Virus record (IMG/VR): IMGVR_UViG_3300048924_000191
Coordinates: 62,001-126,000 of that record
DNA length: 64,000 bases
Direction: 5' to 3' (one strand)
Below the pieces are notes generated by a model. The model was not told the origin of the DNA. It did not search any database and saw only the letters and a program-made list of their open reading frames with translations. The translations under genes were made by a program, and so were the position numbers. This document shows, piece by piece, positions 1 through 64,000 of this stretch (position 1 is the first letter of the stretch; every line of letters starts with the position of its first letter).

Positions 1-1
1 T

Positions 2-292
2 TACGCCGCTCAGAAGAAGAATGGTCTCATCACCATGTTTGTGGACGGTAAAGCTACCAACATGGCCAATGGTACCGGTTCGACCTACAACAGTAAATCG
101 TTTTCCGCAGGCGCCGGTGTTGCAGCGTGTGACCGGATTACCCTGGGACTTCTGGCGCAAAACATCAGTCATGTTCGTCTCAGTAAGTTCGCTCGGTATC
201 CGATCGACTACACGCCGAAACCGTTCAAGTCTGCTCCAACGCTTGCGCAAGCTGCACCGAACACCGATCTCTCTGGATTCGATCCAGCATAA
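2..292 (+). CDS. 3' end of a virion/tail-associated protein with a LamG/concanavalin-like C-terminal region (5'-truncated by window edge)
   Basis: Frame open from nt 2 (YAAQKKNGLITMFVDGK...RITLG...RLSKFARY) resembles LamG jelly-roll strands; ends in TDLSGFDPA, shared with the convergent neighbour. Confidence 0.55.
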   Translation, partial: YAAQKKNGLITMFVDGKATNMANGTGSTYNSKSFSAGAGVAACDRITLGLLAQNISHVRLSKFARYPIDYTPKPFKSAPTLAQAAPNTDLSGFDPA

Positions 293-297
293 AGCAG

Positions 298-330
298 CAT
301 ACAGCCGGGGCGCAATGCCCCGGCTGTATG
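298..330. terminator. Bidirectional hairpin terminator, CATACAG...CTGTATG family
   Basis: CATACAGCCGGGGC-GCAAT-GCCCCGGCTGTATG perfect stem between convergent genes. Confidence 0.85.
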
Positions 331-345
331 TCGTTGCCGTAAGGA

Positions 346-870
346 TTAAGCCTCGGCGTCGAAACCACTCAGGTCAGTGGTAGTCGCCGCTTCATCCAAA
401 GGGACGTCAGCGTCCGGGATGTCCAGGACGGCGGCGTAGGTGCCGGTGTACAGCAAGCTGGACACGTTGGCGACCACGTCGGCCGAACCCGGGGTATCTT
501 CGTTCACTGGGCGAACGATGTTCGACAGAGTGAATTCGGATTCCAGCAGACCCAGAGCGGTAGCGATCTTGGTCTTGACCTGTGGGTCGGTGTCGGAAGC
601 TGCGATCACCACCGGAATATCTTTGGCGGCAGCGATTGCCTGGCCGGAAGCCAGAGCCAGACGGGTGTAGGAGAAAGTCTGCGAACCAGAGAAACCCTGG
701 TTGGCGATTGCGGTGAAGGTCACCGAGGTGTTACGACCGCCAGTACCGGCAGCGGCCGAAGGCGCACCGACGGTAACTTTGGCCAGAGTGGCGTTCAGAC
801 CGGCGTTCGCACTGTTGACCAGTGCCAGGACGTTCTCCTGAGCCGTGATGGACGGGTTGATCTTTGCCAT
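346..870 (-). CDS. Putative virion structural protein (174 aa, MAKINPSIT...)
   Basis: Ala/Thr/Ser-rich beta-type sequence with F.Y.RL motif and C-terminal DLSGFD; upstream GAGA RBS and CCTATGTAG motif. Confidence 0.65.
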   Translation of the reverse strand: MAKINPSITAQENVLALVNSANAGLNATLAKVTVGAPSAAAGTGGRNTSVTFTAIANQGFSGSQTFSYTRLALASGQAIAAAKDIPVVIAASDTDPQVKTKIATALGLLESEFTLSNIVRPVNEDTPGSADVVANVSSLLYTGTYAAVLDIPDADVPLDEAATTTDLSGFDAEA

Positions 871-905
871 GGTATCGATCTCTCGAAAAGTAGCGAGGGA
901 TTTCG

Positions 906-916
906 CTACATAGGAT
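906..916 (-). promoter_or_regulatory. Putative late promoter (TATG core, ATCCTATGTAG)
   Basis: TATG is the phiKZ late start motif; the identical 11-mer recurs at 2882-2892. Confidence 0.45.
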
Positions 917-922
917 TCACGG

Positions 923-958
923 CATAGAGCCCACCTGAGGGCGCAAACCCTCAGGTGG
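923..958 (-). terminator. Hairpin terminator followed by TATGCC
   Basis: CCACCTGAGGG/CCCTCAGGTGG stem just downstream of the 965-1978 stop. Confidence 0.75.
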
Positions 959-964
959 TGAAGA

Positions 965-1978
965 TTACTCTTCTTGCTTAACGCCCAGCAGACCAGCCTG
1001 CTGGCGACGCAGAGCGCGAGACTTGAGCGCTTCCATGGCCTGATACATACCGGCCAGAGCAACGTCATTCTCTTCGCAGTGCATCTCGCCTTGGTTGAAG
1101 TGCTCCAGGCGATGGATCTGTACAGCCAGCAGACTTTCGAAGGTCACGCCGGTGTGGCCGATCTGGTCAACTGGACCGGACTGGAATTGAATCAGGTTGC
1201 CGGTCTGAGGACGGATACCGCCAACGCCTTCAGTGGCGAAACCGTTGATCAGGTAGAAGTCGTACGAGTCAGGGAAGTCGGTAGGAACCATCCGACGGAC
1301 CTGGATGCTGGTATCGATACCCTCGACCTTGTGGGTCGTGATCGGCGCATCTTCCGAGAACTTCGGTGCAGGCTTACCTTCAGCCGGGAAGTCGAACAGA
1401 GTCGACAGCTCATGCTGGAAGCCGTTGGTGTGGTCAGCGATATAAACCGGCACACCGCCCTTACCTGCGTGTTCGACCATCCAGACGTTATCGATCAGGA
1501 TTTCGAACTTGTCGCCGTAGGTGTCGGTGGCGAACTTCACCAGACCGGCCTTGAGCGTTTCCAGCAGCGCAGGACGATCGAAGTCGGCCTTCAGGTCAGC
1601 TTCGGTAACCAGACGAGTCACTTCGGTTTGAAACGCAGCGAAGAATTCTTTCTCTTGCGCTTTCTCACGCTCTACGAACTCAGGGTCCAGGCGTGGATCG
1701 GCCGGTGCCGGGATGTGGTCGTAGCGCTCGGTGTCTTCGATCTCCGCTTGACTGCGGAACCAGATCGGACTATCAACGCTTACGGCAGTGCCAGCAGCAG
1801 CGTAACCGTAGGCCAGTTCACCGGTAGCTTCCAGTCTGACGAATTCATCCGGGGTGATCTGGATGAAGTACTCGACGCCAGTCTTGCGATGACGAACCTT
1901 GTCGCCGCGCGAGTACTTGCTGAGCTTCACAGGAGCTTGTGGTTCCTGGGTTTGTTCTTGCGGTTGGGCTTGTTCCAT
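965..1978 (-). CDS. Multidomain protein: N-terminal DUF1653/SH3-like domain plus C-terminal Tad1-like (signal-sponge) domain
   Basis: C-term IQFQSGP..G.TGVT.E.LL...IHRL..F..G...CEEN..AL.....A...L..R...R...GLLG follows the Tad1 pattern; N-term RGDKVRHRKTG..Y...IWFRS. Confidence 0.65.
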   Translation of the reverse strand: MEQAQPQEQTQEPQAPVKLSKYSRGDKVRHRKTGVEYFIQITPDEFVRLEATGELAYGYAAAGTAVSVDSPIWFRSQAEIEDTERYDHIPAPADPRLDPEFVEREKAQEKEFFAAFQTEVTRLVTEADLKADFDRPALLETLKAGLVKFATDTYGDKFEILIDNVWMVEHAGKGGVPVYIADHTNGFQHELSTLFDFPAEGKPAPKFSEDAPITTHKVEGIDTSIQVRRMVPTDFPDSYDFYLINGFATEGVGGIRPQTGNLIQFQSGPVDQIGHTGVTFESLLAVQIHRLEHFNQGEMHCEENDVALAGMYQAMEALKSRALRRQQAGLLGVKQEE

Positions 1979-2008
1979 GGGAACGATTTCCTTTGGTGGA
2001 TGTGAGGG

Positions 2009-2602
2009 TTAGTACGTCAGGATCAGATTGAGGGCAGTCGGACCTTCGAGCCCAGTGCCTCGAACCTTGGCTTGGCCGATCAGTTCAAGCGACTTAATCG
2101 TACCGGTAATGCTGGTAGCGAACAACGTGCCTGATAGACCAACGTCTTCCAGAACAAATTGCGGCTCGTAGAAACCTGCTTTTGGCGCGCACAACAGATG
2201 AATGATTTCTTGTAACTTGAACTCATCGCCATGCAGACACAAGATAACTGCAGGTTCACTGCCGTGTTTGTTGACCGTAGCGGAGACAATCGTCTCTTCG
2301 ATGGTTTCGATCAACAGGCGATAAGAACGAGAAGCTCCCTCAGGTTCGACGAGCGCGAACTTGTAGCGCTGCTTCTGGAGCTGACCTTCAGTCATTTCAT
2401 GAAGCGTGATCGTCTCACAGTTGGGCCGTTGCCAACCGTTGATATCCTCACCGACATGATGTCGCTCTTGAGCGAGGTCCTCGGATTCGATCTGGATCAA
2501 CTCGCCGTATTCTTCGACCAGTGCTTTCTCGATCGTGTGCATGACGTGACTCTTACCACGTCCGACAGGACCGATGACAGCCACACGGAGGTTGTTATTC
2601 AT
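2009..2602 (-). CDS. Hypothetical protein with N-terminal Walker A-like motif
   Basis: VAVIGPVGRGKS; GGTGAG RBS. Confidence 0.6.
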   Translation of the reverse strand: MNNNLRVAVIGPVGRGKSHVMHTIEKALVEEYGELIQIESEDLAQERHHVGEDINGWQRPNCETITLHEMTEGQLQKQRYKFALVEPEGASRSYRLLIETIEETIVSATVNKHGSEPAVILCLHGDEFKLQEIIHLLCAPKAGFYEPQFVLEDVGLSGTLFATSITGTIKSLELIGQAKVRGTGLEGPTALNLILTY

Positions 2603-2659
2603 GACTCACCTGCATTGAGTATTGGACATCAAATACAGGTCGGATTTAACAAGTTACAG

Positions 2660-2690
2660 CATAGAACGCCGAGGGACGTCTCCCTCGGCT
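2660..2690 (-). terminator. Hairpin terminator plus TATGC
   Basis: GCCGAGGGA/TCCCTCGGC stem, then GTTCTATGC on minus strand. Confidence 0.75.
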
Positions 2691-2888
2691 ATTGACTCTT
2701 TTATCAATACCAAAGCACCGGTGATGAGTCGATACTAAGGTCTACGCTAAACTTCCAGGAAAGCGTATCTAAGGCGGTCTTACCGCGCGTTGCTCAAATC
2801 AGGGAGCTGGACGAGCGCACTCTGCCCTTACTGTGATTCTTGCGATCTTCAAATTGTGAATGAGCTGCGGAACAACATTCTCTACATA
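2690..2888 (-). ncRNA. Candidate structured ncRNA 1 (~200 nt)
   Basis: No plausible ORF; starts at ATCCTATGTAG and ends at a terminator; stems GAATG/CATTC, GCGGT/ACCGC, TACGCT/AGCGTA, GACTC/GAGTC. Confidence 0.45.
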
Positions 2889-2923
2889 GGATATAACAAA
2901 AAAAAAGAAAGAGGCGGTGAGGC

Positions 2924-3274
2924 TCACGCCCCACCAGTCCTCGTGATCGAACAGACTCTTTCGAGCACTCGATCCATGTCCACCTGAGGTACGGATTCCT
3001 CCGTGTGTAGCAGATGGATTTTACCCTCTGTCAAAACGGACTCCGCGTTCTTTAAGCGTACATCTGCAAAGCTCTGCAGTGCGCTGTAGATAAGCGGATT
3101 CGCTACCTCGTAGTACGAGTCCAAAACAACTGCAACTGCTTCCAGATCGCCTCCGGAAGCGTGCAGGGACTGTACATGATCGACGATGCGACAATTGTGT
3201 TTACCCAGCTTAGAGAAGACATCATTCTTCTTCATCGCTGGACTCTTCTCCATCGTCATCTTCAACTCCTTCAT
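2924..3274 (-). CDS. Hypothetical protein (start uncertain, possibly 3235)
   Basis: ORF in operon orientation; followed by hairpin and T-run. Confidence 0.55.
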   Translation of the reverse strand: MKELKMTMEKSPAMKKNDVFSKLGKHNCRIVDHVQSLHASGGDLEAVAVVLDSYYEVANPLIYSALQSFADVRLKNAESVLTEGKIHLLHTEESVPQVDMDRVLERVCSITRTGGA

Positions 3275-3374
3275 TGTTGCTGTCGTCTTCCTGACGCGTG
3301 TTGTAATTCACGAACAACTCTTCAGCAACGTCTGCCGGGTCGAGCGGTTTGGGGTCATCAGGAAGGCGAGACAT
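3222..3374 (-). CDS. 50-aa very acidic protein (not in ORF track)
   Basis: MSRLPDDPKPLDPADVAEELFVNYNTRQEDDSNNEGVEDDDGEESSDEEE; GAGG RBS; fills the gap between neighbours. Confidence 0.65.
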   Translation of the reverse strand: MSRLPDDPKPLDPADVAEELFVNYNTRQEDDSNNEGVEDDDGEESSDEEE

Positions 3375-3386
3375 TTTGAATACCTC

Positions 3387-4208
3387 TTACAGGGCGAAGT
3401 GGTAGAGCTGTCCTACGTCACCGACGTCGAGGAGCGGGTACGAGGTAGCTGATACCGAGAGGACCGGAACGTTAGCCCGCCCGACGTATGCGGAGCGCGA
3501 GAAGGTCATAGTTACGGTGAAGGTCTTTTCACGGCATGGGGTTACCTTGATCGGCAGCCCAATTCCGAAACGATGTAGCACTTCATCTACCGACAATAGA
3601 TACAACTGGTGTTGTTCGATCAGATACAGGTCGTTCTGATGCTTAACGTGGAAGAGACGATTGATTTCGTCTTGCAGATCTTTACGCAGTGCGATTCCGA
3701 AACCTGCTTCGAACCCGTCATTGATTGCTGCATTACGCAGGACGTTGTGCGGGGTGTTCGGGGTGTGGACGTGGTAGGCATGGCCGTAATCCGGGAGTTG
3801 GAAGACCACCTTCCGGAAGTCTCGCAACCACTCCAGAGCACTGACGATGGAAGTTTCCTTCACGCCACTCAGCGCCAGGCCCATGATCCCGTCAACAGGA
3901 GGGTTGTTGAGCACGTCATGGAATTCGACGTGAGGGTATTTACCGATCAACTCCTTCAACTTGCCATCATCGTCGATCGCCGCCCGTGCCAGCTCACGTA
4001 CCTGGTAGTTGCTGGTCGCAGCGTCCAGGTCGGCGATGACTTGCTTGATAGCTTCCGCACGACCTACGGCAATGGTACCGATACCACGGTAACCGATCAC
4101 TAAGTTGCTGATGTTGCGCACCGCTGTTTCTACAGCGTTGAGAGGACGGCGCGGCCAGTTACTTACGGCGTTAACGACACGGCGTTCTTCAGGGGACAGA
4201 TAGTTCAT
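3387..4208 (-). CDS. Hypothetical protein
   Basis: 273-aa ORF, AGGAG RBS, early-type promoter upstream. Confidence 0.75.
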   Translation of the reverse strand: MNYLSPEERRVVNAVSNWPRRPLNAVETAVRNISNLVIGYRGIGTIAVGRAEAIKQVIADLDAATSNYQVRELARAAIDDDGKLKELIGKYPHVEFHDVLNNPPVDGIMGLALSGVKETSIVSALEWLRDFRKVVFQLPDYGHAYHVHTPNTPHNVLRNAAINDGFEAGFGIALRKDLQDEINRLFHVKHQNDLYLIEQHQLYLLSVDEVLHRFGIGLPIKVTPCREKTFTVTMTFSRSAYVGRANVPVLSVSATSYPLLDVGDVGQLYHFAL

Positions 4209-4244
4209 TTGTCTTGCTCCTAATGGATGATGGTTAATCAAGAC

Positions 4245-4277
4245 TACAATGTATTACCAGCATATTTTTAAAGTTAC
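4245..4277 (-). promoter_or_regulatory. Putative early promoter
   Basis: GTAACTTTAAAAAT...TAATACATTGT matches the recurring intergenic motif. Confidence 0.55.
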
Positions 4278-4279
4278 AG

Positions 4280-4316
4280 CATACAGACCTCCTAGGACCG
4301 AAGCCCTAGGAGGTCT
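4280..4316 (-). terminator. Hairpin terminator plus GTATGC
   Basis: AGACCTCCTAGG/CCTAGGAGGTCT 12-bp stem. Confidence 0.8.
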
Positions 4317-4324
4317 ACACACCT

Positions 4325-4553
4325 TTTCTGACCGATACTTCATCCGTTAGCACATTCCCGCCCCGGCCACGAGAGAATATGCTAACGGCTGAGCGCTCAG
4401 TCTCCAGCTAGCCCCGCCGCTCCCCTTATAAGCGACGTGACTGAAGGTCGTCCGGGGGAACGACCTGCGGCGGCTCTACCCCGGGAGAGTCGGGACCCTG
4501 GGAGAGCTTGAATCGTACGGTTTGCCCAGAACCGTCCGAAGCATCCACGCATA
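4325..4553 (-). ncRNA. Candidate structured ncRNA 2 (~225 nt, closed multi-stem)
   Basis: 5' GAUGCUUC pairs with 3' GAAGUAUC; long internal stems; G-U wobbles valid on the minus strand; ATTATATG upstream, terminator downstream. Confidence 0.6.
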
Positions 4554-4586
4554 TAATAGTAAACGCTCAGTAAAAGTTTACTGCGA

Positions 4587-4994
4587 CTACCAGCCCATGG
4601 TTCTTGGGCGATTGAGCCACTCTTCGTAGACCTTTCCGTTAGCGGTGGTCTTACGTCCGCTCTTGTAGAACCCACTGGTCAGAAAGGCAGTTTGACTCGG
4701 TTTGTTCTCAGGTCTGATCCATGCCTGCCCTGCCTTGTTTGAAAAGTATTGACGGATGAACTGTGCCGCGTATCGCTTACCGCGGTGTTTTGGATCGATG
4801 TAGATAGACCCTACGCGATAATATCCGCCATCGCCTTTCATCGGCATGATGAACCCGATCGTCTCTCCAGTCGGGAGGAAGATGAGTTCCATGCCGTCAA
4901 GTCCAGCCTTGAGAGATTCTGGTCCAAGGAACGGGTCTTTCATGGCCAGATCAAAGAGTCTCTGTTTGGCGCCTTCTACTGTTTCTTTGTTCAT
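4587..4994 (-). CDS. GNAT-family acetyltransferase
   Basis: IYIDPKHRGKRYA (motif A), N..SQ..F...GF (motif B). Confidence 0.8.
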   Translation of the reverse strand: MNKETVEGAKQRLFDLAMKDPFLGPESLKAGLDGMELIFLPTGETIGFIMPMKGDGGYYRVGSIYIDPKHRGKRYAAQFIRQYFSNKAGQAWIRPENKPSQTAFLTSGFYKSGRKTTANGKVYEEWLNRPRTMGW

Positions 4995-5083
4995 GATTGG
5001 AGAACCGGGGAGGTGGTGACATAGCAGTCAAGACAAAAAAAAAGAAAGCCCAGTATAACCTTGCGGCTATACTGGGCGATTGC

Positions 5084-6409
5084 TTAGAGACCGTACTTCG
5101 AGGAAACCATCCATTTGACCGTTTGGCAGATGTTGTCCAGACTGCGTTCATCACCAATCAAACCAGAGCACACTGGTAGAGCATACGCAGGCATGACGAA
5201 CACTTCGACTGGATGTTCGTTGAGTTGCACCATACCCACGATTCTACCGGCCAAGTCCATATCGATCTTGACACGGTACTTGCTCACACCGTAGTACTCT
5301 CGCAGATCCGCCGAAGTTGGTTTCTTGGCACGGACTTCCAGTTCTGCTTCTTCTGGAGTCAGGAAGTCTTCAAAGTCCGAGCTATGCCACGACAACTCAG
5401 GATAGATCGCGCGGACAGTGCCGTTGACCTTGACCACTTCCCCATTGTCGTTGAACCATTCGGCCCATATGTGTTCCATCCCGAGGGATGCGGCTTCTGG
5501 AACCAGCTTCTTCAGATGGTCGTGGAAGATACGACGGGCTGCAGACGAGTGTCCGGTTTCTTCGACTACTTTGAGGTACTTGCGCTCCACAGAAATCTTG
5601 GAGTCTTCGGCGAGCATGTCGTTGAGTTCCTCGTAGGTGAAGAAGCCGTCGTACACCCAGTTGGTTCTGGCTGACAGTACGTCATACACCCGAGTGTGTT
5701 CGAACCTGACTGGCTCGAGTCGGTCCTCGACTTCCGAATAAATCTCGGCTTCTTCTCGGAAGATAGTCGGCCCCCCGCCGGTGGAGATCACGTTGTCGAT
5801 CGCTTTCTCAAGCCTGTCACAATAGAGTTCGGTATCGATATCAGCTATGTTCGCCGATACCGCGCGGTTGTTGATGACCCCGGTCAAGTTGCGGACATCG
5901 TGGTCATCCGGCACGAGGCTGCCGAACGTCAAGACTGAGTTGATGCGGCGCACTACCGAAGACGGGTCTTGACGGAATCCAGGGATGTCTCCTCGACCAC
6001 CCTTCGGTAACATGAGGGTGTCGTAGCGACTCGACAAGATCTCAGTAGCCTCGCTAAGCGGCATGCGATACATCGCCGAACGTAGTCCAACTACTCGGTC
6101 GATATAAAGCTTCGTTTCTGGGGTGAGTTCTTCGGTAGCCTCGCTGTGGCCGTAGACAACGCAGTGATCGCCACCTCGCATCGCATTATTCGGAAACGTG
6201 ACGGCGATCTTGAACGAGAACCGCTGCTTGTCCCAACCGCTCGCTACTTCGATCAGCGTTGCCGAATCGCGAGTGCGGGTATTACGCAAGGCGTTGAGTA
6301 AACCGACATCTGGACTGATGGGTGGGATACTGCCATCGACGACCGGATAAGCCACCTGAGGAGGCATTGGTTGGATAGCGTTGAACTGTACGTTAGCGGT
6401 AAGTTTCAT
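5084..6409 (-). CDS. Jumbo-phage protein, possible divergent paralogue of a Chimalliviridae core family (phiKZ gp69/Imp1/PicA-like)
   Basis: 441 aa, GGAG RBS; motif order GW...RF.F...V, VYG, F.Y.EL, DL.G....V...F..PAY recalled from that family; family call tentative. Confidence 0.35.
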   Translation of the reverse strand: MKLTANVQFNAIQPMPPQVAYPVVDGSIPPISPDVGLLNALRNTRTRDSATLIEVASGWDKQRFSFKIAVTFPNNAMRGGDHCVVYGHSEATEELTPETKLYIDRVVGLRSAMYRMPLSEATEILSSRYDTLMLPKGGRGDIPGFRQDPSSVVRRINSVLTFGSLVPDDHDVRNLTGVINNRAVSANIADIDTELYCDRLEKAIDNVISTGGGPTIFREEAEIYSEVEDRLEPVRFEHTRVYDVLSARTNWVYDGFFTYEELNDMLAEDSKISVERKYLKVVEETGHSSAARRIFHDHLKKLVPEAASLGMEHIWAEWFNDNGEVVKVNGTVRAIYPELSWHSSDFEDFLTPEEAELEVRAKKPTSADLREYYGVSKYRVKIDMDLAGRIVGMVQLNEHPVEVFVMPAYALPVCSGLIGDERSLDNICQTVKWMVSSKYGL

Positions 6410-6440
6410 GCGGACATCTCCAATGGATTGAATACATGTG

Positions 6441-6465
6441 GACAATGTATCAATGGAATTTGTTT
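6441..6465 (-). promoter_or_regulatory. Putative early promoter
   Basis: TTGATACATTGTC in divergent intergenic region. Confidence 0.45.
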
Positions 6466-6535
6466 CAGTGCGTAATTCTATGATTACCGTGCCTTTATCG
6501 GCGCTACATGCCAACACGATACCGGGGAGTGAGCC

Positions 6536-9500
6536 ATGTTCAGTGGCCTTCGATCAAAGTTAGGAATGGTGCGAGTCAGCACCAGTCCAAAGTACGTCAG
6601 CGTGGAAGGGATCGCATCCCACCAACTGCTGCGTGACATGCAACGCGTCTGGGGTTCGAAGGCGCTAGCCAACAACATGTTCAGTTTGATCCGCAGTGGT
6701 GAAGTGAAGTTCTTGCACTTCTTCGCACTGGACTTTCTGTACATCATGGAAACACTCTACGCCGACACCCAGACCCGTCTCCCCAAACGTGTCCTGCGTA
6801 AGGTCATCGACGAACTCAAGGCCAACACCTGGCTGGGTGACATCGATAAGGACGTGAAGTCCATCGTCGACATGAGCGTGGTGGATCACGTCGTCTCCTT
6901 CCCGCTCAAGCCGTTCCAGAAAGCGTTTGCCCAACACTTCGGTGTGATGGTGCCGACCTATCGTCTGCGTGGCTACATGCTCGACGCAGGCCCTGGTACT
7001 GGCAAGACCGTTACCGACCTTGTGGTGGCTGCTGGTCTACATGCTGGCAAGGTAGTGATCATCTCGCCGAAGAACGCCGTGGAGCGTGTGTGGGAAGACA
7101 CTCTCAAGGATATCGTTACGCACAAGCGTCCGTACTGGACCAGTGCGCAGAACGCGCCCCTCACCACCGACTCGCACTACTACGTGGTGCACTACGAAGC
7201 CCTCTCGACGCTGGTCGACTTCATCAAGGCGAATTGGAAGGACTTCAAGAACACGTTCGTTATTCTGGACGAGTCTCACAACTTCAACCGTTTGGCTGCC
7301 GATCGGACTCAGACCCTGATCGAGCTCTGCCAGATGCCGTGCGTGGATTACTGCCTCTGGGCATCGGGGACTCCGATTCTGGCGCTGGGTATCGAGTGTA
7401 TCCCGTTCATGCGTTGTGTCGACACCCTCTTCACTCCAGAAGCAGAAGAACGCTTCCGCAAGATCTACGGTCGCGACGCCAAGCGTGCTAACGACATCCT
7501 GCGTAACCGTATCGGTCACTTGAAGTTCCACGTACCGAAACAGGACGTGGTCGACATTCCCGTGAAGACTCACCAGATCAAGGTGAAGATGCCGGACGGT
7601 GAGAAGTACACGCTGGAGAACATCGGTAACATCCTTCGTAAGTTCATCGATGAGCGCTTGGCGTACTACGATAAGAACTTCAAGCACTACGAGGGACAAT
7701 ACCTCTCGGCTCTGAAGCTGTTCGAAGGACACTTGAGGACAGATGTCGACCGTCGCCAGTACAAAGAGTACCAGGCTGCGATCAAAGTGATCTCTTCGGG
7801 CTTCGATCCGAAGTTGATGAAAGCTGAGGCGATGCTTTGCAACAAGTACGAGCTGAAGACGATTATCCCGCTTCTGCCTAACCACATGAAGCCGGAATTC
7901 AAATCGGCTCGCAGTGTGGTCAAGTACGTCAAACTTAAGGTCATGGGCGAAGCCTTGGGTCGTATCGTTGGCGGTATGCGTTCGAAGTGCCATCTGGACA
8001 TGATTGCGCACATCGACTTCGAACACTACATCGACCGGGCTGAGAAGAAGACGTTGATCTTCACCTCCTACGTCGAGGTGCTGGAAGCAACAGCAGATCT
8101 GCTGTTCCACAAAGGCTACTCGCCTGCCAAGGTCTACGGGGCAACCAACAAGGATCTGGCCGGTATCGTCAAGAAGTTCTACGACGATCCTGATCTGAAC
8201 CCTCTGGCTGCGACCTACCAGTCGTTGTCTACCGCTGTACCGCTCACCGTGGCGACGGACTTGCTGATGTTGAACCAGCCGTTCCGTGAAGCTATCCGTA
8301 CTCAGACAATCGCACGAGCTGCGCGACTGGGTCAGGACTGCACTGTCAACGTGTGGGACTTCCTGCTCGACACTGGTGATAAGCCAAACATCTCCACTCG
8401 CAGTAACGACATCCTTGAATGGTCGGCTGCGATGGTGTCCTCGATCGTTGGCGTGAATAACGTCGACCTCGAAACCCTGACGCTGGAAGCGAAAATGGGT
8501 GAGGACGGGATGTGGGAATGCCTCAGCATGGAAGCCGAAAGCTTTAAGAAGAACTTCATCGACATTCGTGATGAAGAGGACCTGGCCCTTGAATCTGCAG
8601 AGACTGAAATGGAACACATCGACCTGCCGAACTACCTGTATCACGGCTCGGCATTCCGCCAGACGGAACTGAAGCCTGGCTTCCAACACACTGGCGAGCT
8701 GGTCCAGTGGGATAACACCGAAGACAACACTTGGCTGTACGCGTCTGACGACAAAGACAGTGCGGTGATGTTGGGAATCTCCTCGGCGATTGAGAAGAAG
8801 TTCCAGCTCAATCGTTATCAGTGCGATAACAAAACCAAGAAGATGATCATCCACGTCGCCGAACCATTGTCGATCAAAGACATCCACAATCTACATGTCG
8901 TGGTGTACTCGATCAAGGCGGATGCAGCGGACGGCTGGATGGCCAACCACAACCCTGCGAATGGAATCAAAGGCGAGTACAAAACTCAGCGCACCATCAC
9001 GTCCAACATCCTGCGGTGTGAGGATGTGCGGATTGCTGACGCGTTGCGTGGCTGGCATGTGCAGATCGTCGTGCAGGAAGCGTCGATGGAAAGTCTCTCC
9101 ACCATCGTCGCCGGCATCAAGAAAGCATTCGGCATCAAGACTCCCGCTGAGAAGCGTAAGTTCGAACACAACCAGGTCATGCAGAACGACATGCGTCGTA
9201 ACGCAGCGGCGGTGAAGGAGTATCTGAGCAAGTACTTCGGTAACCAATCCTGGCTGGCCAAACAGACCTTCAACGAAGAAGTCTCTACCGGCGGCATGTC
9301 TCCAGCTCTTTCGGTCAACGGGAAGTTCCTGCCGACCTTGAGTGAAGTGACTCACGCCGTTGAGCAGACCAAATCGCTGGTCAAAGAGGCTGACGGCTTG
9401 CTGTCCGGAATGGAACATCAGGTCGAATCGATCCGAGACAAGTACGAAGCCAAGATCAGTCCTGAGATCGACAAGGACAATCACGACGAAGTACAGAAGT

Positions 9501-9970
9501 TGGTTGAAGCTGCAGAGAAGGAATTCGCTGCCGTTAAACCGACTGTCTTTGGTCTTAAAGGTCGAGCCAGTCTGTGTGGTCACGTCATCACGACTGAGAA
9601 GGTGGATGCCCGCTCTCACGAGATCTGGTTGGGTCGCAAGATCATTCCAGCTCGAGCTCCTGAGAAGATCAAAGCGCTGACGTCGGCTGAGATCTTGCAG
9701 GCAGTCAAGATCGTTGAGGACTTGCTCACTTGGGCCGATGGGAAGTGGTACTGGCAGGGTTGGTTGGACTTCTCTGGCGGCGATGACTTCATCAGCAAGC
9801 TGCACGAGTACAACGAGCCTCTGTACATGGACTTCATCGATCTCTGGGATTACCAGACCGGTGATCAAGTGTTCACGTCCAGCTTACCATACCCGGCAGA
9901 AGTGGCCGAGGAAGTCAGTATTGCGTTGCTGCACTGGATGGACCGTTCCATCAAGGGCGATACCGACTAA
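6536..9970 (+). CDS. SNF2/DEAD-like helicase fused to two additional C-terminal domains (probable virion protein)
   Basis: Walker A DAGPGTGKT, DESH, ASGTP, QTIARAARLGQ; linker motifs TLEA, SMEA, ALES, SMES; TATG at 6479-6482; only complete plus-strand gene. Confidence 0.9.
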   Translation: MFSGLRSKLGMVRVSTSPKYVSVEGIASHQLLRDMQRVWGSKALANNMFSLIRSGEVKFLHFFALDFLYIMETLYADTQTRLPKRVLRKVIDELKANTWLGDIDKDVKSIVDMSVVDHVVSFPLKPFQKAFAQHFGVMVPTYRLRGYMLDAGPGTGKTVTDLVVAAGLHAGKVVIISPKNAVERVWEDTLKDIVTHKRPYWTSAQNAPLTTDSHYYVVHYEALSTLVDFIKANWKDFKNTFVILDESHNFNRLAADRTQTLIELCQMPCVDYCLWASGTPILALGIECIPFMRCVDTLFTPEAEERFRKIYGRDAKRANDILRNRIGHLKFHVPKQDVVDIPVKTHQIKVKMPDGEKYTLENIGNILRKFIDERLAYYDKNFKHYEGQYLSALKLFEGHLRTDVDRRQYKEYQAAIKVISSGFDPKLMKAEAMLCNKYELKTIIPLLPNHMKPEFKSARSVVKYVKLKVMGEALGRIVGGMRSKCHLDMIAHIDFEHYIDRAEKKTLIFTSYVEVLEATADLLFHKGYSPAKVYGATNKDLAGIVKKFYDDPDLNPLAATYQSLSTAVPLTVATDLLMLNQPFREAIRTQTIARAARLGQDCTVNVWDFLLDTGDKPNISTRSNDILEWSAAMVSSIVGVNNVDLETLTLEAKMGEDGMWECLSMEAESFKKNFIDIRDEEDLALESAETEMEHIDLPNYLYHGSAFRQTELKPGFQHTGELVQWDNTEDNTWLYASDDKDSAVMLGISSAIEKKFQLNRYQCDNKTKKMIIHVAEPLSIKDIHNLHVVVYSIKADAADGWMANHNPANGIKGEYKTQRTITSNILRCEDVRIADALRGWHVQIVVQEASMESLSTIVAGIKKAFGIKTPAEKRKFEHNQVMQNDMRRNAAAVKEYLSKYFGNQSWLAKQTFNEEVSTGGMSPALSVNGKFLPTLSEVTHAVEQTKSLVKEADGLLSGMEHQVESIRDKYEAKISPEIDKDNHDEVQKLVEAAEKEFAAVKPTVFGLKGRASLCGHVITTEKVDARSHEIWLGRKIIPARAPEKIKALTSAEILQAVKIVEDLLTWADGKWYWQGWLDFSGGDDFISKLHEYNEPLYMDFIDLWDYQTGDQVFTSSLPYPAEVAEEVSIALLHWMDRSIKGDTD

Positions 9971-9974
9971 CAGC

Positions 9975-10022
9975 AAAAAAAAGAAAGCTACAGCACGGGC
10001 GCGATGCCCGTGCTGTATGCCG
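9975..10022. terminator. Bidirectional terminator
   Basis: TACAGCACGGGC/GCCCGTGCTGTA stem; TATGCCG on plus side, T-run on minus side. Confidence 0.85.
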
Positions 10023-10322
10023 TCAATTGACAAATAGGTAACTGGACGTAACACCACGGAATCCAATCAGGTCTTTCTTAGCCCCACGCATTCCATCGGC
10101 CGAGACCTTAGTCAATACTTCAAACTTAGGTCCAGCCTTGTAGAGTCTTTGCAACAACACGTTGGGACATTTGCCTGCATCGAGTTGTGCGATGAGTTCA
10201 CCCAGCTCTTTGTGGATGTCGACCGCGGTAGTTGCGTAGATACGTCCAGTGTCCTCATGAATCAGAACAAACATCCCTCGTTTGTTGAGGTCTGTTTTCT
10301 TCAATGTGTTTTCGACATTCAC
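10023..10322 (-). CDS. Small degenerate GIY-YIG-like protein
   Basis: GMFVLIHEDTGRIY...L..GK.PN.LLQ pattern; canonical Tyr/Arg residues altered. Confidence 0.45.
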   Translation of the reverse strand: MNVENTLKKTDLNKRGMFVLIHEDTGRIYATTAVDIHKELGELIAQLDAGKCPNVLLQRLYKAGPKFEVLTKVSADGMRGAKKDLIGFRGVTSSYLFVN

Positions 10323-10406
10323 CGGTAATTCCCCTAACCATCTATACCGTTAAGTCGCCCGGTAACAAAAAAAAGAGCAGGGGACGAATCCACCTGCTCT
10401 CACGCG

Positions 10407-11018
10407 TTACCGCGGACGCCGCCGCAATGGCGACGAGTTACTGGTCTTGAGATACCGTGCACGTTGCTCGAGCTTGCCGAGCACGCCGTCCAGTTCCTTA
10501 ACCACGTCACCGCGCTCGTTGCGGTCGTTGAGTTGGATCACGATGTCGCGCACAGCTTCACCGATGCACTGAATGGCCCGTACCAGATCGAACTCAAACT
10601 CTTCGGCAGTGACGTCGTCAGGACCATCGTCGCGCCCGTTATTACGAATGCCTAATCCTTTATCGATGACTCGGTTGAAGGCTGTCCATTGTTGACCACC
10701 GAAGCCTAGGTCGTTCTGCGCTTGAATCATTGTGCGTAGGACGATACGACGGACATCGCTGGAGAACGGTTTGAGTTCTTCACCTTCTTCTTCCATGAGT
10801 CGAAGATCACGCAGGCGGAAGATCCCAGCCACAGGAAACGCCACGTAGGCATTTTCCAATTCAGCCCACACCGAAGTGGAGAGTTGGGATGCCTCCAGAC
10901 CGTTGGTCTTGAGGTAGGTTTCGATATGTTCGGCGGTTAGCTGATAGCCATCGAGCTCGGTGAGTGGGAAGATGTCTTTAGGACCACCGTGCTCATTTAC
11001 GAAGATAGAGAAACGCAT
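10407..11018 (-). CDS. Hypothetical protein
   Basis: AAGGA RBS before MRFSIF; terminator downstream (10375-10400). Confidence 0.7.
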   Translation of the reverse strand: MRFSIFVNEHGGPKDIFPLTELDGYQLTAEHIETYLKTNGLEASQLSTSVWAELENAYVAFPVAGIFRLRDLRLMEEEGEELKPFSSDVRRIVLRTMIQAQNDLGFGGQQWTAFNRVIDKGLGIRNNGRDDGPDDVTAEEFEFDLVRAIQCIGEAVRDIVIQLNDRNERGDVVKELDGVLGKLEQRARYLKTSNSSPLRRRPR

Positions 11019-11028
11019 GTCGATTTCC

Positions 11029-11304
11029 TTACGCCGTAAAGGCGCTGCGAACGTGGGAGGAGTAACGAGCGAGGATTTCGTCGATCTGACGGATGACCCC
11101 TTCACGTTCTTCGGTTACCTGAGCGATCTGGTGGTTGACGACCACCAGGCTACGGCGAGTCAGCTGAAGTTCCATCCGACGAACGGACAGTGCGCTCAGC
11201 TGTTGACGCAGACCTTCACGCCACATCCGCAGATGTTTGAGTTCCTTGCTCAGAGCAACGGAGGCAGAAGCGAATTCTTGATTGTAATCGAAAACCAAGT
11301 TCAT
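11029..11304 (-). CDS. Hypothetical coiled-coil protein
   Basis: Heptad-like pattern, AAGGA RBS. Confidence 0.65.
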   Translation of the reverse strand: MNLVFDYNQEFASASVALSKELKHLRMWREGLRQQLSALSVRRMELQLTRRSLVVVNHQIAQVTEEREGVIRQIDEILARYSSHVRSAFTA

Positions 11305-11319
11305 TTAACGAATTCCTTT

Positions 11320-11904
11320 TCAGTGTTTGTGTGCGTAAATACGCAGGATAGCAGCGATGACGTGAGGGTTTTCAAACAGCTCTGGGCCGACGGGCGGGAG
11401 CTCACTGCTGCCTTCAGTGGCCCAACGGTGGATGAGGTCGCGTGTCGTCTGGGTGACTTGCGCATCGCTGTCCAAATCGCATGCCAAAAACATGGCATGG
11501 CGGTGGACTTCGTCAGCTTCGTCACTAACTCTCGTTACCCAATCGTCAAGTGTGATCCGACCAATGCCGTTCAACACACCCAGATAAGCTTTCGCTTGCC
11601 GCTTACTGTTCTCGATCTCGTTGAGAATCTTCTCAAACTCACCTGGTTTGTCGGCGAGGTGGTTCGAGAAACTGTAACCGAGAACACCGAGTACGGCGTC
11701 AAGCTCTTCCGGTTCGTTACCTGCGATGAAGCCTGTGTTAACGTAGACCTTTTTCAGATCAGGTTGGTTGTCCAGCAGGTAGTAGGTAGGGCCGAACTCG
11801 CGAATACCCACGAACGATTCCATCCGAGACCACGTTTCGCTGTATACAGCCAGACGGTCGTGCGTGATTATGGTGGGGTTAACGATCACATTGCGGGCTG
11901 CCAT
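11320..11904 (-). CDS. Hypothetical protein
   Basis: CCTAGGAGGACA RBS. Confidence 0.75.
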   Translation of the reverse strand: MAARNVIVNPTIITHDRLAVYSETWSRMESFVGIREFGPTYYLLDNQPDLKKVYVNTGFIAGNEPEELDAVLGVLGYSFSNHLADKPGEFEKILNEIENSKRQAKAYLGVLNGIGRITLDDWVTRVSDEADEVHRHAMFLACDLDSDAQVTQTTRDLIHRWATEGSSELPPVGPELFENPHVIAAILRIYAHKH

Positions 11905-11975
11905 GTAGATGTCCTCCTAGGACGGTGAGTGGCAAAGAAAGGTAGGTGGGAAACCCCACCTACCGAGACGCCCAA

Positions 11976-12311
11976 TCAGGCGTCTGTTTCTGGCTCAGCT
12001 TGCACGCCGATCACAGCAGCGATGGCGTTGTCGAGTTGGCTGAGAACCAGTTCCAGCTCCGGAAGGAAGGGCTTGAGCAGTGCCTTCTCAGCTTCGGAGA
12101 TGGTCTTGAGCTCGCCTTCGGTGAGCTCGTGCTTCAGGCGGGTCGATACAGTCTTGAGCGTGGTGATACGCTCTTCGACACGTTTGGTCGCCACTTGGGT
12201 ATCATGTTTGAAGCGCTCGTAGGAACGCGTCAGACGGGTACCCAACCACCAGGCGCCACCGACGGCGACGCCAACGTACACAACACCTTTAACGACATTT
12301 GCGACAGACAT
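11976..12311 (-). CDS. N-terminal membrane-anchored helical protein, paralogue 3
   Basis: MSVANVVKGVVYVGVAVGG; AAGGAG RBS. Confidence 0.75.
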   Translation of the reverse strand: MSVANVVKGVVYVGVAVGGAWWLGTRLTRSYERFKHDTQVATKRVEERITTLKTVSTRLKHELTEGELKTISEAEKALLKPFLPELELVLSQLDNAIAAVIGVQAEPETDA

Positions 12312-12325
12312 TTGACTCTCCTTGG

Positions 12326-12646
12326 TTACAGGGTGACGTAGCTTTTGAAACGACGGCCGATTGCCCGGACTTCGTCCAGGAGTTCATTGACCGCAGCAGA
12401 ACTTTCTTCTTGAGCGAGTGCTACACGACCAGCACGTTCGAGGATGATTTGCTCTTCCTCATTCAACGTGTAGTTTGCCAACGCCGCATTAGCGCGGACG
12501 CTGGCGGCAGTGCAGATCAACTCACCACACAGTGCGTTACGCTTTTCCTTCTCCTTTTTATCGGAGATGGCTTTGTTGACGATACAACCTACAACAGCCA
12601 GGCCGACCACAGCACCGGCGAGTTTCAGAACGTTTGCGATGCTCAT
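12326..12646 (-). CDS. N-terminal membrane-anchored helical protein, paralogue 2
   Basis: MSIANVLKLAGAVVGLAVVG. Confidence 0.75.
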   Translation of the reverse strand: MSIANVLKLAGAVVGLAVVGCIVNKAISDKKEKEKRNALCGELICTAASVRANAALANYTLNEEEQIILERAGRVALAQEESSAAVNELLDEVRAIGRRFKSYVTL

Positions 12647-12657
12647 GGTCTTTCCCC

Positions 12658-12975
12658 TTAAGCTGCTTTGGATTGGTCTTTGAAACGTTGGATTTTGGTT
12701 TGCAGGATATTGATGGCGCTAGTCAGACCTTCCGGCGTTGCTGCGACAGTCAGTGCTGCGAAAGCCCGCACGTCGGTACGGTCTTCTTCTTCCATCTCCT
12801 GCTCGGTGGTCTTGAGTACTTCCATCAGCTCAGCGATGAGGTCGCTGATTTTGTTGATGGATTGTTGGGCTTCTACTGCAGCCTTGCGAGCTTGACCGCG
12901 ACGGTGGACGTAGTAGAAGGTACCGCCGACAACAGCGAGAGAAGCACCCAGTTTGACGATGTTCATTAAGCTCAT
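12658..12975 (-). CDS. N-terminal membrane-anchored helical protein, paralogue 1
   Basis: MSLMNIVKLGASLAVVGG; TAGGAGG RBS. Confidence 0.75.
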   Translation of the reverse strand: MSLMNIVKLGASLAVVGGTFYYVHRRGQARKAAVEAQQSINKISDLIAELMEVLKTTEQEMEEEDRTDVRAFAALTVAATPEGLTSAINILQTKIQRFKDQSKAA

Positions 12976-13024
12976 GTTGACCTCCTAGGTCGGTGTGTTG
13001 ATCCGGGATGGATCGGGTTCGTGA

Positions 13025-13053
13025 TGACAATGTATCATCATAAAAAAGTTAAT
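13025..13053 (-). promoter_or_regulatory. Putative strong early promoter
   Basis: TAACTTTTTTATGATGATACATTGTCA; near-identical at 40001-40028 and 61027-61055. Confidence 0.7.
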
Positions 13054-13058
13054 TACAG

Positions 13059-13092
13059 CATACAGCCGGTGGGGAGACCCACCGGCTGTATG
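13059..13092. terminator. CATACAG...CTGTATG hairpin terminator
   Basis: Perfect stem after spanin genes. Confidence 0.85.
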
Positions 13093-13096
13093 TCGT

Positions 13097-13423
13097 TTAC
13101 TCACACGGAGCGCCGTCGCACATGATTTTCACTTCGGCTTTCTTCTTGCGGTTGTAGTCGTAAGCCTTCTGCAACCTGAGATTGTCTTTCTCAAGTCCGT
13201 TAGCCTGATCGATGTAGGTTTGTGCCCACATGTCCAACTTCTGTCGTGGAGTCGCCGTGTCGTACACGAAACGATTCGGTGGAGGAACCAGCGTGCACGA
13301 AGTCAGCCATTGATCATCCACCCCGGAATAGCGAATCGTGTTGCGATCCACATACACCGTCACCGTACGCGTACACCCAGCCAACACCAACGCCATCACA
13401 AGGACGGCGACTGTACGGATCAT
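13097..13423 (-). CDS. Putative o-spanin (Rz1-like lipoprotein)
   Basis: Lipobox LAGC, C.L.PPP; ATGA overlap with upstream i-spanin. Confidence 0.7.
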   Translation of the reverse strand: MIRTVAVLVMALVLAGCTRTVTVYVDRNTIRYSGVDDQWLTSCTLVPPPNRFVYDTATPRQKLDMWAQTYIDQANGLEKDNLRLQKAYDYNRKKKAEVKIMCDGAPCE

Positions 13424-13857
13424 GGTTTTGCTCCTTCGGGACAACCGCCCGGAACGGCCTTGCAGTAGGCCCTCCATGCGAGATCGACTTCCAGGGTATC
13501 GAGGGCTTGACCTGGAACCGGTTGAACCTCAGGCGCCGTTGGGTGCGTCTTACGGTAGTCTTCCAATTCCTTCTTGAGCTCAGCGTAGGACTTATCGATC
13601 TGACCGTTCTGATACCGCAGGTCGTCATTGATGTCATCCTTCGCCTTCTGATCATTGCTGGCGTCGAGTAGCTGTTGGTTGAGCTCATTCTTCTCAGCCG
13701 TCAGCTTACTCTTCTCGCCTTGCAGTTGCTCAATGGTCGTAGCCTGCTCCGACAACGTGTCGAAGATCTTGTTCACTTGATAGACGCAGTACGTGATCAT
13801 AGCGATGATGAACACTGCGCTCAGGCCGTAAGCCAGTAGCTTTGCTTTCAGAGACAT
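13420..13857 (-). CDS. Putative i-spanin (Rz-like)
   Basis: N-terminal TM helix, coiled coil, C-terminal W.AYC.....C. Confidence 0.7.
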   Translation of the reverse strand: MSLKAKLLAYGLSAVFIIAMITYCVYQVNKIFDTLSEQATTIEQLQGEKSKLTAEKNELNQQLLDASNDQKAKDDINDDLRYQNGQIDKSYAELKKELEDYRKTHPTAPEVQPVPGQALDTLEVDLAWRAYCKAVPGGCPEGAKP

Positions 13858-13866
13858 GAGGCCACC

Positions 13867-14562
13867 TTACAATGGAGTGATGATCTTTCCATACAAGATG
13901 ACCTGGATGCGAGAACTTACATCCGTGTACTCGGCGTGGTGGTAGACGTTCGCTTCTTCGTCGTACAGAAATCCCATACCCTTGAGCTTAGCGTCCAAAG
14001 AAGCTGGCAGTAGTGGTGCGTCACCGAAGTACTGGAGGTGTTCATCCTCGCTATCGCACGTCCAGCTGCGCAACTTATAGCAGGCGTCACGACGAGTTGG
14101 AGCGATGACGTCAATGACCACAGGGCGGGAATCGCGAATAACGTTGGACTTCACGTCGTTCTTGATCAGCCACAGAAACCCATCGATTTCACGGATGAGT
14201 TCTACCGCGGCATAGAACGCATTACGACCTCGCAACTGTCTGCTGCCGAATGGAGAGATCGTGATGTGTCCCATCCATGGCAAGTCAGTAGACCCCATGT
14301 CCTCCAGATTCACCATATCGGCCGAGGGAGGGTTGATCTCGTTTGGAGCCAGCGGACTCTTCATGACAACAACACGACGTTTGAAGACATCGTCATGCGC
14401 GTCAGGTAGGGCGGTCATATCCAGCTCAGCCTTCGTGGCTTTGGCCAGACGTTTGACCAGGACGAAGTTGCCTTCAGCGAGATCCTGGTAAGTGACAGTG
14501 CCTGGGTGTGCAACTCGCACCACGCGACCTGGTTCTTTGGCTACGGTGTTAGCGGACATCAT
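13867..14562 (-). CDS. Hypothetical protein
   Basis: AAGGAG RBS; operon context. Confidence 0.7.
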   Translation of the reverse strand: MMSANTVAKEPGRVVRVAHPGTVTYQDLAEGNFVLVKRLAKATKAELDMTALPDAHDDVFKRRVVVMKSPLAPNEINPPSADMVNLEDMGSTDLPWMGHITISPFGSRQLRGRNAFYAAVELIREIDGFLWLIKNDVKSNVIRDSRPVVIDVIAPTRRDACYKLRSWTCDSEDEHLQYFGDAPLLPASLDAKLKGMGFLYDEEANVYHHAEYTDVSSRIQVILYGKIITPL

Positions 14563-14975
14563 GTACTCCTTTTCTCTTTTCCTAATGGTTCGCATTTCTC
14601 TGCGGGGAAAGTGTCAGTCCACTCACCCCTCAAAATGCAGTTCCGCCCAGTCTTGAGACAGACGGCTTTAAACATGTCGGCCAGTAAGTGTCGATGGCAG
14701 AACTTACCGGGTGGACACATACATGCGATTGCAACAGTCGGCATGTCTGCGACCTCGAGCCACGCTGCTCTATAACGCTTGTAGCTTTCGCGCATGAGTT
14801 GCGTGTATCGTTCAGTATAAGTTTCCTGGGAGATGCGTCCATGCTTGACATCCATGACGATCTCCCAGGTGGGTGCGAAGGTAAGGTCTCCGCACTTCAC
14901 TGTGGTGTTCAGTACGGGTACTCCCAACTTCGCGGCAGCTTTAGCTCTTGCTAATTGGATCGTCCATACTTGCAC
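14559..14975 (-). CDS. DUF488-like protein
   Basis: FAPTW...Y.ERY...AC.C....CHRHLLA. Confidence 0.65.
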   Translation of the reverse strand: MQVWTIQLARAKAAAKLGVPVLNTTVKCGDLTFAPTWEIVMDVKHGRISQETYTERYTQLMRESYKRYRAAWLEVADMPTVAIACMCPPGKFCHRHLLADMFKAVCLKTGRNCILRGEWTDTFPAEKCEPLGKEKRST

Positions 14976-14984
14976 AGTGTTACC

Positions 14985-15596
14985 TCACGGAGTCCAGGTT
15001 TTGAAAAGCTCGTCCAACTGCATGCGGTGGTCGAGCGTATTGAACGCGATCAGCAAGCCGTTCTTGGTGTCGTGCTCCATCACCGCAACCCGAAGGTTGA
15101 GCGATAGGCCAATCTCCCGGATTACTCGCATAGCACCATCGGTAGGTCCACCGAAGATCGGGCAGGTCGGGAACGTTCCATCCGGCAGCTCTTCGTCCCC
15201 TGGCATGTAGAGGAACACGAGCCGAGGGCCGGCGTACTCGATACCCAGTTCTTGGACAGTCGATTGAGCTCGAACGAAGTAACGGCGGTTTGCGATACCG
15301 ATACGGTAAGCAATCACCCCTTGCGCTCTGTTAGGCAGCATTGATTTAGACAACGCTGCGTACACTTGCGCCAGAGAGGCGGAATCAACACCCTTACACC
15401 AACCGTAGTTGATGAACTGGTTATTGGACTCGACCTCTGCTTCGTTGGATTGCTCATAACGCCGCAGGATGATCGGCGGACGGAGGAGTACCGTAGGAGT
15501 CATGGGTGTTGGTTGCTGAATCTCGACCGCTTCAACGACCGGCGGGTCTACCCAGTCAGCGAACCGGCGTAGGGTCTTTTTCAGAGCTTCCTTCAT
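14985..15596 (-). CDS. Hypothetical protein
   Basis: GAGGG RBS; operon context. Confidence 0.65.
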   Translation of the reverse strand: MKEALKKTLRRFADWVDPPVVEAVEIQQPTPMTPTVLLRPPIILRRYEQSNEAEVESNNQFINYGWCKGVDSASLAQVYAALSKSMLPNRAQGVIAYRIGIANRRYFVRAQSTVQELGIEYAGPRLVFLYMPGDEELPDGTFPTCPIFGGPTDGAMRVIREIGLSLNLRVAVMEHDTKNGLLIAFNTLDHRMQLDELFKTWTP

Positions 15597-16092
15597 GAGT
15601 CCCTCTCGTCCATTGTTGGAAGTAGTCACGGCCCTGTGTCCCAGAACCCTCAGCGGTCAACTTGTCGTGCAACCATCCATCGAGCGCCGGACTTGGTTGT
15701 AAGTCCCAGCCGATCAGACGAACCAACTTACGACGCAGTACCAACGCCCGTGGTCGGAACGAGTAAGTTGGGGTCTCTTTCAGAGCGTGTTGAAAGACTT
15801 CGCGATATGGGCCGTACGCACGAACATCGCCGATCACCACATGATTGTCGAAGTCGATGTCGACATTTGACAAATGGCCCGTTACGCGATTCTCATCCAC
15901 GTAACTGTAGCGGACGATCCAGTCTTCCTGGGACATCATGGGCGGGCGTTGTGGACAACCCAACTCCATGAAGATACCGTGACTACGTGCTCGACGCAGG
16001 AATTCTTGAATCGCCGGTTCGTTCTCTTCTTCCTGAAGCATCCCTCGCAGCGAATGCGGGAGGGGTATGGAAATCCGTTGTACTTGAGTCAT
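15556..16092 (-). CDS. Hypothetical protein, weakly resembling a prohead-protease-type fold
   Basis: ELGCP...RY..VDE.RV..H...FRPRAL...LIGWD pattern; catalytic residues not intact. Confidence 0.4.
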   Translation of the reverse strand: MTQVQRISIPLPHSLRGMLQEEENEPAIQEFLRRARSHGIFMELGCPQRPPMMSQEDWIVRYSYVDENRVTGHLSNVDIDFDNHVVIGDVRAYGPYREVFQHALKETPTYSFRPRALVLRRKLVRLIGWDLQPSPALDGWLHDKLTAEGSGTQGRDYFQQWTRGTHEGSSEKDPTPVR

Positions 16093-16094
16093 TG

Positions 16095-16391
16095 TTAATT
16101 ACCTGCGAGGAAGCTGGCGAATTGTAGGAGTATGTCGTGGAACCAACGTCCGAAGGCACCCTGTTCTTCAATATAGGCGATAAGCATCGCCACCAGGGCA
16201 CCGACCATAGCGACGAAGACCAACGTCATGTATTTGGTCAAGTTGTGTTCTTTCTGCCTGAAGTGTTGTTTTTCTACAACGTCAGAACAAGCTTCGGCCT
16301 GACGGGTAGCTTTGTGGCGGAACGCATTCATGACGAGGATCGCCAGAACGGCGATCAGAGACACGATGTAGCAAATCATCGAGACTCTCAT
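16095..16391 (-). CDS. Two-TM membrane protein
   Basis: Two hydrophobic segments. Confidence 0.65.
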   Translation of the reverse strand: MRVSMICYIVSLIAVLAILVMNAFRHKATRQAEACSDVVEKQHFRQKEHNLTKYMTLVFVAMVGALVAMLIAYIEEQGAFGRWFHDILLQFASFLAGN

Positions 16392-16393
16392 GG

Positions 16394-17239
16394 TTAGGTC
16401 CTCGCCAGCGTGGTACCTGTCTGACCTTGGTACTTCCCACCCTTGTCCTTGTAGCTGACCTCACACTCTTCATCACCCAACAGGAAGACGAGTTGTGCGA
16501 TACCGCATTCAAGGTAGACACGAGTCGGCAGGTTGGTCATCGAAGCGATCTCAAGGACCAGCTCACCTTCCCACTCAGGCTCCAGCGGCGTCATCAGCTG
16601 GGTCAGACCTACGCGAGCATAGGTCGACTTGCCGAGACAGATCACCAGCAGGTCGCGTGAGATGTTGAACCACTCGACCGTGTGCGCCAGCGCTACGCTG
16701 TTTGGCGGTAGTAAGAAGTAGTGCAGACCGAACTCTTCATCAAAGTGAATGATCGGATCAGCCAACTGTTTCCCGTAAGGACGCATCGGGTCGATCGCTT
16801 CACCGGAGAGGTTGGTGAAGAGCTTAACACCATCGGCCTTGATGCGGACATCATAGCCGTACGACGAAAGACCGTAGCTGATGATCTTCTGCTGTTCGAT
16901 CAACTCGCCAGTATGGACGAATGGATGTCCTTCACCGTCTGTCGCCAGAGCGTGTTTCTTGGACGTCTTGTCGATGAACCGAGTCGGTTCTGGTACAAAC
17001 GGAGTGATCAGCGGTTTCCAGTCCATGAATCGCCGCAGATCGGTGAGACGTTCCTCATCGTTCTTCCCGCGTAGTCTGTGGAACCGAGGGAAGCTTCGAT
17101 CATCCCAGTTCTTGACCAGTTCTTGAGGGTGTGTGACGTCAGGAATGACGACACTCCACTCTCGCGAATCTCCGTTCATCACCACACCGATCGGCATGAT
17201 GGATCTTTCTTTGATCTGACGATCAGATAAAACTCCCAT
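16394..17239 (-). CDS. dcd: dCTP deaminase with N-proximal insertion
   Basis: LSDRQI, ISYGLSSYGYDVR, CLGKSTYARVG, TPLEPEWEG, GKYQGQTG. Confidence 0.92.
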   Translation of the reverse strand: MGVLSDRQIKERSIMPIGVVMNGDSREWSVVIPDVTHPQELVKNWDDRSFPRFHRLRGKNDEERLTDLRRFMDWKPLITPFVPEPTRFIDKTSKKHALATDGEGHPFVHTGELIEQQKIISYGLSSYGYDVRIKADGVKLFTNLSGEAIDPMRPYGKQLADPIIHFDEEFGLHYFLLPPNSVALAHTVEWFNISRDLLVICLGKSTYARVGLTQLMTPLEPEWEGELVLEIASMTNLPTRVYLECGIAQLVFLLGDEECEVSYKDKGGKYQGQTGTTLART

Positions 17240-17248
17240 GGATGCCTC

Positions 17249-17548
17249 CTAGGCAGACAGAACACTCACCTTCCCTTCACGGAAGATGACATTCCTCAAT
17301 TGTTCTTTTAGCGCTGGATGTTTCATCAACGCCTTTTCGAATTCAATAGCCAGACGTTCAACGTCCTCACGTTCACCGTACAACTCGTCGAGAAGGACGG
17401 AGACGGCGCCGCAAACTTCCAACGACTGTTGGTACTCTCGATCCTCACGACTGACCGAATTAGGTAACCTGGCGATACGCTGGAGCCGTACGTGACCGAC
17501 CCCATTGCTTACGTCAACCTGCAGATCGAAGTACATTGCCGCCACCAT
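17249..17548 (-). CDS. Hypothetical protein
   Basis: Operon context; start uncertain. Confidence 0.55.
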   Translation of the reverse strand: MVAAMYFDLQVDVSNGVGHVRLQRIARLPNSVSREDREYQQSLEVCGAVSVLLDELYGEREDVERLAIEFEKALMKHPALKEQLRNVIFREGKVSVLSA

Positions 17549-17822
17549 ACAGCACCGATACCGACTCGATGAGATTCTTGAGTTCAGGTACGGCGCAGAT
17601 ACCTACATCGAGTGCCTCGGACAAAGCTGCCGGAGACAGGATGACGTCATCGGCATAACGCTCGAGGATCGATTCAACATGACCCATCACGAAGTCGTCG
17701 ACAGCTGCACCGTCAGTGCGATCAACAATCGTCAGGTTGGTACGACGCAGACGAGGAATCAGACCTGACTGCACCATCTCTACCTGAACGACATACCGCT
17801 TATTAAAGTTAGCGAGATTCAT
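17514..17822 (-). CDS. Hypothetical protein
   Basis: GGAGG RBS before MNLANF. Confidence 0.6.
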   Translation of the reverse strand: MNLANFNKRYVVQVEMVQSGLIPRLRRTNLTIVDRTDGAAVDDFVMGHVESILERYADDVILSPAALSEALDVGICAVPELKNLIESVSVLYGGGNVLRSAG

Positions 17823-18921
17823 GTCTGCCTCCAACTGCGCCATACCACCCATTGACACCATGCAAACTGGTCCATACATCCGCAACCGGCTCGTCATGCC
17901 ACTCATGCATTTTCATCACGATGAACTGCAGATGTAAAGCCCGTGCAATATCGGCAGGTACGCCGGAGATACCGAACTGATTGCAGTATTCGAAGATCCC
18001 CCAGCGTCCACCGATCGTGAAGAAGAGATCGATGGAAGACATTGGCCCGATCACCTCAGAGCAGAGTCGCTCGAAGTATTCACGATCAACCTCCGGGTGG
18101 TCGACGAACCATTTATCCGCATCGTCACAGATGTTCGAATGTTCGATCCGCACACCACCTCCGGTGGCTTGAGTGTACTTACTGCCGGTTGGCTCATCGT
18201 CGGTCTTTCTGACTTGACGTTCCTGGAAGTAGACTGGTTTACCTTCAAAGTCGGTCAGTACGCGAAACTCTTTCTCGACGAACTGCACACGACTCTGCAC
18301 CAAGTACCCTTGTTGGTGTAGTGCGACAAGACCCTCGTATTTCTCTCGGTCCCCGCTCGAGTGGTATTCTACATGTTCACCGAAGTCCTCGAGGAACTTG
18401 TTGAACGCGTCATCTTCCAACTTCTTGTTAGCCGCCTGTTCGACAATCCAGTCAAGGCGCTTGAGGAAGAAGTCGAGGTTGATGTAATGGCTATCCAACA
18501 CGAAGTGACCAATACCCCGTGCGCCATCAAGTGGTTTAATAACCAACCAACCGGTGGCATCGGGATAGTTGCGTTTACCCCAACCAACTGCCCAGGCAGG
18601 TACGTTCTCGAAATTGGTTTTACTGCCGTAGTTCTTATTGAACCGACGGAGCAACACACCCTGAACGTCTTTCGGGTATCGCTTCAAACCGATGTACTGA
18701 CCGGGTTCCAGTAGATCACTCCACGGCGTCTTACTGTACCCACCGTCGATCAACAGATCGAAGTTAGGGACGCTCCCATGGAAGGTGTGGGACAGTCTTG
18801 GATCGTTGTGGATGAGGACCCGAACACGAGAATCGTCAGACAGCGGGAATTCCAGAGCGGTACCCAGCGTGGCGAAGTTATCCATCTTCGGATCGATGGC
18901 AATGACGACGGTTTTCGACAT
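17809..18921 (-). CDS. ATP-grasp ligase (RimK/glutathione-synthetase-like)
   Basis: VIKPLDGARGIG, YLVQ, EFRV, IDLF...IFEYCNQFG. Confidence 0.75.
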   Translation of the reverse strand: MSKTVVIAIDPKMDNFATLGTALEFPLSDDSRVRVLIHNDPRLSHTFHGSVPNFDLLIDGGYSKTPWSDLLEPGQYIGLKRYPKDVQGVLLRRFNKNYGSKTNFENVPAWAVGWGKRNYPDATGWLVIKPLDGARGIGHFVLDSHYINLDFFLKRLDWIVEQAANKKLEDDAFNKFLEDFGEHVEYHSSGDREKYEGLVALHQQGYLVQSRVQFVEKEFRVLTDFEGKPVYFQERQVRKTDDEPTGSKYTQATGGGVRIEHSNICDDADKWFVDHPEVDREYFERLCSEVIGPMSSIDLFFTIGGRWGIFEYCNQFGISGVPADIARALHLQFIVMKMHEWHDEPVADVWTSLHGVNGWYGAVGGRHESR

Positions 18922-18985
18922 AAAAAGAATCCTTGCAAAAGAAAGAGAGCAATGCAGTCATACCTGCATTGCTCAGGGTAAAGTC

Positions 18986-19768
18986 TTACAGCTCCGTGAT
19001 GTCTTCCTCTTTCACGCGGTAAGCTTCAGCGGGTGGTTGTTCTTTCGCGAGTTGAACGCCGAAAGCGGCCCTACGTTCGTCATGAACGGTAGGAGGGAGA
19101 TACCGCGGACTGGACTGCAGCTCCAGCCGCATCTTTTCAACCTTGCGATTCACGCACGCTGGACAATTACCACATTCCAGATAGACCTTTCGTTCGTCCA
19201 ATGTCTTCTCTACCGGAAGCTCACATACCCAGCAAAGTTTGTAGAGCTCGCGATCGAGTGCCTCCAGGACATGAGCTTTGGTACGATAGGCCTCCGCCAA
19301 AGGGAACTCCAAAGGTACGAGCTCTCCGAGTTTGAAGACCGGCCACAGAAGTTCCCACGCCTGTTTCAAACGCCATAACGCTGGTGTGATCTGGTCACCG
19401 GATATATAGCCAATCTGCACCGACGAATGTCGACTTGGATCAGCAGCAGACATCGCACCAAAGAACCAGGCATACGCTTGAGTGAAGCCAGCACCCGGGA
19501 AAAGTGCGTGGTTGTGATATTCGTATTCTGTGATGGCCTCCCTCATGACGCAGGAGTACTGCAAGTCCTGCCGGCGTTCCGCCAACATACCGTCGAGCTT
19601 ACTGACGATGTCGGCGATAGCCATTTTCTCGGCACGAATCTTGTCCGTACCCTGACCACCACGAATATAGAGGCGATCAAAACCATAACCAGTCTCTACA
19701 GCTTTCTGGGCCAGGTAGGTGGAATCAACACCGCCGGAAAGGAGAATCAATGGGCGTTTCTGACTCAT
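18986..19768 (-). CDS. QueC-like PP-loop ATPase
   Basis: LLSGGVDST; CWVCE.P...CGNCPAC zinc site. Confidence 0.8.
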   Translation of the reverse strand: MSQKRPLILLSGGVDSTYLAQKAVETGYGFDRLYIRGGQGTDKIRAEKMAIADIVSKLDGMLAERRQDLQYSCVMREAITEYEYHNHALFPGAGFTQAYAWFFGAMSAADPSRHSSVQIGYISGDQITPALWRLKQAWELLWPVFKLGELVPLEFPLAEAYRTKAHVLEALDRELYKLCWVCELPVEKTLDERKVYLECGNCPACVNRKVEKMRLELQSSPRYLPPTVHDERRAAFGVQLAKEQPPAEAYRVKEEDITEL

Positions 19769-20184
19769 TGACCCACCTCCTTCGAGTTACCAACGAGTTC
19801 CAGTTCTGCTTCGCTATAGACGAAGCTCGTCACGTCACCTTCTGGGTGGCGGTAGAGGGTGTGGAACCAGTCGTTGAGTTTGGCGATCGAGACAAAGGCC
19901 GCGGTCATGCGCAAAGTGCCGTACGATTTTATTTGAGGGCGTTTAAGCAAAGCTTGAGACAAACCCACAGCCGTGCAGTTGAGTACGTCAGGGAGATGCT
20001 TACGCTTCTCAGCGCGGCTCTGCCAGCACTCCAGACGCACCGCCGATTCGATTGGGACGATACTCCCCAGAGTGTCGACAGGCAGGTAGAGACACACTCC
20101 AACCTCGTGAAGGATTTCCCCGGTCTTTGCGCGAGGGTTGACCACGACTTCAGGTTTGTTGAAGGTAGCGGTTTCGGTGATCAT
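19765..20184 (-). CDS. Hypothetical protein
   Basis: AAGGAG RBS, coupled to QueC-like gene. Confidence 0.65.
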   Translation of the reverse strand: MITETATFNKPEVVVNPRAKTGEILHEVGVCLYLPVDTLGSIVPIESAVRLECWQSRAEKRKHLPDVLNCTAVGLSQALLKRPQIKSYGTLRMTAAFVSIAKLNDWFHTLYRHPEGDVTSFVYSEAELELVGNSKEVGQ

Positions 20185-20232
20185 GCTGAACTCCTTGTTT
20201 GTCAGCTGATGTTGAAGATAGGCAGTGTTGAC

Positions 20233-20601
20233 TTAAGACGTCTGGTGTACGGACTCAGAAGGGCTTCCAGGATCAGGTTGTTTGTTTCTCTGTCCGCTAC
20301 GAACGCCCCCGTAAATTCTTCCATGGAGTTTCATTGAGAGGACAACACCCAATGACCCACCAAACCCGGTGCTGAGTAATGCCCACCATCCGCCTGCTAC
20401 GATGAGCGTGACGTTGGTGACCTCAAGTGCGGTGACAGTCCAGGACATGAAGTAGGCGGACTTCGTGTGTCCGGCTACGATGTTCTTGGTCTGGAACGTT
20501 TTGGCAAATGCCAGAAGGAACGTCGCCAGGGCGCTGCCGGTGTAGGTCACCATCGGAGGCAACCAGAGTAATTGCTGATAGATCTCAAAGAGCTGGTCCA
20601 T
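20233..20601 (-). CDS. Small multi-TM membrane protein
   Basis: Three hydrophobic segments, GFGGSLG. Confidence 0.7.
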   Translation of the reverse strand: MDQLFEIYQQLLWLPPMVTYTGSALATFLLAFAKTFQTKNIVAGHTKSAYFMSWTVTALEVTNVTLIVAGGWWALLSTGFGGSLGVVLSMKLHGRIYGGVRSGQRNKQPDPGSPSESVHQTS

Positions 20602-21137
20602 CAGTTTTCCTTACCAAAACGTTCTTGTAGTTCGTTCCGGTACTCGTCCGTAGGAGCAAACGCATGGAGATGCTCGATGCCATAAGCTTTAGCTACGACA
20701 ACGACAAACCAATTCGGCTTGGTGTAGAAGACCTCCATGGTTCGTTCGCCGACTACGTGTGGTCGATATTCGTATAGATCGAAGAATACTTCCTGAGCTT
20801 CTTCGGTCATCCCGCGGTCACCCATATTGCAGAGTTCGGCGTATACGTTATCCCACTGTGTTTGCTCCTCGATGAGGAGGACTTCCTGTTCATGTGTCGC
20901 GATATGATCGGCCGAGGTATCGAGAGGGCGGAACATCCGGACGTAGTTCTCAGCGTTCACGACCTCCATGATTAGATCTAGAGCTTCTGGTCGCCCCAAT
21001 TTCTCGGCGATCTCTTTAACAAAAGTCCGCTTAAGCTCTAACATTTCTGCAGTCGGGACGTACAGACTCATGACGTGCTTTTGGATGTTAGAAAGAGCCG
21101 CCGAAGCGGCCTGTACTTCGGCACGAATGACCTTCAT
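20601..21137 (-). CDS. Hypothetical protein
   Basis: Operon context. Confidence 0.7.
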   Translation of the reverse strand: MKVIRAEVQAASAALSNIQKHVMSLYVPTAEMLELKRTFVKEIAEKLGRPEALDLIMEVVNAENYVRMFRPLDTSADHIATHEQEVLLIEEQTQWDNVYAELCNMGDRGMTEEAQEVFFDLYEYRPHVVGERTMEVFYTKPNWFVVVVAKAYGIEHLHAFAPTDEYRNELQERFGKEN

Positions 21138-21139
21138 GT

Positions 21140-21934
21140 TTAGGCACCCCTAGGGTAGATGCGCAACACTTCGACGAGGCGTTGGAGATTACGCTCTTTG
21201 AGATTGGTGAGTTGAGTCTCGTGACTGTTCTCGATCACCGTTGGGTGTACATCAAGAACCAGCTCTAATCGGGGAGCGTTGGAGATGAACGTTTCAACCA
21301 CGACCTTAACCAACTTCTTGCGAAGCGTAGCCCCCAACCAATCCTGGAGCTTGCCGAGCGTCTGGATCGTAAGGCCGGCCGGCATGCACAGGAATGCCAC
21401 GTCATGCAGCTCAGCTTCTTCGTATTCGCTGTTGTCGCCGATGAAGAATTGCTCTTCGCCTTCTTCGTATACGAGGCGAATGCGGAAGAAGTTGTCCGTA
21501 GTGAGCCCTTCCCAATTGCGTGCGACCTCACCCCAATTACCTTCGGTGGAACGACCAGACACTTCCTTTTCGTCGACGTACTCGTACTTCTCCAGTCGAG
21601 GAAGCGTGGAGAGGTTATAAAAATCGAGGTCTTGCGAACCACGGTACGGACTACCCTGCACTGCGGTTATCCGGCAAAAGCTCGAACCGTTTATATCGAC
21701 GCCAGCCATCGTGACGGATGTTGGATCAACAGAATGTTCGGTTCGGTTCTCAAGCTTCATCGCCCCCAACACATGTTCGATCGACAGCGCGGTCTTCGAG
21801 ATCGTAACCCCTTCCGGGATGTCGAACCGATTGATGACGTAATCGATGAGGCTTTTGGTGTATTCGAACGTCAGGCCGTTTTGCACCATCAGGCGACGGT
21901 GCACTTCTTCGTAAAGCGGGTCTTTGAGAGACAT
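21140..21934 (-). CDS. Hypothetical protein
   Basis: AAGGAGG RBS. Confidence 0.7.
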   Translation of the reverse strand: MSLKDPLYEEVHRRLMVQNGLTFEYTKSLIDYVINRFDIPEGVTISKTALSIEHVLGAMKLENRTEHSVDPTSVTMAGVDINGSSFCRITAVQGSPYRGSQDLDFYNLSTLPRLEKYEYVDEKEVSGRSTEGNWGEVARNWEGLTTDNFFRIRLVYEEGEEQFFIGDNSEYEEAELHDVAFLCMPAGLTIQTLGKLQDWLGATLRKKLVKVVVETFISNAPRLELVLDVHPTVIENSHETQLTNLKERNLQRLVEVLRIYPRGA

Positions 21935-21948
21935 GTTTATCATCCTCC

Positions 21949-22185
21949 TTAAAGTTCTGAGCAACGCAAATAGAAGTACGCGTTCGGCGTCCAGGTATTT
22001 TTGCCACGGATGTAGTTCGTTCCTTTGGATAGAACTTCGACATTGGCGGCCGGCGCCATATCCGTCACGTATTCCATCATGCCTTTACGGCATTGTTCTA
22101 CGGAGGAGTACTCGATGTGATCAATCGTCGAGCCTCCTTGCTGACTTACCGTGACAATCAATACAGCTTTCGCTAAGAGACCCAT
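21949..22185 (-). CDS. Small, possibly exported protein
   Basis: Hydrophobic N-terminus, two Cys, AAGGAG RBS. Confidence 0.6.
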   Translation of the reverse strand: MGLLAKAVLIVTVSQQGGSTIDHIEYSSVEQCRKGMMEYVTDMAPAANVEVLSKGTNYIRGKNTWTPNAYFYLRCSEL

Positions 22186-22195
22186 GTGCTACTCC

Positions 22196-22804
22196 TTAAC
22201 GATACTGGTAGGTGGTATCGAGGGTGAGACGGACCAGTTGACGATTGGTGTCTTGGCTGACGACGTGGCCTTCGTGGATGAAGGTAGAGTTGCCGAGGTA
22301 CGTGATGTTCTCCTCGAGCCAGAAGTTTTCCATCTTGCTGAATTGATCACGCAGGTGTTCGCAATCACCGCCACGCCCTGCTGCGCCGTCTACCGTACCG
22401 ACGAATGCTTCGCACGCCATGAAGGTGCTGGCCATGACCACACCGCCCAGATCCGAGTGGTATTGCAGGCGCTGTTGTTCTTCAGTCAGAAGGCGGCCCG
22501 GAGTACCGTTCAGCCAGCCGCCTGAGCTACCCCAACCAAACAGGTAGTTACCGTCGATGTGTACGCCGCCACGGCGCAGTTTGTTGCTCTTCTTCAGGAA
22601 CTGTTCGTCGATGGTGACGTAGAACCCGGTGTGCGCTGGGATACCTGCGTCCTGGAGCATCTTGTCGATCACGGAGTGGTATTGTTCAGGTACGCCTTGC
22701 AGCGGATGACCCACCAGATTGCGAGCCATGTAAACCTGCGCACCGGTGAATTCTGGGAAAGTAACTTGACCTACAGCGCGTGCTTTGGAATGAAGTTGCG
22801 ACAT
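22196..22804 (-). CDS. Putative 2OG-Fe(II) oxygenase-like protein
   Basis: RRGGVHIDG (HxD), distal HE, RQLVRL. Confidence 0.6.
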   Translation of the reverse strand: MSQLHSKARAVGQVTFPEFTGAQVYMARNLVGHPLQGVPEQYHSVIDKMLQDAGIPAHTGFYVTIDEQFLKKSNKLRRGGVHIDGNYLFGWGSSGGWLNGTPGRLLTEEQQRLQYHSDLGGVVMASTFMACEAFVGTVDGAAGRGGDCEHLRDQFSKMENFWLEENITYLGNSTFIHEGHVVSQDTNRQLVRLTLDTTYQYR

Positions 22805-22849
22805 GTTTTGTATCTCCATTTAGAAAAGTTGCGGCATAAAGAAAAGAAA

Positions 22850-23504
22850 TACCGCCCCTGTCCTTCGCTTGGTCGAGAACTCAGGCGCACGCCCTGGCTG
22901 TTCAACTCAATTTATGAATTGAACAGTGGCGAACGGCTGGAACTCCGGCCGGAAGGCATTTACTTCGGGGCGGTGGGTGCTTCTATACTCGACGGTCTGT
23001 AGGTGCTTAGTCAGCATGTTGCTTAAGCCCGCTACCCAGGCAGATTGTCGTCGTGGTATTGCGACATCACACAGATGTCTGGTTTTGGCCGGTCATCCCG
23101 TACCTGAGGTGTGACTATCTACGCTCATCAGTGAACTGTCGTCTGCCAGAAGTTCAAAGGCGTCAGGGAGTCTGGTCCGTGCCTAACCAGGTTCCAATGA
23201 CCTGTGGCTCGGGGGCGAGGGGCGCGAAGCGAGCGCTGTGATTTACGCTGAGTCAAAAGTATCGCGGAGCTGGCGCCCTTGCCTGACAGTACCCGGAGTA
23301 CTGGGACAACGAACAGCGGCTTTCGCAAAACCTTCGGAGAGAGCCGGGCCGTCAACGAATATACGAAGACGGGCCGAGTGTCGTCCCAAAGGATCATCCA
23401 GACCGAGCGGATCTTAACAGCGAAGCTTCGGAGTAACTGAACCAAACGATCCATGGCTCTCCTTAGCGTGCGGCGGTGGTTTTACATATAATGGCACATC
23501 GCCG
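22850..23504. ncRNA. Candidate large structured RNA region (~650 nt)
   Basis: Dense nested inverted repeats; 22850-23127 has no convincing ORF; overlapping ORF 23128-23454 is doubtful. Confidence 0.45.
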
Positions 23505-23511
23505 TAAGTAG

Positions 23512-23757
23512 TTACAAGAACGAGGTCTTCTTGACCGTTACGAAGTCTTTGTGGAACTCCACGGTCTTGCCCGGGTAGAGCTTCTTGACCAGTTTCATTG
23601 CCAGCTTGTCCTTGGTAGCCGCTGGGAGAACGCCTACCAGCACGACACGATTGTCGTGTTCTTCCACCACGAAGGATGGATTGCGAATCGGATCGACGTG
23701 CGTCCACGAGAACACGTTGTTGCCGGCATGTTGTTTCTTGTACTGCGTCTTGTCCAT
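23512..23757 (-). CDS. Hypothetical protein
   Basis: AGGA RBS, operon context. Confidence 0.7.
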   Translation of the reverse strand: MDKTQYKKQHAGNNVFSWTHVDPIRNPSFVVEEHDNRVVLVGVLPAATKDKLAMKLVKKLYPGKTVEFHKDFVTVKKTSFL

Positions 23758-23761
23758 GGAG

Positions 23762-23959
23762 TTACGTCCTGATGAGTTTGGTTTGTTCTACCCGTGCGGG
23801 CGGTGTGAGTGACTTGTCTTCCGCCCTACAGCTTTTGTAGGCAAGGAACGAGACCAGACAAACGAACAGGCCTACCAGCACCCAGTTAGCTTGTTCGTCT
23901 TTCTTGGCGCAGACACAAGACTTGCCGTGAGTCTTCCAGCAATCGCAGGATGACATCAC
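23762..23959 (-). CDS. Small Cys-rich membrane protein
   Basis: C.C.....SC.C plus TM segment. Confidence 0.55.
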   Translation of the reverse strand: MMSSCDCWKTHGKSCVCAKKDEQANWVLVGLFVCLVSFLAYKSCRAEDKSLTPPARVEQTKLIRT

Positions 23960-24309
23960 GCCACCTTCTTGCGTTGCTGTTTACGCACAGTCCATACGAT
24001 GGTCGTAGGTCGTGCTGCTGAGATCCAGCGATGAGCCATACGGTTCGTTGCCTGGCACCAAGCAGTCACGAGCTCATACCCCTGACCTGTGGCGTCAGTG
24101 AACGCACAACGACCGACGAAGATGTTCTTACCGTCAGTGTGGAGGTTGAAGACCTGCTCAACGAGGAGCATGTGCGGGATATCCAACACGGGGGTTGGTT
24201 TGGTGATGTAATCGATGTAACCTTCTTTCCCGATCACCCGCGGGAAGGACTTGGGGCTGTGCGTGAACTTAGACAAAGCCCCAAGTAAAGGATCGTCTAA
24301 TACCGACAT
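23956..24309 (-). CDS. Hypothetical protein
   Basis: AGGAGG RBS. Confidence 0.65.
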   Translation of the reverse strand: MSVLDDPLLGALSKFTHSPKSFPRVIGKEGYIDYITKPTPVLDIPHMLLVEQVFNLHTDGKNIFVGRCAFTDATGQGYELVTAWCQATNRMAHRWISAARPTTIVWTVRKQQRKKVA

Positions 24310-24318
24310 CCTGACCTC

Positions 24319-24798
24319 CTAGGTTTTGTTGCTGGCGGCATTCTGCTTGGCGATCAGATGGGTCACCGACATACCGGCAAAGATCCCATTTATCTCGCAT
24401 CTGAGCGCCGTCTCTTCAGCCAGTAGGGAATTGCATTTATCTTTGATCTCAACGATCTTGGCTTGACGAGACATCAGGTTATCGACACATTCGTCGTAAT
24501 ACTCGTCGTCATGGTTGCGCAACCATGTCAACTCACGAATGAAGTGCTCTTCCCGCAGTCTGACGTAACGTTTGTTGAGATACGCCACGGTCGATTTGAA
24601 TATTCGGGACAGGCAGAAACTGACCAGTACCGCATAGAACATCACCAACTCAACTTTCCCGGGTAATGCGTGGAGAAAGAGGAGAGTGGTTGCGATCACA
24701 ACAGCGGTGAAGATGAGGAATAAGATCAGTTCCCGCAACATCTGACGCAACTTCCAGTTGGAGTGTGTGCCAGCATGGGCGAATTCGTATGGAGTCAT
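24319..24798 (-). CDS. Two-TM membrane protein with coiled-coil tail
   Basis: AAGGAA RBS before MTPYEF. Confidence 0.65.
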   Translation of the reverse strand: MTPYEFAHAGTHSNWKLRQMLRELILFLIFTAVVIATTLLFLHALPGKVELVMFYAVLVSFCLSRIFKSTVAYLNKRYVRLREEHFIRELTWLRNHDDEYYDECVDNLMSRQAKIVEIKDKCNSLLAEETALRCEINGIFAGMSVTHLIAKQNAASNKT

Positions 24799-24818
24799 CA
24801 ATAACTTCCTTTGTAAGT

Positions 24819-24848
24819 AGGGCGGGGAAATCCCCGCCCTGTATGCCG
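24819..24848. terminator. Hairpin terminator
   Basis: AGGGCGGGGA/TCCCCGCCCT then GTATGCCG. Confidence 0.75.
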
Positions 24849-25982
24849 TTAACGTCCGCCGAAGCCTGCGCGCTGGCGACCTTTGCGGAATTCGAGGTTC
24901 TCGTGCCAGTTCAGAGCTTCTGCGAGGGTGAACTTGTTGCGACCTTCTGGGAAGACCACCTCGTGTTCGCAGTGCATCATTTCGCGAACCGCGATCGCCT
25001 GCTCCAGATCCAGGTGTTTGAACTCCAGGATGTCGAAGCAACGACCACCACGGGTGAGCGCCTCGTCGACCTTGTGGAGACTTTCCAGGTTGGTCGAGAT
25101 GATGATCTTGGTATCACGAGAAACGATACCGTTTGCCGCGCTGAGCATCGCCTGCATGTTGGAGTTACCCAGATCACGAGCTTCGACCAACTTGTCGGAG
25201 TCTTCGGTAACGAAGATTGCACCAGAACGCAGACCGCGGATGTAGTCAGCCAGAGATGGGTTCAGGAGAACGTCTTCACGGTCAGCCATGTGGGCGTTAT
25301 CGTCAGCGAAGTTTGCGACGTGCAGAAGCTCGGTAATCCAGTTGGACTTGCCGGTGCCTGGCGGACCGATCAGCAGGACGACGTTGGAGTTGGACGCCTT
25401 GAACTCCTGCCAGAAAGCGGCCGGTAATTGACGCGGTTCGAAGTACGGGTACATCTTCTGGATATCGGAGATCGCTTGCCGTGGAGCAATCGGTTCCCAG
25501 CCCGGGATGATACCGCCGTTACCGTTCAGGGTCAGACGGGTCATGACCGGCACTTTATCCGACTTGGCCAGTTCGGCGAATTGACCGGTGACGTAGTCCA
25601 CCAGCTTCTTACCGCCCAGCAGGTCGTAGAACGCTTTGGTGTTCTCGTTCTTGACGTTCACCAGGGCACCGAACACTTCATCGTCAGAAACGATCAGGCG
25701 GCCCATGATGACGCGAACGAAGCGCAGACCTGCGGGCTTGAGGATCTCTTCTTCGAAGATCCGCAAGATGACCGTGTCGTTGTCTTCCGGTTTGATATTC
25801 AGCGGAACGTTGGTCTCCAGCTTCTTCTGCACGCAGTTGATACCACGGCCTGCAAAGAACAGGCGAGATACGTCGTACAGGTTGTCGCCGCGCAGCAGCG
25901 CCAGACGCTCGGAGAAGAAGTGGATCTCTTCCAGCAGTTTCTGGGAGGCTTGTGGTTCACGGAAAATATTCAGATTAGTCAT
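24849..25982 (-). CDS. AAA+ ATPase
   Basis: GPPGTGKS, FVTEDSD (Walker B), IISTN...DEALTRGGRCFD (second region of homology). Confidence 0.88.
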   Translation of the reverse strand: MTNLNIFREPQASQKLLEEIHFFSERLALLRGDNLYDVSRLFFAGRGINCVQKKLETNVPLNIKPEDNDTVILRIFEEEILKPAGLRFVRVIMGRLIVSDDEVFGALVNVKNENTKAFYDLLGGKKLVDYVTGQFAELAKSDKVPVMTRLTLNGNGGIIPGWEPIAPRQAISDIQKMYPYFEPRQLPAAFWQEFKASNSNVVLLIGPPGTGKSNWITELLHVANFADDNAHMADREDVLLNPSLADYIRGLRSGAIFVTEDSDKLVEARDLGNSNMQAMLSAANGIVSRDTKIIISTNLESLHKVDEALTRGGRCFDILEFKHLDLEQAIAVREMMHCEHEVVFPEGRNKFTLAEALNWHENLEFRKGRQRAGFGGR

Positions 25983-25991
25983 GCTGCTTCC

Positions 25992-26294
25992 TTACTTACG
26001 GTCTAGTGGTAGTGGTTGAACATTATGTTGCAAAAAGCGATCGGTCTCGTCGTAGTCCGGACCACCCAACTGGTCCTCGAGGTCATGGAACTCAGCGCGA
26101 GTTAACCGAGTACGGCAGGATGAAGCGTTGTCGCGGTACTGTACACGCATACCGCCGGTACGTACCTCTTCGCCGAGACTCTCTCCGTCCTGCACGCGAT
26201 GGGGTATGTCGTGATCGTCTGCTCCCAGGGATGCGCGGATAGATGATGTTGAAGTGCGGTCTTTCTTGCGGTTGGTTAGGTCGGTAAATTTCAT
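25992..26294 (-). CDS. RKK-motif small acidic protein 7
   Basis: MKFTDLTNRKKDR. Confidence 0.7.
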   Translation of the reverse strand: MKFTDLTNRKKDRTSTSSIRASLGADDHDIPHRVQDGESLGEEVRTGGMRVQYRDNASSCRTRLTRAEFHDLEDQLGGPDYDETDRFLQHNVQPLPLDRK

Positions 26295-26304
26295 GATCAG
26301 TCGT

Positions 26305-26562
26305 CTACCTACTCACGTAAGGATTGAAGTAACCCGAATTCCACGACTGATGCATGCGGATAGGATCTTCATCGATACTCACCGATCGTTCGGTTCCAGC
26401 TCGTCGAGATTTCGGCGATCTGTAAACAACAGCACCGCCAAACTTAGGATCAGTCCTCGTACCGTCCATATCGACAGGCTCATCTCTGGTGTCATCCGTT
26501 CCCCAGAATTGGCGGTCGTACGACGGGCGGTCGACACACTTCTTACGGTTAATGTCAGACAT
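26305..26562 (-). CDS. RKK-motif small protein 6
   Basis: MSDINRKKCVD; start 26562 or 26571. Confidence 0.7.
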   Translation of the reverse strand: MSDINRKKCVDRPSYDRQFWGTDDTRDEPVDMDGTRTDPKFGGAVVYRSPKSRRAGTERSVSIDEDPIRMHQSWNSGYFNPYVSR

Positions 26563-26893
26563 CGGCCTCATCCCTCATCCCCGGCCACGGTTCAGGGAAC
26601 TTGCCTGGCGGACATGCTTGTATCGGAATCATCATCTCCTTAGGCATTTCTCGCCAGTTGGTAGCCAAGTCGAAGTGCCCGTCTTCAGCGCAGTGTTCGC
26701 GAAGCTGGTCCTGATCCCATACGCCGCATTCAGGTTCTGCATACTCGTGGTCATCATCGGCGTTGTGCTGATGGGTGTCGGCATGTACGTCGGGATCGTA
26801 AGGAACTTCCCCAACGAATTCCTCAACCACGCAGGACCCACGAAAGACCTGTTGTAACGGCACGCGTTTCTTTCGGAACACACTCCTGTTCAT
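26555..26893 (-). CDS. RKK-motif small acidic protein 5
   Basis: MNRSVFRKKRV...PYDPD. Confidence 0.75.
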   Translation of the reverse strand: MNRSVFRKKRVPLQQVFRGSCVVEEFVGEVPYDPDVHADTHQHNADDDHEYAEPECGVWDQDQLREHCAEDGHFDLATNWREMPKEMMIPIQACPPGKFPEPWPGMRDEADV

Positions 26894-27240
26894 TTGTCCC
26901 TCCCTTCCCCGTCGTGATATCCATACGCGGCGTTGATGTCTGGCTCATCATCACCTATTCCTTCCGGAAACCAGGGAACGTGACTAACTTCCCTGAGCTG
27001 GTTTGAATTGTGCCAACCACCGTCACCATCGCCATCGCGATTGGTATCCATGTCTAGCCCCATGTCGTAGTCGTCAGGGTCTCCAGGACCGAAGTCGTCC
27101 ATTTGGAAAATGCACGAGTCAGGTCTCTCTTCGATGTCGATGACGACAGCCTCATGGAACTCCGGAATATAGCCGGAACCTCTGACGAAAGCTTCCAGCG
27201 TCAACTCCTTCTTGCGGTAGAGCTTATGCCTGGCCATCAT
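26890..27240 (-). CDS. RKK-motif small acidic protein 4
   Basis: MMARHKLYRKKEL...GYIPE. Confidence 0.75.
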   Translation of the reverse strand: MMARHKLYRKKELTLEAFVRGSGYIPEFHEAVVIDIEERPDSCIFQMDDFGPGDPDDYDMGLDMDTNRDGDGDGGWHNSNQLREVSHVPWFPEGIGDDEPDINAAYGYHDGEGRDK

Positions 27241-27500
27241 CCACCTCTAGCGAAGTCACACACCAAGTCACGGTTCTGACCGCGGAGTAGACTGGTACCG
27301 TGCCCATAATCGGGATCTCGAACCCGACCGCCGTCACCCTCATGTTGGAACATTCGGCTTTCGACCGAATGTGAGGACATCGTGTGGTTCACCATCTCAG
27401 GATCGAAGGGGAGATCGGTCAACGTCTCGCCGTCATGTAGACCGCGTTCGTTGATAGTGGTTGCAACACCGTCGTATTTCTTTCTTTCAAATCGTGGCAT
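27237..27500 (-). CDS. RKK-motif small acidic protein 3
   Basis: MPRFERKKYD...PFDPE. Confidence 0.75.
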   Translation of the reverse strand: MPRFERKKYDGVATTINERGLHDGETLTDLPFDPEMVNHTMSSHSVESRMFQHEGDGGRVRDPDYGHGTSLLRGQNRDLVCDFARGG

Positions 27501-27503
27501 GGT

Positions 27504-27758
27504 CTAATCCCAGTTAAGTCCTCGGCACAACCACCGACCTTCGTATTCTTCGGCGAAGTGCTCATCACGGATCACATCTCCATCGACGTCACGGAACACG
27601 GATGTAGAATCGAGGTCGCTGCGGTTATCTACCGTACGGTTAGAAGTCGCGGCGTCACCCACAGTCTCAGGATCGAATGGAGGTTCGCAAGACAACCCTA
27701 AGACCGCTGCGTTTTCGTCGATGAGCTTCTTTCTATCGTACGGGAATTTAGTCGACAT
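27504..27758 (-). CDS. RKK-motif small acidic protein 2
   Basis: MSTKFPYDRKKLI...PFDPE. Confidence 0.75.
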   Translation of the reverse strand: MSTKFPYDRKKLIDENAAVLGLSCEPPFDPETVGDAATSNRTVDNRSDLDSTSVFRDVDGDVIRDEHFAEEYEGRWLCRGLNWD

Positions 27759-27979
27759 CAGCGCTCTCCTTCGTCACCGTCGTCCTGATCGCAATCCGGT
27801 CCTAGTTGTTCGAAGTCACCGTCACCCGGTGGCGTACGGTATTCATCTACAGACATTTCCGTCTCATCGCCGGTTGATTGACTGTCGTCATAAAGGTCAG
27901 CTGGAGAATCGGCAGAGCCGACCCTCCATAGCTGCTCCCGACACCCTGCTTTCTTACGGTTGACGTCAACCACGGTCAT
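27758..27979 (-). CDS. RKK-motif small acidic protein 1
   Basis: MTVVDVNRKKAGCRE. Confidence 0.75.
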   Translation of the reverse strand: MTVVDVNRKKAGCREQLWRVGSADSPADLYDDSQSTGDETEMSVDEYRTPPGDGDFEQLGPDCDQDDGDEGER

Positions 27980-28184
27980 CGAAAATCACCTCGTTACGGT
28001 GCTCCGTTCGAGCAGGTATTTCGTCGTTCTGATCGTCATGGTAAACTTCCGACCGCACGCCGAAATAACCGGTCCCATCCATGTCTATTAACGGGATGTC
28101 GTCCAACCGGTACATTTCGCGACAGGATTTGAACGGACAACTGACCGGCTTAGCGTCCAATAGATCTACTGATCGCCTGGCCAT
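27966..28184 (-). CDS. Small acidic protein heading the RKK array (no RKK)
   Basis: Shares CRE and DMDGT with array members. Confidence 0.6.
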   Translation of the reverse strand: MARRSVDLLDAKPVSCPFKSCREMYRLDDIPLIDMDGTGYFGVRSEVYHDDQNDEIPARTEHRNEVIFDDRG

Positions 28185-28666
28185 ACGAGCGCATCCGCTT
28201 TACCAGTGAAGACCAGCCATGCGCACTTGAAGCGCTGACGAAGAGTGGCGTAACCAATACCACGCGCTGGAATAAAGATGTCGCCGTGACGTATGGTGGT
28301 TATTGGTTGGTCACCATCGTGATCACCTTTACGGTTCCAGTGACCGGTGGGGAACTGTACGCTCGACAGATTGACGACGTTCGGATACTTGGCTTCGTAA
28401 CGACGGTCGCAGAGGTATTCGACGACCAGTGCGATTACCAGCAGCCCGCAGTACACTGCCAGACAGCAGACTACCAATGGCCAGAGTGCGTAGCACCAGT
28501 AGCGCTGCTCATCGCTGAGGGAGATCAGGCCGGCATGTCGATTCTGCCATGCGTACGGGCGCTTCTTGTAGTACGCTCGTTCCTTGAGAAACAGGATCAC
28601 GGCACCGAACCCCCAGATTGTAAACATCGCCAACGTGGCGAGGATAGCGTTAGTGCTGAACTCCAT
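28166..28666 (-). CDS. Two-TM protein with phage-type C-terminal domain
   Basis: TM segments; PAR...R.K.AW.VFTGKADAL.WP. Confidence 0.65.
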   Translation of the reverse strand: MEFSTNAILATLAMFTIWGFGAVILFLKERAYYKKRPYAWQNRHAGLISLSDEQRYWCYALWPLVVCCLAVYCGLLVIALVVEYLCDRRYEAKYPNVVNLSSVQFPTGHWNRKGDHDGDQPITTIRHGDIFIPARGIGYATLRQRFKCAWLVFTGKADALVWPGDQ

Positions 28667-29350
28667 TTAGAAGATCTCCAATGTTTCGAGGTTGATGAGG
28701 GTGAGGTCGCGATCTTCCTTACCGCCTGTGGTGTCGATGTAATACGTATTGCCGAGCACGGTGACTTCGTCAACCGGTATATGCCCAACGATCACCGCAC
28801 GGATATTCTTGACCGGTTCGGTATTTGACAGCGCATAGCGATCTTGAGACCAGAGGCAGCAATGCAACTGCTGTTTGAGTTTCTTCCCCTTGGCGTTGTT
28901 GAGGTTGTCGATCATGTCGTTCCAGTCGAGGTTGACGCACTCGGCGTGAACGATGCCGACTTTCCCTTTGGAGGTCTCGACTTCGATGACGGCGGGGAGT
29001 TCCTTGAACGCTTCGGCATACTCACGGCGTTGCGCTTGGGTCAGGTCGTAGAACCATTCCGTACCGTGTCTACCCCACCGATGTGGCGGGATGTTCGCAT
29101 AGCCGATCAGCAGTTCTTCGTGGTTGCCTTTGATGGCGTTGAACCACAGATACCTCAGATACTGAAGAATCAAGTAACTCTCAGGTCCGCGGTCCACCAG
29201 ATCACCGGCTGGGAAGAGTCTGTCCACTTCAGGATCAAACCCAACCTTGTCCAGCTTGTGGGCTAGACGCGTGAACCAGCCGTGAATGTCCCCCACTCCG
29301 AAGTCACGACCCTTCGTATTACGCTTGAAGGTCCTGACTAACTTGCTCAT
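28667..29350 (-). CDS. Ser/Thr protein phosphatase (lambda NinI/PrpA-like metallophosphoesterase)
   Basis: GDIHG, GDLVDRGP, GNHE, VHA, VGH, IDT. Confidence 0.92.
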   Translation of the reverse strand: MSKLVRTFKRNTKGRDFGVGDIHGWFTRLAHKLDKVGFDPEVDRLFPAGDLVDRGPESYLILQYLRYLWFNAIKGNHEELLIGYANIPPHRWGRHGTEWFYDLTQAQRREYAEAFKELPAVIEVETSKGKVGIVHAECVNLDWNDMIDNLNNAKGKKLKQQLHCCLWSQDRYALSNTEPVKNIRAVIVGHIPVDEVTVLGNTYYIDTTGGKEDRDLTLINLETLEIF

Positions 29351-29913
29351 CAGCTTTCACTCTCAGGTGGGGTGTACAGAGTGGTAAAGCCCAGAGCGGT
29401 GAGTTGCTCGTGGAGGTGAAGAATCAGTGCCGGCTCGAGCAAACCTTTGCAGGTGCTGAGCATGTAGACAACCGATTCGTGCCGATTCGGATCGACCAGT
29501 TTGGCGTAACAGTCTTCGGTATGAAATCCGACCACCTGTTGGGCCAATTCGATCCCTTCAACTACTGACTTGTAGATGCCGAGATCGACGACGTGGAGCA
29601 TCGGTTGCTTGGTCACTTGTGGGATCGATGCTTTCACCGAGTAGCTAGAACCGGCGGTTAGGTCCGCAACCTCATTTAGGTGTGCTTCGGCCAAACGGAA
29701 ATGAGGTTGCGGATCGTTACGCTGAAATGCGTAATTACGCAGCAACCATTCGCGGAAGCCGATACCTTCTTCAGCAACGTGGTGGACTTGAGACCCAGGA
29801 GTGGTCAGCGAGTAGTCTAGCGGATTACGTTTGTTGGGTTCGTGCACCACCAAACGTACGTGAGCTTCACTGTGCTCATTGGCTTCGCGCTTCGACAGAT
29901 GGACAATAATCAT
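29350..29913 (-). CDS. Hypothetical protein
   Basis: AAGGA RBS before MIIVH. Confidence 0.65.
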   Translation of the reverse strand: MIIVHLSKREANEHSEAHVRLVVHEPNKRNPLDYSLTTPGSQVHHVAEEGIGFREWLLRNYAFQRNDPQPHFRLAEAHLNEVADLTAGSSYSVKASIPQVTKQPMLHVVDLGIYKSVVEGIELAQQVVGFHTEDCYAKLVDPNRHESVVYMLSTCKGLLEPALILHLHEQLTALGFTTLYTPPESES

Positions 29914-29923
29914 GCTGGTTTCC

Positions 29924-30505
29924 TTACACGAGAAAGTAGTTGGAATTTCCGACGCGTTGACCGCCCATGCGTTCAGGACCACGGGCAATCTTCAATAGTT
30001 CGAGCATACCGCTGAAACCACGGTTGGTGAAGAGCATCACTTCACACTCCAGCTCATGGAGGTTGAGGTGGTTCATCACAGCGTGAGCCATGGCGAGTTT
30101 CATCTCGTCTTCGTTGGCGCGAATCCAGTCCATCTCCTCGTCCCGCTCTTTGATGAGTATAGACTTCGGTTTGGTAGGCTCCTGCTCCATCCGCACTTTG
30201 AGACCTTCGATTTCGATCTGTACGCCGTAGGCTTCGCCGTTGTACAGGACCATGCCTGGGAAGCCTTCATCCGAAAGCTCTGTAGCGACCTGCGACAACT
30301 CACTGTCTTGAATGGCTACGTTCCAGATGGCTTCCTTATAGGTCTTGTATTTGGTTTGCAGGATGTCCATTTGCACGCCTTGCTTGGCGTGGGGTTGGCA
30401 GCGCTTCAGCACCTTGAGAATGAGTTTCTTCATCTCTTTTTCAGGATGGAAAGTCGCCATCAGGACCAGCGTGTCGATTGCTTCAGCTCCGGTGTAATTG
30501 TACAT
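29924..30505 (-). CDS. Hypothetical protein
   Basis: First gene after promoter at 30541. Confidence 0.7.
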   Translation of the reverse strand: MYNYTGAEAIDTLVLMATFHPEKEMKKLILKVLKRCQPHAKQGVQMDILQTKYKTYKEAIWNVAIQDSELSQVATELSDEGFPGMVLYNGEAYGVQIEIEGLKVRMEQEPTKPKSILIKERDEEMDWIRANEDEMKLAMAHAVMNHLNLHELECEVMLFTNRGFSGMLELLKIARGPERMGGQRVGNSNYFLV

Positions 30506-30540
30506 CGCCTAAGTTCCAAGTGTTATCCATATGACAGGCT

Positions 30541-30568
30541 AGTAATGTAGGATCATACAAAAATAAAA
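30541..30568 (-). promoter_or_regulatory. Putative early promoter of the phosphatase-RKK array-AAA unit
   Basis: TTTTATTTTTGTATGATCCTACATTAC. Confidence 0.6.
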
Positions 30569-30570
30569 GA

Positions 30571-30602
30571 CATACAGCCCGGGGTTTCCCCCGGGCTGTA
30601 TG
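30571..30602. terminator. CATACAG...CTGTATG hairpin terminator
   Basis: Perfect stem. Confidence 0.85.
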
Positions 30603-30609
30603 CTGCTAG

Positions 30610-30702
30610 TTACTGCTTCAGCTTCTTCAGATCCTGAGCAAACGCGACAAGGCCGCGAATGGACAGAACCGCCACTACGATAAAGCCAATGGTTGAGAGC
30701 AT
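30610..30702 (-). CDS. 30-aa membrane peptide (not in ORF track)
   Basis: MLSTIGFIVVAVLSIRGLVAFAQDLKKLKQ; AAGGAG RBS. Confidence 0.55.
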   Translation of the reverse strand: MLSTIGFIVVAVLSIRGLVAFAQDLKKLKQ

Positions 30703-30705
30703 GAT

Positions 30706-32757
30706 TTACTCCTTGGATTGATCCTCACTCGAAGGCGCATCGGTCTGGGACGCTTCGAGGTGTTGGAAGTGAGGGGTTTGACCACGACCGTAACTGGCGA
30801 CCTCGGTTTCGGGTTCGGCGCTTACCGCTCCAGGCTGGAAGCCGAGTTCCTGACCTGGGCCATCGACGAATTCCTTCAGCTGTGACGCTACCGAAGGACC
30901 TTTCGGGCGAACGGCATTCGCCACCAGGCTGTCAGCGGTGGTACCAGGCTCGTCGAAGAGGTCGGTGCCATCAGCCTCGATGAACTGACCTGGAGTGTAA
31001 GCTCCGAGATCACGCGCCGCTTGAGCCGCTTCGATCAGGTCATCCCACGAAGTTTCCGGAGACGTGAACACGCTCTGGAAGTGCAGGAGTGCCTGTTCTT
31101 TCTCGTGTTCAGAACCTTCTTCCAGCTCGTCAGGTTCCGGCGGGGTGAAACCAGCCTCTTTCAGGAGGAACGCGACCGTACCGTGCGGGTCCTTGTCTTC
31201 AGGATCGAGAGTCAGATTGATAACTCGTTTGACCGGACGGTCGTTGAGTTCCCAAATAACTTCTTCCAGACGCACGAATTCGTTATTGAATTCATCCGGG
31301 GTAGTGACTCGTAAGATGCCGGCGGCATCGTCCAATTGAGGTCTGATGTACGCCCAGGCGCCGTGTTGAATCAACTGCGCGCCTTCCCCGTGTTTGGAAA
31401 CCACTGCGGCAACACCATCAACCAGAACATCGTAGCGGTAATGTTTGCAGAGAGCGACGAATCGACCCGGATCTTCCTGAAGGAATTGTTCGGCCTCGAA
31501 TACCCCACCGACCTTATACCGCCCTTCGAGAGGGGTATTGCGAGCCATGTTTATGTACTGAGTAGGCGTGAACTCGACCTCATCGGAGTTAAGGTCCGGC
31601 CATCCGGCAAGACTTTCAGCCAACTCGCGCAGTTCTTCGAAGTCGCTACCTGGGTCAGAGTGGGTCGCAACCACCTTGCGGAAAGCTTCGGTGTAGCACA
31701 TGCCCTGATCCAGATATTCCTGGTACAGGCGACGAGCTTCGGTTACCGGTGCGTTACTGGTGGTCTTGGTCTGGAACTTCGACGGATCAACAGTGGTTAC
31801 ACCAGGGATGTCGTTCAAGTCGAGAACAACTTCCGGCTTACGCTCGTCAGCGGTTTTGAAATCACGCAGGCGCAGGCTTTCGAACGGATTAGTCTTACCG
31901 GCCGCATCAACCACCCGCACACTACCCAGCCACCAGTGACCCACTTGCACGACTGAGATCAGCCTGAGGTAAGCGCTGTTGTCTTCGTCACGGCGGTTCT
32001 CGAAAGCCAACTCAACGAAGTCTGGCTTGGAGGTCCAGTCTTTGATGAACGGATGATCGAACAGCTCTTCACGAGTGGAGAACTGGAACTTCTGCAACAT
32101 CGTTTCCGGAATACCTTGACCACCTTCGCGGAACTCGAAGACCGTTTTCGGTTCGACCCAGGTAGGTAGATCCAGCAAGTCGAAGTCGTGGGCGGCGGCT
32201 TCGATGCGCGCCACGACGAAGAACTTACCGTTTTTCATCTCTGCCATCAGATGACTGATGTCGTCGTGGCGCCACAGGGAGAAACGGTTGAACCCGTCAG
32301 TCTTCCAGTCAGCGACGAATGGAAGGACTTCGATCTCGGCCCAGGAATCGACGTAAACGTCAACCGATGGCTCAGTGCGATCGACGAAACTAGGAAGGTG
32401 TTGAATCACACGGAATGGTTTCACGGGAGTTTCCTCGGTGGTCAGAACGGGGAGGTCGGTGATCACAGGCAGACCGAGCGCTGCGAGCGGCTGATCGCCG
32501 AGTGCGCTGACGGTCGCGATGGTGCGAATTTCGTTATCAAGCCCGAAAATTCCAACCAACGATGCTTTGGTTGGATTGACATCAGCGGGATCGAAGTACT
32601 TGATCGCGAAGTGACGGAAGCTGAAATAGCCGACCGCGTTCATGATGAACGTGGCATTGAGTGCCGACTGCCAGTTGTCGACGGTGACTTCGTCCGGCAC
32701 TGGGCCGCCGTTCTGACCTTCTATTTCTGGCGAGAAATATTCTACGAACTTGTACAT
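30706..32757 (-). CDS. 683-aa acidic multidomain protein with three N-terminal repeats
   Basis: Repeats V.VD.W/F.F.T..EL...PF(I/V)..W.....F. Confidence 0.8.
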   Translation of the reverse strand: MYKFVEYFSPEIEGQNGGPVPDEVTVDNWQSALNATFIMNAVGYFSFRHFAIKYFDPADVNPTKASLVGIFGLDNEIRTIATVSALGDQPLAALGLPVITDLPVLTTEETPVKPFRVIQHLPSFVDRTEPSVDVYVDSWAEIEVLPFVADWKTDGFNRFSLWRHDDISHLMAEMKNGKFFVVARIEAAAHDFDLLDLPTWVEPKTVFEFREGGQGIPETMLQKFQFSTREELFDHPFIKDWTSKPDFVELAFENRRDEDNSAYLRLISVVQVGHWWLGSVRVVDAAGKTNPFESLRLRDFKTADERKPEVVLDLNDIPGVTTVDPSKFQTKTTSNAPVTEARRLYQEYLDQGMCYTEAFRKVVATHSDPGSDFEELRELAESLAGWPDLNSDEVEFTPTQYINMARNTPLEGRYKVGGVFEAEQFLQEDPGRFVALCKHYRYDVLVDGVAAVVSKHGEGAQLIQHGAWAYIRPQLDDAAGILRVTTPDEFNNEFVRLEEVIWELNDRPVKRVINLTLDPEDKDPHGTVAFLLKEAGFTPPEPDELEEGSEHEKEQALLHFQSVFTSPETSWDDLIEAAQAARDLGAYTPGQFIEADGTDLFDEPGTTADSLVANAVRPKGPSVASQLKEFVDGPGQELGFQPGAVSAEPETEVASYGRGQTPHFQHLEASQTDAPSSEDQSKE

Positions 32758-32760
32758 GTG

Positions 32761-33333
32761 TCAGTGATCCTTCTGTTCAGAGGTGGTTTCGCGAGGATGT
32801 TGCGTACAGAACGCTTCGTACTCGAAGGCCCCGTAGTTCTTGCCGGAGACAATCACGTAGGTATCGGCCCGTTGCAGTTTCATGGTACCTGCTGGACCTT
32901 CCATCTGCTGATCGCCTGTCCACTTCTTGCCCTGGGAGACCCCAACGACAGTAGTGGCTTCACGCGGGAGATTGATGATGGTGCTTTCAGACACGCGATC
33001 AACCTCCAGGAACCGATGTCCGAAAACCTCGGTGTAGGGGTAGGTGTAACTCCGACGGCCTGTGATCTCCAGCTTACCGACCTGCCAGCTGCATTCACGA
33101 TAATCGGTGACTGTGGCTTTGGTCATGGTCTTCATGGCCATCGCGTACGTGATAACGCCAGTCCCCACCAAGGCCACCAAGACCATCAGGAAGATCCGGA
33201 AGAGGATACGACGGACCGCATACGCGAGGCTGCGCTTTTGCACACGCTCTCTCGCCATGGCTCCTTTATCGATCTCGACTTCATTACGAGTGGGTGTAGC
33301 GGGCGACTGGTCGTTGGTTTCGATGGCTAGCAT
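32761..33333 (-). CDS. Single-TM membrane protein with periplasmic domain
   Basis: TM helix, two Cys. Confidence 0.7.
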   Translation of the reverse strand: MLAIETNDQSPATPTRNEVEIDKGAMARERVQKRSLAYAVRRILFRIFLMVLVALVGTGVITYAMAMKTMTKATVTDYRECSWQVGKLEITGRRSYTYPYTEVFGHRFLEVDRVSESTIINLPREATTVVGVSQGKKWTGDQQMEGPAGTMKLQRADTYVIVSGKNYGAFEYEAFCTQHPRETTSEQKDH

Positions 33334-33609
33334 TTATTGGTTTCCTACCAGATATTTGCAATTACGCACAGCGTTGATGATGGCGGTGCGGCGAGGATGT
33401 TTGATCTTGCACGAGAGTATCATTTCCTCTACTCTTATTCGGAAGATCCGTAAGTCGATACCACGGTAATCCGCCGTAACGTCTACATGGGGAAGTTTGA
33501 ACAAACCGACTGTAACCAACTCGGCAAAACCGTCAGTGGTAAAGTCGACACTGAGTTCTGGACGTTCAGGTACGTCCGCTTCAGCTCTATAGAAAGAAAG
33601 CGAGAGCAT
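33334..33609 (-). CDS. Hypothetical protein
   Basis: AGGAGG RBS. Confidence 0.65.
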   Translation of the reverse strand: MLSLSFYRAEADVPERPELSVDFTTDGFAELVTVGLFKLPHVDVTADYRGIDLRIFRIRVEEMILSCKIKHPRRTAIINAVRNCKYLVGNQ

Positions 33610-33657
33610 CCTACCTCCTAAAGCGGTGATCTCCAGACCACCGCTGGTTCCGATGAG

Positions 33658-34395
33658 TTATTGTTCTTTGGTGCGTTCGAGCGACCAGGCGTAAAACTTC
33701 TGCACGTTGAGGACCAGCGGGAACAGATGCTCCCACATCCGCTTGCCGGCCTCGGTGTTGAGTTCGACCGAAGTCATGAACTGCTCTTGGCCGTTAGCCA
33801 TTTCCGCTGGAGTCAGCAACTTGCCCAGCCTGTGTTCCAGTTCATGCGGCAGACCATCGATCGGCATAAACGTACCGACGAGTTCGAGTTGAACGAGGAT
33901 ATCCGCATCACGCAGGATACCTTGCAGGTAATGGAACTCTTCTTTCTTCCACGGCCATTCCGTAGAGCGGATGAGCGCCATGACCATTTCTTCGTTGATG
34001 GCGATGCGGGACGGACTACGGAACTGAGTCATGAAGACGCAGAACGCTTCCAGGGCGTAATGGATGTTGACGTAGTCTTCATCCTTACCACCGGTGTGGT
34101 TGTAGTCGTGGAACAGACCGGCCACAAACAACGCTACAGCTTCTTCGCGGTCGAAGTTGTCCAGCCCCAGGCTGACGCGCGGAGTCACCGTGTAGAGGCG
34201 TACAGCCGTTACGGCCATGAGTAGCTGGTGGATGTTGTTGTGATACGGCAGGTCCTTGGAAGGGTTGTTCTGCATCACGTAGTCGAGTACTTCGTTAACG
34301 CCGAGATGGTCAGCGAGCACGCGTGCTTCTACGATGATTTTCTCACGGGAGAGGTTTTCCATCGCGAGAGCCAAACGGTTGTTCACATCAATCAT
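33658..34395 (-). CDS. HD-domain phosphohydrolase, class I PDE-like motif spacing
   Basis: PYHN..H, LFHDYNHTG, LRDADIL. Confidence 0.8.
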   Translation of the reverse strand: MIDVNNRLALAMENLSREKIIVEARVLADHLGVNEVLDYVMQNNPSKDLPYHNNIHQLLMAVTAVRLYTVTPRVSLGLDNFDREEAVALFVAGLFHDYNHTGGKDEDYVNIHYALEAFCVFMTQFRSPSRIAINEEMVMALIRSTEWPWKKEEFHYLQGILRDADILVQLELVGTFMPIDGLPHELEHRLGKLLTPAEMANGQEQFMTSVELNTEAGKRMWEHLFPLVLNVQKFYAWSLERTKEQ

Positions 34396-34405
34396 GGGAA
34401 ACTCC

Positions 34406-34957
34406 TTAATTGCTGATTTGAAGAAACTCACCGAAGCGAGCGCGGTTGGGACATTCGATCACTCGAATTTCGATATCGAGTTCTTTGTGCAATCGAGCGA
34501 CGCAGTCGGGAGACAATCCCTGGAACCCGAAGGTGCCTGGAAGTCGGTCTTCAATGATCTCCCCTCGCACCAAGTTGGAGTGGCGCAGCATTTCGTTGAT
34601 GATGTGGATCAGATAACTTTTACCTGAGTTGATGTGACCGACCACGGCAACGCCGGTGACCCCTTGATAGTTGACCATGGTGATCGGAGGCTGTACCACC
34701 ATATCCGCATCCCCCGTTATTACGACGTCTTTGACAGCGTCCGGCCCGTAGCGAAGAGGAACGGCGAGATAATGTTCGGACAATACGAACTTGTCTTCTT
34801 CTCGGTATCCGAAAGGACCGGCGTGGCGGCTGTAGACGTGCTCACAACTCACCTTGGTAAAACCGTGATCGTGTAGGCGATTGTTGATGCTACCAGCCAG
34901 AGGGCTCAGCGTACGGTTCTGTCGGTTACCGATGACGAGGATGTAGACCTTACTCAT
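34406..34957 (-). CDS. Hypothetical protein with Walker A-like motif
   Basis: VAVVGHINSGKS. Confidence 0.6.
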   Translation of the reverse strand: MSKVYILVIGNRQNRTLSPLAGSINNRLHDHGFTKVSCEHVYSRHAGPFGYREEDKFVLSEHYLAVPLRYGPDAVKDVVITGDADMVVQPPITMVNYQGVTGVAVVGHINSGKSYLIHIINEMLRHSNLVRGEIIEDRLPGTFGFQGLSPDCVARLHKELDIEIRVIECPNRARFGEFLQISN

Positions 34958-34967
34958 TACGGTGTCC

Positions 34968-35471
34968 TTAAATCAGGGAAAGGGCTTCTTCACGGGTAGC
35001 TTCGCCATCGGCGATCAAACCCAGGACTGAGGTGATGTCGTCAAGACCGAGGGCGGATACTCGACCCAATCCCTCCAGTCCTGGCAGTTCACCCAAGAGT
35101 GAGATGGCAGCGACTTTCGTCGCGCCAGTGTTGGCAGCCAGCGCGTTGGCCAGGCGATGGATATCACCTTTGGTACCGTCGTCAGCAGGGCGGGACGGTT
35201 GATTACGCAGCTGTCGTACTTCCTGAGTCGCTGTAGCCATCTCGACCAACAAGCGCATCTCTTCCTCGGTGCCTTCGAAGACCGACTGATCGACACAACC
35301 CATCACGACAGTGCGAGTTTCCACGCGAGTGGGTTCGATACTGACGATGTGACCGCCGAACGCGAGTTCGCAATTGGTGAGGATGTCGAGCGCCTTGGAA
35401 GGTTTGACTGTACGAGAGGACGGATAAACACCGCCCTCAGGTTTGGTACGACAATCGGAGAATGTGATCAC
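34968..35471 (-). CDS. Hypothetical protein
   Basis: AAGGA RBS, GTG start. Confidence 0.7.
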   Translation of the reverse strand: MITFSDCRTKPEGGVYPSSRTVKPSKALDILTNCELAFGGHIVSIEPTRVETRTVVMGCVDQSVFEGTEEEMRLLVEMATATQEVRQLRNQPSRPADDGTKGDIHRLANALAANTGATKVAAISLLGELPGLEGLGRVSALGLDDITSVLGLIADGEATREEALSLI

Positions 35472-35481
35472 GTTGGTTTCC

Positions 35482-36327
35482 TTACTTACGGTTGCCTTTA
35501 TAACCGCCGCGCTTCATGTGCGGGATGCGGTCTTTGCGTTCTGGTACAGAGGACTTCGTACCGAGGTGAGGATCGCTCCAATGCTTGAGCGGCAGGATTG
35601 GCGAAATCGAATCGATATCACCTAGCTTGGAGAACACGTCACCGCCGATGGTCGGGTAACTGATCGGCTGGTCGCCCTCCCAGACAGGATCTACGAAGTC
35701 ACCGCTGTGGAGGGCGTAGTAGTGCTTCGTAGATCCCAAGGCTCCAGAAACGCTATTACGTGCCCACCACTCGCCCTGGTTGAACTCGTATTTCTGAGCC
35801 AATCTCCGAACCGGGGTCGGACTGCCATCCCAGCATTTGACCGACAGTACATCCTGCGTAACCGATGTGTTCTGGAGTTGGTGTTCGCGCGGAGACCACG
35901 TCCCCAGCGATCCCATCAGGTCGTCGGCTAACGACTTGAAGACGATCTGCTTAGCAGGTGGGATACCGTAGGTGTTCTTGATGGCACGACTCAACCAGCT
36001 TTCTTTGGCTTGACCGTAGGCGAGTGCCTCGATGTAGTGCTTCTCCAACTCCCACTTACCGAGGATGCTGTCGATCTTCTTCTTGTCTAGGAATTGGCCT
36101 TCGAAATCCCATTCGGTGAAGATGATGTTCTTCGGATCGATCTTGCCGGACAGGATGCCTTCACGGATGAATCGACCTTTTAGATCAGACTTCGGCAAGT
36201 CCCAACCTGGGATGGGAGAGTGGATCATAGCCAACTCGCCTTGTTTGAAACCTCCAGTTAGAACATCGAACAGAGGACCGGTACCCGAGAATCTGCCAAA
36301 CAACTTATCGCGCAATTCTTGATTCAT
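35482..36327 (-). CDS. Hypothetical protein with DnaB-like N-terminal remnant
   Basis: FDVLTGGFKQGELAMI; Walker A not intact. Confidence 0.6.
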   Translation of the reverse strand: MNQELRDKLFGRFSGTGPLFDVLTGGFKQGELAMIHSPIPGWDLPKSDLKGRFIREGILSGKIDPKNIIFTEWDFEGQFLDKKKIDSILGKWELEKHYIEALAYGQAKESWLSRAIKNTYGIPPAKQIVFKSLADDLMGSLGTWSPREHQLQNTSVTQDVLSVKCWDGSPTPVRRLAQKYEFNQGEWWARNSVSGALGSTKHYYALHSGDFVDPVWEGDQPISYPTIGGDVFSKLGDIDSISPILPLKHWSDPHLGTKSSVPERKDRIPHMKRGGYKGNRK

Positions 36328-36342
36328 TTAACTCTCCTTAAT

Positions 36343-36375
36343 GGCATAAACCACCTACCGGTTAGGGTAGGTGGT
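36343..36375 (-). terminator. Hairpin terminator plus TTTATGCC
   Basis: ACCACCTACC/GGTAGGTGGT. Confidence 0.8.
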
Positions 36376-36381
36376 CATCTA

Positions 36382-36657
36382 TCAATACTTACCTTTACCG
36401 CGCTTACGCGGCACACCACTACCACGCAAATCTGCACGGTGCGGATGAGGCGCTGTGTTCTTACGAGCTTCTGCCGTGAGTTCAACGACAACGTTCTTGA
36501 TGGCACTCTGGATACCGTTGTAGATGTCCCGGCAGCCGTTCTTTGCAATCACCACTGCCTGCACCGCGACCTGTTGTGCTTTGTGCTCACAGATCGAATA
36601 GAGGAGTTCATCAGCTTCGGACGATGCGTTCGCTTTATCGTTCATCACTTCATCCAT
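36382..36657 (-). CDS. Hypothetical protein
   Basis: Operon context. Confidence 0.6.
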   Translation of the reverse strand: MDEVMNDKANASSEADELLYSICEHKAQQVAVQAVVIAKNGCRDIYNGIQSAIKNVVVELTAEARKNTAPHPHRADLRGSGVPRKRGKGKY

Positions 36658-36974
36658 TTCTTGGGTTTTATGGAACCCTTCTTTTTACGGGAGGGTTTTC
36701 CATGACGATCAACATCGTTGCGCGTGGGATGAAGTCCCTCACTACGACGATCGTGCTCCAGAGGGAAGTTCCACCAAGAAGCACCGCGACTGCGCAGAGT
36801 CGAATTGCGTTTGGCGACTTCCACCGCCTCCTTCGGAGACAGTTGTTTCACCGACTGCTCTTCCTCCAACAATCGAGCGGCTCCCAGGATCTCGGTCACC
36901 TCATCAGGCGTCAGTTTGGTTTCGATGGTCGCGCTGGCGCTGATATACGACTTTGAATCAATCGAGTTCGACAT
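36645..36974 (-). CDS. Hypothetical basic protein
   Basis: GAAGG RBS before MSNSID. Confidence 0.6.
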   Translation of the reverse strand: MSNSIDSKSYISASATIETKLTPDEVTEILGAARLLEEEQSVKQLSPKEAVEVAKRNSTLRSRGASWWNFPLEHDRRSEGLHPTRNDVDRHGKPSRKKKGSIKPKKWMK

Positions 36975-37653
36975 CACCTTCTCCCGGAGTGGTGGCCTTC
37001 TCCAAATCACGCCAGTCCTGAAGGATTCGGCGGTAGTGGTAGGTGATGGTCGCATGACCAAACCCAGGTTTGGCGACTTTCAAGATCAGGCCATTACCTT
37101 CCTGGTTCTTGAGGTTGTGTTCGAGGACAATCCACTCGCACTGGTCGAGTTGATTCGCCACCTCCATCGCAAACAGGCCGATCGGAGGATGAGTATCCGT
37201 CACCATGTTCATGGCCGCTAAGGTGATCTCAGCAGCCTTGTACGCCCACGGTGTCTGCGCAGGGATCTCGATGTCCTGGTCGATGAACGCCATCGTGTAG
37301 AACGGCTCTGGAGCCGTATCCTCGAGTTCGGCATAGCCGCGCTTCACGATCATCTCACGAATGCGTGAGCACATGATGAACGTCGCACGGTCTTGATGTT
37401 CAGGGTCCATGACCGGTTCAGGGAGGAGTGCCTCCATGACGATCTTGTTACCTGGACAGACGTGTTGCGGGAACGCATCAGCGATCAACGAGAACGGTTC
37501 CCCAACCGACCACATCAGGTCGTAGTGTTCAGCCCACCAAGCCGTCAGGTCTTGATCGAACTTCTTGTTGTCTTTGAACTGACTCAAGTTAACGACGTTA
37601 TCCACAAACCACCTCAGCTTCTTTGCGTTTCTTCTTCCGCTCTTTACGGGCAT
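36958..37653 (-). CDS. Hypothetical protein
   Basis: 231-aa ORF in operon. Confidence 0.7.
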   Translation of the reverse strand: MPVKSGRRNAKKLRWFVDNVVNLSQFKDNKKFDQDLTAWWAEHYDLMWSVGEPFSLIADAFPQHVCPGNKIVMEALLPEPVMDPEHQDRATFIMCSRIREMIVKRGYAELEDTAPEPFYTMAFIDQDIEIPAQTPWAYKAAEITLAAMNMVTDTHPPIGLFAMEVANQLDQCEWIVLEHNLKNQEGNGLILKVAKPGFGHATITYHYRRILQDWRDLEKATTPGEGDVELD

Positions 37654-37966
37654 TGATAAACGAACCGTCTACCTTTGCCTTCCAAGCACTCTTGTACGAC
37701 GTATGACCCAGCGCGTGCGCCAGGATTTCCAACGCACCCCCGTACGTCAAGTTACCTTCGGACAATTCCATCACTGTCCTTGCCAGGCCTTTGAAACGGT
37801 TGTGGGTCACGAAGTCCACCGTGGTCAGCCGATGAAGGAGACCGACGACGTCTGTGTGTTTACCGCTTTCCTCGTAAGGAACCCTATCCCGCAGTCTTTC
37901 TCCGACCGCGTTCATTACCCCACGAGAATAGGCTCGAAAACCATTCTTCAACGATTCGGATTCCAT
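37598..37966 (-). CDS. Protein with Glyoxalase_8-like HTH motif
   Basis: K.LAR......LTY..ALEILAHALGH.SY. Confidence 0.5.
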   Translation of the reverse strand: MESESLKNGFRAYSRGVMNAVGERLRDRVPYEESGKHTDVVGLLHRLTTVDFVTHNRFKGLARTVMELSEGNLTYGGALEILAHALGHTSYKSAWKAKVDGSFINARKERKKKRKEAEVVCG

Positions 37967-37979
37967 AAGTCCCCCATGA

Positions 37980-38120
37980 CTACTTGGTCGAATTAACGAC
38001 CTTACTTCCGTTGGATTGGTTTGCGTTTTGTTGTTTCTCCGCGATCTTCGGCAGCATACAAAGTACCAGCGCGAAGATCGCCAACATTACAATCTGTGGT
38101 CCAATTCCGTTGAACTTCAT
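37980..38120 (-). CDS. 46-aa membrane peptide (not in ORF track)
   Basis: MKFNGIGPQIVMLAIFALVLCMLPKIAEK...; fills gap. Confidence 0.5.
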   Translation of the reverse strand: MKFNGIGPQIVMLAIFALVLCMLPKIAEKQQNANQSNGSKVVNSTK

Positions 38121-38123
38121 AGA

Positions 38124-38639
38124 TCACCCGAACGAAATGTGAGGGGCGTGGACTTTGACGGCGGATACCAGATGTCGGGTCAGCTCGCACGGGATCGGGT
38201 CGTGGCTGATGCGGTAGTGCTGAGGTAGCAACGATACCCGGCGACTCAGCACGCCGATGTCCAGGCCGTTGGCAACGACCAGGTACATCTCAGCTGGTTT
38301 ACCGTCATGCAGCTCGGCACGACCGATGTTCAGCACTTCGAGCGAAGGCTTGACCGCTGGTTGTTTGAATTCGAACTTGAAGTTCAGCATTGCTGGCTCA
38401 CCCACTGCCTTGGCAAAGAACTTCTCATCGAACTTGCTGTCAGCGTTCGTCATGGTTGGACGATAGACGAACGTTTCAGCCAGCACGTAAGCAAGGCCCG
38501 GCGCGTGACGCACTACCATGAAAGGAGCGGTACTCGAACTCAGGAAATCCTGCTCCGACTCTTGTTGCAAGAAACGCAACATGTACGCGCCATTGACCAT
38601 CGTGGCTATGGCGAGAACGTAATTCTTCTTTTGTTCCAT
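38124..38639 (-). CDS. Hypothetical protein
   Basis: AGGA RBS, promoter upstream. Confidence 0.7.
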   Translation of the reverse strand: MEQKKNYVLAIATMVNGAYMLRFLQQESEQDFLSSSTAPFMVVRHAPGLAYVLAETFVYRPTMTNADSKFDEKFFAKAVGEPAMLNFKFEFKQPAVKPSLEVLNIGRAELHDGKPAEMYLVVANGLDIGVLSRRVSLLPQHYRISHDPIPCELTRHLVSAVKVHAPHISFG

Positions 38640-38668
38640 TGGATGAATTCCTAGTGGTGATTCATTCG

Positions 38669-38694
38669 GATAATGTATCGTCTAAAAAAGTTAC
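38669..38694 (-). promoter_or_regulatory. Putative early promoter
   Basis: GTAACTTTTTTAGACGATACATTAT. Confidence 0.6.
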
Positions 38695-38731
38695 GACATT
38701 CATACAAACAGTTGTTTCAGTAACTTTAAAC

Positions 38732-38780
38732 AAAAAAAAGAAGCGCTATCCAGCAGGCACATGCCTGCTGGATAGCTATG
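38732..38780 (-). terminator. Hairpin terminator with T-run
   Basis: GCTATCCAGCAGGCA/TGCCTGCTGGATAGC. Confidence 0.85.
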
Positions 38781-38784
38781 TTCT

Positions 38785-39258
38785 TTACTCAGGTTGCAAG
38801 GCATCGAGGCCATCGTTGATTGCGCCTCTGAGGTTCATCCACAGGGCGGTAGCCTTCGCGTTATCACGCACAGCGACGTCGAGCAGTTTGGCGAACGTTA
38901 CACCTGGGAGACCCGCCAGGAGCACACGGCGCAATTGCTCGTTGAACTCATCGTCGTTGTACAACTCAGTGCCCGACCACTTGGTGGACACGCCCAGCAC
39001 GTTGCCAGACTGATCGATCGCCATCCAGCCGATCATGGTCGGCAAGATAATGCCGGTCAGGTCGGCGCCGCGTTTGAACTGCTGGCTGTAGGTGAATGCC
39101 ATTTTGGCACCGATCTTGCTTTGGTCCAATGCGCAGAGTGCGCGTGCAAGAGCGCCAGACTTCTGTACGCTGGCGCATACGGTGCTCAGGTATTCCAGGC
39201 CTTTCACTGGGTTTACCGTTGCGATGGCCAGGTTCTTTTCCTTGACGCTGCTTGACAT
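38785..39258 (-). CDS. Hypothetical protein
   Basis: AGGAG RBS before MSSSVK. Confidence 0.7.
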   Translation of the reverse strand: MSSSVKEKNLAIATVNPVKGLEYLSTVCASVQKSGALARALCALDQSKIGAKMAFTYSQQFKRGADLTGIILPTMIGWMAIDQSGNVLGVSTKWSGTELYNDDEFNEQLRRVLLAGLPGVTFAKLLDVAVRDNAKATALWMNLRGAINDGLDALQPE

Positions 39259-39271
39259 GTTGAATCTCCTA

Positions 39272-39601
39272 TCAGTGTTGTGGCGGTTTGCCGATGTAAC
39301 GCTCGCAGTGCGCGAGCTGGTTTGCCGACGATGCATCGGCTGATACTGTGCTAACGAATGATTCATTTACAGCCTCCTGGACCATCGGGTACATTGCTTT
39401 GTAACCGGGGTCTTCCATGCGCTTGGGGTCACTGACACGCCCCAAGAAATGCTCAAGGGGGACTCCAGCGTCACGACTCATTACCGCAGCCTTCGCAATA
39501 AGTGCGATGCCTTGGCAGTCAGAGCGAGTGACGAGGAATTGATCAGCAGCGTTTACAGCAAAGGTGGATACGGCCAACATAAGGGCAATTGCGGTTTTCA
39601 T
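39272..39601 (-). CDS. Exported protein with signal peptide
   Basis: MKTAIALMLAVSTFAVNA-A; two Cys. Confidence 0.7.
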   Translation of the reverse strand: MKTAIALMLAVSTFAVNAADQFLVTRSDCQGIALIAKAAVMSRDAGVPLEHFLGRVSDPKRMEDPGYKAMYPMVQEAVNESFVSTVSADASSANQLAHCERYIGKPPQH

Positions 39602-39657
39602 GGGTGGTCCTTGCAGATGAAAAGAGATGAGCCAGGACACCTGGCTCATCTGGCACG

Positions 39658-39966
39658 TCAGCCTACGATCTCGGCGATCAGGCTGCGCATGTCCCGGCTC
39701 AGAGCTTCGAGCAGTTCGGGTCGGGTGATGCTGGTGTCGAATCGTTCGAGCAGTTGTTCGTAACCTGCTTTGGACTTCTTCTTCACTTCAGCACTGGCCT
39801 TATCGAACACAGCCTTCAGCTCTTTGACGTCGTCTTTCACCAGGTCAACAGCGGCCTGATAGTTCGACAGCGCTTTTCGTTTCTGCTGCCAGTCGCGGAA
39901 TCGCCAGCCTGCGTAGAACCCTACGCCTGCGGCTACCACAACCCCCGTTACTTGTGCGGCTTGCAT
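39658..39966 (-). CDS. N-terminal membrane-anchored helical protein (similar in design to the 11976-12975 trio)
   Basis: GVVVAAGVGFYAGWR plus helical tail. Confidence 0.7.
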   Translation of the reverse strand: MQAAQVTGVVVAAGVGFYAGWRFRDWQQKRKALSNYQAAVDLVKDDVKELKAVFDKASAEVKKKSKAGYEQLLERFDTSITRPELLEALSRDMRSLIAEIVG

Positions 39967-40000
39967 AGGCAATACCTCGTTGGTGGTTGATGTTGCATGA

Positions 40001-40028
40001 CGACTATGTATCATCATAAAAAAGTTAA
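40001..40028 (-). promoter_or_regulatory. Putative strong early promoter
   Basis: TAACTTTTTTATGATGATACATAGTCG. Confidence 0.7.
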
Positions 40029-40031
40029 ATA

Positions 40032-40075
40032 GCATAAAACACCACCACTACCTGGGATGTCCCAGGTAGTGGTGG
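40032..40075 (-). terminator. Hairpin terminator plus TTTTATGC
   Basis: CCACCACTACCTGGGA/TCCCAGGTAGTGGTGG. Confidence 0.85.
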
Positions 40076-40083
40076 GTAGTACG

Positions 40084-40824
40084 TCAGAAGTTCTCGGTGG
40101 AGTAGTGCGGCTGGCCTTGTTTGATGATGGTCTTGCCGAGGCGGATGAACGCATCGGTAGGCATCAACACCGGCTTATCTGCATACATCTTGCGCACGAC
40201 AGTACGCACGATCTCCAGCGAAAGCACGGAGTCAGGAGTGAAATGTTTGTGCAAGCTTTCGAAGGAGACTTCCCAACTGCCTTTCTTGTCCTTCGTAGGG
40301 CCGGCCGTCAAGCCGTGGTAGACCTGGAGGAACATGGCTTGCGCTGGATCGATCGACGGGCACCAAGCCTCATGGAAGAAGCTGACACCGAATCCTTCAC
40401 GCTGGATGATTTCGCGCAGACTGTCGTCGTAGTTCTGGATGTTGATGTGCTGTTGGTCATCCACTTCGAGGTACTCACGAGCGATGAACAACGCGCAGGT
40501 CAGGTAATCGAGTACCAGGAAGCGATTCATCAAATCGTGGAGTTTGAGCTCTACCATTTCGGTACCGTCGCTGGAGACAGTTGAGCTGGTCACATTGCCG
40601 ATCGAGCCTTCGTGACGCTGTTCGATCCGTTCGGCGGTTTCTTGCACGCGTTTGAGGAAGTCCGGGGTTGGTTCGACGGACCACTCGTCGTCGCGACAGA
40701 TGCGGCGTTGAGTGACGATGGTCTTACCGTTCTCCAGGTGGAGGTGTACACGCTTGAGTTTGACTTCAGGTAGGACAAAGGCTTCTTCCATACCTTTGAG
40801 TGTTTCAGTGAGAGCTTTAGACAT
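40084..40824 (-). CDS. Hypothetical protein
   Basis: 246-aa ORF coupled to DHH gene. Confidence 0.7.
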   Translation of the reverse strand: MSKALTETLKGMEEAFVLPEVKLKRVHLHLENGKTIVTQRRICRDDEWSVEPTPDFLKRVQETAERIEQRHEGSIGNVTSSTVSSDGTEMVELKLHDLMNRFLVLDYLTCALFIAREYLEVDDQQHINIQNYDDSLREIIQREGFGVSFFHEAWCPSIDPAQAMFLQVYHGLTAGPTKDKKGSWEVSFESLHKHFTPDSVLSLEIVRTVVRKMYADKPVLMPTDAFIRLGKTIIKQGQPHYSTENF

Positions 40825-41774
40825 TATTGACCTTCCTTAGGGACGGATGGATTGACGGTGAGGAGCTTGCTGATGAAAGCTGGATTACCGAGCAGTTGTG
40901 CGATGGTCGACTTGTCCTTGGAGAACGAACAACCGGCAGCTTTCGGGTTACCGGCGCCGTTGAACATGGCGGCGAATTCAGCTGCGTTAAGACCCCGGTT
41001 ACCGTTCGTACGGAAACTGCCTTTACGGTAGCCGGCGTAGTCCTCGTACATGACGACGAGACAGTAGCGATCAGTCAGACGATCTGCCACCTTGTTAGCA
41101 ATGTAACGTGGGGCGTTTACCACTGGGATCAGCAGACCTGGATAGAAGAAGTCCAGGTCGAGGTATTCGACCATCTTGAGGTGCCAGTCAACCATCTGGT
41201 TATCTTTCTTGACCAGCAGCTGACCGCCCTTCACTGCGCTATCCCAGTTCTCGTGGATCGCATCGACCGAGGAGAACGACAGACCCAGCATGCCGAGATA
41301 GGCCATGATCGGTTCAGTGGTCTCATGTTCGAACTTCCACAGGTCATGGTCCTGAGCTGCCTGAACGATAGGCGGCATCTCGTGGTTAGCCCACAGTTGA
41401 TGCCATGCGATACCTGCACCAGAACGACTGTGGTCGAACACAACGTTGGTCGGACAGCAATCTTCGCTGAAGTCGATACCGATGAAGTTCTTCTCAGCCG
41501 ACTCGTGGTGGTCGAACACGCACAGCTGTTTCGCCACCGATGCGATTTTGAGCATGTAGTCAACCGGCCAGCTGAAGTCGGTGATGATCACGATCCGGTC
41601 ATGGAACAGTTCTACATCAGGCAAGTAGTCGCGATAGTCCCAGTACAGCACTTCGTACGAGTACCCACACTCGATTGCCCAACGGTGTACGACCCAGGCT
41701 GACACGAGCCCGTCAAAACAATCCTTGTGGCTGATGTTCAGCACTGAGCCAAGGGGTGCAGTTGCATTGCTCAT
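40824..41774 (-). CDS. DHH/DHHA1 phosphoesterase
   Basis: H.DC.DG, TDFS, FDHH, D.DLWKF, C-terminal G.G.P.AAG. Confidence 0.85.
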   Translation of the reverse strand: MSNATAPLGSVLNISHKDCFDGLVSAWVVHRWAIECGYSYEVLYWDYRDYLPDVELFHDRIVIITDFSWPVDYMLKIASVAKQLCVFDHHESAEKNFIGIDFSEDCCPTNVVFDHSRSGAGIAWHQLWANHEMPPIVQAAQDHDLWKFEHETTEPIMAYLGMLGLSFSSVDAIHENWDSAVKGGQLLVKKDNQMVDWHLKMVEYLDLDFFYPGLLIPVVNAPRYIANKVADRLTDRYCLVVMYEDYAGYRKGSFRTNGNRGLNAAEFAAMFNGAGNPKAAGCSFSKDKSTIAQLLGNPAFISKLLTVNPSVPKEGQ

Positions 41775-41785
41775 TGACGCTCTTC

Positions 41786-42538
41786 CTATTTGTATTCTGA
41801 ATCGGGTGTGTGGTTGGTGATGAACGCACTCGCCAACAACTCCATCTCTCGCATGGCATCTGCAATTGTAGGGGCGATGTGAATCAACGCAAAGCTGGTT
41901 AGCGATGTACCGAACCTTCCATTTACAGGGAGTTCAATATCCAAGACTACCGAGGCGACGTGCTTGCTGTCCTGACAACGCTTGAATTGTTCGTCCAACA
42001 GTTTAGTCAGCACTACTGGCGCGATGTAGTTAGACCGCAAGAACATGAGGATTTGTTCAACCCTTAAGTTCTTGTCCATAGGTCGCGAATCGATCGTCAG
42101 ATGACCACGACTTTCAAGGATGGTGGGTGTCGAGGCTTTACCGGCCTTGAGCTTACCCTCAGGAGACAACTCAATCACAGCACGCTCATAGAGCGCCCAG
42201 TCACGTTTGGAGATGACCGTACTGCAGAGGAGTTTGTCCGTCCCCAGCGTGACGGCAAGAGCTCTGGCAACCTCTATTGCGTTGTGGCGATGACGGTGTT
42301 CGCCCTCTTCAAGCGTTACCGTAAACTCGGTATTGAGAAACGGCCCGAACTTGCGCACGAACCATAAGAGAGGTGCATTCTGATACTTTTTATCAGGACC
42401 CCATTTGGTCATGTCGTTGAGTCGTTCGACGAACGCCATGAGACTGTATTCGCGGGACACCGTGATGGTCAGGTAAAAGAAGCCTGACTTGATGTGGGTG
42501 ATCCGGAAGATTCTGAAATACCTTTGTGGACTGTACAC
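41786..42538 (-). CDS. Protein with degenerate GIY-YIG-like N-terminus
   Basis: IFRITHIKSGFFY; GGAGG RBS, GTG start. Confidence 0.5.
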   Translation of the reverse strand: MYSPQRYFRIFRITHIKSGFFYLTITVSREYSLMAFVERLNDMTKWGPDKKYQNAPLLWFVRKFGPFLNTEFTVTLEEGEHRHRHNAIEVARALAVTLGTDKLLCSTVISKRDWALYERAVIELSPEGKLKAGKASTPTILESRGHLTIDSRPMDKNLRVEQILMFLRSNYIAPVVLTKLLDEQFKRCQDSKHVASVVLDIELPVNGRFGTSLTSFALIHIAPTIADAMREMELLASAFITNHTPDSEYK

Positions 42539-42596
42539 ATGACCTCCCTGACAAAAAGAAGAAAAGAACCGGGAGCCTACGCCCCCGGTCTTCGAG

Positions 42597-43280
42597 TTAC
42601 TCAGTCGCTCGAATCGATTTGAGAACGTGCGACCAGGCAAATGCTGCGCTGGATGGACCCCCGTTGTTCCCTTCCATGATCTCAGCGATCCGGTCGTGGA
42701 TGATTTCCACCGACAGTACCGATTGACCGCGTTTCAACATACCGCGGACGTGTTCGGGGAGATCAGCGAACCCAGGGATCGACTCAAGGATTTCAATAAT
42801 GCGTTTGAGATCACTCTGGATCTCCCAAGGATTGGGAAATTCCGAACCGACCGAGAGGGTCTGGATCGCCGAAGCGTTGGTTCTTGGCTTCAGATCAGCG
42901 AAGTAGTTCCAGACCTTGACGATAAAGAACTGACCGATACCCGCATAATCGGTATCGTCGAGCGTAGCGTTCGCCAGTTCGATGCCGTGACGATTGAGCA
43001 GTCCGCTATCTTCAGCGACCTTCCAGAAACCCTGACCGTGTTGTCCTTTGAACTTGCCGGACTTACGCACGACCAAAGCGGTGAGAGGCGGGAGGCCTTT
43101 ATGGTCGCACCAGTGGAAGATCTCCAGCAAGAGCTTGGTGACAGCCATGGACAGAGCGTTACCTTGCGTGGGAAGGCCGCACTCGATAGCCAGGGCTTCG
43201 TAATAGGTGGTTTCCCGACGGCAGGCTACGCCCATCAGGAATTGTACTGCTTTCTGGTTTACGTTCATTTCTTGAGTCAT
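42597..43280 (-). CDS. Putative DNA-binding protein (ATase-like HTH motif)
   Basis: TYY..LA...GL...LPPLTALVV.K....G.GF. Confidence 0.55.
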   Translation of the reverse strand: MTQEMNVNQKAVQFLMGVACRRETTYYEALAIECGLPTQGNALSMAVTKLLLEIFHWCDHKGLPPLTALVVRKSGKFKGQHGQGFWKVAEDSGLLNRHGIELANATLDDTDYAGIGQFFIVKVWNYFADLKPRTNASAIQTLSVGSEFPNPWEIQSDLKRIIEILESIPGFADLPEHVRGMLKRGQSVLSVEIIHDRIAEIMEGNNGGPSSAAFAWSHVLKSIRATE

Positions 43281-43333
43281 GTGACTTTCCTATACGTCGT
43301 GTGACGTTGGGTGGTTTTGGCAGAATTGCCGTG

Positions 43334-43600
43334 TTACAGTGTTGCTCGGTACTCCGCAACCTTCTTGCGGATCATGTTGCGGTATTGTTCGGAATCACAG
43401 CCTGCGCGAGCGATGCAGCTGTAAATGTATTGATCGGCGCAGACCCAGAAGTGGTCGTCCGTAGGTTTGAATGGTCCGGTATAGGTTTTCCGATAGAAAC
43501 TATCTTTTTCCACCATATCCTCGAGGAGTTCTTCTACTTTAATCTCATCGAGTTGGAAGTGAAGTTCGTCCTTACGCTCTTTACGAGTTTTCGTGCTCAT
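43334..43600 (-). CDS. Hypothetical protein
   Basis: Operon context. Confidence 0.6.
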   Translation of the reverse strand: MSTKTRKERKDELHFQLDEIKVEELLEDMVEKDSFYRKTYTGPFKPTDDHFWVCADQYIYSCIARAGCDSEQYRNMIRKKVAEYRATL

Positions 43601-43610
43601 TTCTTTATAC

Positions 43611-43976
43611 CTACCCTAGTCTGATGCGTTTAAGGTGTTTTGGGTCGATGTAGCGGATCTCAGCCAGCCACTCGTTAACCCGTTTCTTCGACAGTACGAC
43701 CTCGAGCGATTTCTCGTGCCGTACGTCACCAATGCGAGTGACCCAGGCGCCCTCACCATCGCGCATCGCCACCGAGAAATTAGGACCATACGTCACGGTC
43801 ATCTGCACATCTACTCGACCAAGCGAATCGAAGAATGTGTAACCTTCTTCGGCTTGATTCGCCATGCGGTTGTAATGCCTACACGCATAGACAGTAGCCC
43901 GATAAGAACGTGTGTCATTGAACCAGGCTGGATCGATCTCATCGAGATCGACTGTTACTACAGACTTCTTGGACAT
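43611..43976 (-). CDS. Hypothetical protein
   Basis: GGAG RBS before MSKKS. Confidence 0.65.
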   Translation of the reverse strand: MSKKSVVTVDLDEIDPAWFNDTRSYRATVYACRHYNRMANQAEEGYTFFDSLGRVDVQMTVTYGPNFSVAMRDGEGAWVTRIGDVRHEKSLEVVLSKKRVNEWLAEIRYIDPKHLKRIRLG

Positions 43977-44023
43977 AAAGACTCCAACAGGTGCAGCGGC
44001 CTGAGCCGCCACACCCATACGCG

Positions 44024-44566
44024 TTACTGAACGGCTTTGACCGTGATCGGATCAGACTTGACCGACAGCGGCTGGTCAGACACGAAGTAGTTCAGGCCGT
44101 TGACTTCGATGTAGGTGTCGGTCGCCGCGTCGAAGAAGAAGACAGCGCGGCAATCACCGCCGCCGTAGGTACCGCCCAGCCCAGGTGCTTTCATCAGCTG
44201 ACTGGAGTGACCGTAGCTGGTGGATACGTGCCAGAGATCATCCGGTGGCGTCAGGAGAGCGCAGACCGATACGGGGCGAGTGTTCGATACGTAGTAGCCC
44301 ATCTGCTGACCGTTGTCGGCGAGGATGTAGACGTAGAAGAGTTTACCCTTCTCGTCCAGGCGCTTGACTTGCTTCGCTACCGCTTCACGCGACAGGAAGT
44401 TGCTGACCCGAGGAACTGGTACCGTAGCGGTGGCGCGATCCATCACGCTTTTCTGCGCAGCGACGTTGGTGTCGCGGGCGGTTGGTGCTTCTGACGAACA
44501 GCTGGTGTTACCCATCATGGCTGCAGCCAGGAACAGACCGCATACTCCGTAGATCAGTTTACGCAT
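44024..44566 (-). CDS. Putative lipoprotein
   Basis: Signal peptide ending GNTSC. Confidence 0.7.
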   Translation of the reverse strand: MRKLIYGVCGLFLAAAMMGNTSCSSEAPTARDTNVAAQKSVMDRATATVPVPRVSNFLSREAVAKQVKRLDEKGKLFYVYILADNGQQMGYYVSNTRPVSVCALLTPPDDLWHVSTSYGHSSQLMKAPGLGGTYGGGDCRAVFFFDAATDTYIEVNGLNYFVSDQPLSVKSDPITVKAVQ

Positions 44567-45000
44567 TGCGTTTTACCCCCAGTGATGGAATCGTCGAGTT
44601 GTTGCGGCAGGCTGGAATCCTTGAAGCGTGCCTGCGTGTAGACCTTGCGCACGTCAGCATTGTACTGCGCGATGGCGCGACTACGCTGAGCCTTGATGCC
44701 GGCGATGACCGTTTGCAGACGGCTCTTATCTTCCGGAGTGGTGGCTGCTTTCAAGGCCGCTTCTTGCACCTCGATCGAGCCTTCGTAGCCCTGGATCGCA
44801 GCGCACTGGTCGAAGTACTTCTCGTAGTTACCGATGCGGCTGTCGGCACTTTCGATCTTCCACTCGGCGTCTGCCTTACCGGCGACTGGCGCCATGTAGT
44901 ACTTCCAGGCGAAACCGCCCAGAGTCAGGAGGATCAGCACCAGAACGGCGAAGATGATCCACCGACCGGTGTAGGTGAACTCGTTGTCATACTTGGCCAT
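44554..45000 (-). CDS. Membrane-anchored helical protein
   Basis: TM helix then I.QYNA motif; overlaps lipoprotein gene. Confidence 0.7.
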   Translation of the reverse strand: MAKYDNEFTYTGRWIIFAVLVLILLTLGGFAWKYYMAPVAGKADAEWKIESADSRIGNYEKYFDQCAAIQGYEGSIEVQEAALKAATTPEDKSRLQTVIAGIKAQRSRAIAQYNADVRKVYTQARFKDSSLPQQLDDSITGGKTQCVN

Positions 45001-45139
45001 ACGTGCGTTCCTTTTGACGATGTTTGTCGTACGCCGCTACTCGTTCCATGTATTTCTTGGCACGGTCACCGGTCACGTACAGCGGGAAGATATACTCACC
45101 CGCCAGTGGGTTTTGCTTAGTACGCTGTCCGTCGGACAT
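44987..45139 (-). CDS. 50-aa hypothetical protein (not in ORF track)
   Basis: MSDGQRTKQNPLAGEYIFPLY...; AGGAG RBS. Confidence 0.5.
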   Translation of the reverse strand: MSDGQRTKQNPLAGEYIFPLYVTGDRAKKYMERVAAYDKHRQKERTYGQV

Positions 45140-45193
45140 GTTGCGCTCCTAATGGTTGGATGGACCTCTTATCCCGGAGGTCCTTCGGGTAAA

Positions 45194-45517
45194 TCAGGAG
45201 TTAAAGCTGATCGCCACTTGCTGCGGATGGACGAGTTCAACGATACCACGACTCTCCAACTCAGCACCGATCCGCTCTTTGAGCGTGGCGAGGTTCTTCG
45301 CCATCAACTCTTCACGGTTCAGCGGGCTGACAACAACACCGGTGTCATCCGGCGTAACGCGAACGGCTGGGACGCGCAGAGAGAACTCGCCTTGGAAAAT
45401 ACTTCCCTGACCGTCCACCATGGCCCCCAGATCGACATGAGTCGTGAGGTAGGTAAGATGGTCGGCGCCGTTAGAGAAGCGGTGCTCTACACGAGCGATG
45501 AGATGGCTGAGATCCAT
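45194..45517 (-). CDS. Hypothetical protein
   Basis: AAGGAGG RBS. Confidence 0.7.
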   Translation of the reverse strand: MDLSHLIARVEHRFSNGADHLTYLTTHVDLGAMVDGQGSIFQGEFSLRVPAVRVTPDDTGVVVSPLNREELMAKNLATLKERIGAELESRGIVELVHPQQVAISFNS

Positions 45518-45526
45518 TGATCCTCC

Positions 45527-45913
45527 TTAACCTTCGCCGCGAAGCGGACTGACATCAATAGCCACACCGCCTGCGCTGACGACCGATTCCGATTCGTCGT
45601 TGCTGGCGAGTAGCGCCTGTTCGATTTCCTGGAGCAGCAGGTTCTGGTTCTTGGTCATCAGGAAGACGCGGTTGATTGGCGTCGCTTCCAGACCCTGGTC
45701 CGGCACCAGAGGTTTGACCGGTTCGGCCGATACCGTGGTGGTGAACTCACCGTGACGTTTCTCGCCGTCAGCGTAGATGACTTCGCCGATGCTGATCTTG
45801 GTTTCCAGGATGTGGTCGCCGTGAGTATCGAGCTTGAAGACGTGGTGGACGTCTTGGAACAGACGAGTCAGGTCGGAACGGTTGGTGATGATGATCGGAT
45901 CGGGAATGCTCAT
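45527..45913 (-). CDS. Hypothetical protein
   Basis: GGAG RBS. Confidence 0.7.
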   Translation of the reverse strand: MSIPDPIIITNRSDLTRLFQDVHHVFKLDTHGDHILETKISIGEVIYADGEKRHGEFTTTVSAEPVKPLVPDQGLEATPINRVFLMTKNQNLLLQEIEQALLASNDESESVVSAGGVAIDVSPLRGEG

Positions 45914-45977
45914 GGAATAATCTCCGTTGATTGGGTGAGTTTTGTTGTTCTACAGCAGTGGGTGATTCGGTAGGCTT

Positions 45978-46250
45978 TTACTCGCGGTACCGTACCTGGA
46001 TGCGACCTTCTTTACCTTCGCACGGCTTGTATTTGCGGTGGAAGGCCGCAGGCGTCATGCTGGACGAGTCGGCCGCGTCCATGTGGCGCTTGACGAAGAT
46101 CGAACCGTTCTTGACCTTGTCGACGATCACGTACTCAACACCGCGTTTGTCGTCTTTCCAGATAGTCCCTTTCTTGACTTCTGGGTATTCGACATCGCGC
46201 AAGTCGTTGCGCAGTTTCAACAGTTCTGTGTTGGTGGCTTGTTTACGCAC
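45978..46250 (-). CDS. Hypothetical protein (small beta-barrel-like)
   Basis: AAGGAG RBS; KKGTIW.D.KRG..Y.I. Confidence 0.65.
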   Translation of the reverse strand: MRKQATNTELLKLRNDLRDVEYPEVKKGTIWKDDKRGVEYVIVDKVKNGSIFVKRHMDAADSSSMTPAAFHRKYKPCEGKEGRIQVRYRE

Positions 46251-46262
46251 TGGTAGTTCTCC

Positions 46263-46595
46263 TTACTTGGCGAAGCGCTGTTTGTAGATAATGCGGTCGA
46301 TCATCTGCTCGAACGTGTAACCGCTCGGCTCAGTCGGCGTGTGATTGAACGTCACCAGAGAGGCGTGGTCGACGTAGGCCTGGAAGTTGAAGAAGTAGCG
46401 GCCTTGCTGCAACGACACCACCTCACACACCGTGTTACGGTCAGCTCTCTCCGACCACGGAACACAACCGTAGACGGAAACGCCATCTGGAGCCTGACCG
46501 GTTACGCCGAGGATGATGGTGCCGTCCTTACGAACGACACGATGATTCTCATCGATGGCGGCGATGAAGTTACGTATGATTTCTTCGCGGTTCAT
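46263..46595 (-). CDS. Hypothetical protein
   Basis: Coupled start/stop. Confidence 0.65.
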   Translation of the reverse strand: MNREEIIRNFIAAIDENHRVVRKDGTIILGVTGQAPDGVSVYGCVPWSERADRNTVCEVVSLQQGRYFFNFQAYVDHASLVTFNHTPTEPSGYTFEQMIDRIIYKQRFAK

Positions 46596-47167
46596 TAAAG
46601 ACCTCGTTCGGACATGGTCCCGAAAGCATCCGGGAATTTCTTGTTGACGTTATCGAGCAAAGCAAACATCGGTTCTGCTCGATGACCGATTTTGTTCAAC
46701 GACTTGATTGGGTCGAAGTACGGGCTGGTGCGTTTACCGCTCTGCTTGCGCGTCATGGTGTCGAACCACTGAATGAGTAGGTCCACAGGCACTTGCAGAC
46801 GCATGCAGGTGTACATCAACCGCACGGCTTTGGCACCAAGGATATCGCCGTCCTGAATCGCCCAGGACTCACTGAGAAAGAGCGTCGCTGCGTTCTCCAT
46901 GCCGTTGGAGATCAACATGGCGTAACCGTATTCACCATGGATGTGAATCGAATCACAACCTGCATGACCATGGTTGGCCAGATAGAGGTTACGCCACTTC
47001 GGCTGGAGGGCACACAGACCGGTGTAGAAGTCAGCGGCCTGGAACGGAGCGGTGAAATCACTTCCTGGGTTCTTCAGCGTCGCATTGCAGAACAGTTGAC
47101 CAAAGTCGGTCACGGTGATCGGCAAAGCGTTCTCGATTACAGGTACAGCTACGGCAGAAAGAGCCAT
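46595..47167 (-). CDS. Hypothetical protein
   Basis: AAGGA RBS. Confidence 0.7.
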   Translation of the reverse strand: MALSAVAVPVIENALPITVTDFGQLFCNATLKNPGSDFTAPFQAADFYTGLCALQPKWRNLYLANHGHAGCDSIHIHGEYGYAMLISNGMENAATLFLSESWAIQDGDILGAKAVRLMYTCMRLQVPVDLLIQWFDTMTRKQSGKRTSPYFDPIKSLNKIGHRAEPMFALLDNVNKKFPDAFGTMSERGL

Positions 47168-47185
47168 CCTTGAAGTCCTTGTTTA

Positions 47186-48052
47186 TTAATTAGCGGCGTA
47201 GATACGCATCTTGCGATTGAAGTACTCGGTCTCACGCAGGCCACTGCTGGCAAAGACCAGAGAACGACTGGCGGAGGTCGGTTCAGGGAAACGGAGGTTG
47301 TGGTTACACAGACTCACACCGATCTCCAAATCGAGATTGTGTTCCGGTAGCGTCCCCACTCCGATTGCCAGACGTTCCAGATCGACGAGTAAGTCGAACT
47401 TATCACCGTCTTCCAACGTGACCGCGATCTTCTTGACGGAAAGTATCGAGGTGTTGTAAGCCGGTGTAGATTTCACTGCGACTTCGTTACCGGACAACCG
47501 GGTAGCACCTACAACCGTGACGTTACGGACCGAGTCTGTCTGATCGAACAGGGCCTTCGTCATGAGCGACTGCGGCTGGCGCATCTGCACTTCATCACGA
47601 GGGGCTGAGGTCGGCGATGTCGGGCGCTTAACTCCAGCATGACGTCTCTCGTACATCTGCTGGACCAAGTTATTGTCTGCGATGTTCTTGATGAAGTCAC
47701 CGAACTTAACCCCGCCGTTGACCACTTCGGCATGACTCATGTCCTTGTAGCCAAGTGCTTGCATGACCACATGTCGAGCCAAGCGTTCAGACATCTGACG
47801 ATTCGACATCACGCGCAGTTGTTTGACCAGATTGACGATCTCACGGACAGTCATCCCTGGACCAAACGCCACTTCCAGCAGAACACCACCGATGGTGTCT
47901 GGAGAAAGCTCGTTATCCTCATCGGCAATGAAACCGCCGGCGTTGTTCTTGTTCATGAACGCACGCATGTGTTCGCCCAAGGATTCTGGACGTACCTGCG
48001 CTGTGGGTTTAGAGGGTTCTTTCTGTGGCGGTAGTATCGTGATTTCAGCCAT
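47186..48052 (-). CDS. Protein with Glyoxalase_8-like HTH motif
   Basis: VKQLR......MS...A..VV.QALGYKD; AGGAG RBS. Confidence 0.55.
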   Translation of the reverse strand: MAEITILPPQKEPSKPTAQVRPESLGEHMRAFMNKNNAGGFIADEDNELSPDTIGGVLLEVAFGPGMTVREIVNLVKQLRVMSNRQMSERLARHVVMQALGYKDMSHAEVVNGGVKFGDFIKNIADNNLVQQMYERRHAGVKRPTSPTSAPRDEVQMRQPQSLMTKALFDQTDSVRNVTVVGATRLSGNEVAVKSTPAYNTSILSVKKIAVTLEDGDKFDLLVDLERLAIGVGTLPEHNLDLEIGVSLCNHNLRFPEPTSASRSLVFASSGLRETEYFNRKMRIYAAN

Positions 48053-48122
48053 GCTGGCTCCTGTATAGATGACCCGCCGAAACATCCGGCGGGAGTCTGG
48101 ATTCAATCCGGTAATGTGTGAT

Positions 48123-48656
48123 TCAATCCCGCTTGAACCTCGGCGAGAGGTGCGGGTGGAGTTCGATCACATGGTCGTACATGAAGTGTTTCTGCTCGAC
48201 CTGCTCCAGTCGCGCCAGGATGTCGTCCCACTTCACATCCTCATCCGCCGGAACAACCTGCCAGAAGTAAAACAACTTCTCGATACACGACTGGATCTCG
48301 CTCCTGAAGTCCATTGACTCCATGTGGTCCAGCGCTTCGATAACTTTGCACAGCTTGGACGTTTCGATGATGATCTCATCGTACGAGAAGCCGTTCACTA
48401 CTGGCGCATAACTACCGGTGATCTGGTAGTTGATCACGTTGGCCATCGACATCAAAACAATGATGGCGTCTACCTTGACGGCAAACTTACCTTCATCATT
48501 CTTGGCTGCTTGCTGGACCAGGTATTTGCCTTGGTACTTGGCCAGATGCAACGTCAAGTGCTTGAGCCGGTTGTGTTTGCTCAGACAGTAGATGTCCCAG
48601 TGGAAGAGCCTGTCGTGCTCCTCCTGTCGATACTGCATGTCGGCACGAATCTTCAT
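48123..48656 (-). CDS. Hypothetical all-helical protein, possibly MazG-like
   Basis: HLTLHLAKYQGK...VDAII; weak. Confidence 0.45.
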   Translation of the reverse strand: MKIRADMQYRQEEHDRLFHWDIYCLSKHNRLKHLTLHLAKYQGKYLVQQAAKNDEGKFAVKVDAIIVLMSMANVINYQITGSYAPVVNGFSYDEIIIETSKLCKVIEALDHMESMDFRSEIQSCIEKLFYFWQVVPADEDVKWDDILARLEQVEQKHFMYDHVIELHPHLSPRFKRD

Positions 48657-48919
48657 TCTTCAGGTTCCTCGGGGTGCTGTGGCGGTGGTGGCTTGACGGT
48701 CAGATCGTAATACGTGTCGGCATGTCCGCGTTGAGGATTGGTCAATTCGAAGTCGCCTGGAATGTAGACCATGCTCTCACTACAGCTGACACCGGCGGAA
48801 TTACCGCAGTGGTCCGTCTTACGGCTGCGGATGATTACTCCGCTCGGCACAATCATGGCTTCGGTTCTGTCGCGTTTCCCCTCACCGCTAGATGGGTACG
48901 TGATGTAATACCAGCGCAT
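48653..48919 (-). CDS. Hypothetical protein
   Basis: Coupled start/stop. Confidence 0.6.
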   Translation of the reverse strand: MRWYYITYPSSGEGKRDRTEAMIVPSGVIIRSRKTDHCGNSAGVSCSESMVYIPGDFELTNPQRGHADTYYDLTVKPPPPQHPEEPEE

Positions 48920-49563
48920 TATTCCACCACTTCGGTTGGTGTTGGCGATGTGTCAGCTTTGAGATTGTTGAGGACCTTCTCGACCTCTTCCTTAACGAAC
49001 ACACGGTTACCTTCGATCTTGTACCACTGGATCAGCGAGTACAGTTGACGCCATTCGACGCCAGCCTCTTCGCCAAGCTTACTCGCTTCGTCCACCGATA
49101 TCAGCGTCTTACCTTCCGTCAGCTTCTTGGCGTGGTACTCGACGCAGGTATGGAGCGTATGGCGGCACATGTGGTGATCATGACCGCGGTGGTCGAGGTA
49201 AGTGCCGGACGGCATGTACGTCTTGGCACCTTCCATGTACTCAGCCATGCGGTGGATGAAGTAAGCAATTGCCGGAGATCGCACACTACCTTCACCGCAA
49301 TGGACGATGATGTCTTCGCCCTTCTCCACGATCGGCGTTACGAAGTCGATGATCCGCTGGATATCTTCTTCCTGGATCAGGTGCTTTAAGCTGTGCTCCT
49401 GGATACCTGAGTAGTGGTTGATGAAGCCCACCTTCAACAGGTTGTGCTTAACGCTGAATTCAGCCCAAGAGCCGTACGGGTCGTTGATCGAGATCAGGTT
49501 GACCGGTGTACGAATCGATTGGGCAGTTTTCTTTGGAACGAAATAAACCTTTGGCATGTCCAT
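48919..49563 (-). CDS. Cys-based (PTP/dual-specificity-like) phosphatase
   Basis: IIVHCGEGSVRSPAIA (HCx5R). Confidence 0.8.
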   Translation of the reverse strand: MDMPKVYFVPKKTAQSIRTPVNLISINDPYGSWAEFSVKHNLLKVGFINHYSGIQEHSLKHLIQEEDIQRIIDFVTPIVEKGEDIIVHCGEGSVRSPAIAYFIHRMAEYMEGAKTYMPSGTYLDHRGHDHHMCRHTLHTCVEYHAKKLTEGKTLISVDEASKLGEEAGVEWRQLYSLIQWYKIEGNRVFVKEEVEKVLNNLKADTSPTPTEVVE

Positions 49564-49568
49564 TACTC

Positions 49569-49874
49569 CTATTTTAATAGTCCGATAACGTAGGCGATCA
49601 GGAGAGTCAGCGTACCGCCAACGATGATGTCAAGAGCAATCACCGCTCCTCTCCCCATGACGAACGACTTCTTGGTACGTTTACCGTACTTGCGTTCGTT
49701 CACCCCTTTCTTGTATCCGGCGCGATAGTCCCACCACAGTCGCCATTGACTGCGGCGGTATCGGCCAGACTGTCCGTACTTACCACTCAACCCGTCTTGA
49801 TATCCGAGCTGAATGGCGGAACGGATGCGTTGCTTGGTCTTACTCACCACTGCACCCCGATCAGTTCTTGCCAA
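49569..49874 (-). CDS. Basic protein with C-terminal TM helix
   Basis: GY.DG...Y.AGY..G pattern plus TM. Confidence 0.6.
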   Translation of the reverse strand: MARTDRGAVVSKTKQRIRSAIQLGYQDGLSGKYGQSGRYRRSQWRLWWDYRAGYKKGVNERKYGKRTKKSFVMGRGAVIALDIIVGGTLTLLIAYVIGLLK

Positions 49875-50599
49875 CGCGCTGAGATCATGTTCCAGTAGTT
49901 GGCCTCAATGCCGTCACCATAAGCTCCGACGGCATAACCGTCGTTCACCTCAACGACTGCTGTCCGGCCATCGGCCAGAACGCCAAAGTCAATGACGTAA
50001 CCGGCTGGCGCTGCGTGCTTACCGGAGAGGCGTACGACTTCAGACACTACCCCAAGATCAGGCGCTATCTTTGGGTCGCCGTCGTAAAACGACAGTGCCG
50101 TATGGCGATTATGAGTGATGTAGCAGCGCCATTCAGACACGAACTCAACCACCTCGCTCATGTACACCGGACATTGACCTGAAGCGCCGTTGAAGCGAGG
50201 ATCGTAGCTGTTGTCGGCTACGAATCCAGTGAAGCGTTTGGCAGCTTCCGGTTTGATGAAGAAGCGATGACCTTTGTCGAGGAGTTCTTTCGCACCGTTC
50301 AGTCTGAACCCAGGTGTGATCTTGCGCCGGTAATAATTCGTCAAGCAAGCCGGATAAGAAGGTTCCTCGACGTTAGCCAGCTCCTTACCGTAACGCCGGA
50401 GTGCGTGTTTGATGAACGAGATACTACCCGCCACCAAGTCATACGGTCCCAACTCGACGAAACCACGTGCCACGAGCTTCTCAGTCAATTCCTCGACCTT
50501 GATGTTGTTGCGAACGGCGTAGTCTGCGAGCAGTTGTTCTTCGCGCCCGAGTTTGCCGTTACGGCGTTCCAGGACCAGTCTGACCGGTAGTCCCTGCAT
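49844..50599 (-). CDS. ATP-grasp protein, R2K/DUF4343 type
   Basis: YP..L..Y..R, FFIKP..KRFTG, SEWR, VIDFG, VEVNDGYAVGAYG, ARW. Confidence 0.8.
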   Translation of the reverse strand: MQGLPVRLVLERRNGKLGREEQLLADYAVRNNIKVEELTEKLVARGFVELGPYDLVAGSISFIKHALRRYGKELANVEEPSYPACLTNYYRRKITPGFRLNGAKELLDKGHRFFIKPEAAKRFTGFVADNSYDPRFNGASGQCPVYMSEVVEFVSEWRCYITHNRHTALSFYDGDPKIAPDLGVVSEVVRLSGKHAAPAGYVIDFGVLADGRTAVVEVNDGYAVGAYGDGIEANYWNMISARWQELIGVQW

Positions 50600-51239
50600 T
50601 GTCGGCACCTCCTGTAATTGGCTTAGATGGGGTTTTGAAGATGTCGTTAAACACCTCACTGAAGACGCCGGAGAATATCGGCGGTGTGTACTTCCGTACG
50701 AACTCCAGATAGGTGTGTGAAGGTTTGCCCAGCTGCGTACCTTCGTCTTCGATGAAGACGGTTACGGACGTGGATTTGCGCCACTCTTCATTCGGGAAGC
50801 CGAAGTCCTTAATGAAGACGTCGCATTCGTAGGGTTCGTGCACCAGAGTGACTGCCACACGCTCGACGATTTTCATTGCGTTCTCGAACACCCAAGCGCC
50901 GCCGATGAACCACACCCACTCAGTGGCGAAGGACTTGGCAAGCGTCAGAGCTGTCTTCAGATCGAAAACGTAGTGCACTTCCGCATCAGGGTATTGTTCG
51001 CGCAGCCCTTCCCAGTATTCATAGTTGCTACCAGCGATGACGATGTTAACACGACCGTCCAGAGGCTTGCCAATCGACTCGAACGTGCGGCGACCCATGA
51101 TCACAACCTGACCCATGGTCAAGGTGCGGAAGTTCTTCAGATCGCCTTTGAGTGAGTTCCACGGCAGTTTATTGCCGAGACCGATACCACCTGCTGGAGT
51201 GGCGGCTACGATCATACCCAGTTTTGGTTCAGCCATCAC
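50559..51239 (-). CDS. folA: Dihydrofolate reductase
   Basis: GIG..NKLPW, DL..FR..T, IMGRRTFESI..PL.GR.NIV, FIGGA, CDVF. Confidence 0.92.
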   Translation of the reverse strand: MMAEPKLGMIVAATPAGGIGLGNKLPWNSLKGDLKNFRTLTMGQVVIMGRRTFESIGKPLDGRVNIVIAGSNYEYWEGLREQYPDAEVHYVFDLKTALTLAKSFATEWVWFIGGAWVFENAMKIVERVAVTLVHEPYECDVFIKDFGFPNEEWRKSTSVTVFIEDEGTQLGKPSHTYLEFVRKYTPPIFSGVFSEVFNDIFKTPSKPITGGADNAGTTGQTGPGTP

Positions 51240-51535
51240 TCAAGCTCCCGCAGAATGTAACGTTGACCAGATTTGAGCAACGGCAGCTCAATAGCAACTT
51301 CATTGAGTTTAACTTTGCCGGTCAAAGGCAGACCACCGATACTACCTTTCTCGAGATCCGACAACTCATGAACAGAGACGACGGTGGTCGGCTTTGTCGG
51401 GTGTTTGGTCGCTTCGACGCACCCTGGGAGAGCTTTCAGTCCAGCACAAACGCCGTCTGAGTCACGCCATTCGCTGGGGTCGTAGGTGGATTCCATCTCG
51501 ATGTAGATGCCGTAGAACTTCGAATTATCGCTCAT
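51236..51535 (-). CDS. Hypothetical protein
   Basis: Coupled start/stop. Confidence 0.65.
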   Translation of the reverse strand: MSDNSKFYGIYIEMESTYDPSEWRDSDGVCAGLKALPGCVEATKHPTKPTTVVSVHELSDLEKGSIGGLPLTGKVKLNEVAIELPLLKSGQRYILRELE

Positions 51536-52089
51536 GCTCTTCTCCTAGACTGTAGTGGTATTACATTTGCTGGTCTGACAATCTCGATTTCTTCTGGGAG
51601 ATACGCCCAGTAGCGGTTCCACTCGATTACCAGAATGAAATCAATCATCTTCGATCCGGTATTCAGTCCAGATCCGAAATTGAAGGCCGCGTTGACGCCG
51701 CGGACTTCCCGTGAAAGGTTTTTGATTTCCTTTAGTGCCGGACAGTCTGGGAATCGAACGAAGTAGAAGTCGTCCGACGATAGTCGTTTACGTGCAGCAA
51801 AGGACGTCAGGAGATAACGGCTGTTCTCCTCTCCCTCTCGGATACGGGTTACTTCCAGCACGTCGTGGAAGTCGTGGAACGACACCGCATAGTCAGAATG
51901 ACGAAGGTACAGGTGTTTGTCGGAGTATCCAACGATCAGTCCTGTAAACTCCTCGCCATTGTCTCGGATGACTTTGGCTTTGTGTGTCGCTGCGTTGTCT
52001 TTGACGATCTGCTCGTAGATCGCTTTGAATTCGCGGTATTGCTGACGACGAAACAAACGATTGACCATACGTCTAAAAAAGGTTTTCAT
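51532..52089 (-). CDS. Hypothetical protein with Sm/LSm-like motif, paralogue A
   Basis: NGEEFTGLIVGYSDKHLYLR. Confidence 0.6.
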   Translation of the reverse strand: MKTFFRRMVNRLFRRQQYREFKAIYEQIVKDNAATHKAKVIRDNGEEFTGLIVGYSDKHLYLRHSDYAVSFHDFHDVLEVTRIREGEENSRYLLTSFAARKRLSSDDFYFVRFPDCPALKEIKNLSREVRGVNAAFNFGSGLNTGSKMIDFILVIEWNRYWAYLPEEIEIVRPANVIPLQSRRRA

Positions 52090-52604
52090 ACTTCCTCCAG
52101 CTCCCTGCCGAACCAGGCGGTGAATTGATTTCTTGTCGAGGCATCCACAAACATCGTAAGCAGTCTGGGAATTTCCTCGCTGCGCCTGAACTTGAACAGT
52201 CGATTGGCCTCACGGCTAGCGGCGCTGTTGTGGATGATGAACGGCGCCAGATTCGTTGGGTTTTCACGTGGTGCAACTCTGTAGGTCGCGTGGTGCGAAA
52301 ACCCATAGACACTCAGTTTATCTAACGCCCTTACGTAAATTGTCTTTTGATGTTCTTTGGTCAACGTCACGAACGACAGTTCGGACTTTGGGAACTTCTG
52401 GATGGAGCGATCGTCACGACGGACATAGAGGCTATCAGAATCGTATCCCACCAATACCGCAGCGAGTCTACCTTCCCCTTTCGACGCGATGCATGCAGTG
52501 TACTCAGGGACATCTTCTTTGATGTAGGACTCCAACCACGCATCTAGTCTTCGGAACTTTCTCTTGGCGCGCCATCGCCTGAACTTACCCAGTAAGGTGA
52601 GCAT
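52086..52604 (-). CDS. Hypothetical protein with Sm/LSm-like motif, paralogue B
   Basis: LAAVLVGYDSDSLYVR. Confidence 0.6.
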   Translation of the reverse strand: MLTLLGKFRRWRAKRKFRRLDAWLESYIKEDVPEYTACIASKGEGRLAAVLVGYDSDSLYVRRDDRSIQKFPKSELSFVTLTKEHQKTIYVRALDKLSVYGFSHHATYRVAPRENPTNLAPFIIHNSAASREANRLFKFRRSEEIPRLLTMFVDASTRNQFTAWFGRELEEV

Positions 52605-52634
52605 AGACTTCCCCTGTAATTTAGGTTATTACGA

Positions 52635-52666
52635 CATACAGCGCGGGGATGTCCCCGCGCTGTATG
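52635..52666. terminator. CATACAG...CTGTATG hairpin terminator
   Basis: Perfect stem. Confidence 0.85.
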
Positions 52667-52894
52667 CTACTTCATGTGCGGTTGTTCGAAGAACGTCTTC
52701 ACGGCATGGTCTACGCCTTGCTGTTCGTAAGACTTGCCTTCTTTCGGCGGACGACCTTCCAATTTACGCCATTCTTTATCCAGATGATCGAGATGTTTGT
52801 TCAACTCGATGAACTCTTTCTTCCGATAAAGTTCCAGACCGTGAGAACCTGGCACCAGCCAAATGTCGCCGTACTTCACTGCGTCTCGGTACAT
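52667..52894 (-). CDS. Hypothetical protein
   Basis: AAGGGG RBS. Confidence 0.6.
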   Translation of the reverse strand: MYRDAVKYGDIWLVPGSHGLELYRKKEFIELNKHLDHLDKEWRKLEGRPPKEGKSYEQQGVDHAVKTFFEQPHMK

Positions 52895-52897
52895 GGG

Positions 52898-53329
52898 TTA
52901 CCCCTTGACGGTTATGAGGATATCCTCGTCCTTGTATTCATCAGCGTTCCACTTCTCGAGGAATTCGTGCAAGTCTGCCATGGTCTTCGGACGACTGACC
53001 AAGAAATACGCAGGAAGTTTTTTGGTCTGACTGAGAATGCTGATGGCGTACCCAACTGCGTTCAGATCGACATCCGTCCAAGAAGCGATCTTCTTACCGA
53101 GATTCTCGATTGCTTCGATGACAGTACTGCCGGAAGCAACAGGGAACCAGCTGTCGTCAGTCCACAGACCGTACAACTCCCATCGACTTTCACCGTTCAT
53201 GTCGTTCACGCTGTCGAGGATAGAATCGTCATCGATACCTTCAACACAGACGACATACCCGCAGCCGTAACGATGTTCTACGATACTGAGTTGCTTACCG
53301 TAGAGTTGTAGAAGTTCTTCGACTTTCAT
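52898..53329 (-). CDS. Hypothetical protein
   Basis: AAGGAG RBS before MKVEE. Confidence 0.65.
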   Translation of the reverse strand: MKVEELLQLYGKQLSIVEHRYGCGYVVCVEGIDDDSILDSVNDMNGESRWELYGLWTDDSWFPVASGSTVIEAIENLGKKIASWTDVDLNAVGYAISILSQTKKLPAYFLVSRPKTMADLHEFLEKWNADEYKDEDILITVKG

Positions 53330-53333
53330 GCCG

Positions 53334-53615
53334 TCACTCCTTCCAGCGAGTTTGGCGCTCCAGTAGAGCTTTGGTACCTTCTGCCATGTTCTTACGAATA
53401 CGACCAAGCGCTTCGGAAGTAGGTTTGGCTTGGAGCGCTTTGATCATCTCGTCAGACATCGGTCTGTCGCGCATGATGTATTTCTCGCCGACCTTGATGT
53501 CGTCACCGAGCATGAGTTTCATACCTTCGATGTTCTTCTTGGTGATGGTGAAGTACTTCTGCGAAGCGAAGTGATCGCGCAGATTACGGAACTTGCCTTT
53601 GCTAATACGTGCCAT
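53334..53615 (-). CDS. Hypothetical basic protein
   Basis: AGGAG RBS before MARISK. Confidence 0.65.
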   Translation of the reverse strand: MARISKGKFRNLRDHFASQKYFTITKKNIEGMKLMLGDDIKVGEKYIMRDRPMSDEMIKALQAKPTSEALGRIRKNMAEGTKALLERQTRWKE

Positions 53616-53685
53616 TTTTACTCCTAATCGTTGGTATCGAGGTTCGGCCATTCCGAACCTCTTCCGAATCAACTGTATCTTTGGG

Positions 53686-55296
53686 TCAAACGGCGATAGG
53701 GATGTGAATGTCCTTACCTGGGATGTAGCCATAGACCTCGACGCCGTCAGCGGTGATATCGTCGATGTTGGTGAATTGCTGCTTGAAGCGAATGCGTGGA
53801 TCACACTCGACGTCAGAACCGCAGTCCAACATCTCTTCCATCGCCTCCACCTGGTTGGCGTAGACGTGAGCATCCACACCTAGGGTCACCAGCTCGTCGG
53901 CTTCCATGTTTACGACATGGGCAATCGAGTGTAGCAGGTAGGCGTACTGGATGACGTTGAAAACTGCGCCAGCAGGGACGTCATTACTGCGCAGCAACAC
54001 GAAGCCGGAGATCGCCCGAGTCGGCAGGTTGTTGGCCTTGATGTACTCGAGGATCTTTTCCTTGGCTGTTTCTTTGTCGGAGAAGAGATCTTCGTTCAGA
54101 CGACCTTCCGCGTCTCGGTGCGTGTTGAGATACGCTTGGAACAGACCGCGGTTCTCGAGCATACCTTCGAGCTCCGAGAAGTCCATTTCCCACGACACCA
54201 CCTGGAAGTACAGATGGCAGGGCGGGAGAGCTGCTTGCCAGATACGTCCTGGGTTCCAGGCGATCATGAGCATGCGGCGATCGTCAGGGTTGGTTTTGAG
54301 CGCATTGACGATGTTCTGCAGTTGGTCGATCTCGCGGTGCATGACCATACGGCCGCTGTCCCAACCGATACCTTCCTGGAGCACACCAAGGTTTTCGTAA
54401 CCTTGATCGCGGTAAGCTTGCACCAGAGCCAGATCACTGCCATTCACCAGTTGTGTGTCTTGCCACTTCCGCCACTGGACACCGTAGCTACCTTCACCGA
54501 TGGAAGCATCGAGCAATCGGTACTTCGGCACTTCAAGCTGATCGAGGATGTGAACCACCGTCGATACCTTCTCAGGATCGATGAAGTGTTCTTCGAAGTC
54601 TTGCGCCTCCGGGTTCCAGACCGTGACCTTGACCGGGTTCTCCTCCGCAAACATCGCGGCAGCTTCGATGATGCGCGGATAGATGATGTTCCATTTCACG
54701 CCGTTGTTCTTCGATACGCGGGAGAGTCGCTTCTTGAGCGAGACTTCCTCACCACCACCGACCTTGACTTCGGTAGGTACGCCGAATTTGTCCAGGGCGG
54801 TGTGGAGCATTTCGATACCGGTTTGGGTAACGTTGTTCCACTCGAACTGTTCGCCACCCAGCGTGAAGACGAAGTGAGTCGAACCGATCATCGACTTCGA
54901 ACTCTCGTACATGTCGATAAGTGCACGGATGTTGCGGACCTGCTCAGGATCGGTCAGGTAACCAACGCGGTCTTCGAGACGCACTTTCTCGAAGCGTGGG
55001 ACGTCGTACACCGCAGTGCCTGGAATGAACCAGCTGTCCCAGATACCGATCTTGCGATCGCACAGTGGTTTGATCGACGGATTGCCGGTCTTGAACATGT
55101 CCATCTCAACGAGACTGTTCATGTAGCGAACCAGGCGGGTGGACAGGATCGGCATACGCAGGCCGCCGAGAGAGAAGCGCATCATTTGCGCAAACAGCAT
55201 GTGGGTGCCGTGACCGGTACGCGACGACTTCCAGTGGCCGTAGTTCATGACCGCTGCGGTCAGTTGATGCAGTTGCGAATCAGCAGGGTTCAGCAT
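53686..55296 (-). CDS. thyA: Thymidylate synthase with large insertions
   Basis: RTG.GT, IWDSW, YGVQWR.W, DQL, NPDDRR, AWNP, ALPPCH, RSND, FN, DAHVY. Confidence 0.92.
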   Translation of the reverse strand: MLNPADSQLHQLTAAVMNYGHWKSSRTGHGTHMLFAQMMRFSLGGLRMPILSTRLVRYMNSLVEMDMFKTGNPSIKPLCDRKIGIWDSWFIPGTAVYDVPRFEKVRLEDRVGYLTDPEQVRNIRALIDMYESSKSMIGSTHFVFTLGGEQFEWNNVTQTGIEMLHTALDKFGVPTEVKVGGGEEVSLKKRLSRVSKNNGVKWNIIYPRIIEAAAMFAEENPVKVTVWNPEAQDFEEHFIDPEKVSTVVHILDQLEVPKYRLLDASIGEGSYGVQWRKWQDTQLVNGSDLALVQAYRDQGYENLGVLQEGIGWDSGRMVMHREIDQLQNIVNALKTNPDDRRMLMIAWNPGRIWQAALPPCHLYFQVVSWEMDFSELEGMLENRGLFQAYLNTHRDAEGRLNEDLFSDKETAKEKILEYIKANNLPTRAISGFVLLRSNDVPAGAVFNVIQYAYLLHSIAHVVNMEADELVTLGVDAHVYANQVEAMEEMLDCGSDVECDPRIRFKQQFTNIDDITADGVEVYGYIPGKDIHIPIAV

Positions 55297-55342
55297 GGTG
55301 GAGACTCTCCTTTAAGGGTATCCTATTTTACGAAGTCGTAAC

Positions 55343-55382
55343 AAAATAAAGACAGCGTGGGCGGGGACTCCGGTCCCCGCTT
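55343..55382 (-). terminator. Hairpin terminator
   Basis: GCGGGGAC/GTCCCCGC followed by T-rich run. Confidence 0.7.
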
Positions 55383-55385
55383 CGC

Positions 55386-55562
55386 TCAGTAGCCGTTGTC
55401 TTCTTCGTCGGCTGCAGTTGGCCAGCGATAGCTGGGCATGGTGCGCAGATCAACACCGCCGTTACGCTCGGCAGCTTCATCCATAAGCTGCTGCGCTGCT
55501 GCGTCGACAGGATCGATGGCCTTCTCTTCTTCGTCGAAGAAAGGTTCGTTGTTACGGTTCAT
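55386..55562 (-). CDS. 58-aa acidic protein (not in ORF track)
   Basis: MNRNNEPFFDEEEKAIDPVDAAAQQLMDEAAERNGGVDLRTMPSYRWPTAADEEDNGY; AAGGAA RBS. Confidence 0.7.
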   Translation of the reverse strand: MNRNNEPFFDEEEKAIDPVDAAAQQLMDEAAERNGGVDLRTMPSYRWPTAADEEDNGY

Positions 55563-55633
55563 GGTGTACTTCCTTTATGTTGCGAGATAGGTGGATTACA
55601 TTTCACTCTCGTAATGTGTGAGTGAAAACCGTT

Positions 55634-56056
55634 TTACTTTGCGACCGAGTTGAAGAACCCGATGAGTTCCATGACCTCGAGGACGGTCAGTTCTTTGTAG
55701 ACCTCCAACACTGCAGCCGCTTCTTTGATCTTGCCCTCGCGGATGAGCTCCCTCCACGGATAAGTCTTACCATCGATCGATTCACGATCGCGGATGTACT
55801 GGACGTTGGCAAGTACCTCCATCATGCTACCGACGGAGTGAGCACGGATGCGCAGGTGGCGACCGACAGATCCCACGTTGTACGGCACACGCATCATGTC
55901 AGGTCGTGGGCCCTGACGGTTAAACAGATCGGTGAAACGAGTATCTGCATTGTTGGCGGCATCTATCGTCAACTTGGCCATTTCCTCCAAGGCATCGACA
56001 ATAGTGTTGGTAAGCTCGGTCATGCGGCCGGCAGCTTGGGTGGTGAAGTCTTGCAT
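55634..56056 (-). CDS. Hypothetical protein
   Basis: GGAG RBS. Confidence 0.7.
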   Translation of the reverse strand: MQDFTTQAAGRMTELTNTIVDALEEMAKLTIDAANNADTRFTDLFNRQGPRPDMMRVPYNVGSVGRHLRIRAHSVGSMMEVLANVQYIRDRESIDGKTYPWRELIREGKIKEAAAVLEVYKELTVLEVMELIGFFNSVAK

Positions 56057-56077
56057 GTTGTTTTACTCCCGTGTGCG

Positions 56078-56113
56078 GCATAAAGAACCAGGAGTAGCCG
56101 AAGCTACCCCTGG
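56078..56113 (-). terminator. Hairpin terminator plus TTTATGCCG
   Basis: CCAGG(A)GTAGC/GCTAC(C)CCTGG. Confidence 0.75.
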
Positions 56114-56120
56114 CGGAAAA

Positions 56121-56885
56121 TCAACCGTTATCAGCGCCATGGGCGATGAAGCGCTTACGGCGCTCACCGGCAACAGCGTGTTTGACCAACAGACGAGACC
56201 AGTTCTCGTACTGTCCTTCGTGGAACTTGGTATCGCGGACAATGTCGCCGATGTGTTCCCAATGCGGTTCGCGTACTTCGGTCGGCGAGTTCGGTACGAA
56301 GATCGCTTTGTCCGACACGGTGACTTCGAACAACACCGCGACGTGAGTCAGACCGACGTCGTCGCTTGGGTCATAGATGAAGCCCACCGACTTGAGATCC
56401 CCCACCGCTGTCTCGGTAATGTCGATGCTGTTACGACCTGTCCCGTCTTGGCTTGGTTCGCCAGGCATTTCGATACGGATCTCCTGAATGAACTCACTCC
56501 AGGCAGCGTTCCAGAGAGACTGCTCCAGAGTCAGCACATGGTTGTCGTACTGAAACGCTTTACTGTCTGGGTGTCCGCCCAGACCGATCGAGAACTGGCC
56601 GTCCAGGCGGGCTTCGCCGTCATCCCGAGCGGGACGTTGGTAGACCATCACTCGATCACCCGATCGGTTGGTAATCTTGATGTACGGGATGAAGTGAAGT
56701 TCAGTAGTTGACTTCTCCAACATGAACCGGGGTTTGATGGAGTAGTGACCGGAACAGATCACTTCATGCAACGCGGCGTAGACGTCTTGGATCGAAACGT
56801 CGCCGACGACTTTGAGTTGTTTGAGCATCGGGATAACCTCTACGCCGATGCAGGCTTCGGATTTCTTAGGGATAGTGCTAGCCAC
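56121..56885 (-). CDS. Nudix-fold phosphoesterase (COG4112-like)
   Basis: FIPY, YQR....GEARL....SIGLGGH, EF.QE, VG.THVAV, ENWS. Confidence 0.8.
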   Translation of the reverse strand: MASTIPKKSEACIGVEVIPMLKQLKVVGDVSIQDVYAALHEVICSGHYSIKPRFMLEKSTTELHFIPYIKITNRSGDRVMVYQRPARDDGEARLDGQFSIGLGGHPDSKAFQYDNHVLTLEQSLWNAAWSEFIQEIRIEMPGEPSQDGTGRNSIDITETAVGDLKSVGFIYDPSDDVGLTHVAVLFEVTVSDKAIFVPNSPTEVREPHWEHIGDIVRDTKFHEGQYENWSRLLVKHAVAGERRKRFIAHGADNG

Positions 56886-56901
56886 GGTACTTTCCTTTTT
56901 G

Positions 56902-57939
56902 TCAGATGCGAAAATCGCGTTCGGCTGAGATGGCGATTGGCTCGCCAGTATATGGAGTGCGTTCTACCCGCAGCTCTTTGATCCAGTCGCGTTGCTTGAT
57001 CGACAGGTTGTTGACCACACTCTCAACGATCTCGCCAAGGAGACGCGCTGGGAACTGATCGAACGAGGTCTTGCTCAGACCCACCATGTCTTCGGTCTCG
57101 TGATCGGAAGTGACGAACTCCACCCGCTCGTCTTGATATACGACGCCGATGCGGAACTGCTCATCGCCACTCACCACTTCGACCTCGACTCCCCGAACGT
57201 AGATGACCGAGTTGGTCTTCACTTCTGGAGTCGGTCGCTTCTTCATGCTGTTGATCGCGGTCATCAGGTGCGGCATCATCTGCGCGAAGACCTGCTCGCG
57301 ACTGACGTTGGCGTCGATCCGGACGAGCGCATCTTGTTCGCCAATACACAACAGGTTGCGGTTGTTGTACTGACCCCATGGACTTGCGATATCGCGATAA
57401 GCCCGGCAGATCGCTTGTTTGTACTCGGCAGGCTTATCGTCGTAGTAGTCCGCTGGCCGACCCGACTTCTCGCGTTCCAGACGCAGACGCTCTTCTGCGA
57501 CTTCATAGTCGACATCGAAAATGAACGTCAGGTCAATGTTGAAACAGTCTTTGCGAACCGCAGCGTCGATGTTGTGGAAGTCAAGCCAATCCACACCACC
57601 GACTACATGTTGATAAACGAACGACGAGTAGTGGTACCGATCGGACACCACCACCGCACCGCGAGTCAAGGCGGGGATGATGACTTCACGGATCAGTTGT
57701 GCTCGTGCGGCGTAGTTCAGCAACAGTTCGGTGATTGGGTGTTTGGTTTCACCTGTTTCGACCGGTTGTTTGTTGAGTTCGCGGATCTTCTCGGCGAACA
57801 TCGTACCACCTGGTTCACGGACTTCCACTACTTCCAGACCGTGGTCACGGAAGAGCTTTACCACATTACCGCGCTGTCCGGTTTTACCGGACATGTCCGG
57901 ACCATCGAGTACAACGAGCATACCTGGGTATTGTTTCAT
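56902..57939 (-). CDS. tmk: Thymidylate kinase with C-terminal extension
   Basis: DGPDMSGKT, REPGGT, AARAQ, SDRY..SS..YQ. Confidence 0.9.
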   Translation of the reverse strand: MKQYPGMLVVLDGPDMSGKTGQRGNVVKLFRDHGLEVVEVREPGGTMFAEKIRELNKQPVETGETKHPITELLLNYAARAQLIREVIIPALTRGAVVVSDRYHYSSFVYQHVVGGVDWLDFHNIDAAVRKDCFNIDLTFIFDVDYEVAEERLRLEREKSGRPADYYDDKPAEYKQAICRAYRDIASPWGQYNNRNLLCIGEQDALVRIDANVSREQVFAQMMPHLMTAINSMKKRPTPEVKTNSVIYVRGVEVEVVSGDEQFRIGVVYQDERVEFVTSDHETEDMVGLSKTSFDQFPARLLGEIVESVVNNLSIKQRDWIKELRVERTPYTGEPIAISAERDFRI

Positions 57940-57986
57940 GAGGACATCTCCTGGTTATCCAGAAGATTCCTCATGTCGGTAAGTGT

Positions 57987-58367
57987 TTACTTGACGATGA
58001 ACGGCATCAAGTCATTGAACTTGACGGCAGTATCGCCATTGGCCAGATTGGCGTGGAACCCACCCTTTCCATTACCGAGGATGGAGAGGATCTTGTCGGC
58101 CTTGCCTTTCTTTGGTCCGGAACGATACGCGACCATCATCCCTTCGATTGGGGTCCATGGATCGCAAGGCGCAACGACGGTTTCGTCATGTGGTTCGTCT
58201 TCTGGGGTATTCAGGGATACTTCCAGACGAGCGATGATTTCGGAGTTCATACTCCGGTGGTGGGTGCGGGCAGCTTCGGCGATACGTTCGCGCATGCCGT
58301 CAGGAAGCCTGACGACAAACTTGTCTGCAGTACGGGAAGAATAAATAGCTTGTTTGAGAGGACGCAT
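57987..58367 (-). CDS. amrZ: AmrZ-like Arc/ribbon-helix-helix protein with replaced C-terminal domain
   Basis: [49 protein letters not shown] matches the Pseudomonas AmrZ N-domain. Confidence 0.85.
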
Positions 58368-58401
58368 TCTAAAACTCCATTGGATTGTGGTTACACAGGG
58401 C

Positions 58402-58430
58402 AGTAATGTAGTATCAAAAGAATCTTTGAC
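58402..58430 (-). promoter_or_regulatory. Putative early promoter
   Basis: TTTTGATACTACATTAC. Confidence 0.6.
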
Positions 58431-58432
58431 AG

Positions 58433-58464
58433 CATACAGCCGGGGCGTTTGCCCCGGCTGTATG
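58433..58464. terminator. CATACAG...CTGTATG hairpin terminator
   Basis: Stem identical to 298-330, loop differs. Confidence 0.85.
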
Positions 58465-58470
58465 TCGTGA

Positions 58471-59478
58471 TCACTTGAGGGACTTGAACAGAATCTCGGC
58501 CAACCCCTTCTCCATGTCAGCGAGGATACGGTTCTCGCCGATCTCCATGCCGTGGAACTCACCTGCGACTGGGAAGAGATTCAGCAGATGTGCAATGTCT
58601 TCGTCATCGTCAGGGAACCTCGAGATCCACCAGCGGTAATCGTCGGTATCGTCAAGGTACCATTCACGGTCGCCGATGTCGAAGCATTGATCCAACAGCC
58701 CCGACAGCTTGAGCATCAGCTCACAACACTTCTTGGCTTCCGGCAGGGTGAGTGCCTGGATATAAGAATCCATGCCGCCGTAAAGGGGCTTACGCCTCTC
58801 CAGAACCTTCGAGTGAGGAAGCGTACCGATCTTCCCACAGACCAGCGTGAGGTTGGTGAACTTCACGGCACTGTGGTCGATCTTCAACGCGTAATCAGCG
58901 TACACGCCCTCGGCCAATGGCTTGGCATGACGGTAGGCTTCTTTAGGACTAGGTAACCGTTTAGCTTCTTCGTAGATCTTCTCAAGAGCCTGGGTCATGT
59001 TGGCACGTAGCTTGAGGTAGTTGATCAACCACCGACCGAACGCGCCAAAGTTCTCTTCAACGCTAGACAACCACCGATGGTTCGGCCAGTGCCAGAGATG
59101 CATCAGCGTTGCCGAGTTACCGAGGATGATGGTCTTCTTCTTGAGCATCTCTTCGGTGATCTTGGAAGAGTCGTGCTTGAGTTCAGAAATCATCTTCTCA
59201 GCAGCGGCTTTCTCTTCAGGCGTGGGGAAGCCGAGGATGCGTTTGAGGACATCACCAAAAGATTCGAAGGACTCTTCAGGGTCATTACCCTTGTCGTCTT
59301 TCTTCTCAGCACGGTCAGGAAGCTTCTCCCACCATTCGGGATCTTCCTTACGCTTCTTCTTGTCCTCGTCGTACCACTCCTTCGCTACCTGCTGAGAGAT
59401 ATTGCGAGATTTGGCGAACTCGGCGTCATGCGCGGCCATCCGCATGAAGCGAGCTTGGGACTTACTATTACTCGGCAT
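58471..59478 (-). CDS. Putative virion head protein with charged propeptide
   Basis: Charged N-terminus then EESFES (S-x-E site); mature part resembles helicase C-terminal domain; TATG upstream. Confidence 0.6.
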
Positions 59479-59543
59479 TTTCGCTCCCCAGAACAAAAAA
59501 AAAGAAGGAATGTGCGGGGTGTCGAGCACCCCGCTTCATATCC

Positions 59544-59882
59544 TTACCCGCAGACCTTGATCAGGTTCAGCTTACGGAAGACCACCACGATTGCCAAGCA
59601 TGCAGCCTGGTTAACCGTGATGTAGTAGAACGAGAACGAGAGGCCGAAGAAGTAGGTAACTCCCAGCACTATCAGCAGGATCGGAAAGCTGATCAGCAGG
59701 TAGGACTTGGGAGTGGTGGTGAAGCCGGTGAGTCCGGCCGCTACCGAATAGACCAACGCAGTCGGTCGGAACATACAGTACGTCGGGTCCTTATACGCCT
59801 TGAGATTGGCGTAGATCGTGAAGCCCGCAGTACCGAGCAACAGGACCAGGATGAACAGATCGATTGCGAGGGTGATGCTCAT
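59544..59882 (-). CDS. Multi-TM membrane protein
   Basis: Hydrophobic throughout; CCTAGGAGGACA RBS. Confidence 0.75.
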   Translation of the reverse strand: MSITLAIDLFILVLLLGTAGFTIYANLKAYKDPTYCMFRPTALVYSVAAGLTGFTTTPKSYLLISFPILLIVLGVTYFFGLSFSFYYITVNQAACLAIVVVFRKLNLIKVCG

Positions 59883-59921
59883 GGTGTCCTCCTAGGACAT
59901 TGGGTTGTGTTGCCTTGGTGA

Positions 59922-60026
59922 TTAAGCCGGCCGTTTAGCCAGCTCAGTATTGATCGCCTGGATGACGTAGTGTGCAGCTACTACGGAGACGGTCAAAATT
60001 GCTACGCTGCGGATGATACCGAACAT
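59922..60026 (-). CDS. 34-aa membrane peptide (not in ORF track)
   Basis: MFGIIRSVAILTVSVVAAHYVIQAINTELAKRPA; GGAG RBS. Confidence 0.55.
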   Translation of the reverse strand: MFGIIRSVAILTVSVVAAHYVIQAINTELAKRPA

Positions 60027-60099
60027 GGTTTTTAACTCCATAAAGTGGCGCCCACTCCCATTGGGAATGTATTACGATAGGTTTTTTAACTTCGATTTA

Positions 60100-60228
60100 T
60101 TACTTACCGCATACTTCGACGCACCAGCCTTTGCGGGCCAGTTGATAGTCGGCGGCTTCGTCGAACAGACCGCAGCCGAGAAGAACAGCCAACGACATAC
60201 CGCACAGAACGAGCTTGAAAGGTTTCAT
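60100..60228 (-). CDS. 42-aa putative lipopeptide (not in ORF track)
   Basis: MKPFKLVLCGMSLAVLLGC...; GAGGA RBS. Confidence 0.5.
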   Translation of the reverse strand: MKPFKLVLCGMSLAVLLGCGLFDEAADYQLARKGWCVEVCGK

Positions 60229-60596
60229 GGGTGATCCTCAGGAATGATGGTCATTTGCGCTGTGCCTCTGTGTGGGTCGAGGCCGTGGTAGAGCGCAATG
60301 AAGCGGCAACGTTTGTCCCGCTTGTTGTATTCGATCAGCGCATGTAGGCGATCCCCCAGCGCTACCTGCACATCACCGCCGATGGAGTGGCGGTCGAGGT
60401 AAACTTTCCCGTTGACCAAAGCGAACGGGTTGATCGTGAAATACGGAATATCGTAGAGCATCACGACGTGCTCAGTTCCGTTGGTGGATACGAACGTCGC
60501 AAACGCATTCGCTACGCCGTCTTCGCCGGTGTGGGTATCGTGGTACCGGCCGCCGCTGGAGATCAATGCCTGAACCAGCTGCTGAACTTTGTTCAT
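60225..60596 (-). CDS. Hypothetical protein
   Basis: GAGGA RBS before MNKVQ. Confidence 0.65.
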   Translation of the reverse strand: MNKVQQLVQALISSGGRYHDTHTGEDGVANAFATFVSTNGTEHVVMLYDIPYFTINPFALVNGKVYLDRHSIGGDVQVALGDRLHALIEYNKRDKRCRFIALYHGLDPHRGTAQMTIIPEDHP

Positions 60597-60653
60597 GTTG
60601 TCAATCCTCAAGAGGGGGAAAGTCGGATAGCCGCAACTATCCGACCGCGGCGG

Positions 60654-60965
60654 TTAGAAAGCTACTTCTTTAACGTGGTCTTGATACATGAAGAACACGG
60701 GCATAGCCAGAACCACGATTACGATCGAGCTCCACAGGCACCAGGTCATACCCAGCAGCCAAGTGATGACGATGGAGAAGACCCACAGACCGATCCACAC
60801 CTTCTTGGAGAAGGCGGGATGGGACCACAGGACCTGACCTGCCAGAGTGGCGAAGAACTCTTTGCTGGTCCAGCCGTCACGTCCAGCGCAGAACGAGGTA
60901 GAGTAGATGATGAACATCAGGCCGATCATGCCGACGATGTAGGATACGATATCGAAAGTTGCCAT
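60654..60965 (-). CDS. Multi-TM membrane protein
   Basis: Three hydrophobic segments; CCTAGGAGGACA RBS. Confidence 0.75.
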   Translation of the reverse strand: MATFDIVSYIVGMIGLMFIIYSTSFCAGRDGWTSKEFFATLAGQVLWSHPAFSKKVWIGLWVFSIVITWLLGMTWCLWSSIVIVVLAMPVFFMYQDHVKEVAF

Positions 60966-61026
60966 GGTGTTGTCCTCCTAGGACTATGATTGATCCGGAA
61001 TGGATCATGGTTGTGTTGATTCATGA

Positions 61027-61055
61027 CGACTATGTATCATCGTAAAAAGTTTAAC
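61027..61055 (-). promoter_or_regulatory. Putative strong early promoter
   Basis: AAACTTTTTACGATGATACATAGTCG. Confidence 0.7.
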
Positions 61056-61061
61056 TTCAGT

Positions 61062-61097
61062 CATACACACCTACCTGCTTACGCAGGTAGGTGTGTA
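61062..61097 (-). terminator. Hairpin terminator plus TATG
   Basis: TACACACCTACCTGC/GCAGGTAGGTGTGTA. Confidence 0.85.
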
Positions 61098-61102
61098 CAG
61101 TA

Positions 61103-61558
61103 TCAGTCCTTGGTAAATACGTAGACGGAGAGACCGCAGCCTTTTGGGAATACTTCCTCAAAGATAGGCTTGACTTCGGACTCCCAATCCAGTTGTCCTG
61201 TTTGCTTACCACACCCGACGCGCGGCATGCAGACCAACTCGATGTTCTTACTTTCCATGTACTCCTTCAAGCGATTAGCAGACTGACGGATGAGTTCAAC
61301 GTCAGATGGATTGGCCCAGTGGTACTTCGTCGGGAACATGGCCAGTAACCCATCTTTGGTTTCACACACGGTCATTTCAGCAGCGGTCATGTTTCCCCGT
61401 CTGCAGATTTTCCGATAGTGATTGAACGCGTCTGGATAACGCATCCTCATCCAACACGCCAACCCCTTCCCTGCAACACCGACCGTATTGACCGGTACCA
61501 CGAGGAGAGGTTTATTCTTCAGCGTCCCTAGCAAGTTCCCCTGCAGTTCTACTAACAT
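61103..61558 (-). CDS. Macrodomain, DarG/TARG1-like
   Basis: GNLL, PVNTVGVAGKGLA, FPTK.HW..PS, MPRVGCG..G.LDW..V. Confidence 0.85.
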   Translation of the reverse strand: MLVELQGNLLGTLKNKPLLVVPVNTVGVAGKGLACWMRMRYPDAFNHYRKICRRGNMTAAEMTVCETKDGLLAMFPTKYHWANPSDVELIRQSANRLKEYMESKNIELVCMPRVGCGKQTGQLDWESEVKPIFEEVFPKGCGLSVYVFTKD

Positions 61559-63317
61559 CGGCGGTGTCCTGTAAAAGTCGTCCCATTCTGACCAGCAACT
61601 CACTACCACGCTCTACCTTACAAAAATCAATGAATCGACGAGCATTCGTGCTACTCATGTAATCCTCAAGGATCGCCTGACCGCCTGTAGAGACTGCGAT
61701 CTCCTGGAGTCGACAGATATCCATCTCTTCCATCAAAAGGTTCGCATCTCGCAGCGTAAGGCCTGGTAGACCCATGTTACCCAAGTGCGCGGCAGGTAGG
61801 TAATGAAGTGCTTCCTGGATCTGTCTGATCCATTTCTCCGAACTGGCTTTGGCGAGCTTATAGTTGTCGAACACCTCGGCCTTAAGTTCATACAGATCGG
61901 GAATGGCTTTGAGATGTCCATCCCGGATCAGGGCCGGAATCACCACTTTGGGAATAGCGATACCCATACCCGTGTTGCTCAGGTACTGATAGAACCGTTC
62001 CGCAATCTGTCCTGGACATTCGAACGTATTGCAGCAACGTAGAGTCGGTCCTCGGCTGCTGTCGTAAAGAAGGAAGCTATTGCATGCCGGACAGTGTTCA
62101 GGAATCTCTACCGGACTAGCGTCCACGGCGCGGGGTTCATCTACACGTTTGCTGAACACGAAGTCGACACTACCGTGATGACGACGAACCAAGATCTTGT
62201 CGCCAATCCAGATCTTGGTTGCCTGTAGAAGACCCACACCACCCAACACCAGATCGTCTCTCTCCTTACCCATTACGGTAATCGGTTCGACCTCGACCCG
62301 TGTATTGATAGCTCCATCGATGGCAACTTCGAACTTGATGTCGGTGACTGTCGTGCAGTTCCTGTTCCCGTATCTCCAGACAACACCCCATCCTGCACCG
62401 AACCGAAAGTTTCTGCCGATCGGTCCCGGCTGATGAGATTGTCGATCCAACATGTCGTCGAGTTTAAGAAGAACGCCATCAACGGTGTACGGCTCCGTAT
62501 CGATAACCTTCTCAAACTTTTCGATCTTCGCTGCGACCTCGACGTAGTCAACGGAAGGTGTGGGTTTGTTTACGCCGATGTGGAGGTAGTGGGCTCGACG
62601 CAAGCGGTCAGTTGCCGTGAGATCGTTGGCAAACAGATTGGACTGTGGGCGATCGATCATCGGGACATCTTCAAGAATGAAGTCCAGCCGGTCTTCGCAA
62701 CCCTCTAACGTCCGATCGAAGATCGCTGACGACATGGAGAACGGGTTCTTAAATACCCGGACCATGGTACCGTTAGTTAACTGCTCGTTGACTGCACGGA
62801 ACTCCGAGATCGGCATGGTCACCGTGCCGTGGAACGTCCTGATGGCATCAAAGACCGGAATCTTCAACGGCACACCACGCACCTGACTGACGATATCGTA
62901 AACATCGCTACCGGTCATGCCGTTACCACGAGCACCCACCCAAACCAGATTGCCGTGGGCGTAGACCAGCTCTACTTCATGACCTACGTAACGAGGTTCA
63001 ACCCGGTACGTACTTCGACCCGTATGCGTCAGGTAACGGTCCAACTCCTCCACTTCGTCTGCTTGCCGGAAATCCCAGATGCGCGCGACGTGAGGTAGAG
63101 TTGGTTGATTGGTGTAAAGATTGGTGAGTGGTCGATCCTCACCCATCGCATCGGCTATAGTCCACTCAGGATGGCGGTTCTCGAGCGCTTGGAGACAGTT
63201 CAGTAACTGTTCGTAAACACCCTCGGAGATTGTATTCAATCCGACCTCTCGCAACTTACGGTGGTCGATCACCGTGCTAGCAAGTAGGTTGTAGGTTTTC
63301 AGCAATGAGTTTTCCAT
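61512..63317 (-). CDS. NAD+-dependent DNA ligase homologue, catalytic Lys absent
   Basis: LE..HPEW, EPRYVG (for EPKxDG), RGNG..G.DV, DGVLLK, OB fold, CPAC..C..C zinc finger, DLY.L HhH; no BRCT. Confidence 0.85.
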   Translation of the reverse strand: MENSLLKTYNLLASTVIDHRKLREVGLNTISEGVYEQLLNCLQALENRHPEWTIADAMGEDRPLTNLYTNQPTLPHVARIWDFRQADEVEELDRYLTHTGRSTYRVEPRYVGHEVELVYAHGNLVWVGARGNGMTGSDVYDIVSQVRGVPLKIPVFDAIRTFHGTVTMPISEFRAVNEQLTNGTMVRVFKNPFSMSSAIFDRTLEGCEDRLDFILEDVPMIDRPQSNLFANDLTATDRLRRAHYLHIGVNKPTPSVDYVEVAAKIEKFEKVIDTEPYTVDGVLLKLDDMLDRQSHQPGPIGRNFRFGAGWGVVWRYGNRNCTTVTDIKFEVAIDGAINTRVEVEPITVMGKERDDLVLGGVGLLQATKIWIGDKILVRRHHGSVDFVFSKRVDEPRAVDASPVEIPEHCPACNSFLLYDSSRGPTLRCCNTFECPGQIAERFYQYLSNTGMGIAIPKVVIPALIRDGHLKAIPDLYELKAEVFDNYKLAKASSEKWIRQIQEALHYLPAAHLGNMGLPGLTLRDANLLMEEMDICRLQEIAVSTGGQAILEDYMSSTNARRFIDFCKVERGSELLVRMGRLLQDTADVSRTAGELARDAEE

Positions 63318-63912
63318 CACGAAGGCACTTCTCTCGGTGTTGTGCGTGGACGACGTTGCAGAAGAACTCCAGTCGCGCTTCCAGATCAGGTTCAATTAGG
63401 TTGAATACCGGGATATCCCTTTCGAGGGCTATCTTGACAGCCGTAGCTGTTCCACCAGTCACCTGCGGGCCGTTGCTTTTATACGGAGCCCAAGTCAGAA
63501 CGAAATCAACGGGGGAGTTCAGATCATCGCCAAGCACCTGATACGGGTTTCTGGAGTGGTGTGCGACACTACCACGTCCAGCGTTATGCCATCCACCTCT
63601 GGCTTTCTCACCGAGGGCGGCAGCTTCTTTGTAATTCTCAAAATGGTCCTGAGGGCAGTAGAAGCCATTCTCAGGATCGTGACGCAGTCCAGACATTCCT
63701 TCCCAGGAAATGTAGATACGGTTCTTGGACTTGTCGGAGTTCTTGTGAGAGTACGCTCCACGCAGCCCTGCGTAGTCCATTCCTTTCGGACAGCCGCCAC
63801 TGTACATCGAGTAGCCGAGCTCTGCCAGAATGTTCGTGAACCTGAACGTGAGTTTGAGGATATGTTGCGGAGTCTCTCTCGATCCAATGCAAGCGTATCG
63901 TTTGGTGATCAT
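63277..63912 (-). CDS. DprA/Smf-like (SLOG) protein
   Basis: IGSRETP, SGG...G.D, RN.YQVLG.DL..PVDF, GGT..AV.IA....IPVFNL. Confidence 0.85.
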   Translation of the reverse strand: MITKRYACIGSRETPQHILKLTFRFTNILAELGYSMYSGGCPKGMDYAGLRGAYSHKNSDKSKNRIYISWEGMSGLRHDPENGFYCPQDHFENYKEAAALGEKARGGWHNAGRGSVAHHSRNPYQVLGDDLNSPVDFVLTWAPYKSNGPQVTGGTATAVKIALERDIPVFNLIEPDLEARLEFFCNVVHAQHREKCLRDGKLIAENLQPTC

Positions 63913-64000
63913 CCCTTCCTCCAACGTGATTCTATGTGACCTAAATGCGGTGGTCAGACGCTATATGACTAATACATTAGGTAAAGATTCACCGCGAACT

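What the first reader, a model, noticed from the sequence alone, without database searches (positions are those of the whole stretch)
6536..9970. SNF2 helicase as a three-part polyprotein with head-protease-type sites in the linkers
Seen: the helicase ends near nt 8470. Motifs TLE-A, SME-A and ALE-S cluster in an acidic linker (about 8477-8600), then a ~150-aa domain begins LPNYLYHGS...ELKPG, then ASME-S (about 9080) precedes a ~295-aa domain. Established: the phiKZ head protease cuts after S/A/G-x-E. The YLYHGS...LYAS strands recall the ADP-ribosyltransferase fold. Inference: one gene delivers a helicase, a possible ART-fold effector and a head protein into the capsid for injection.
Basis: partly seen in the sequence, partly recalled or inferred. 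Interest (0 to 1): 0.65.

Follow-up and report, generated by a model that had tools for sequence, protein, structure and literature searches.

The report
Virion helicase fused to ART-fold domain
A giant phage related to phiKZ encodes one 1144-residue protein that joins its capsid-packaged helicase to a predicted ADP-ribosyltransferase-fold domain and a head-protein module, with conserved head-protease-type cut sites at both joints, so it is probably cut into three pieces inside the capsid.

Summary
ORF 6536-9970 (+) encodes 1144 aa, intact here and in an independent contig.

- **Residues 1-645:** ortholog of the virion-packaged, proteolytically processed helicases phiKZ gp203 and RAY gp131.
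- **Residues 697-848:** belong to the unannotated phiKZ gp282 family (PHROG 13483). The model folds as an ADP-ribosyltransferase (best match the KptA NAD lobe, Z 9.8), with invariant His703, Tyr735 and Glu814.
- **Residues 853-1144:** homologous to the C-terminal half of phiKZ head protein gp303 (hhalign 98.6%).

Relatives carry these parts fused in threes, fused in twos, or as separate genes. Three relatives have a GIY-YIG homing endonuclease exactly at the helicase boundary.

In the window alone the S/A/G-x-E motifs are no more frequent than chance (P=0.28). Across relatives they are enriched in the otherwise unalignable linker (20 against 10.6, P=0.0012). An S/A/T-x-E site sits at the second joint in every protein that continues past it. 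The genome encodes a gp175-type head protease and inner-body proteins rich in S-x-E-S.

Cleavage, enzyme activity and injection are inferred, not shown. This is a new variant of known kinds: processed phiKZ head proteins and polyvalent injected proteins.

The parts
6536..9970 (+). Whole ORF, 1144 aa (P0001): a fusion of helicase, linker, ART-fold domain and gp303-like domain
   Evidence: It is intact in independent contig L011. It is the only copy in the 243-kb genome.
6536..8470 (+). SF2/SNF2-type helicase, residues 1-645. Motif I is GPGTGKT, motif II is DESH, followed by SGTP and QTIARAARLGQ
   Evidence: phrog_62 6e-92 and Pfam ResIII 1.4e-6. It is 38-43% identical to helicases of phiKZ-like phages, including RAY gp131, annotated 'virion-associated SWI/SNF family helicase'. 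It is 32% identical to phiKZ gp203, E 4e-126.
8471..8623 (+). Acidic linker, residues 646-696, not alignable between relatives apart from short x-L/M-E motifs
   Evidence: Alignment of 11 relatives and the shuffle test.
8480..8488 (+). T649-L-E651|A, the first candidate cut site at the end of the helicase. It is non-canonical here
   Evidence: The block NVD..x-L-E is conserved. P3 is S in L015/L016, A in L021-L025, Q in L017/L018/L020 and T here. The same spot reads SLE-S in phiKZ gp203, DT01 and FLC9, and GLE/SFE in RAY gp131.
8525..8533 (+). S664-M-E666|A, preceded by Leu, so it fits both L-S-x-E and S/A/G-x-E
   Evidence: The LSxE consensus for phiKZ gp175 substrates is from PMC10449902.
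8585..8602 (+). A684-L-E686|S and S687-A-E689|T, two adjacent candidate sites just before the ART-fold domain
   Evidence: The equivalent sites in stand-alone relatives are LAIE-S (P0002), LSLE-Q (P0004/P0005) and LALE-A (P0006).
8624..9079 (+). ART-fold domain, residues 697-848, of the phiKZ gp282 family (PHROG 13483). Invariant His703 (nt 8642-8644), Tyr735 (8738-8740) and Glu814 (8975-8977)
   Evidence: - phrog_13483 6e-41.
- 39% identical to phiKZ gp282.
- Invariant columns are listed.
- AF2 model: pLDDT 83, pTM 0.79.
- Fold matches are almost all ARTs, led by the KptA NAD lobe at Z 9.8.
9080..9091 (+). A-S850-M-E852|S, the candidate cut site at the joint between the ART-fold and C-terminal domains
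   Evidence: [S/A/T]-x-E followed by S or G is present at this joint in all ten proteins that continue past the ART domain. That includes L021, whose tail is unrelated. Two-part fusions stop just before this point. phiKZ gp303 has S-N-E366|G within 3 residues of the homologous position.
9092..9967 (+). C-terminal domain, residues 853-1144, homologous to the C-terminal half of phiKZ head protein gp303. It ends with the conserved W-M-D-R-S-I-K motif
   Evidence: - hhalign of A3 against gp303 residues 367-638: 98.6%, E 1.4e-15.
- 26% identical to the 371-aa gene directly downstream of the helicase in phage pPa_SNUABM_DT01.
- AF2 model pLDDT 85, with no convincing fold match, Z 6.6 or less.

Best explanation
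The gene encodes a capsid-internal precursor protein of a phiKZ-related jumbo phage. Its N-terminal 645 residues are the virion-packaged SNF2-type helicase that phiKZ-like phages carry in the head, bound to the DNA.

In this uncultivated clade two further modules have been joined to the helicase's C-terminus. One is a small ADP-ribosyltransferase-fold domain of the phiKZ gp282 family with an intact His-Tyr-Glu pattern. The other is a copy of the C-terminal module of head protein gp303.

The likeliest mechanism has three steps.
1. The precursor is built into the prohead as one chain.
2. The phage's gp175-type prohead protease then cuts after Glu at the redundant S/A-x-E sites in the acidic linker (Glu666, Glu686 and Glu689, perhaps Glu651) and at Glu852.
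3. This releases a helicase of about 73 kDa, an ART-fold enzyme of about 19 kDa and a gp303-like protein of about 33 kDa next to the packaged DNA, from where they may leave with the genome at infection.

**Shown here:** the ORF, the three homologies, the ART-like model, the presence of the protease gene, and the conservation of the junction motifs.
**Taken from the literature on homologs:** virion location and processing of gp203 and gp303.
**Inferred:** cleavage at these particular sites, NAD-dependent activity, its target, and injection.
For: - **ORF:** it is intact in two assemblies.
- **Helicase orthology:** it matches RAY gp131 and phiKZ gp203.
[quoted passage not shown] RAY gp131 localises with capsids (10.1101/2023.02.24.529968).
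- **Modularity:**
  - Three-part fusions occur in L015-L018.
  - Two-part fusions occur in L020 and L022-L025.
  - ART plus C-terminal domain stands alone in L019 and P0004-P0006.
  - ART stands alone in L004/P0002, P0003 and phiKZ.
  - The C-terminal module stands alone downstream of the DT01 helicase.
- **Leaders:** stand-alone ART genes of the close clade keep a 30-55-residue leader that repeats D-L-x-x-L-[AS]-L-E|A and a second [AS]-x-E. This is what a cleavable capsid-targeting propeptide looks like.
- **Junction 2:** its site is invariant, even before an unrelated tail.
- **Linker enrichment:** P=0.0012 across relatives.
- **Protease:** a homolog lies at G000 220995-221621, E 4.5e-26 to gp175 and phrog_3014 8e-56.
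- **Inner-body paralogs:** the genome's six phiKZ_IP paralogs have N-terminal regions packed with S-[VLFM]-E-S.
- **Redundant sites:** redundant cut sites in propeptides are described for gp175 (PMC9026906). The motif is S/A/G-x-E or LSxE, and A-x-E in SPN3US.
- **ART fold:**
- **gp303 homology:**
Against: - There are no proteomic data for this phage, so neither packaging nor cleavage has been observed.
- In the window alone the motif count equals chance.
- The first site is T-L-E here and Q-L-E in three relatives. Its conservation may reflect the end of the helicase fold rather than a cut site.
- The Eowyn helicase tail lacks such a site.
- No ART family matches by sequence in Pfam or PDB. 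The His, Tyr and Glu are placed on the canonical strands from the model's secondary structure, not from a printed superposition.
- Injection of gp203 and gp303 was not among the validated cases in PMC10449902.
- phiKZ gp282 has no leader, so that family is not always a head protein.
- I could not read Thomas et al. 2012, so the exact cut sites in gp203 and gp303 are unknown to me.
Confidence: 0.6

Rival explanations
1. The protein is packaged in the head but stays in one piece. It would be a polyvalent multidomain protein whose helicase carries the ART-fold and gp303-like domains along the DNA, and the S/A-x-E motifs would not be cut.
For: - Phage and plasmid polyvalent proteins can be transferred full length (PMC5512222).
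- The window's own motif count is at chance level.
- The first site is non-canonical.
- The fusion has persisted in several lineages at 51-56% identity, so covalent linkage may itself be useful.
Against: - The junction-2 S/A/T-x-E is invariant, even before an unrelated tail, inside otherwise variable sequence.
- Motifs are enriched in the linkers of relatives.
- The same parts work as separate genes in close relatives, including three lineages split by a homing endonuclease.
- The homologs gp203 and gp303 are reported as processed.
Confidence: 0.2
2. The middle domain has the ART fold but is not an ADP-ribosyltransferase acting on host targets. It might instead be an NAD/ADP-ribose-binding or nucleic-acid-end-modifying module (Tpt1-like chemistry) serving the phage's own DNA, or an inactive structural domain.
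For: - The best structural match is the NAD lobe of KptA/Tpt1 (Z 9.8, rmsd 2.0 over 83 residues, 23% identity), solved with DNA and NAD+.
- The only profile alignment to E. coli KptA covers LPNYLYHGS against PPQFLYHGT.
- The domain is attached to a DNA-bound helicase.
- No ART Pfam family matches.
Against: - The Tpt1 RNA lobe with its catalytic Arg-His-Arg-Arg residues is absent, because the domain is preceded only by an acidic linker.
- The invariant Tyr735 and Glu814 fit the diphtheria-toxin/PARP/DarT type of transferase rather than Tpt1. That is my knowledge of the ART clades, set against the invariant columns.
- Invariance of His, Tyr and Glu over 14 sequences at 40-67% identity argues against an inactive domain.
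Confidence: 0.3
3. The helicase fusion is a non-virion replication or transcription enzyme, and its resemblance to head proteins is incidental.
For: - phiKZ-like phages also encode a second, non-virion SNF2-type helicase that is nuclear (RAY gp250).
- Comparative work has linked group 1 jumbo-phage SNF2 helicases to the RNA polymerase genes (PMC7824862).
Against: - The best matches are specifically RAY gp131 (virion) and phiKZ gp203 ('structural protein'), at E 9e-135 and 4e-126.
- It is the only copy detected in the genome.
- The C-terminal domain is homologous to head protein gp303.
- One relative has a phiKZ_IP-family inner-body gene inside the same cluster.
Confidence: 0.05

Closest known systems
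phiKZ gp203 / Erwinia phage RAY gp131 (virion-associated SF2/SNF2 helicase of phiKZ-like phages)
   Same: - The helicase is orthologous over residues 1-660 (32-38% identity).
- A tail follows the helicase and carries S-L-E|S-type motifs at the same place.
- The homologs are packaged in the head, and gp203 is reported as processed and DNA-associated.
   Different: gp203 and gp131 end after a tail of about 50 residues. Here the tail has become a linker to two further domains. None of 50,697 deposited phage genomes has a match covering 80% or more of the query.
phiKZ gp282 family (PHROG 13483, function unknown)
   Same: The domain is the same (39% identity, phrog E 6e-41), with the same invariant His, Tyr and Glu.
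   Different: In phiKZ, 201phi2-1 and Noxifer it is a small stand-alone gene far from the helicase and has no leader. Here it is internal to a head-protein precursor and flanked by protease-type sites.
phiKZ gp303 (processed head protein, non-essential)
   Same: The C-terminal 290 residues are homologous (hhalign 98.6%). Both share the F-G-N-x-x-W-L-x-K-Q and W-x-D-R-S-I-K-G motifs, and an S-x-E site lies just upstream of the module.
   Different: gp303 is a 646-aa separate protein that seems to carry two copies of the N-terminal part of the module. Here a single copy is fused behind an enzyme domain.
Polyvalent proteins of phages and conjugative elements (Iyer et al. 2017, PMC5512222); phage P1 DarB
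   Same: Several effector-type domains, including SWI2/SNF2 ATPases and ARTs, sit in one chain that is packaged and delivered with the DNA. Processing into parts is proposed or shown for some of them.
   Different: Those proteins typically carry their own zincin-like metallopeptidase and a methylase partner. No peptidase or methylase domain is detectable here. Processing would instead be done in trans by the prohead serine protease at S/A-x-E sites.
T4 Alt (from my own knowledge: a head-packaged ADP-ribosyltransferase trimmed by the prohead protease gp21 and injected with the DNA)
   Same: The logic is the same: an ART-fold enzyme is placed in the capsid, cut after Glu by the head protease, and is available at the moment of infection.
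   Different: Alt belongs to the R-S-E type of ART and is a separate protein. This domain has an H-Y-E pattern, resembles the Tpt1, DarT and diphtheria-toxin side of the superfamily in fold searches, and is fused to a helicase.
RNA 2'-phosphotransferase Tpt1/KptA
   Same: It gives the best structural match, to its NAD+-binding lobe (Z 9.8). The P-x-[YF]-L-Y-H-G-[ST] strand is shared.
   Different: There is no RNA lobe, no Pfam PTS_2-RNA match, and Tyr and Glu stand where, as far as I recall, Tpt1 has His and a hydrophobic residue. The domain is not a member of this family.

Membership tests
Virion-associated SF2/SNF2 helicase of phiKZ-like phages (gp203/gp131 type) | Full-length sequence orthology to gp203/gp131 | tested here: met
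   tblastn gives 38% identity and E 9e-135 to RAY gp131, and 32% and E 4e-126 to phiKZ gp203. It is the only copy in the genome.
Virion-associated SF2/SNF2 helicase of phiKZ-like phages (gp203/gp131 type) | Helicase motifs I, II (DExH), III and VI present | tested here: met
   GPGTGKT, DESH, SGTP and QTIARAARLGQ can be read in the translation. Pfam ResIII is above its cut-off; SNF2-rel_dom and Helicase_C are below theirs.
Virion-associated SF2/SNF2 helicase of phiKZ-like phages (gp203/gp131 type) | Physically present in purified virions | not testable with these tools
   The phage is uncultivated, and only homologs have proteomic or GFP evidence.
Substrates of the phiKZ-type prohead protease (gp175) | S/A/G-x-E (LSxE) motifs at propeptide or domain boundaries, conserved in homologs | tested here: met
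   The sites are at Glu666, Glu686, Glu689 and Glu852. Junction 2 is invariant in 10 proteins, and the linkers are enriched across relatives at P=0.0012. The window alone is not significant.
Substrates of the phiKZ-type prohead protease (gp175) | A gp175-type protease encoded by the same phage | tested here: met
   G000 220995-221621 gives E 4.5e-26 to gp175 and phrog_3014 8e-56.
Substrates of the phiKZ-type prohead protease (gp175) | Observed new termini after Glu (semi-tryptic peptides) | not testable with these tools
   It needs virion mass spectrometry.
ADP-ribosyltransferase superfamily, H-Y-E type | ART fold (split beta-sheet NAD-binding core) | tested here: met
   - AF2 model: pLDDT 83, pTM 0.79.
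- VIA-align: 25 chains at Z of 5 or more among 48,161, and every one of them listed is ART-superfamily, led by KptA at Z 9.8.
- The Foldseek PDB and BFVD lists are dominated by ARTs, though the PDB E-values are only 9e-3 or weaker.
ADP-ribosyltransferase superfamily, H-Y-E type | Conserved His on strand 1, Tyr on strand 2 before the helix, and Glu at the start of strand 5 | tested here: inconclusive
   His703, Tyr735 and Glu814 are invariant in 14 homologs. They fall on model strands 8-13, 42-45 (followed by helix 48-64) and 122-125. No residue-level superposition on a solved ART was available to me.
ADP-ribosyltransferase superfamily, H-Y-E type | Sequence-profile match to a curated ART family | tested here: not met
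   - No Pfam hit for any of the 14 members.
- No PDB sequence hit.
- hhalign to E. coli KptA aligns only 13 columns, probability 13%.
ADP-ribosyltransferase superfamily, H-Y-E type | NAD+-dependent ADP-ribose transfer | not testable with these tools
   It needs a biochemical assay.
Tpt1/KptA RNA 2'-phosphotransferase | Two-lobe architecture with the N-terminal RNA lobe that carries the catalytic Arg/His residues | tested here: not met
   The structural match covers only chain residues 87-180, the NAD lobe. Upstream of the domain lies an acidic, unalignable linker.
phiKZ gp303 head-protein family | Profile homology over the C-terminal module | tested here: met
   hhalign probability 98.6%, E 1.4e-15, 247 columns, with gp303 residues 367-638.
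Polyvalent proteins (Iyer et al. 2017) | Several unrelated effector or enzyme domains in one packaged polypeptide | tested here: met
   SNF2-type helicase, ART-fold domain and head module sit in one ORF. Packaging is inferred from homologs.
Polyvalent proteins (Iyer et al. 2017) | Own zincin-like metallopeptidase (MPTase) or the methylase-helicase dyad | tested here: not met
   No peptidase or methylase domain appears in the Pfam or PHROG scans of the whole protein.

The most novel reading that the evidence does not exclude
The capsid-borne helicase of phiKZ-like phages would act as a delivery vehicle that rides in on the genome. In this clade it would bring a nucleic-acid-directed ADP-ribosyltransferase, Tpt1- or DarT-like in chemistry. 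Freed by the head protease, this enzyme would modify DNA or RNA ends, or a host defence or transcription factor, in the first minutes of infection before any phage gene is expressed. That would give the enigmatic, non-essential virion helicase gp203 a concrete role in early counter-defence.
Probability: 0.15. Interest if true: 0.8.

Novelty: new variant of a known kind. Interest (0 to 1): 0.55.

Why it matters
The function of the helicase that phiKZ-like phages pack into their heads is unknown. In phiKZ it is non-essential, processed and stuck to the DNA. Three results here bear on that.

- A whole clade of uncultivated relatives has welded an ART-fold enzyme and a gp303-type head module onto this helicase, with protease-type sites conserved at the joints. 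This ties three phiKZ proteins of unknown role (gp203, gp282, gp303) into one functional unit.
- It gives the unannotated gp282 / PHROG 13483 family a testable biochemical prediction: NAD+-dependent transfer that depends on His703 and Glu814.
- It offers a natural example of a phage polyprotein predicted to be matured by the prohead protease rather than by a built-in peptidase.

If the enzyme is delivered with the genome, it would be a candidate for the earliest host-takeover or anti-defence step of nucleus-forming-type jumbo phages.

Tried and rejected
- **Nucleotide search:** megablast of the gene against 50,697 phage records found nothing, so there is no close cultured relative.
- **Sequence searches on the two C-terminal domains:**
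  - Pfam gave nothing usable for either domain.
  - PDB sequence searches with one sequence and with the profile gave no hit.
- **DUF6886 lead:** the protein-atlas feature search pointed to DUF6886. Its HMM does not match the genome, and the shape match is only TM 0.59. I kept it as a lead only.
- **KptA profile alignment:** hhalign against E. coli KptA aligned 13 columns at 13% probability, which is not evidence of family membership.
- **C-terminal domain fold:** the fold search gave only generic helical matches at Z 6.6 or less, so no function could be assigned.
- **N-terminal S22-V-E24|G as a propeptide site:** rejected, because relatives have VVE, TVE, IIE or VVQ there.
- **Primary papers:** Thomas et al. 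2010, 2012 and 2013, which contain the actual gp203 and gp303 cut sites, are not held. Processing of gp203 and gp303 therefore rests on secondary citation.
- **Supplements:**
  - Those of PMC7824862 are not held.
  - Those of PMC10449902 show that tagged gp203 and gp303 constructs were made but give no cut sites in the text held.
- **Chimallin:** a search of the genome with phiKZ gp54 found nothing. I therefore call the phage phiKZ-related and do not place it in the Chimalliviridae.

Full report
**1. The observation**

The window is bases 62,001-126,000 of a 243,378-bp virus record with direct terminal repeats. ORF 6536-9970 on the + strand is open and encodes 1144 residues. An independent IMG/VR contig that is 99.8% identical over 8 kb carries the same intact 1144-codon frame, so the long frame is not an assembly accident.

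- Helicase homology ends near residue 645 (nt 8470).
- An acidic linker (residues 646-696) holds T-L-E651|A, S-M-E666|A, A-L-E686|S and also S-A-E689|T.
- A domain of about 152 residues begins at LPNYLYHGS (residue 697).
- A-S-M-E852|S (nt 9080-9091) precedes a 292-residue C-terminal domain.

**2. Are the motifs more than chance?**

In the window alone they are not. The protein has 18 S/A/G-x-E sites, roughly what its composition predicts. The linker has 3 against 1.9 expected from composition-preserving shuffles (P=0.28). T-L-E is outside the published consensus.

The signal comes from comparison with relatives.
- Over seven non-redundant relatives, the linkers cannot be aligned apart from these motifs. 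They hold 20 sites against 10.6 expected (P=0.0012).
- At the second joint, every protein that continues beyond the middle domain has [S/A/T]-x-E followed by S or G. These are the window, L015-L019, L021 and P0004-P0006. L021 is included even though its tail is unrelated. The two-part fusions stop just short of this point.
- Genome-wide, the narrower pattern [SA][LFMVI]E[SAG] occurs only 52 times in 74,930 residues. This ORF has the most (4), and inner-body paralogs come next. I defined that pattern after seeing the data, so it is only supporting evidence.

**3. The helicase**

Residues 1-645 match phrog_62 (6e-92) and Pfam ResIII, and the canonical motifs can be read in the translation. tblastn finds 206 phage genomes, all phiKZ-like jumbo phages, at 38-43% identity over residues 1 to about 660. 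None covers 80% of the query.
- The RAY match is gp131, annotated 'virion-associated SWI/SNF family helicase'.
- The phiKZ match is gp203, annotated 'structural protein'.

Literature on the homologs:
- RAY gp131-GFP localises with capsids, whereas a second SNF2-type helicase is nuclear (10.1101/2023.02.24.529968).

The tails of gp203, DT01, RAY gp131 and FLC9 gp95 carry S-L-E|S-type motifs at the place of the window's T-L-E. The Eowyn tail does not.

**4. The middle domain**

It matches PHROG 13483, of unknown function (6e-41). It is 39% identical to phiKZ gp282, a small stand-alone gene that is also present in 201phi2-1 and Noxifer. Fourteen homologs at 40-67% identity share invariant His703, Ser705, Tyr735 and Glu814.

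An AlphaFold2 model built on that alignment has pLDDT 83 and pTM 0.79. Fold searches gave these results:
- The exhaustive structural search returns the ART superfamily almost exclusively:
  - The KptA NAD lobe comes first (Z 9.8, rmsd 2.0 over 83 residues, 23% identity).
  - Tpt1, an Rhs ART toxin, pertussis S1, CARDS, Scabin, Arr, LT, diphtheria toxin, DarT, RES and PARP1 follow.
- Foldseek agrees, but with weak PDB E-values of 9e-3 or worse.
- In the viral library it finds DarT, Arr and an 'ART-PolyVal-like' protein.

His703 lies on the first strand. Tyr735 lies on the strand before the long helix. Glu814 lies at the start of a later strand. These are the canonical positions of an H-Y-E transferase, but I infer this from topology and not from a printed superposition.

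No sequence profile links the domain to a curated ART family. It is not a Tpt1, because the RNA lobe is missing. The resemblance to bacterial toxins is one of fold only.

**5. The C-terminal domain**

A profile of nine sequences aligns with residues 367-638 of phiKZ gp303, annotated 'structural head protein'. The probability is 98.6% and E is 1.4e-15, and the terminal W-x-D-R-S-I-K-G motif is included. gp303 has S-N-E366|G within three residues of the position homologous to the window's S-M-E852|S.

In Pseudomonas phage pPa_SNUABM_DT01 the same module is a separate 371-residue gene immediately downstream of the helicase. The model is confident (pLDDT 85) but has no informative structural neighbour.

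**6. Architectures in relatives**

| Architecture | Where found |
|---|---|
| Three-part fusion (51-56% identity to the window) | L015-L018 |
| Helicase + ART | L020, L022-L025 |
| Helicase + ART + unrelated tail | L021 |
| Helicase, then GIY-YIG gene on the other strand, then ART | L004 |
| Helicase, GIY-YIG, ART + C-terminal module | L019 |
| Helicase, GIY-YIG, a phiKZ_IP-family gene, ART + C-terminal module | L029 |
| ART alone | phiKZ, PA7, P0003 |

The stand-alone ART genes of the close clade keep a 30-55-residue leader. It repeats the junction sequence D-L-x-x-L-[AS]-L-E|A and a second [AS]-x-E just before the domain. This pattern is what one expects of a cleavable capsid-targeting propeptide.

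**7. The protease and the phage's own usage**

The genome encodes a gp175 homolog (E 4.5e-26; phrog_3014 'head maturation protease' 8e-56). It also has six phiKZ_IP paralogs whose N-terminal regions are crowded with S-[VLFM]-E-S.

Published work on these proteases gives the following:
- The motif is S/A/G-x-E, with LSxE enriched in phiKZ (PMC10449902).
- The motif is A-x-E in SPN3US (PMC5694885).
- Propeptides carry redundant cut sites (PMC9026906).

**8. Interpretation**

The most economical reading is a head-internal precursor that the prohead protease cuts at the linker and at Glu852. The products would be a helicase, an ART-fold enzyme and a gp303-like protein.

The main rival is an uncleaved polyvalent protein.

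Injection is the weakest link. The phiKZ injection screen I could read made tagged gp203 and gp303 but does not list either among the validated injected proteins.

**9. Comparison and novelty**

Conceptually the protein sits between three known cases:
- processed phiKZ head proteins;
- the polyvalent proteins of Iyer et al. 2017, which often combine SWI2/SNF2 and ART domains but carry their own metallopeptidase;
- T4 Alt (from my own knowledge).

I found no description of this fusion, and no paper in the library names gp282 together with phiKZ. I rate it a new variant of a known kind.

**10. Limits**

There are no proteomic or biochemical data for this phage, the primary cleavage-site papers were not available, and one structural inference is not residue-checked. 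No step needed referral. No alternative genetic code was used, and the read-mapping tools were not used.

Noticed in passing
L004 5192-5935 (-); L029 2902-3645 (-); L019 about 3090-3900 (-); the window equivalent is nt 8480-8495: Three relatives have an I-TevI-like GIY-YIG homing endonuclease gene (GIY-YIG, NUMOD3 and I-TevI DNA-binding domains). It is inserted on the opposite strand exactly at the helicase/linker boundary and splits the fusion into separate genes. Both halves keep a copy of the junction peptide: the helicase ends ...VDLETMTLDG, and the next gene starts M..DLIELSLEA. This looks like a 'gene in pieces' made by a homing endonuclease. The window has the uninterrupted form.
   Followed up: partly
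window 10023-10322 (-): A 99-aa ORF lies 53 nt downstream of the fusion gene on the other strand. It matches PHROG 13862 'endonuclease' (7.5e-6) but no Pfam family, and may be a short or decayed homing-endonuclease-like gene.
   Followed up: partly
L029 3711-4988 (+): In one relative a 425-aa gene sits between the endonuclease and the ART gene. It has a weak precomputed Pfam phiKZ_IP (inner-body protein) hit, which suggests the locus is a cluster of head-internal proteins. PHROGs gave no match for it.
   Followed up: partly
G000 126021-141170, just beyond the window's right end (loci L030-L035): There are six paralogs of the phiKZ inner-body protein family (PF12699). Their first 100-150 residues each carry many S-[VLFM]-E-S motifs, probably the phage's own set of protease-trimmed propeptides.
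   Followed up: partly
L003 4001-4507 (phiKZ 256563-257069); L026 3974-4507: The deposited phiKZ gp282 CDS starts at an internal Met (…DELM|PGF…) and so omits the conserved LLYHGS strand. The open frame and the homology begin about 45 nt further upstream (MNKPELLYHGS in the PA7-type contig). The annotated start is probably too far downstream.
   Followed up: partly
G000, whole genome: A search with phiKZ chimallin (gp54) found no match at E of 0.001 or better, although the phage shares the head protease, inner-body family and virion helicase with phiKZ-like phages. Either its shell protein is too diverged for a single-sequence search, or the phage lacks one.
   Followed up: no
window 7037-8887 (-) and 8891-9868 (-): Long open frames of 616 and 325 codons run antisense to the fusion gene. 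They have no support and are most likely shadow frames of the real gene.
   Followed up: no
L012 2166-4106 (phiKZ gp303): The N-terminal part of the gp303-type module (…F/Y-x-N-x-x-W-x-x-x-Q-x-F…) matches gp303 twice, at residues 11-107 and 368-499. gp303 may therefore contain an internal duplication.
   Followed up: no

What the first reader, a model, noticed from the sequence alone, without database searches (positions are those of the whole stretch)
22850..23504. ~650-nt densely base-paired region, candidate large structured RNA
Seen: nested stems across the stretch: ACCGCCCC/GGGGCGGT enclosing CCTTC/GAAGG, CTGTTCAA/TTGAACAG and CGGCTGG/CCGGCCG; TGTCG/CGACA; TCACAC/GTGTGA; TGAACT/AGTTCA; CAGGT/ACCTG; GGCGAGG..GCGC/GCGCCCTTGCC; CAGTAC/GTACTG; TGGGAC/GTCCCA enclosing CGGCTTTC/GAGAGCCG and CCGTC/GACGG; CGGCGGTG/CATCGCCG. 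Strand evidence conflicts: most G-U pairs favour plus, but minus has ATTATATG at 23485-23492 (same 8-mer as ncRNA 2) and a T-run plus TATGC at about 22835-22850. The overlapping 108-aa ORF has an RBS but atypical R/S/P/L-rich composition. Inference: a large phage ncRNA in the size class of ROOL/GOLLD-type RNAs, possibly a new class.
Basis: partly seen in the sequence, partly recalled or inferred. Interest (0 to 1): 0.72.

Follow-up and report, generated by a model that had tools for sequence, protein, structure and literature searches.

The report
New structured RNA in jumbo phages
The flagged stretch is one short minus-strand transcript of an uncultured giant (phiKZ-like) phage: its first half carries a small, fast-changing gene, and its last ~370 bases are a folded RNA conserved through compensating base changes in seven phage lineages and matching no described RNA family.

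Summary
Single-sequence folding is only marginally better than shuffles (z -1.4 to -2.3). Comparison with 10 homologues in 7 lineages of uncultured jumbo phages splits the region in two. (1) Window 22831-23206, MINUS strand: a conserved multi-helix RNA (H0-H4 plus a branched terminator domain). In the H1-H3 core, 96.8% of cells are paired against about 30% in slid controls, and 13 of 27 pairs show double changes. Further covariation occurs in H0, H4 and the closing stem. Invariant G-U pairs fix the strand. There is no Rfam 15 match in any homologue. (2) Window 23207-23485: a phiKZ-type middle-promoter-like site, a ribosome-binding site and a small ORF. The ORF stays open in all 7 lineages (86-112 aa) but evolves very fast. 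The unit ends in a phiKZ-type terminator whose 4-nt loop is replaced by about 108 nt. So this is a new structured RNA family fused to a small ORF, not a 650-nt ROOL/GOLLD-like RNA. Its function is unknown. My best guess is a protein-binding 3' domain or a processed stable RNA. No expression data could be obtained.

The parts
23504..23515 (-). GTAA-N4-TTAC box, about 20-30 nt upstream of the inferred start. It resembles the phiKZ middle-promoter element and overlaps the stop codon of the 81-aa gene.
   Evidence: Conserved in the homologues. The same box plus TATG recurs at least 5 more times on the minus strand of the phage's own genome. The phiKZ middle-promoter motif AAanTTACc lies near -24 (PMC4666361).
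23485..23492 (-). ATTATATG. The TATG motif has its G at 23485, which is the inferred transcription start.
   Evidence: TATG or TATAG stands at the same place in all homologues. In phiKZ the G of TATG is +1 (PMC4666361). The start is inferred, not measured.
23459..23464 (-). Ribosome-binding site AAGGAG, within the family consensus UAAGGA.
   Evidence: Conserved in all 7 lineages, 5-8 nt before the start codon.
23128..23454 (-). Small ORF of 108 aa. Its last ~75 nt overlap H0 and H1, and its stop codon is the UGA of the H1 3' strand.
   Evidence: It is open in all 7 lineages (86-112 aa). Window versus L149 shows no third-position excess (7/6/7). L015-17 and L013/18 show a weak coding signature.
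23272..23307 (-). Conserved ~36-nt block inside the ORF that contains hairpin H-1 (23287-23303).
   Evidence: Nearly identical in the window, L149, L157 and L161, while the rest of the ORF is about 60% identical. Changes fall only in the loop or give G-U. It also reads as the peptide PVLRVLSG, so whether the constraint is on RNA or on protein is unresolved.
23188..23204 (-). H0: 5-bp hairpin with loop YRUUGGA.
   Evidence: Alignment A9: 97% of cells paired, 3 of 5 pairs with double changes, slid controls 11-54%.
23113..23172 (-). H1: long hairpin with invariant internal loops and bulges. It holds an 18-nt and a 22-nt block identical or nearly so across the lineages that have this H1.
   Evidence: The distal helix and the basal helix covary. 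The invariant blocks are read in different frames, or not read at all, in different lineages.
23087..23104 (-). H2: hairpin CGG-GAURA-CCG with a covarying 3-bp extension.
   Evidence: Present in all 11 sequences.
23063..23079 (-). H3: 6-bp hairpin with the loop UGUGU in most members.
   Evidence: Eight different stem sequences with the same loop in most. There is a compensatory A-U to G-C change between the window and L149.
22990..23053 (-). H4: long irregular hairpin with a conserved AAGCAACA loop segment.
   Evidence: Pairs 10/75 (C-G to U-A) and 19/69 (U-A to C-G) covary, and there are several G-U/G-C swaps. It is shortened in L013/L018 and L157.
22978..22988 (-). Linker J4/5, with the conserved motif GUAGA(N)G.
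   Evidence: Conserved in the alignments. A similar GUAGAU stands in the H1 3' strand.
22851..22974 (-). P5 domain: an 8-bp closing stem (22967-22974 with 22851-22858) around ~108 nt of lineage-specific hairpins.
   Evidence: The closing stem covaries at 3 positions. Its sequence resembles the phiKZ terminator stem CCYCCCC/GGGRRGG (PMC10914365).
22831..22850 (-). U-rich tract plus TTATGCCGC, the tail of a phiKZ-type intrinsic terminator and the inferred 3' end of the transcript.
   Evidence: Identical or nearly so in all homologues. A hairpin followed by T(T/G)TATGCYGC recurs in the phage's own genome. The phiKZ terminator motif ends in YTTATKYYGT.

Best explanation
The region is one transcription unit of about 650 nt on the minus strand of a phiKZ-like (Chimalliviridae-type) jumbo phage. 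A middle-class phage promoter starts transcription near 23485. A 31-nt leader with a ribosome-binding site is followed by a small, rapidly evolving ORF. From the last codons of that ORF onward, the transcript folds into a conserved domain of about 345-375 nt: H0, H1, H2, H3, H4 and a branched P5. The closing stem of P5 plus the U-tract and TTAT motif form the phage's usual intrinsic terminator.

The part under the strongest selection is this RNA domain, not the protein. I propose that it works at the RNA level as a specific recognition platform. The invariant internal loops of H1 and the loops of H2 and H3 would bind a phage or host protein, or conceivably a small ligand. The RNA would act either while still attached to its mRNA or after being clipped off as a stable terminator-protected RNA, in the way 3'-UTR-derived or dual-function RNAs do.

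Shown here: the sequence conservation, the covariation, the strand, the motif matches and the absence from Rfam. Inferred: the transcript ends, translation of the ORF, any processing, and the binding function.
For: - Eleven homologues in 7 lineages share the same order of promoter, RBS, ORF, RNA and terminator.
- H1-H3: 96.8% of 279 cells are paired, 13 of 27 pairs have double changes, 0 of 500 shuffles reach this, and slid controls give 29-35%. On the plain MAFFT alignment the value is 94.4%.
- H0: 97% paired, with 3 of 5 pairs showing double changes.
- H4 and P5 show compensatory pairs.
- The RNA part is more conserved than the adjoining ORF: 97% against 83% nt identity in L015/L017 and in L013/L018.
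- The invariant H1 blocks are read in different frames, or lie beyond the stop codon, in different lineages, so coding cannot explain them.
- Invariant G-U pairs fix the minus strand.
- The promoter and terminator motifs match those measured in phiKZ and recur in the phage's own genome.
- The phage is phiKZ-like: its AAA ATPase is a homologue of PHIKZ208.
- There is no Rfam hit at gathering or E-value thresholds in the window or in 6 homologues, and no tRNA or tmRNA.
Against: - There is no expression evidence. The only RNA-labelled run holds two short contigs and is probably DNA.
- Only 7 lineages are known, and the best pair statistics come from an alignment fitted to the model.
- Folding energy is barely better than shuffles.
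- Between the window and its 94%-identical relative, the RNA half is no more conserved than the ORF half: 16 changes in 278 nt against 20 in 327 nt.
- Three related complete jumbo phage genomes, plus Phabio and Noxifer, lack the element, so it is dispensable.
- The binding-platform function is a guess. No partner was identified.
Confidence: 0.5

Rival explanations
1. A purely cis-acting 3' untranslated region. The domain would be an over-grown terminator and stability element that protects the small-ORF mRNA from 3' exonucleases. It might also act as an attenuator or riboswitch-like leader that sets how much transcription reads through into the next gene (the 177-aa gene in relatives, the 202-aa gene in the window).
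For: P5 plus the U-tract and TTAT is the phage's standard terminator with an expanded loop. The element always sits directly upstream of another gene. In 4 of 7 lineages that gene is the same 177-179-aa family, counting L161, where a 31-aa ORF intervenes. Longer terminator stems are reported to terminate better in 201phi2-1.
Against: Simple protection or termination does not need about 220 nt of upstream helices with invariant internal loops. No conserved alternative (anti-terminator) pairing was found. The downstream gene differs among lineages and is absent in the window.
Confidence: 0.25
2. One reading: the whole ~650 nt is a free-standing large non-coding RNA, and the ORF is not translated.
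For: The window's ORF shows no third-position excess against L149 (7/6/7; 11 nonsynonymous to 7 synonymous codons). Codon-position profiles are flat against L157 and L161. Its predicted fold is poor, with pLDDT 0.45. The best-conserved peptide blocks coincide with RNA hairpins H-1, H0 and H1. The distance from the start to the end of H0 is exactly 298 nt in four sequences of three lineages.
Against: An ORF of 86-112 codons starts at a conserved RBS and start codon in all 7 lineages, although the sequences have diverged to under 25% amino-acid identity. By my estimate, chance openness is about 3% per lineage. Indels are multiples of three. Three lineages have a clear N-terminal hydrophobic helix. 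L015-17 and L013/18 show a third-position excess. Most stems proposed in the 5' half are not conserved.
Confidence: 0.15
3. A DNA-level element, such as a replication origin primed by the middle-promoter transcript, a packaging site, or a cluster of protein-binding sites. Under this reading the conservation reflects DNA recognition rather than RNA folding.
For: Long invariant blocks (18 and 22 nt) and a palindromic GTAA-N4-TTAC box are present. Phage T4 origins combine a middle promoter with a downstream element (my own knowledge).
Against: Compensatory changes preserve pairing in six helices, and invariant G-U pairs are strand-specific. Both point to RNA. There is no GC-skew inflection or AT-rich unwinding element. 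Three related complete genomes lack the element.
Confidence: 0.05
4. An ordinary protein-coding gene plus chance structure, with no functional RNA.
For: An ORF with an RBS exists, and the folding z-scores are weak.
Against: The conserved core lies beyond or out of frame with the ORF in several lineages. No ORF spans H2-P5. Covariation is far above the controls.
Confidence: 0.03

Closest known systems
phiKZ-type intrinsic terminators (motif BCCYCCCC-HWWD-GGGRRGG-B-YTTATKYYGT; PMC10914365)
   Same: The P5 closing stem (ACCGCCCC/GGGGCGGU; CCACCCC/GGGGUGG in relatives) and the following TTATGCYGC match the stem and the TTAT tail. The same punctuation recurs in the phage's own genome.
   Different: The 4-nt loop is replaced by about 108 nt of branched hairpins. 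An extra U-rich spacer is present. About 220 nt of conserved helices precede it.
Dual-function RNAs and 3'-UTR-derived small RNAs (RNAIII/hld, SgrS/SgrT, CpxQ; my own knowledge)
   Same: One transcript carries a small ORF together with a conserved structured RNA part that shares the mRNA's terminator.
   Different: There is no sequence relation. The RNA part is larger (about 350 nt). No target, processing site or chaperone link is known. The host is a nucleus-forming-type jumbo phage.
ROOL and GOLLD large ornate RNAs (Rfam; PMC12286853)
   Same: They are phage-associated, multi-helix, of unknown function and found by comparative analysis.
   Different: No match to their covariance models. This RNA is half their size or less and is fused to an ORF. 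It occurs only in a narrow group of soil and rhizosphere jumbo phages.
Jumbo-phage small RNAs from ONT-cappable-seq (201phi2-1 sRNA005 and the phiKZ sRNA upstream of gp182; PMC11512511)
   Same: These are conserved non-coding RNA elements in phiKZ-like phages, bounded by phage promoters and terminators.
   Different: Those are under 250 nt and derive from the 5' UTR of a tail gene. This one lies 3' of a small ORF in a different genome region, and no sequence similarity to cultured phages was found.
Type I toxin mRNAs such as hok (my own knowledge)
   Same: A small, partly hydrophobic ORF sits on a highly structured mRNA with a long folded 3' part.
   Different: No antisense RNA was seen. 5'-3' end pairing is not conserved across lineages. 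The ORFs are longer (86-112 aa), and in the window the ORF product is not hydrophobic.

Membership tests
Any Rfam 15 family (including ROOL, GOLLD, HEARO, hammerhead, tmRNA, riboswitches) | A score at or near the family's covariance-model threshold. | tested here: not met
   There were 0 hits at gathering thresholds in the window. At E-value up to 10 the region gave only chance miRNA hairpin hits on the 12-bp palindrome. There were no hits inside the element in 6 homologues.
Hammerhead ribozyme | A conserved CUGANGA core plus GAAA around three helices. | tested here: not met
   The window has CUGAUGA in the H1 3' strand, but all other lineages have CUGAUAA or UUGAUAA. There is no Rfam hammerhead hit.
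tRNA / tmRNA | A cloverleaf or tRNA-like domain with a tag reading frame. | tested here: not met
   ARAGORN finds none in the whole window.
phiKZ-type intrinsic terminator | A GC-rich CCYCCCC/GGGRRGG stem followed by YTTATKYYG. | tested here: met
   The P5 stem and TTATGCCGC at 22831-22858 and 22967-22974.
phiKZ-type intrinsic terminator | A short (about 4 nt) loop, i.e. a simple hairpin. | tested here: not met
   About 108 nt of branched structure lie between the two strands.
phiKZ-type intrinsic terminator | Transcripts end there. | not testable with these tools
   No usable RNA reads were available.
phiKZ-type middle promoter | A TTAC-containing element near -24 plus TATG with G at +1. | tested here: met
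   By sequence only: TTAC lies at -22 to -19 relative to G 23485. Promoter activity was not tested.
3'-UTR-derived or dual-function RNA | The RNA part shares the mRNA's terminator and lies 3' of a translated ORF. | tested here: inconclusive
   The architecture fits. Translation of the ORF is inferred from conserved openness only.
3'-UTR-derived or dual-function RNA | A discrete processed RNA accumulates and acts in trans. | not testable with these tools
   This needs a northern blot or RNA-seq of an infection.
Riboswitch or attenuator leader | A conserved aptamer, mutually exclusive terminator and anti-terminator pairings, and a consistently regulated downstream gene. | tested here: inconclusive
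   A conserved domain upstream of a terminator is present. No conserved alternative pairing was found by inspection. The downstream gene is the same family in only 4 of 7 lineages.
CsrA/RsmA-sponge RNA | Many GGA motifs exposed in hairpin loops. | tested here: not met
   Only the H0 loop (5 of 7 lineages) and H2 carry a GGA. This was judged by inspection.

The most novel reading that the evidence does not exclude
H0-H4 would be a new class of functional phage RNA specific to nucleus-forming-type jumbo phages. It could be a ribonucleoprotein core, a decoy or a ligand sensor, with the invariant H1 loops as the active or binding site. It would be made as the tail of a small-protein mRNA, so that translation of the ORF into H0/H1 and folding of the RNA are mutually coupled. 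That would make it a dual-function RNA involved in host takeover, mRNA handling around the phage nucleus, or counter-defence.
Probability: 0.25. Interest if true: 0.8.

Novelty: new member of a known kind. Interest (0 to 1): 0.55.

Why it matters
Few structured RNAs are known in jumbo phages, and those described so far are short 5'-UTR fragments. This is a multi-helix RNA of about 350 nt with clear covariation, invariant internal loops and defined promoter and terminator marks. It is therefore a ready candidate for probing, pull-down and structure work. It also shows that the phiKZ terminator hairpin can be elaborated into a larger domain. The fixed coupling to a fast-evolving small ORF suggests a dual-function transcript, a type rarely documented in phages. 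The element is absent from several relatives, which points to an accessory role such as host-specific takeover or counter-defence rather than a core function.

Tried and rejected
- Degraded gene. The 117-122-aa gene that occupies this position in relatives L002-L004 leaves no trace in the window (tblastn).
- Repeat or second copy. There is one copy in the 243-kb genome.
- The weak model hit in related genome G001 (19.8 bits) lies inside a 96-aa ORF and matches only H2, so it is chance.
- Broader pattern scans of IMG/VR added no members. The genome-contig scan returned only chance matches.
- Hammerhead or box C/D-like reading of CUGAUGA. The G is an A in the other lineages.
- Pairing of J4/5 (GUAUAGA) with the TTATGC tail, proposed by RNAalifold, is not possible in L013/L018.
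- hok-like pairing of the 5' leader (CCACCGCC) with the P5 3' strand is plausible in 2-3 lineages and absent in the others.
- Pairing of the RBS with CCUU in H1 gives only 4 bp.
- Replication origin. There is no skew inflection.
- Functional link to the neighbouring 177-aa protein. That gene is missing from the window's genome. The family is large (at least 1996 clusters), has a confident model (pLDDT 86), and has no PDB or Pfam match.
- Atlas look-ups of the small ORFs gave nothing above chance.
- RNA evidence. The single read-laying run gave DNA contigs only. Its variant table was truncated before the region, so the relative's sequence was recovered through its protein cluster instead.

Full report
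**Setting.** The window is bases 62001-126000 of a 243,378-bp virus record with direct terminal repeats. Its AAA ATPase at 24849-25982 is a homologue of phiKZ gp208 and of a Phabio protein. The only DNA match among cultured phages is a 57-nt piece of the flanking gene in Pseudomonas phage Noxifer, a member of Chimalliviridae. Runs that hold the sequence are root, rhizosphere, soil and plastic metagenomes. The flagged stretch is a 692-nt gap (22820-23511) between two minus-strand genes. These are a 207-aa protein of PHROG 8970 and an 81-aa protein. The only sizeable ORF in the gap has 108 aa, at 23128-23454 on the minus strand.

**Checking the observation.** Folding energy alone is weak evidence. 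The z-scores are -1.97 (+) and -1.43 (-) for the 692 nt. For the conserved 367 nt they are -1.94 (-) and -2.28 (+). Rfam 15 gives nothing at gathering thresholds. At permissive E-values it gives only chance miRNA hits on the 12-bp palindrome. ARAGORN finds no tRNA or tmRNA.

**Finding relatives.**
- Three complete jumbo phages share the flanking gene at about 80% amino-acid identity but have a 117-122-aa gene in place of the gap. They show no trace of the region by BLAST or by covariance model.
- A more distant metagenome contig (L013) showed collinear islands of identity. An 18-mer and a 20-mer from these islands retrieved L015-L018 from IMG/VR.
- A sequencing run held a relative about 94% identical. 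Its contigs (L149, L150) were recovered through the protein cluster of the 81-aa gene. L151 is a 99% relative.
- In L149 a 177-aa gene sits between the element and the 202-aa gene. Homologues of that protein led to four further carriers: L157, L160, L161 and L159.
- The total is 11 sequences in 7 lineages, all from uncultured jumbo-phage-sized contigs. The element is single-copy in its own genome. It is absent from Phabio and Noxifer.

**Common architecture** (all on the strand of the flanking genes, the window's minus strand).
1. A GTAA-N4-TTAC box and, 13-16 nt later, TATG (TATAG in two lineages).
2. After 26-32 nt of leader, UAAGGA and a start codon.
3. An ORF of 86-112 codons.
4. A conserved RNA domain.
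5. A U-rich tract and TTATGCYGC.

In phiKZ the late-promoter TATG has its G at +1, and middle promoters carry AAanTTACc near -24, some of them with TATG as well (PMC4666361). The window has TTAC at -22 to -19 relative to G 23485. The same box plus TATG recurs at least five more times on the minus strand of this genome. In phiKZ, 61 intrinsic terminators share the motif BCCYCCCC-HWWD-GGGRRGG-B-YTTATKYYGT (PMC10914365). In this genome, hairpins followed by T(T/G)TATGCYGC recur, mostly on the minus strand. The element's closing stem plus tail fits this motif, except that about 108 nt replace the 4-nt loop. I therefore infer a transcript running from about 23485 to about 22836.

**The RNA domain.** Coordinates are.

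| Element | Window coordinates (minus strand) |
|---|---|
| H0 | 23188-23204 |
| H1 | 23113-23172 |
| H2 | 23087-23104 |
| H3 | 23063-23079 |
| H4 | 22990-23053 |
| Linker with GUAGA(N)G | 22978-22988 |
| P5 closing stem | 22967-22974 with 22851-22858 |

- H1-H3 on a plain MAFFT alignment of 8 sequences: 94.4% of cells pair, against 29-36% when partners are slid, and 7 pairs have double changes.
- H1-H3 with all 11 sequences aligned to the model built from that alignment: 96.8% pair, 13 of 27 pairs have double changes, and no shuffle out of 500 reaches the observed covariation score. Slid controls give 29-35%. That alignment leans towards the model, which is why I give the MAFFT result as well.
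- H3 has eight different stem sequences under a mostly constant UGUGU loop. It includes an A-U to G-C swap between the window and its 94% relative.
- H0 pairs in 97% of cells, with three pair types at one position.
- H4 and P5 have compensatory pairs.
- Wobble pairs that never vary (G12-U58 in 10 of 10 sequences, U79-G92 in 6) would be mismatches on the other strand, so the RNA is minus-sense.
- The two invariant blocks of H1 cannot be explained by coding. In the window and L157 they are read in one frame each, and the two frames differ. In L015-17 the ORF stops at the first UGA of H1. In L013/18, L159 and L160 the ORF ends before H1.
- In pairs of close relatives the RNA part is 97% identical while the ORF is 83%.
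- L161 and L159 have a diverged H1 that keeps CUCCCUG and a covarying basal helix.
- The interior of P5 and the distal part of H4 are lineage-specific.

**The 5' half.** Arguments for a real, translated ORF:
- It starts at a conserved RBS and start codon in all seven lineages and stays open for 86-112 codons, although identity falls below 25%. With about 4% stop codons expected per codon, that is roughly a 3% chance per lineage (my estimate).
- Indels between lineages are multiples of three, and the distance from the start to the end of H0 is exactly 298 nt in four sequences.
- Three lineages begin with a hydrophobic helix.
- L015-17 and L013/18 show a third-position excess of 22-24 against 10-18.

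Arguments against ordinary purifying selection:
- Window versus L149 gives 7/6/7 changes by codon position and 11 nonsynonymous to 7 synonymous codons. The flanking 202-aa gene takes 83 nucleotide changes for about 10 amino-acid changes.
- Profiles against L157 and L161 are flat.
- The Atlas model of the window's protein is poor, and no family is found.
- The conserved peptide blocks coincide with RNA hairpins H-1, H0 and H1.

I conclude that the frame is maintained and probably translated, but that its sequence is under weak or diversifying constraint. The others are broken in L149 or L157, or lie across the transcription start.

**How it may work.** Shown: a conserved, covarying minus-sense RNA domain bounded by phiKZ-type signals. 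Inferred: the transcript ends, translation and function. The invariant internal loops of H1 and the constant loops of H2 and H3, set in helices whose sequences drift freely, are the pattern expected of a specific recognition surface. The terminator-embedded 3' end would protect a processed fragment. I therefore favour a protein-binding, or less likely ligand-binding, RNA that acts as the tail of its mRNA or as a clipped-off stable RNA. A purely cis role in stability, termination or read-through control is the main rival. Stop codons in two frames inside H1 end every ORF that reaches it. Ribosomes would therefore unwind H0/H1 but not H2-P5, which hints at coupling between translation and folding. 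I could not test this.

**Comparison and novelty.** No Rfam family, cultured phage or paper found in five searches describes this element. Known jumbo-phage small RNAs are shorter 5'-UTR products (PMC11512511). The element is not a member of ROOL or GOLLD. It is best filed as a new family within the known kind of structured, terminator-linked phage RNAs and dual-function transcripts. It has a narrow distribution and is dispensable.

**Limits.** There are only seven lineages and no RNA data. The read laying variant table was cut before the region. Public collections could be scanned only with exact patterns, so the family's true range is unknown.

Noticed in passing
It opens a stretch of about 300 nt with no convincing ORF, ahead of the 284-aa gene at 3387-4241. 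This is a possible long leader or another non-coding RNA. The covariance model R1 does not match it.
   Followed up: partly
L149:5968-6501, L016:7137-7673, L017:3694-4230, L157:2501-3034: A 177-179-aa protein (N-terminus MASWNP...) lies directly downstream of the RNA in three lineages and after a 31-aa ORF in a fourth (L161). It lies within 2 kb in two more lineages and is absent from the window's genome. The family is very large (at least 1996 clusters at about 60-85% identity) with many invariant Trp, Arg and Gln residues. The model is confident (pLDDT 86). There is no Pfam, PHROG or PDB match. Its AlphaFold DB relatives are unnamed and include entries from eukaryotes.
   Followed up: partly
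window 22804-22819: The 207-aa gene probably starts at the ATG at 22804 (MSQLHSK...) and so encodes 202 aa. All relatives start there, and a GGAG lies 9 nt upstream. The ATG at 22819 lies within the GGAG-containing spacer.
   Followed up: partly
window 22809-22850 versus L149/L150: A relative about 94% identical has 649 extra bases here (the 177-aa gene with its own ribosome-binding site). The breakpoint falls exactly at the end of the P5 stem. Genes are therefore gained or lost at the terminator boundary.
   Followed up: yes
own genome (G000), for example window 301, 30599 (+), 56082 and 77603: Simple GC-rich hairpins followed by T(T/G)TATGCYGC recur, 13 of 15 on the minus strand. This is the same punctuation as the published phiKZ terminator motif and is useful for annotating transcription units in this phage.
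   Followed up: partly
L002-L004, positions ~3620-3996: Related jumbo phages carry a conserved 117-122-aa gene (…RRRVVATMYRGKSKEVIM…) immediately upstream of the PHROG 8970 gene, where the window has the ORF-RNA unit. This looks like alternative cassettes at one locus.
   Followed up: no
L161:2040-2075 and L159:1365-1395: The two most divergent carriers share an extra conserved hairpin (…ACCCCUCCA.UACAGCUCCCUG) in place of the standard 5' part of H1. This may be a second subtype of the family. Only one IMG/VR contig has it.
   Followed up: partly

What the first reader, a model, noticed from the sequence alone, without database searches (positions are those of the whole stretch)
24849..28184. 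Tandem array of small acidic proteins sharing an N-terminal R-K-K tag, followed directly by an AAA+ ATPase
Seen: seven consecutive, tightly packed or overlapping ORFs (73-116 aa) carry RKK within residues 6-11: TNRKK, INRKK, VFRKK, LYRKK, FERKK, YDRKK, VNRKK. The codons differ, so conservation is at protein level. Bodies are D/E/G/P-rich, look disordered and are otherwise divergent, with only patchy shared motifs (PFDPE, PFDPE, PYDPD; RGS in two neighbours; DMDGT in 26305 and 27966; CRE in 27758 and 27966; QLRE in two). Each has at least one Cys. An eighth acidic ORF without RKK heads the array. The unit appears to run from the promoter at 30541 through a Ser/Thr phosphatase, the array and the AAA+ ATPase to the terminator at 24819. 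Inference: a constant tag plus variable acidic body suggests a library of clients recognised by one machine. Options: substrates/adaptors of the AAA+ ATPase, a phage-nucleus localisation signal, leader-bearing peptide precursors, or a diversified panel of nucleic-acid-mimic inhibitors of host defence. I know no described system with this layout.
Basis: partly seen in the sequence, partly recalled or inferred. Interest (0 to 1): 0.9.

Follow-up and report, generated by a model that had tools for sequence, protein, structure and literature searches.

The report
RKK-tagged small-protein array beside Bcs1-like ATPase
An early operon of an uncultivated phiKZ-like jumbo phage holds a fast-evolving tandem family of small, acidic, disordered proteins that all keep an N-terminal Arg-Lys-Lys motif and always sit next to, and in two lineages are fused to, a soluble Bcs1-like AAA ATPase, which suggests an undescribed set of clients or adaptors for a phage protein-handling machine.

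Summary
Only 7 of the window's 325 ORFs of at least 60 aa have RKK in their first 14 residues, and they are the seven consecutive ORFs at 25992-27979. Five different Arg codons are used, so the motif is conserved at the protein level. The same arrays (3-12 called units) lie directly upstream of the orthologous ATPase in 10 other non-redundant metagenomic jumbo-phage loci from three clades. Two lineages have the last unit fused in frame to the ATPase. The proteins are Asp/Arg-rich, predicted disordered, and diverge much faster than the ATPase. The acidic 'head' ORF is a family member whose RKK has decayed. The ATPase is an orthologue of phiKZ gp208. It is a soluble Bcs1/YjoB-like AAA protein, a kind already noted in jumbo phages. 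A conserved phiKZ-type early promoter precedes the operon. My best reading (about 0.45) is that the RKK motif docks these proteins to the ATPase as clients or adaptors. A general phage-nucleus signal, RiPP precursors and classic DNA mimics are not supported. The family has no annotation and only about 30 representatives among 1.8 billion proteins. Its function is untested.

The parts
30570..30603 (-). Intrinsic terminator of the upstream transcription unit (15-bp stem, T tract)
   Evidence: scan and sequence. The same hairpin-plus-T-tract module precedes the operon in L024, L025, L026 and L028.
30527..30569 (-). Candidate early (virion-RNAP type) promoter: T-rich stretch, TACATTAC (30542-30549), then ATATGG
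   Evidence: The element is nearly identical in W, L024, L025, L026 and L028. The phiKZ early promoter is TATATTAC and the EL one is ..CCTACATTATY (PMC7058600 Table 2). phiKZ early promoters have a T-rich region plus an extended -10 (PMC8244752). Only 2 copies occur in the window. Function is not tested.
29924..30505 (-). First ORF of the operon, 193 aa, no known family
   Evidence: ORFs of similar size (about 190-200 aa) occupy the same position in L024, L025 and L026; homology was not tested.
29350..29913 (-). Second ORF, about 187 aa from the internal ATG (the listed TTG start at 29988 would overlap the previous gene), no known family
28667..29350 (-). Metallophosphatase, NinI-like Ser/Thr protein phosphatase
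   Evidence: PF00149 E 1.4e-14. phrog_246 E 2.7e-59. Same position in L024, L025, L026 and L028.
28166..28666 (-). Predicted membrane protein, 166 aa, conserved between phosphatase and array
   Evidence: Hydropathy. Counterparts with similar N-terminal hydrophobic sequence sit in L025, L026 and L028. C-terminus matches phrog_21988.
27966..28184 (-). Array unit 1: subfamily-A member with decayed tag (DAK instead of RKK); keeps DD and I-D-M-D-G
   Evidence: Its counterpart L025:4244-4465 has TLRKK.
27758..27979 (-). Array unit 2, 73 aa, VNRKK, pI 4.05
27504..27758 (-). Array unit 3, 84 aa, YDRKK; subfamily B (PFDPE; D-x-D-x-x-R; C-terminal CRGLNWD)
27237..27500 (-). Array unit 4, 87 aa, FERKK; subfamily B (PFDPE)
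26890..27240 (-). Array unit 5, 116 aa, LYRKK; subfamily B-like (RGS; D-x-D-x-x-R)
26555..26893 (-). Array unit 6, 112 aa, VFRKK; subfamily B (PYDPD; RGS; D-x-D-x-x-R)
26305..26571 (-). Array unit 7, 88 aa (or 85 aa from the second Met), INRKK; subfamily A (DD; V-D-M-D-G), pI 8.9
25992..26294 (-). Array unit 8, 100 aa, TNRKK; subfamily A (R+11, DD, D-x-D-x-x-R, HN, C-terminal DRK); the unit next to the ATPase, which is the position fused to the ATPase in other lineages
   Evidence: AF2 mean pLDDT 58, pTM 0.21.
24849..25982 (-). Soluble Bcs1/YjoB-like classical AAA ATPase; orthologue of phiKZ gp208 and Phabio gp308
   Evidence: PF00004 30.1 bits. phrog_14322 E 5e-94. tblastn 44% to Phabio and 37% to phiKZ. 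Best PDB sequence hit is Bcs1. The AF2 model of the fused orthologue P0010 best matches Bcs1 by Foldseek at E 3e-12 over 409 columns, then YjoB. No TM segment.
24819..24840 (-). GC-rich hairpin just after the ATPase stop, without U tract
   Evidence: -20.6 kcal/mol, z -4.06. Not called by the terminator scan.
24319..24798 (-). Predicted membrane protein, 159 aa, conserved directly downstream of the ATPase in the window clade

Best explanation
The region is one early operon of an uncultivated phiKZ-like jumbo phage. Its order is promoter, two unknown ORFs, a Ser/Thr phosphatase, a membrane protein, eight paralogous small proteins, then a soluble Bcs1/YjoB-like AAA ATPase.

The small proteins are a birth-and-death family of intrinsically disordered, Asp/Arg-rich polypeptides of about 65-115 aa. 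What selection keeps is a few short linear motifs. The main ones are the N-terminal D-h-x-N-R-K-K-x8-R segment, where h is a hydrophobic residue, and a C-proximal D-x-D-x-x-R.

I propose that the basic N-terminal segment is the docking element that binds each family member to the N/middle-domain chamber of the neighbouring ATPase ring. The variable acidic body would be what is being handled (cargo) or what selects a target (adaptor). The ATPase would hold, remodel or translocate them using ATP. The family diversifies because its targets are host factors in an arms race.

Shown: the family, its motifs, protein-level conservation, rapid divergence and copy-number change, the fixed adjacency to the ATPase and the fusions with it, the ATPase fold class, and the early-type promoter element.

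Inferred: physical binding through RKK, the cargo or adaptor role, early timing, and any host target.
For: 1. Tag specificity. 7 of 7 in the window against 0 of 318 other ORFs. 39 of 79 inside arrays against 1 of 459 outside in related loci. 66 of 88 members have exact RKK against 1.6 expected from shuffles. Arg sits at residue 5-13 in 57 of 59.
2. Protein-level selection, shown by codon diversity.
3. Genomic coupling. The array lies directly upstream of the ATPase in the window, L024-L029, L005, L031-L033 and L035. The ATPases of these loci are 46-70% identical to the window's.
4. Two different in-frame fusions of the last unit to the ATPase N-terminus. The 451-aa form is kept in three separate 90%-identity clusters that are 74-77% identical to each other. 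The fused unit retains both RKK and D-x-D-x-x-R.
5. Disorder. 79 of 81 members fall in the Uversky disordered zone. AF2 gives pLDDT 58 for the free protein and below 50 for the fused extension.
6. Rapid evolution. ATPase 80.5% against array 30-52% (L026/L027), and 70% against 31-38% (W/L029). Called copy number is 3-12, with truncated remnants present.
7. ATPase class. Bcs1 then YjoB are the best structural matches. Bcs1 binds its cargo by charge complementarity to an acidic surface patch (PMC12219900). YjoB is a soluble chaperone with an internal chamber (PMC9565160).
8. Three Asp positions (about 68, 173 and 228) are conserved in 12-13 of 13 array-associated ATPases and replaced in the array-less ones. 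This is weak because it is confounded by phylogeny.
Against: - No direct test of binding was possible. Only single chains could be modelled, and AF2 did not dock the fused RKK segment on the ATPase with any confidence.
- Orthologous ATPases exist without RKK arrays: phiKZ, HHBS36_1, XbC2, MJ359 and L034. L030 and Phabio have other small proteins instead. The ATPase therefore does not need RKK proteins.
- Adjacency could reflect only shared early-operon membership.
- An in-frame fusion has about a 1 in 3 chance once a stop codon is lost. The L005 fusion also keeps a Shine-Dalgarno sequence and ATG for independent ATPase initiation.
- Profile-profile comparison does not prove that the subfamilies are homologous beyond the short motifs.
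- phiKZ orf208 tolerates a transposon insertion (PMC12676376).
Confidence: 0.45

Rival explanations
1. Independent early effectors. The small proteins are a diversifying family of host-takeover or anti-defence proteins, and their RKK and D-x-D-x-x-R motifs bind a host target or nucleic acid. The ATPase is just the next gene in a conserved early operon and does not touch them.
For: Rapid divergence, copy-number turnover and pseudogene remnants are typical of arms-race genes. An early-type promoter is present. ATPase orthologues function without such arrays in phiKZ and others. No modelled contact between tag and ATPase.
Against: Adjacency is kept in three clades although the upstream context differs: Metallophos versus DSPc phosphatase versus helicase. 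Two separate in-frame fusions to the ATPase are retained. No member was seen away from an ATPase among the loci that could be inspected.
Confidence: 0.3
2. Capsid-targeted, injected internal proteins, analogous to phage T4 internal proteins. RKK would be a capsid-targeting sequence, and the Bcs1-like ATPase would load the proteins into proheads, as Iyer et al. proposed for phage BCS1 orthologues.
For: The logic matches T4's hypervariable internal-protein locus, where a shared N-terminal targeting peptide sits on diverse small proteins (my own knowledge of T4 biology). The published hypothesis is that jumbo-phage BCS1 translocates folded proteins packaged into the head (PMC7824862). A Peptidase_S80-like gene lies two genes downstream of the ATPase in clade 2.
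Against: The operon carries an early-type promoter, not a late one. No consistent protease site (S/A/G-x-E in phiKZ, L/I-x-E in T4, from my own knowledge) follows the tag by inspection. The S80-like protein is a partial hit that falls below Pfam threshold in L005, and it is absent next to the window's ATPase. No virion data exist, because no cultured phage has the array.
Confidence: 0.1
3. Phage-nucleus (or early infection vesicle) localisation signal. RKK marks proteins for import into a phage compartment, with the ATPase as the motor.
For: The genome is related to nucleus-forming phiKZ-like phages. Bcs1 is a translocase for folded proteins. Membrane proteins flank the array and the ATPase.
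Against: No other ORF of at least 60 aa in the 64-kb window has the tag, including the helicase, DNA ligase, thymidylate synthase and thymidylate kinase. The ATPase has no membrane anchor. My literature searches found no paper reporting a linear signal or an AAA motor for phage-nucleus import. The phiKZ orthologue is dispensable.
Confidence: 0.06
4. Leader-bearing peptide (RiPP-like) precursors, or a purely nucleotide-level signal (A-rich translation enhancer or RNA-binding site) that merely reads as RKK.
For: The tag is short and at a fixed distance from the start. The first Lys codon is almost always AAG.
Against: No RiPP-type enzyme was found in the operon by Pfam or PHROGs. Arg uses five codons from two codon families, and the second Lys uses both codons. 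The AAG bias is genome-wide for Lys-Lys pairs. The bodies are 60-110 aa and carry further conserved motifs.
Confidence: 0.03

Closest known systems
Mitochondrial Bcs1 and Bacillus subtilis YjoB (Bcs1-like AAA chaperones/translocases); phage BCS1 orthologues noted by Iyer et al. 2021
   Same: The ATPase has the same two-part build: a beta-rich N/middle domain plus one classical AAA domain. These are its best sequence and structure matches. Bcs1 binds an acidic cargo surface. YjoB is soluble with an internal chamber. BCS1 orthologues were already reported in jumbo phages.
   Different: No transmembrane anchor. No Bcs1_N Pfam match among those listed at E<=1. Oligomer state and clients are unknown. 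No array of tagged small proteins has been described next to any Bcs1-like protein.
phiKZ gp208 (PHIKZ208) and Phabio gp308
   Same: Orthologous ATPase: 37% and 44% identity over 95-98% of the length, phrog_14322.
   Different: phiKZ has no small-protein array beside it. Phabio has a different small paralogue set (gp302-306, E-A-R-V-E-N motif) separated from the ATPase by an RNA ligase. phiKZ orf208 tolerates a transposon insertion.
Phage T4 internal proteins and their hypervariable locus with the N-terminal capsid-targeting sequence
   Same: Tandem, rapidly diversifying small proteins that share only a roughly 10-residue N-terminal address (my own knowledge of T4 biology; analogy only).
   Different: No sequence relationship. 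No conserved protease site after the tag. Early-type rather than late promoter. Coupled to an AAA ATPase, which T4 does not use for this. No virion evidence.
AAA+ cofactors that dock through short basic linear motifs (p97/Cdc48 VIM and VBM motifs; the SspB tail on ClpX)
   Same: Variable partners share a short, Arg/Lys-containing motif that binds the ATPase N-domain (my own knowledge). This is what the RKK...R segment is proposed to do.
   Different: No homology, and binding is untested here. The partners here are encoded as a tandem array and are disordered throughout.
Type VII secretion substrates (about 100-aa WXG100 proteins encoded beside the EccC/EssC ATPase, recognised by a terminal signal)
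   Same: Small proteins of about 100 aa encoded next to the ATPase that recognises a terminal signal (my own knowledge; analogy).
   Different: A different ATPase superfamily (FtsK/SpoIIIE). The substrates are folded helical hairpins with a C-terminal signal. It is a cellular secretion system.

Membership tests
Classical AAA ATPase (PF00004) | Walker A GxxGxGK[ST], Walker B hhhhDE, sensor-1 Asn, and a second region of homology with Arg fingers | tested here: met
   GPPGTGKS, VTEDSD, STN and ALTRGGR are all present and invariant or nearly so in the 26-sequence alignment A5. PF00004 scores 30.1 bits against a cut-off of 21.2.
Bcs1/YjoB-like AAA | Beta-rich N/middle domain preceding a single AAA domain, alignable to Bcs1 over both domains | tested here: met
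   The AF2 model of the fused orthologue P0010 has pLDDT about 90 for the ATPase part. Foldseek ranks Bcs1 entries 1-10 (E 3e-12 to 5e-10, 281-409 aligned columns), then YjoB. TM-scores are low (0.30-0.45), so the match is at fold level, not close.
Bcs1/YjoB-like AAA | N-terminal transmembrane anchor (Bcs1 proper) | tested here: not met
   The maximum 19-residue hydropathy is 1.27 and no window reaches 1.6. In this respect it resembles soluble YjoB.
Bcs1/YjoB-like AAA | Heptameric or hexameric ring with a substrate chamber | not testable with these tools
   Only single chains can be modelled.
T4-type internal proteins with a capsid-targeting sequence | Conserved N-terminal peptide followed by a prohead-protease cleavage site; presence in virions; late expression | tested here: not met
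   A conserved N-terminal peptide is present. However, no consistent L/I-x-E or S/A/G-x-E site follows it, and the promoter is of the early type. Virion content cannot be tested.
RiPP precursor peptides | Leader-bearing precursors encoded with a modifying enzyme or recognition element | tested here: not met
   No such enzyme was found among the operon genes by Pfam or PHROGs.
DNA-mimic anti-restriction proteins (Ocr/ArdA type) | Strongly acidic, stably folded protein with a DNA-like charge array | tested here: inconclusive
   Median pI is 5.0 and the bodies carry a net charge of about -6, but Arg is 9.9%. No confident fold: pLDDT 58, pTM 0.21. No Pfam or PHROG match.
General phage-nucleus import signal | The signal is shared by proteins expected inside the compartment (replication and DNA-metabolism enzymes) | tested here: not met
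   None of the other ORFs of at least 60 aa in the window has RKK in its first 14 residues, including the helicase, DNA ligase, thymidylate synthase and thymidylate kinase.
RKK small-protein family (defined here) | 60-120 aa; RKK or a near variant with Arg at residue 5-13; D-x-D-x-x-R at 60-80% of the length; encoded in tandem directly upstream of the gp208-type ATPase | tested here: met
   Seven window ORFs meet the tag criterion, and the eighth has a decayed tag but keeps the subfamily-A motifs. A subfamily-A profile finds only 32 proteins at E<1e-3 among 1.84 billion representatives, of which 28 are 63-101 aa long as in the family.

The most novel reading that the evidence does not exclude
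The array is a cargo library for a phage-encoded translocase of the Bcs1 type. RKK (with D-x-D-x-x-R) would then be the first linear address signal found for a virus-encoded protein-transport machine in bacteria. The soluble ATPase, perhaps docked on the flanking conserved membrane proteins, would deliver these diversifying disordered effectors into a compartment (capsid, early infection vesicle, phage nucleus or envelope) to disarm host defences.
Probability: 0.2. Interest if true: 0.9.

Novelty: new variant of a known kind. Interest (0 to 1): 0.72.

Why it matters
Bcs1-like AAA ATPases are widespread in jumbo phages, yet none has a known client, and the phiKZ orthologue has no assigned role. 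This locus offers candidate partners written next to the gene, and in two lineages fused to it. The 3-residue tag can be mutated, which makes the function of this ATPase class directly testable.

The small proteins are also a new, unannotated family of disordered proteins that keep only short linear motifs while turning over quickly. That is the signature of viral proteins that engage host factors, so they are candidates for new anti-defence or host-takeover activities. If the tag proves to be an address signal, it would be a portable handle for directing proteins to a phage machine.

Tried and rejected
- Near-identity DNA search of the region against cultured phages found no match.
- Pfam and PHROGs scans of all eight small proteins found no family.
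- Pairwise BLAST among the small proteins of the window, L005 and Phabio gave only weak paralogue pairs between neighbours. There was no one-to-one orthology between clades.
- hhalign between subfamily profiles was not significant: E 0.21 and 0.044, with only the motif segments aligning.
- AF2 of the natural RKK-ATPase fusion, run to see whether the tag docks, modelled the extension at pLDDT below 50, so it gives no information on docking.
- AF2 of a subfamily-A member with 26 sequences gave no fold.
- The profile search of 1.84 billion proteins produced, besides family members, only DUF7151 repeat proteins and a plant sequence matching the DD...D-x-D-G stretch. I judged these chance or compositional matches.
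- Searching IMG/VR with two new family members (P0067, P0059), to find arrays without an ATPase, returned nothing.
- TAYATTAC is not a recurrent motif in the window: 2 sites against 1.06 expected. The promoter assignment therefore rests on cross-locus conservation and similarity to published consensus sequences, not on repetition within the window.
- The idea that AAG at the first Lys reflects an RNA signal was rejected, because the genome-wide Lys-Lys dicodon bias explains it.
- XbC2, MJ359 and HHBS36_1 were checked for arrays, and none was found.
- No paper was found on gp208 function, on a linear phage-nucleus signal, or on an AAA motor for import.

Full report
**What is in the window**

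On the minus strand between 30.6 kb and 24.3 kb lies a tightly packed run of genes:
- two ORFs of unknown function (29924-30505 and about 29350-29913);
- a NinI-like metallophosphatase at 28667-29350 (PF00149 E 1.4e-14, phrog_246 E 2.7e-59);
- a predicted membrane protein at 28166-28666;
- eight small ORFs from 28184 down to 25992;
- a 377-aa AAA ATPase at 24849-25982;
- a GC hairpin, then another predicted membrane protein at 24319-24798.

The eight small ORFs all start with ATG. They overlap by 1-17 nt or are separated by 3-10 nt.

Yes. Seven consecutive ORFs carry RKK with the Arg at residue 6-9. Among all 325 ORFs of at least 60 aa in six frames of the 64-kb window, these seven are the only ones with RKK in the first 14 residues. 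They hold 7 of the 15 RKK triplets found anywhere.

The Arg codon varies within the window (CGT, AGA, CGC, CGA). Over 59 family members from related loci it is AGA 17, AGG 2, CGA 10, CGC 15 and CGT 15. The second Lys is AAA 36 and AAG 23. The first Lys is almost always AAG (57 of 59). This is a genome-wide habit for Lys-Lys pairs, with AAG first in 34 of 37 pairs in other window genes, probably to avoid A runs. The motif is therefore selected as protein sequence.

**Where the window comes from**

The window is part of IMG/VR contig UViG_3300048924_000191, 243 kb. No cultured phage matches at the DNA level. Its helicase and ATPase find phiKZ-like jumbo phages of Proteobacteria at about 37-44% identity. 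The ATPase is the orthologue of phiKZ gp208 and Phabio gp308.

**Comparative genomics of the array**

A protein search found ATPase relatives at 45-70% identity in metagenomes, and I fetched their contexts. Directly upstream of the ATPase, on the same strand, arrays of small ORFs with the same N-terminal motif occur in the loci below.

| Clade | Loci with an array | Upstream context |
|---|---|---|
| Window clade | L024, L025, L026, L027, L028, L029 | Metallophosphatase and membrane protein, wherever the contig reaches far enough (L024, L025, L026, L028) |
| Second clade | L005/L009, L031, L032, L033 | DSPc-type phosphatase further upstream (L005, L032, L033; the L031 contig ends before that point) |
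| Third clade | L035 (308-kb contig) | Helicase |

- Called copy number ranges from 3 to 12.
- Gaps inside arrays hold further uncalled units and truncated remnants, for example a unit ending in two stop codons right after RKKDVA in L025.
- In these loci 39 of 79 ORFs inside arrays carry RKK in the first 14 residues, against 1 of 459 outside. That one abuts an array.
- Of 88 collected members, 66 have exact RKK (shuffles give 1.6). Most of the rest have near variants (RKQ, RKN, SKK, TKK, RPK).
- Loci with more distant ATPases lack RKK arrays: L034, phiKZ, HHBS36_1, XbC2 and MJ359. L030 has other small acidic ORFs, and Phabio has a different paralogue set, gp302-306.

**Fusions**

In L005, L031 and a third sequence (P0010-12, 451 aa, 74-77% identical to each other), the last array unit reads in frame into the ATPase. 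In L035 (P0019, 437 aa) a different last unit does the same. The fused units in P0010-12 keep both RKK and D-x-D-x-x-R. The L005 fusion retains a Shine-Dalgarno sequence and ATG at the normal ATPase start, so both forms may be made.

**Anatomy of the small proteins**

- They are 63-116 aa, with a median of 82. Asp makes up 13.9% and Arg 9.9%. The median pI is 5.0.
- The first 20 residues carry a net charge of +1.7 and the rest -6.4. 79 of 81 fall in the disordered zone of the charge-hydropathy plot.
- AF2 gives no confident fold: mean pLDDT 58 and pTM 0.21 with a 26-sequence alignment. The fused extension scores pLDDT below 50.
- Around the tag the consensus is D(-3), hydrophobic(-2), N(-1), R-K-K, then Arg at +11 in 29 of 59.
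- A second motif, D-x-D-x-x-R, lies at 60-80% of the length in 54 of 88 members (shuffles 12.5 +/- 3.1). DP[ED] occurs in 45 of 88 (9.1 expected).
- Subfamily A comprises the units nearest the ATPase, including window units 25992, 26305 and the 'head' ORF 27966. Its motif order is RKK, R, DD, h-D-x-D-G, R-x-R, D-x-D-x-x-R, HN, then a C-terminal DRG.
- Subfamily B includes window units 27504, 27237, 26555 and 26890. Its motif order is RKK, RG, P-[FY]-D-P-E, D-x-D-x-x-R, then a C-terminal CRG-h-NW.
- The head ORF has simply lost the tag (DAK). Its counterpart L025:4244-4465, the first unit of that array with a near-identical N-terminus, has TLRKK.
- Profile-profile comparison between subfamilies aligns only the motif segments and is not significant. 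'Constant short motifs on otherwise unalignable bodies' is therefore an accurate description.
- The family evolves much faster than its neighbours. The ATPases of L026 and L027 are 80.5% identical, while their array counterparts are 30-52%. For the window against L029 the figures are 70% and 31-38%.
- A subfamily-A profile found only 32 proteins at E<1e-3 among 1.84 billion representatives. 28 of these are 63-101 aa long, as in the family, and none carries a name.

**The ATPase**

It has all the classical AAA motifs. Its best solved relatives by sequence are Bcs1. I modelled the fused orthologue P0010, and the ATPase part has pLDDT of about 90. Foldseek ranks Bcs1 entries 1-10 over both the N/middle and AAA domains (E 3e-12 to 5e-10), then B. 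subtilis YjoB, then proteasomal and Cdc48 ATPases.

The window ATPase has no transmembrane segment, so it resembles soluble YjoB more than membrane-anchored Bcs1. Three papers bear on this class:
- Bcs1 binds its folded cargo through charge complementarity to an acidic patch (PMC12219900).
- YjoB is a substrate-specific chaperone with an internal chamber (PMC9565160).
- BCS1 orthologues have been noted in jumbo phages and proposed to translocate folded proteins destined for the head (PMC7824862).

phiKZ orf208 tolerates a transposon insertion. It also appears in the results table of an antisense-oligomer knock-down screen of phiKZ genes with a single '+' (PMC12676376 and PMC12571901).

The extreme C-terminus has an invariant Gly-Phe, whose role is unknown. 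Three Asp positions are conserved only in array-associated ATPases. This is suggestive, but it is confounded by phylogeny.

**Regulation**

Upstream of the operon there is a strong terminator (30603-30570), a T-rich stretch, and TACATTAC (30549-30542). This whole module is nearly identical in L024, L025, L026 and L028. Related elements sit directly before the arrays in L005 and L031 (ATACATTAC) and in L035 (TATATTAC).

Published early-promoter consensus sequences are TATATTAC for phiKZ and ..CCTACATTATY for EL (PMC7058600). phiKZ early promoters have a T-rich region and an extended -10 (PMC8244752). I infer early transcription. This is not measured, and the motif is not repeated in the window beyond chance. 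The hairpin after the ATPase is stable but has no U tract.

**Interpretation**

The data establish a new, rare protein family defined by short linear motifs. It undergoes birth-and-death evolution, and it is genetically tied to a Bcs1/YjoB-like ATPase by fixed adjacency across differing contexts and by two fusions.

I consider the most likely mechanism (0.45) to be that the basic N-terminal segment docks these disordered acidic proteins to the ATPase's N/middle-domain chamber, as cargo or as interchangeable adaptors. The family would diversify against host targets.

The main rival (0.30) is that they are independent early effectors that merely share an operon with the ATPase. The other readings fare worse:
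- A T4-like capsid-targeting role (0.10) fits a published idea for phage BCS1. It fits poorly with the early-type promoter and the lack of a protease site.
- A general nucleus-import signal (0.06) is disfavoured, because no other ORF of at least 60 aa in the window carries the tag, including the helicase, ligase and thymidylate enzymes.
- RiPP precursors or an RNA-level signal (0.03) are contradicted by the neighbourhood and the codon data.

**Novelty and verdict**

The ATPase type is known. The array, its motifs and its coupling to the ATPase are not described in any paper or family library I could search. I rate it a new variant of a known kind, namely an AAA machine with motif-tagged partners and a hypervariable phage small-protein locus. 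There is a 0.2 chance that it is something categorically new: an address-signal-based phage protein-delivery system. Interest 0.72.

Noticed in passing
window 30527-30603 (-); L024 about 4080-4170; L025 2180-2289; L026 2318-2451; L028 403-500: A nearly identical module of terminator hairpin, T tract, GTATGATC, TACATTAC and ATATAG is conserved across phages whose proteins are only 50-70% identical. This non-coding element is far better conserved than the genes around it.
   Followed up: partly
window 28667-29350; L005 3048-3506; L032 3000-3434; L033 2887-3324; L038 4072-4488: A protein phosphatase recurs in the same operon upstream of the gp208-type ATPase, but from unrelated folds. It is a metallophosphatase in the window clade and a Cys-based DSPc type (HCxxGxxR) in the second clade and in cultured phage HHBS36_1. 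This looks like a non-orthologous replacement and hints at a functional link.
   Followed up: partly
L005 9136-11747; L031 4814-6779; L032 8155-10605; L033 8156-10778: In the second clade the ATPase is followed by an 83-86-aa protein, a 146-156-aa protein with a partial Peptidase_S80 (phiKZ prohead protease family) match, and a second, different 377-aa AAA ATPase. No counterpart lies immediately downstream of the window's ATPase.
   Followed up: partly
L025 6037-6121; L026 5224-5415 and 6437-6689; L028 3409-3653 and 5342-5612; L032 6018-6464: The 'intergenic' gaps inside arrays contain uncalled RKK units and truncated remnants (one has stop codons right after RKKDVA). Gene calls therefore undercount the family, and units are being born and lost.
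   Followed up: partly
L001 (Phabio) 4046-5381: Phabio gp302-306 are five small paralogues (82-92 aa) upstream of its gp208-type ATPase. They share a different motif (E-A-R-V-E-N near residue 20-30) and are separated from the ATPase by an RNA ligase. They may be a diverged or replaced counterpart of the RKK array.
   Followed up: partly
window 30610-30702 (-): A 30-aa hydrophobic ORF ends just before the terminator. 31-aa ORFs are called at the same position, just before the terminator-promoter module, in L025 and L026.
   Followed up: no
window 24849-25982, last residues; alignment A5: All 26 ATPase homologues end with an invariant Gly-Phe within 0-4 residues of the C-terminus. A terminal docking motif of this kind is used by other AAA proteins to bind partner rings. 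No partner was identified.
   Followed up: no
window 53686-55296 (-); L032 1-1536; L033 1-1679: The thymidylate synthase has a long extra N-terminal region: 536 aa in the window, with the synthase match starting near residue 224. In the second clade the protein is 739-744 aa.
   Followed up: no
L024-L029, 5-7 kb downstream of the ATPase; L028 10407-11264: QueC-like (faint) and dCTP-deaminase-like genes recur downstream. L028 has a weak AcrVA2-like Pfam hit. These may relate to DNA modification and anti-CRISPR functions in the same genomic neighbourhood.
   Followed up: no
window 30706-32757 (-): A 683-aa ORF upstream of the operon has no Pfam or PHROG match.
   Followed up: no
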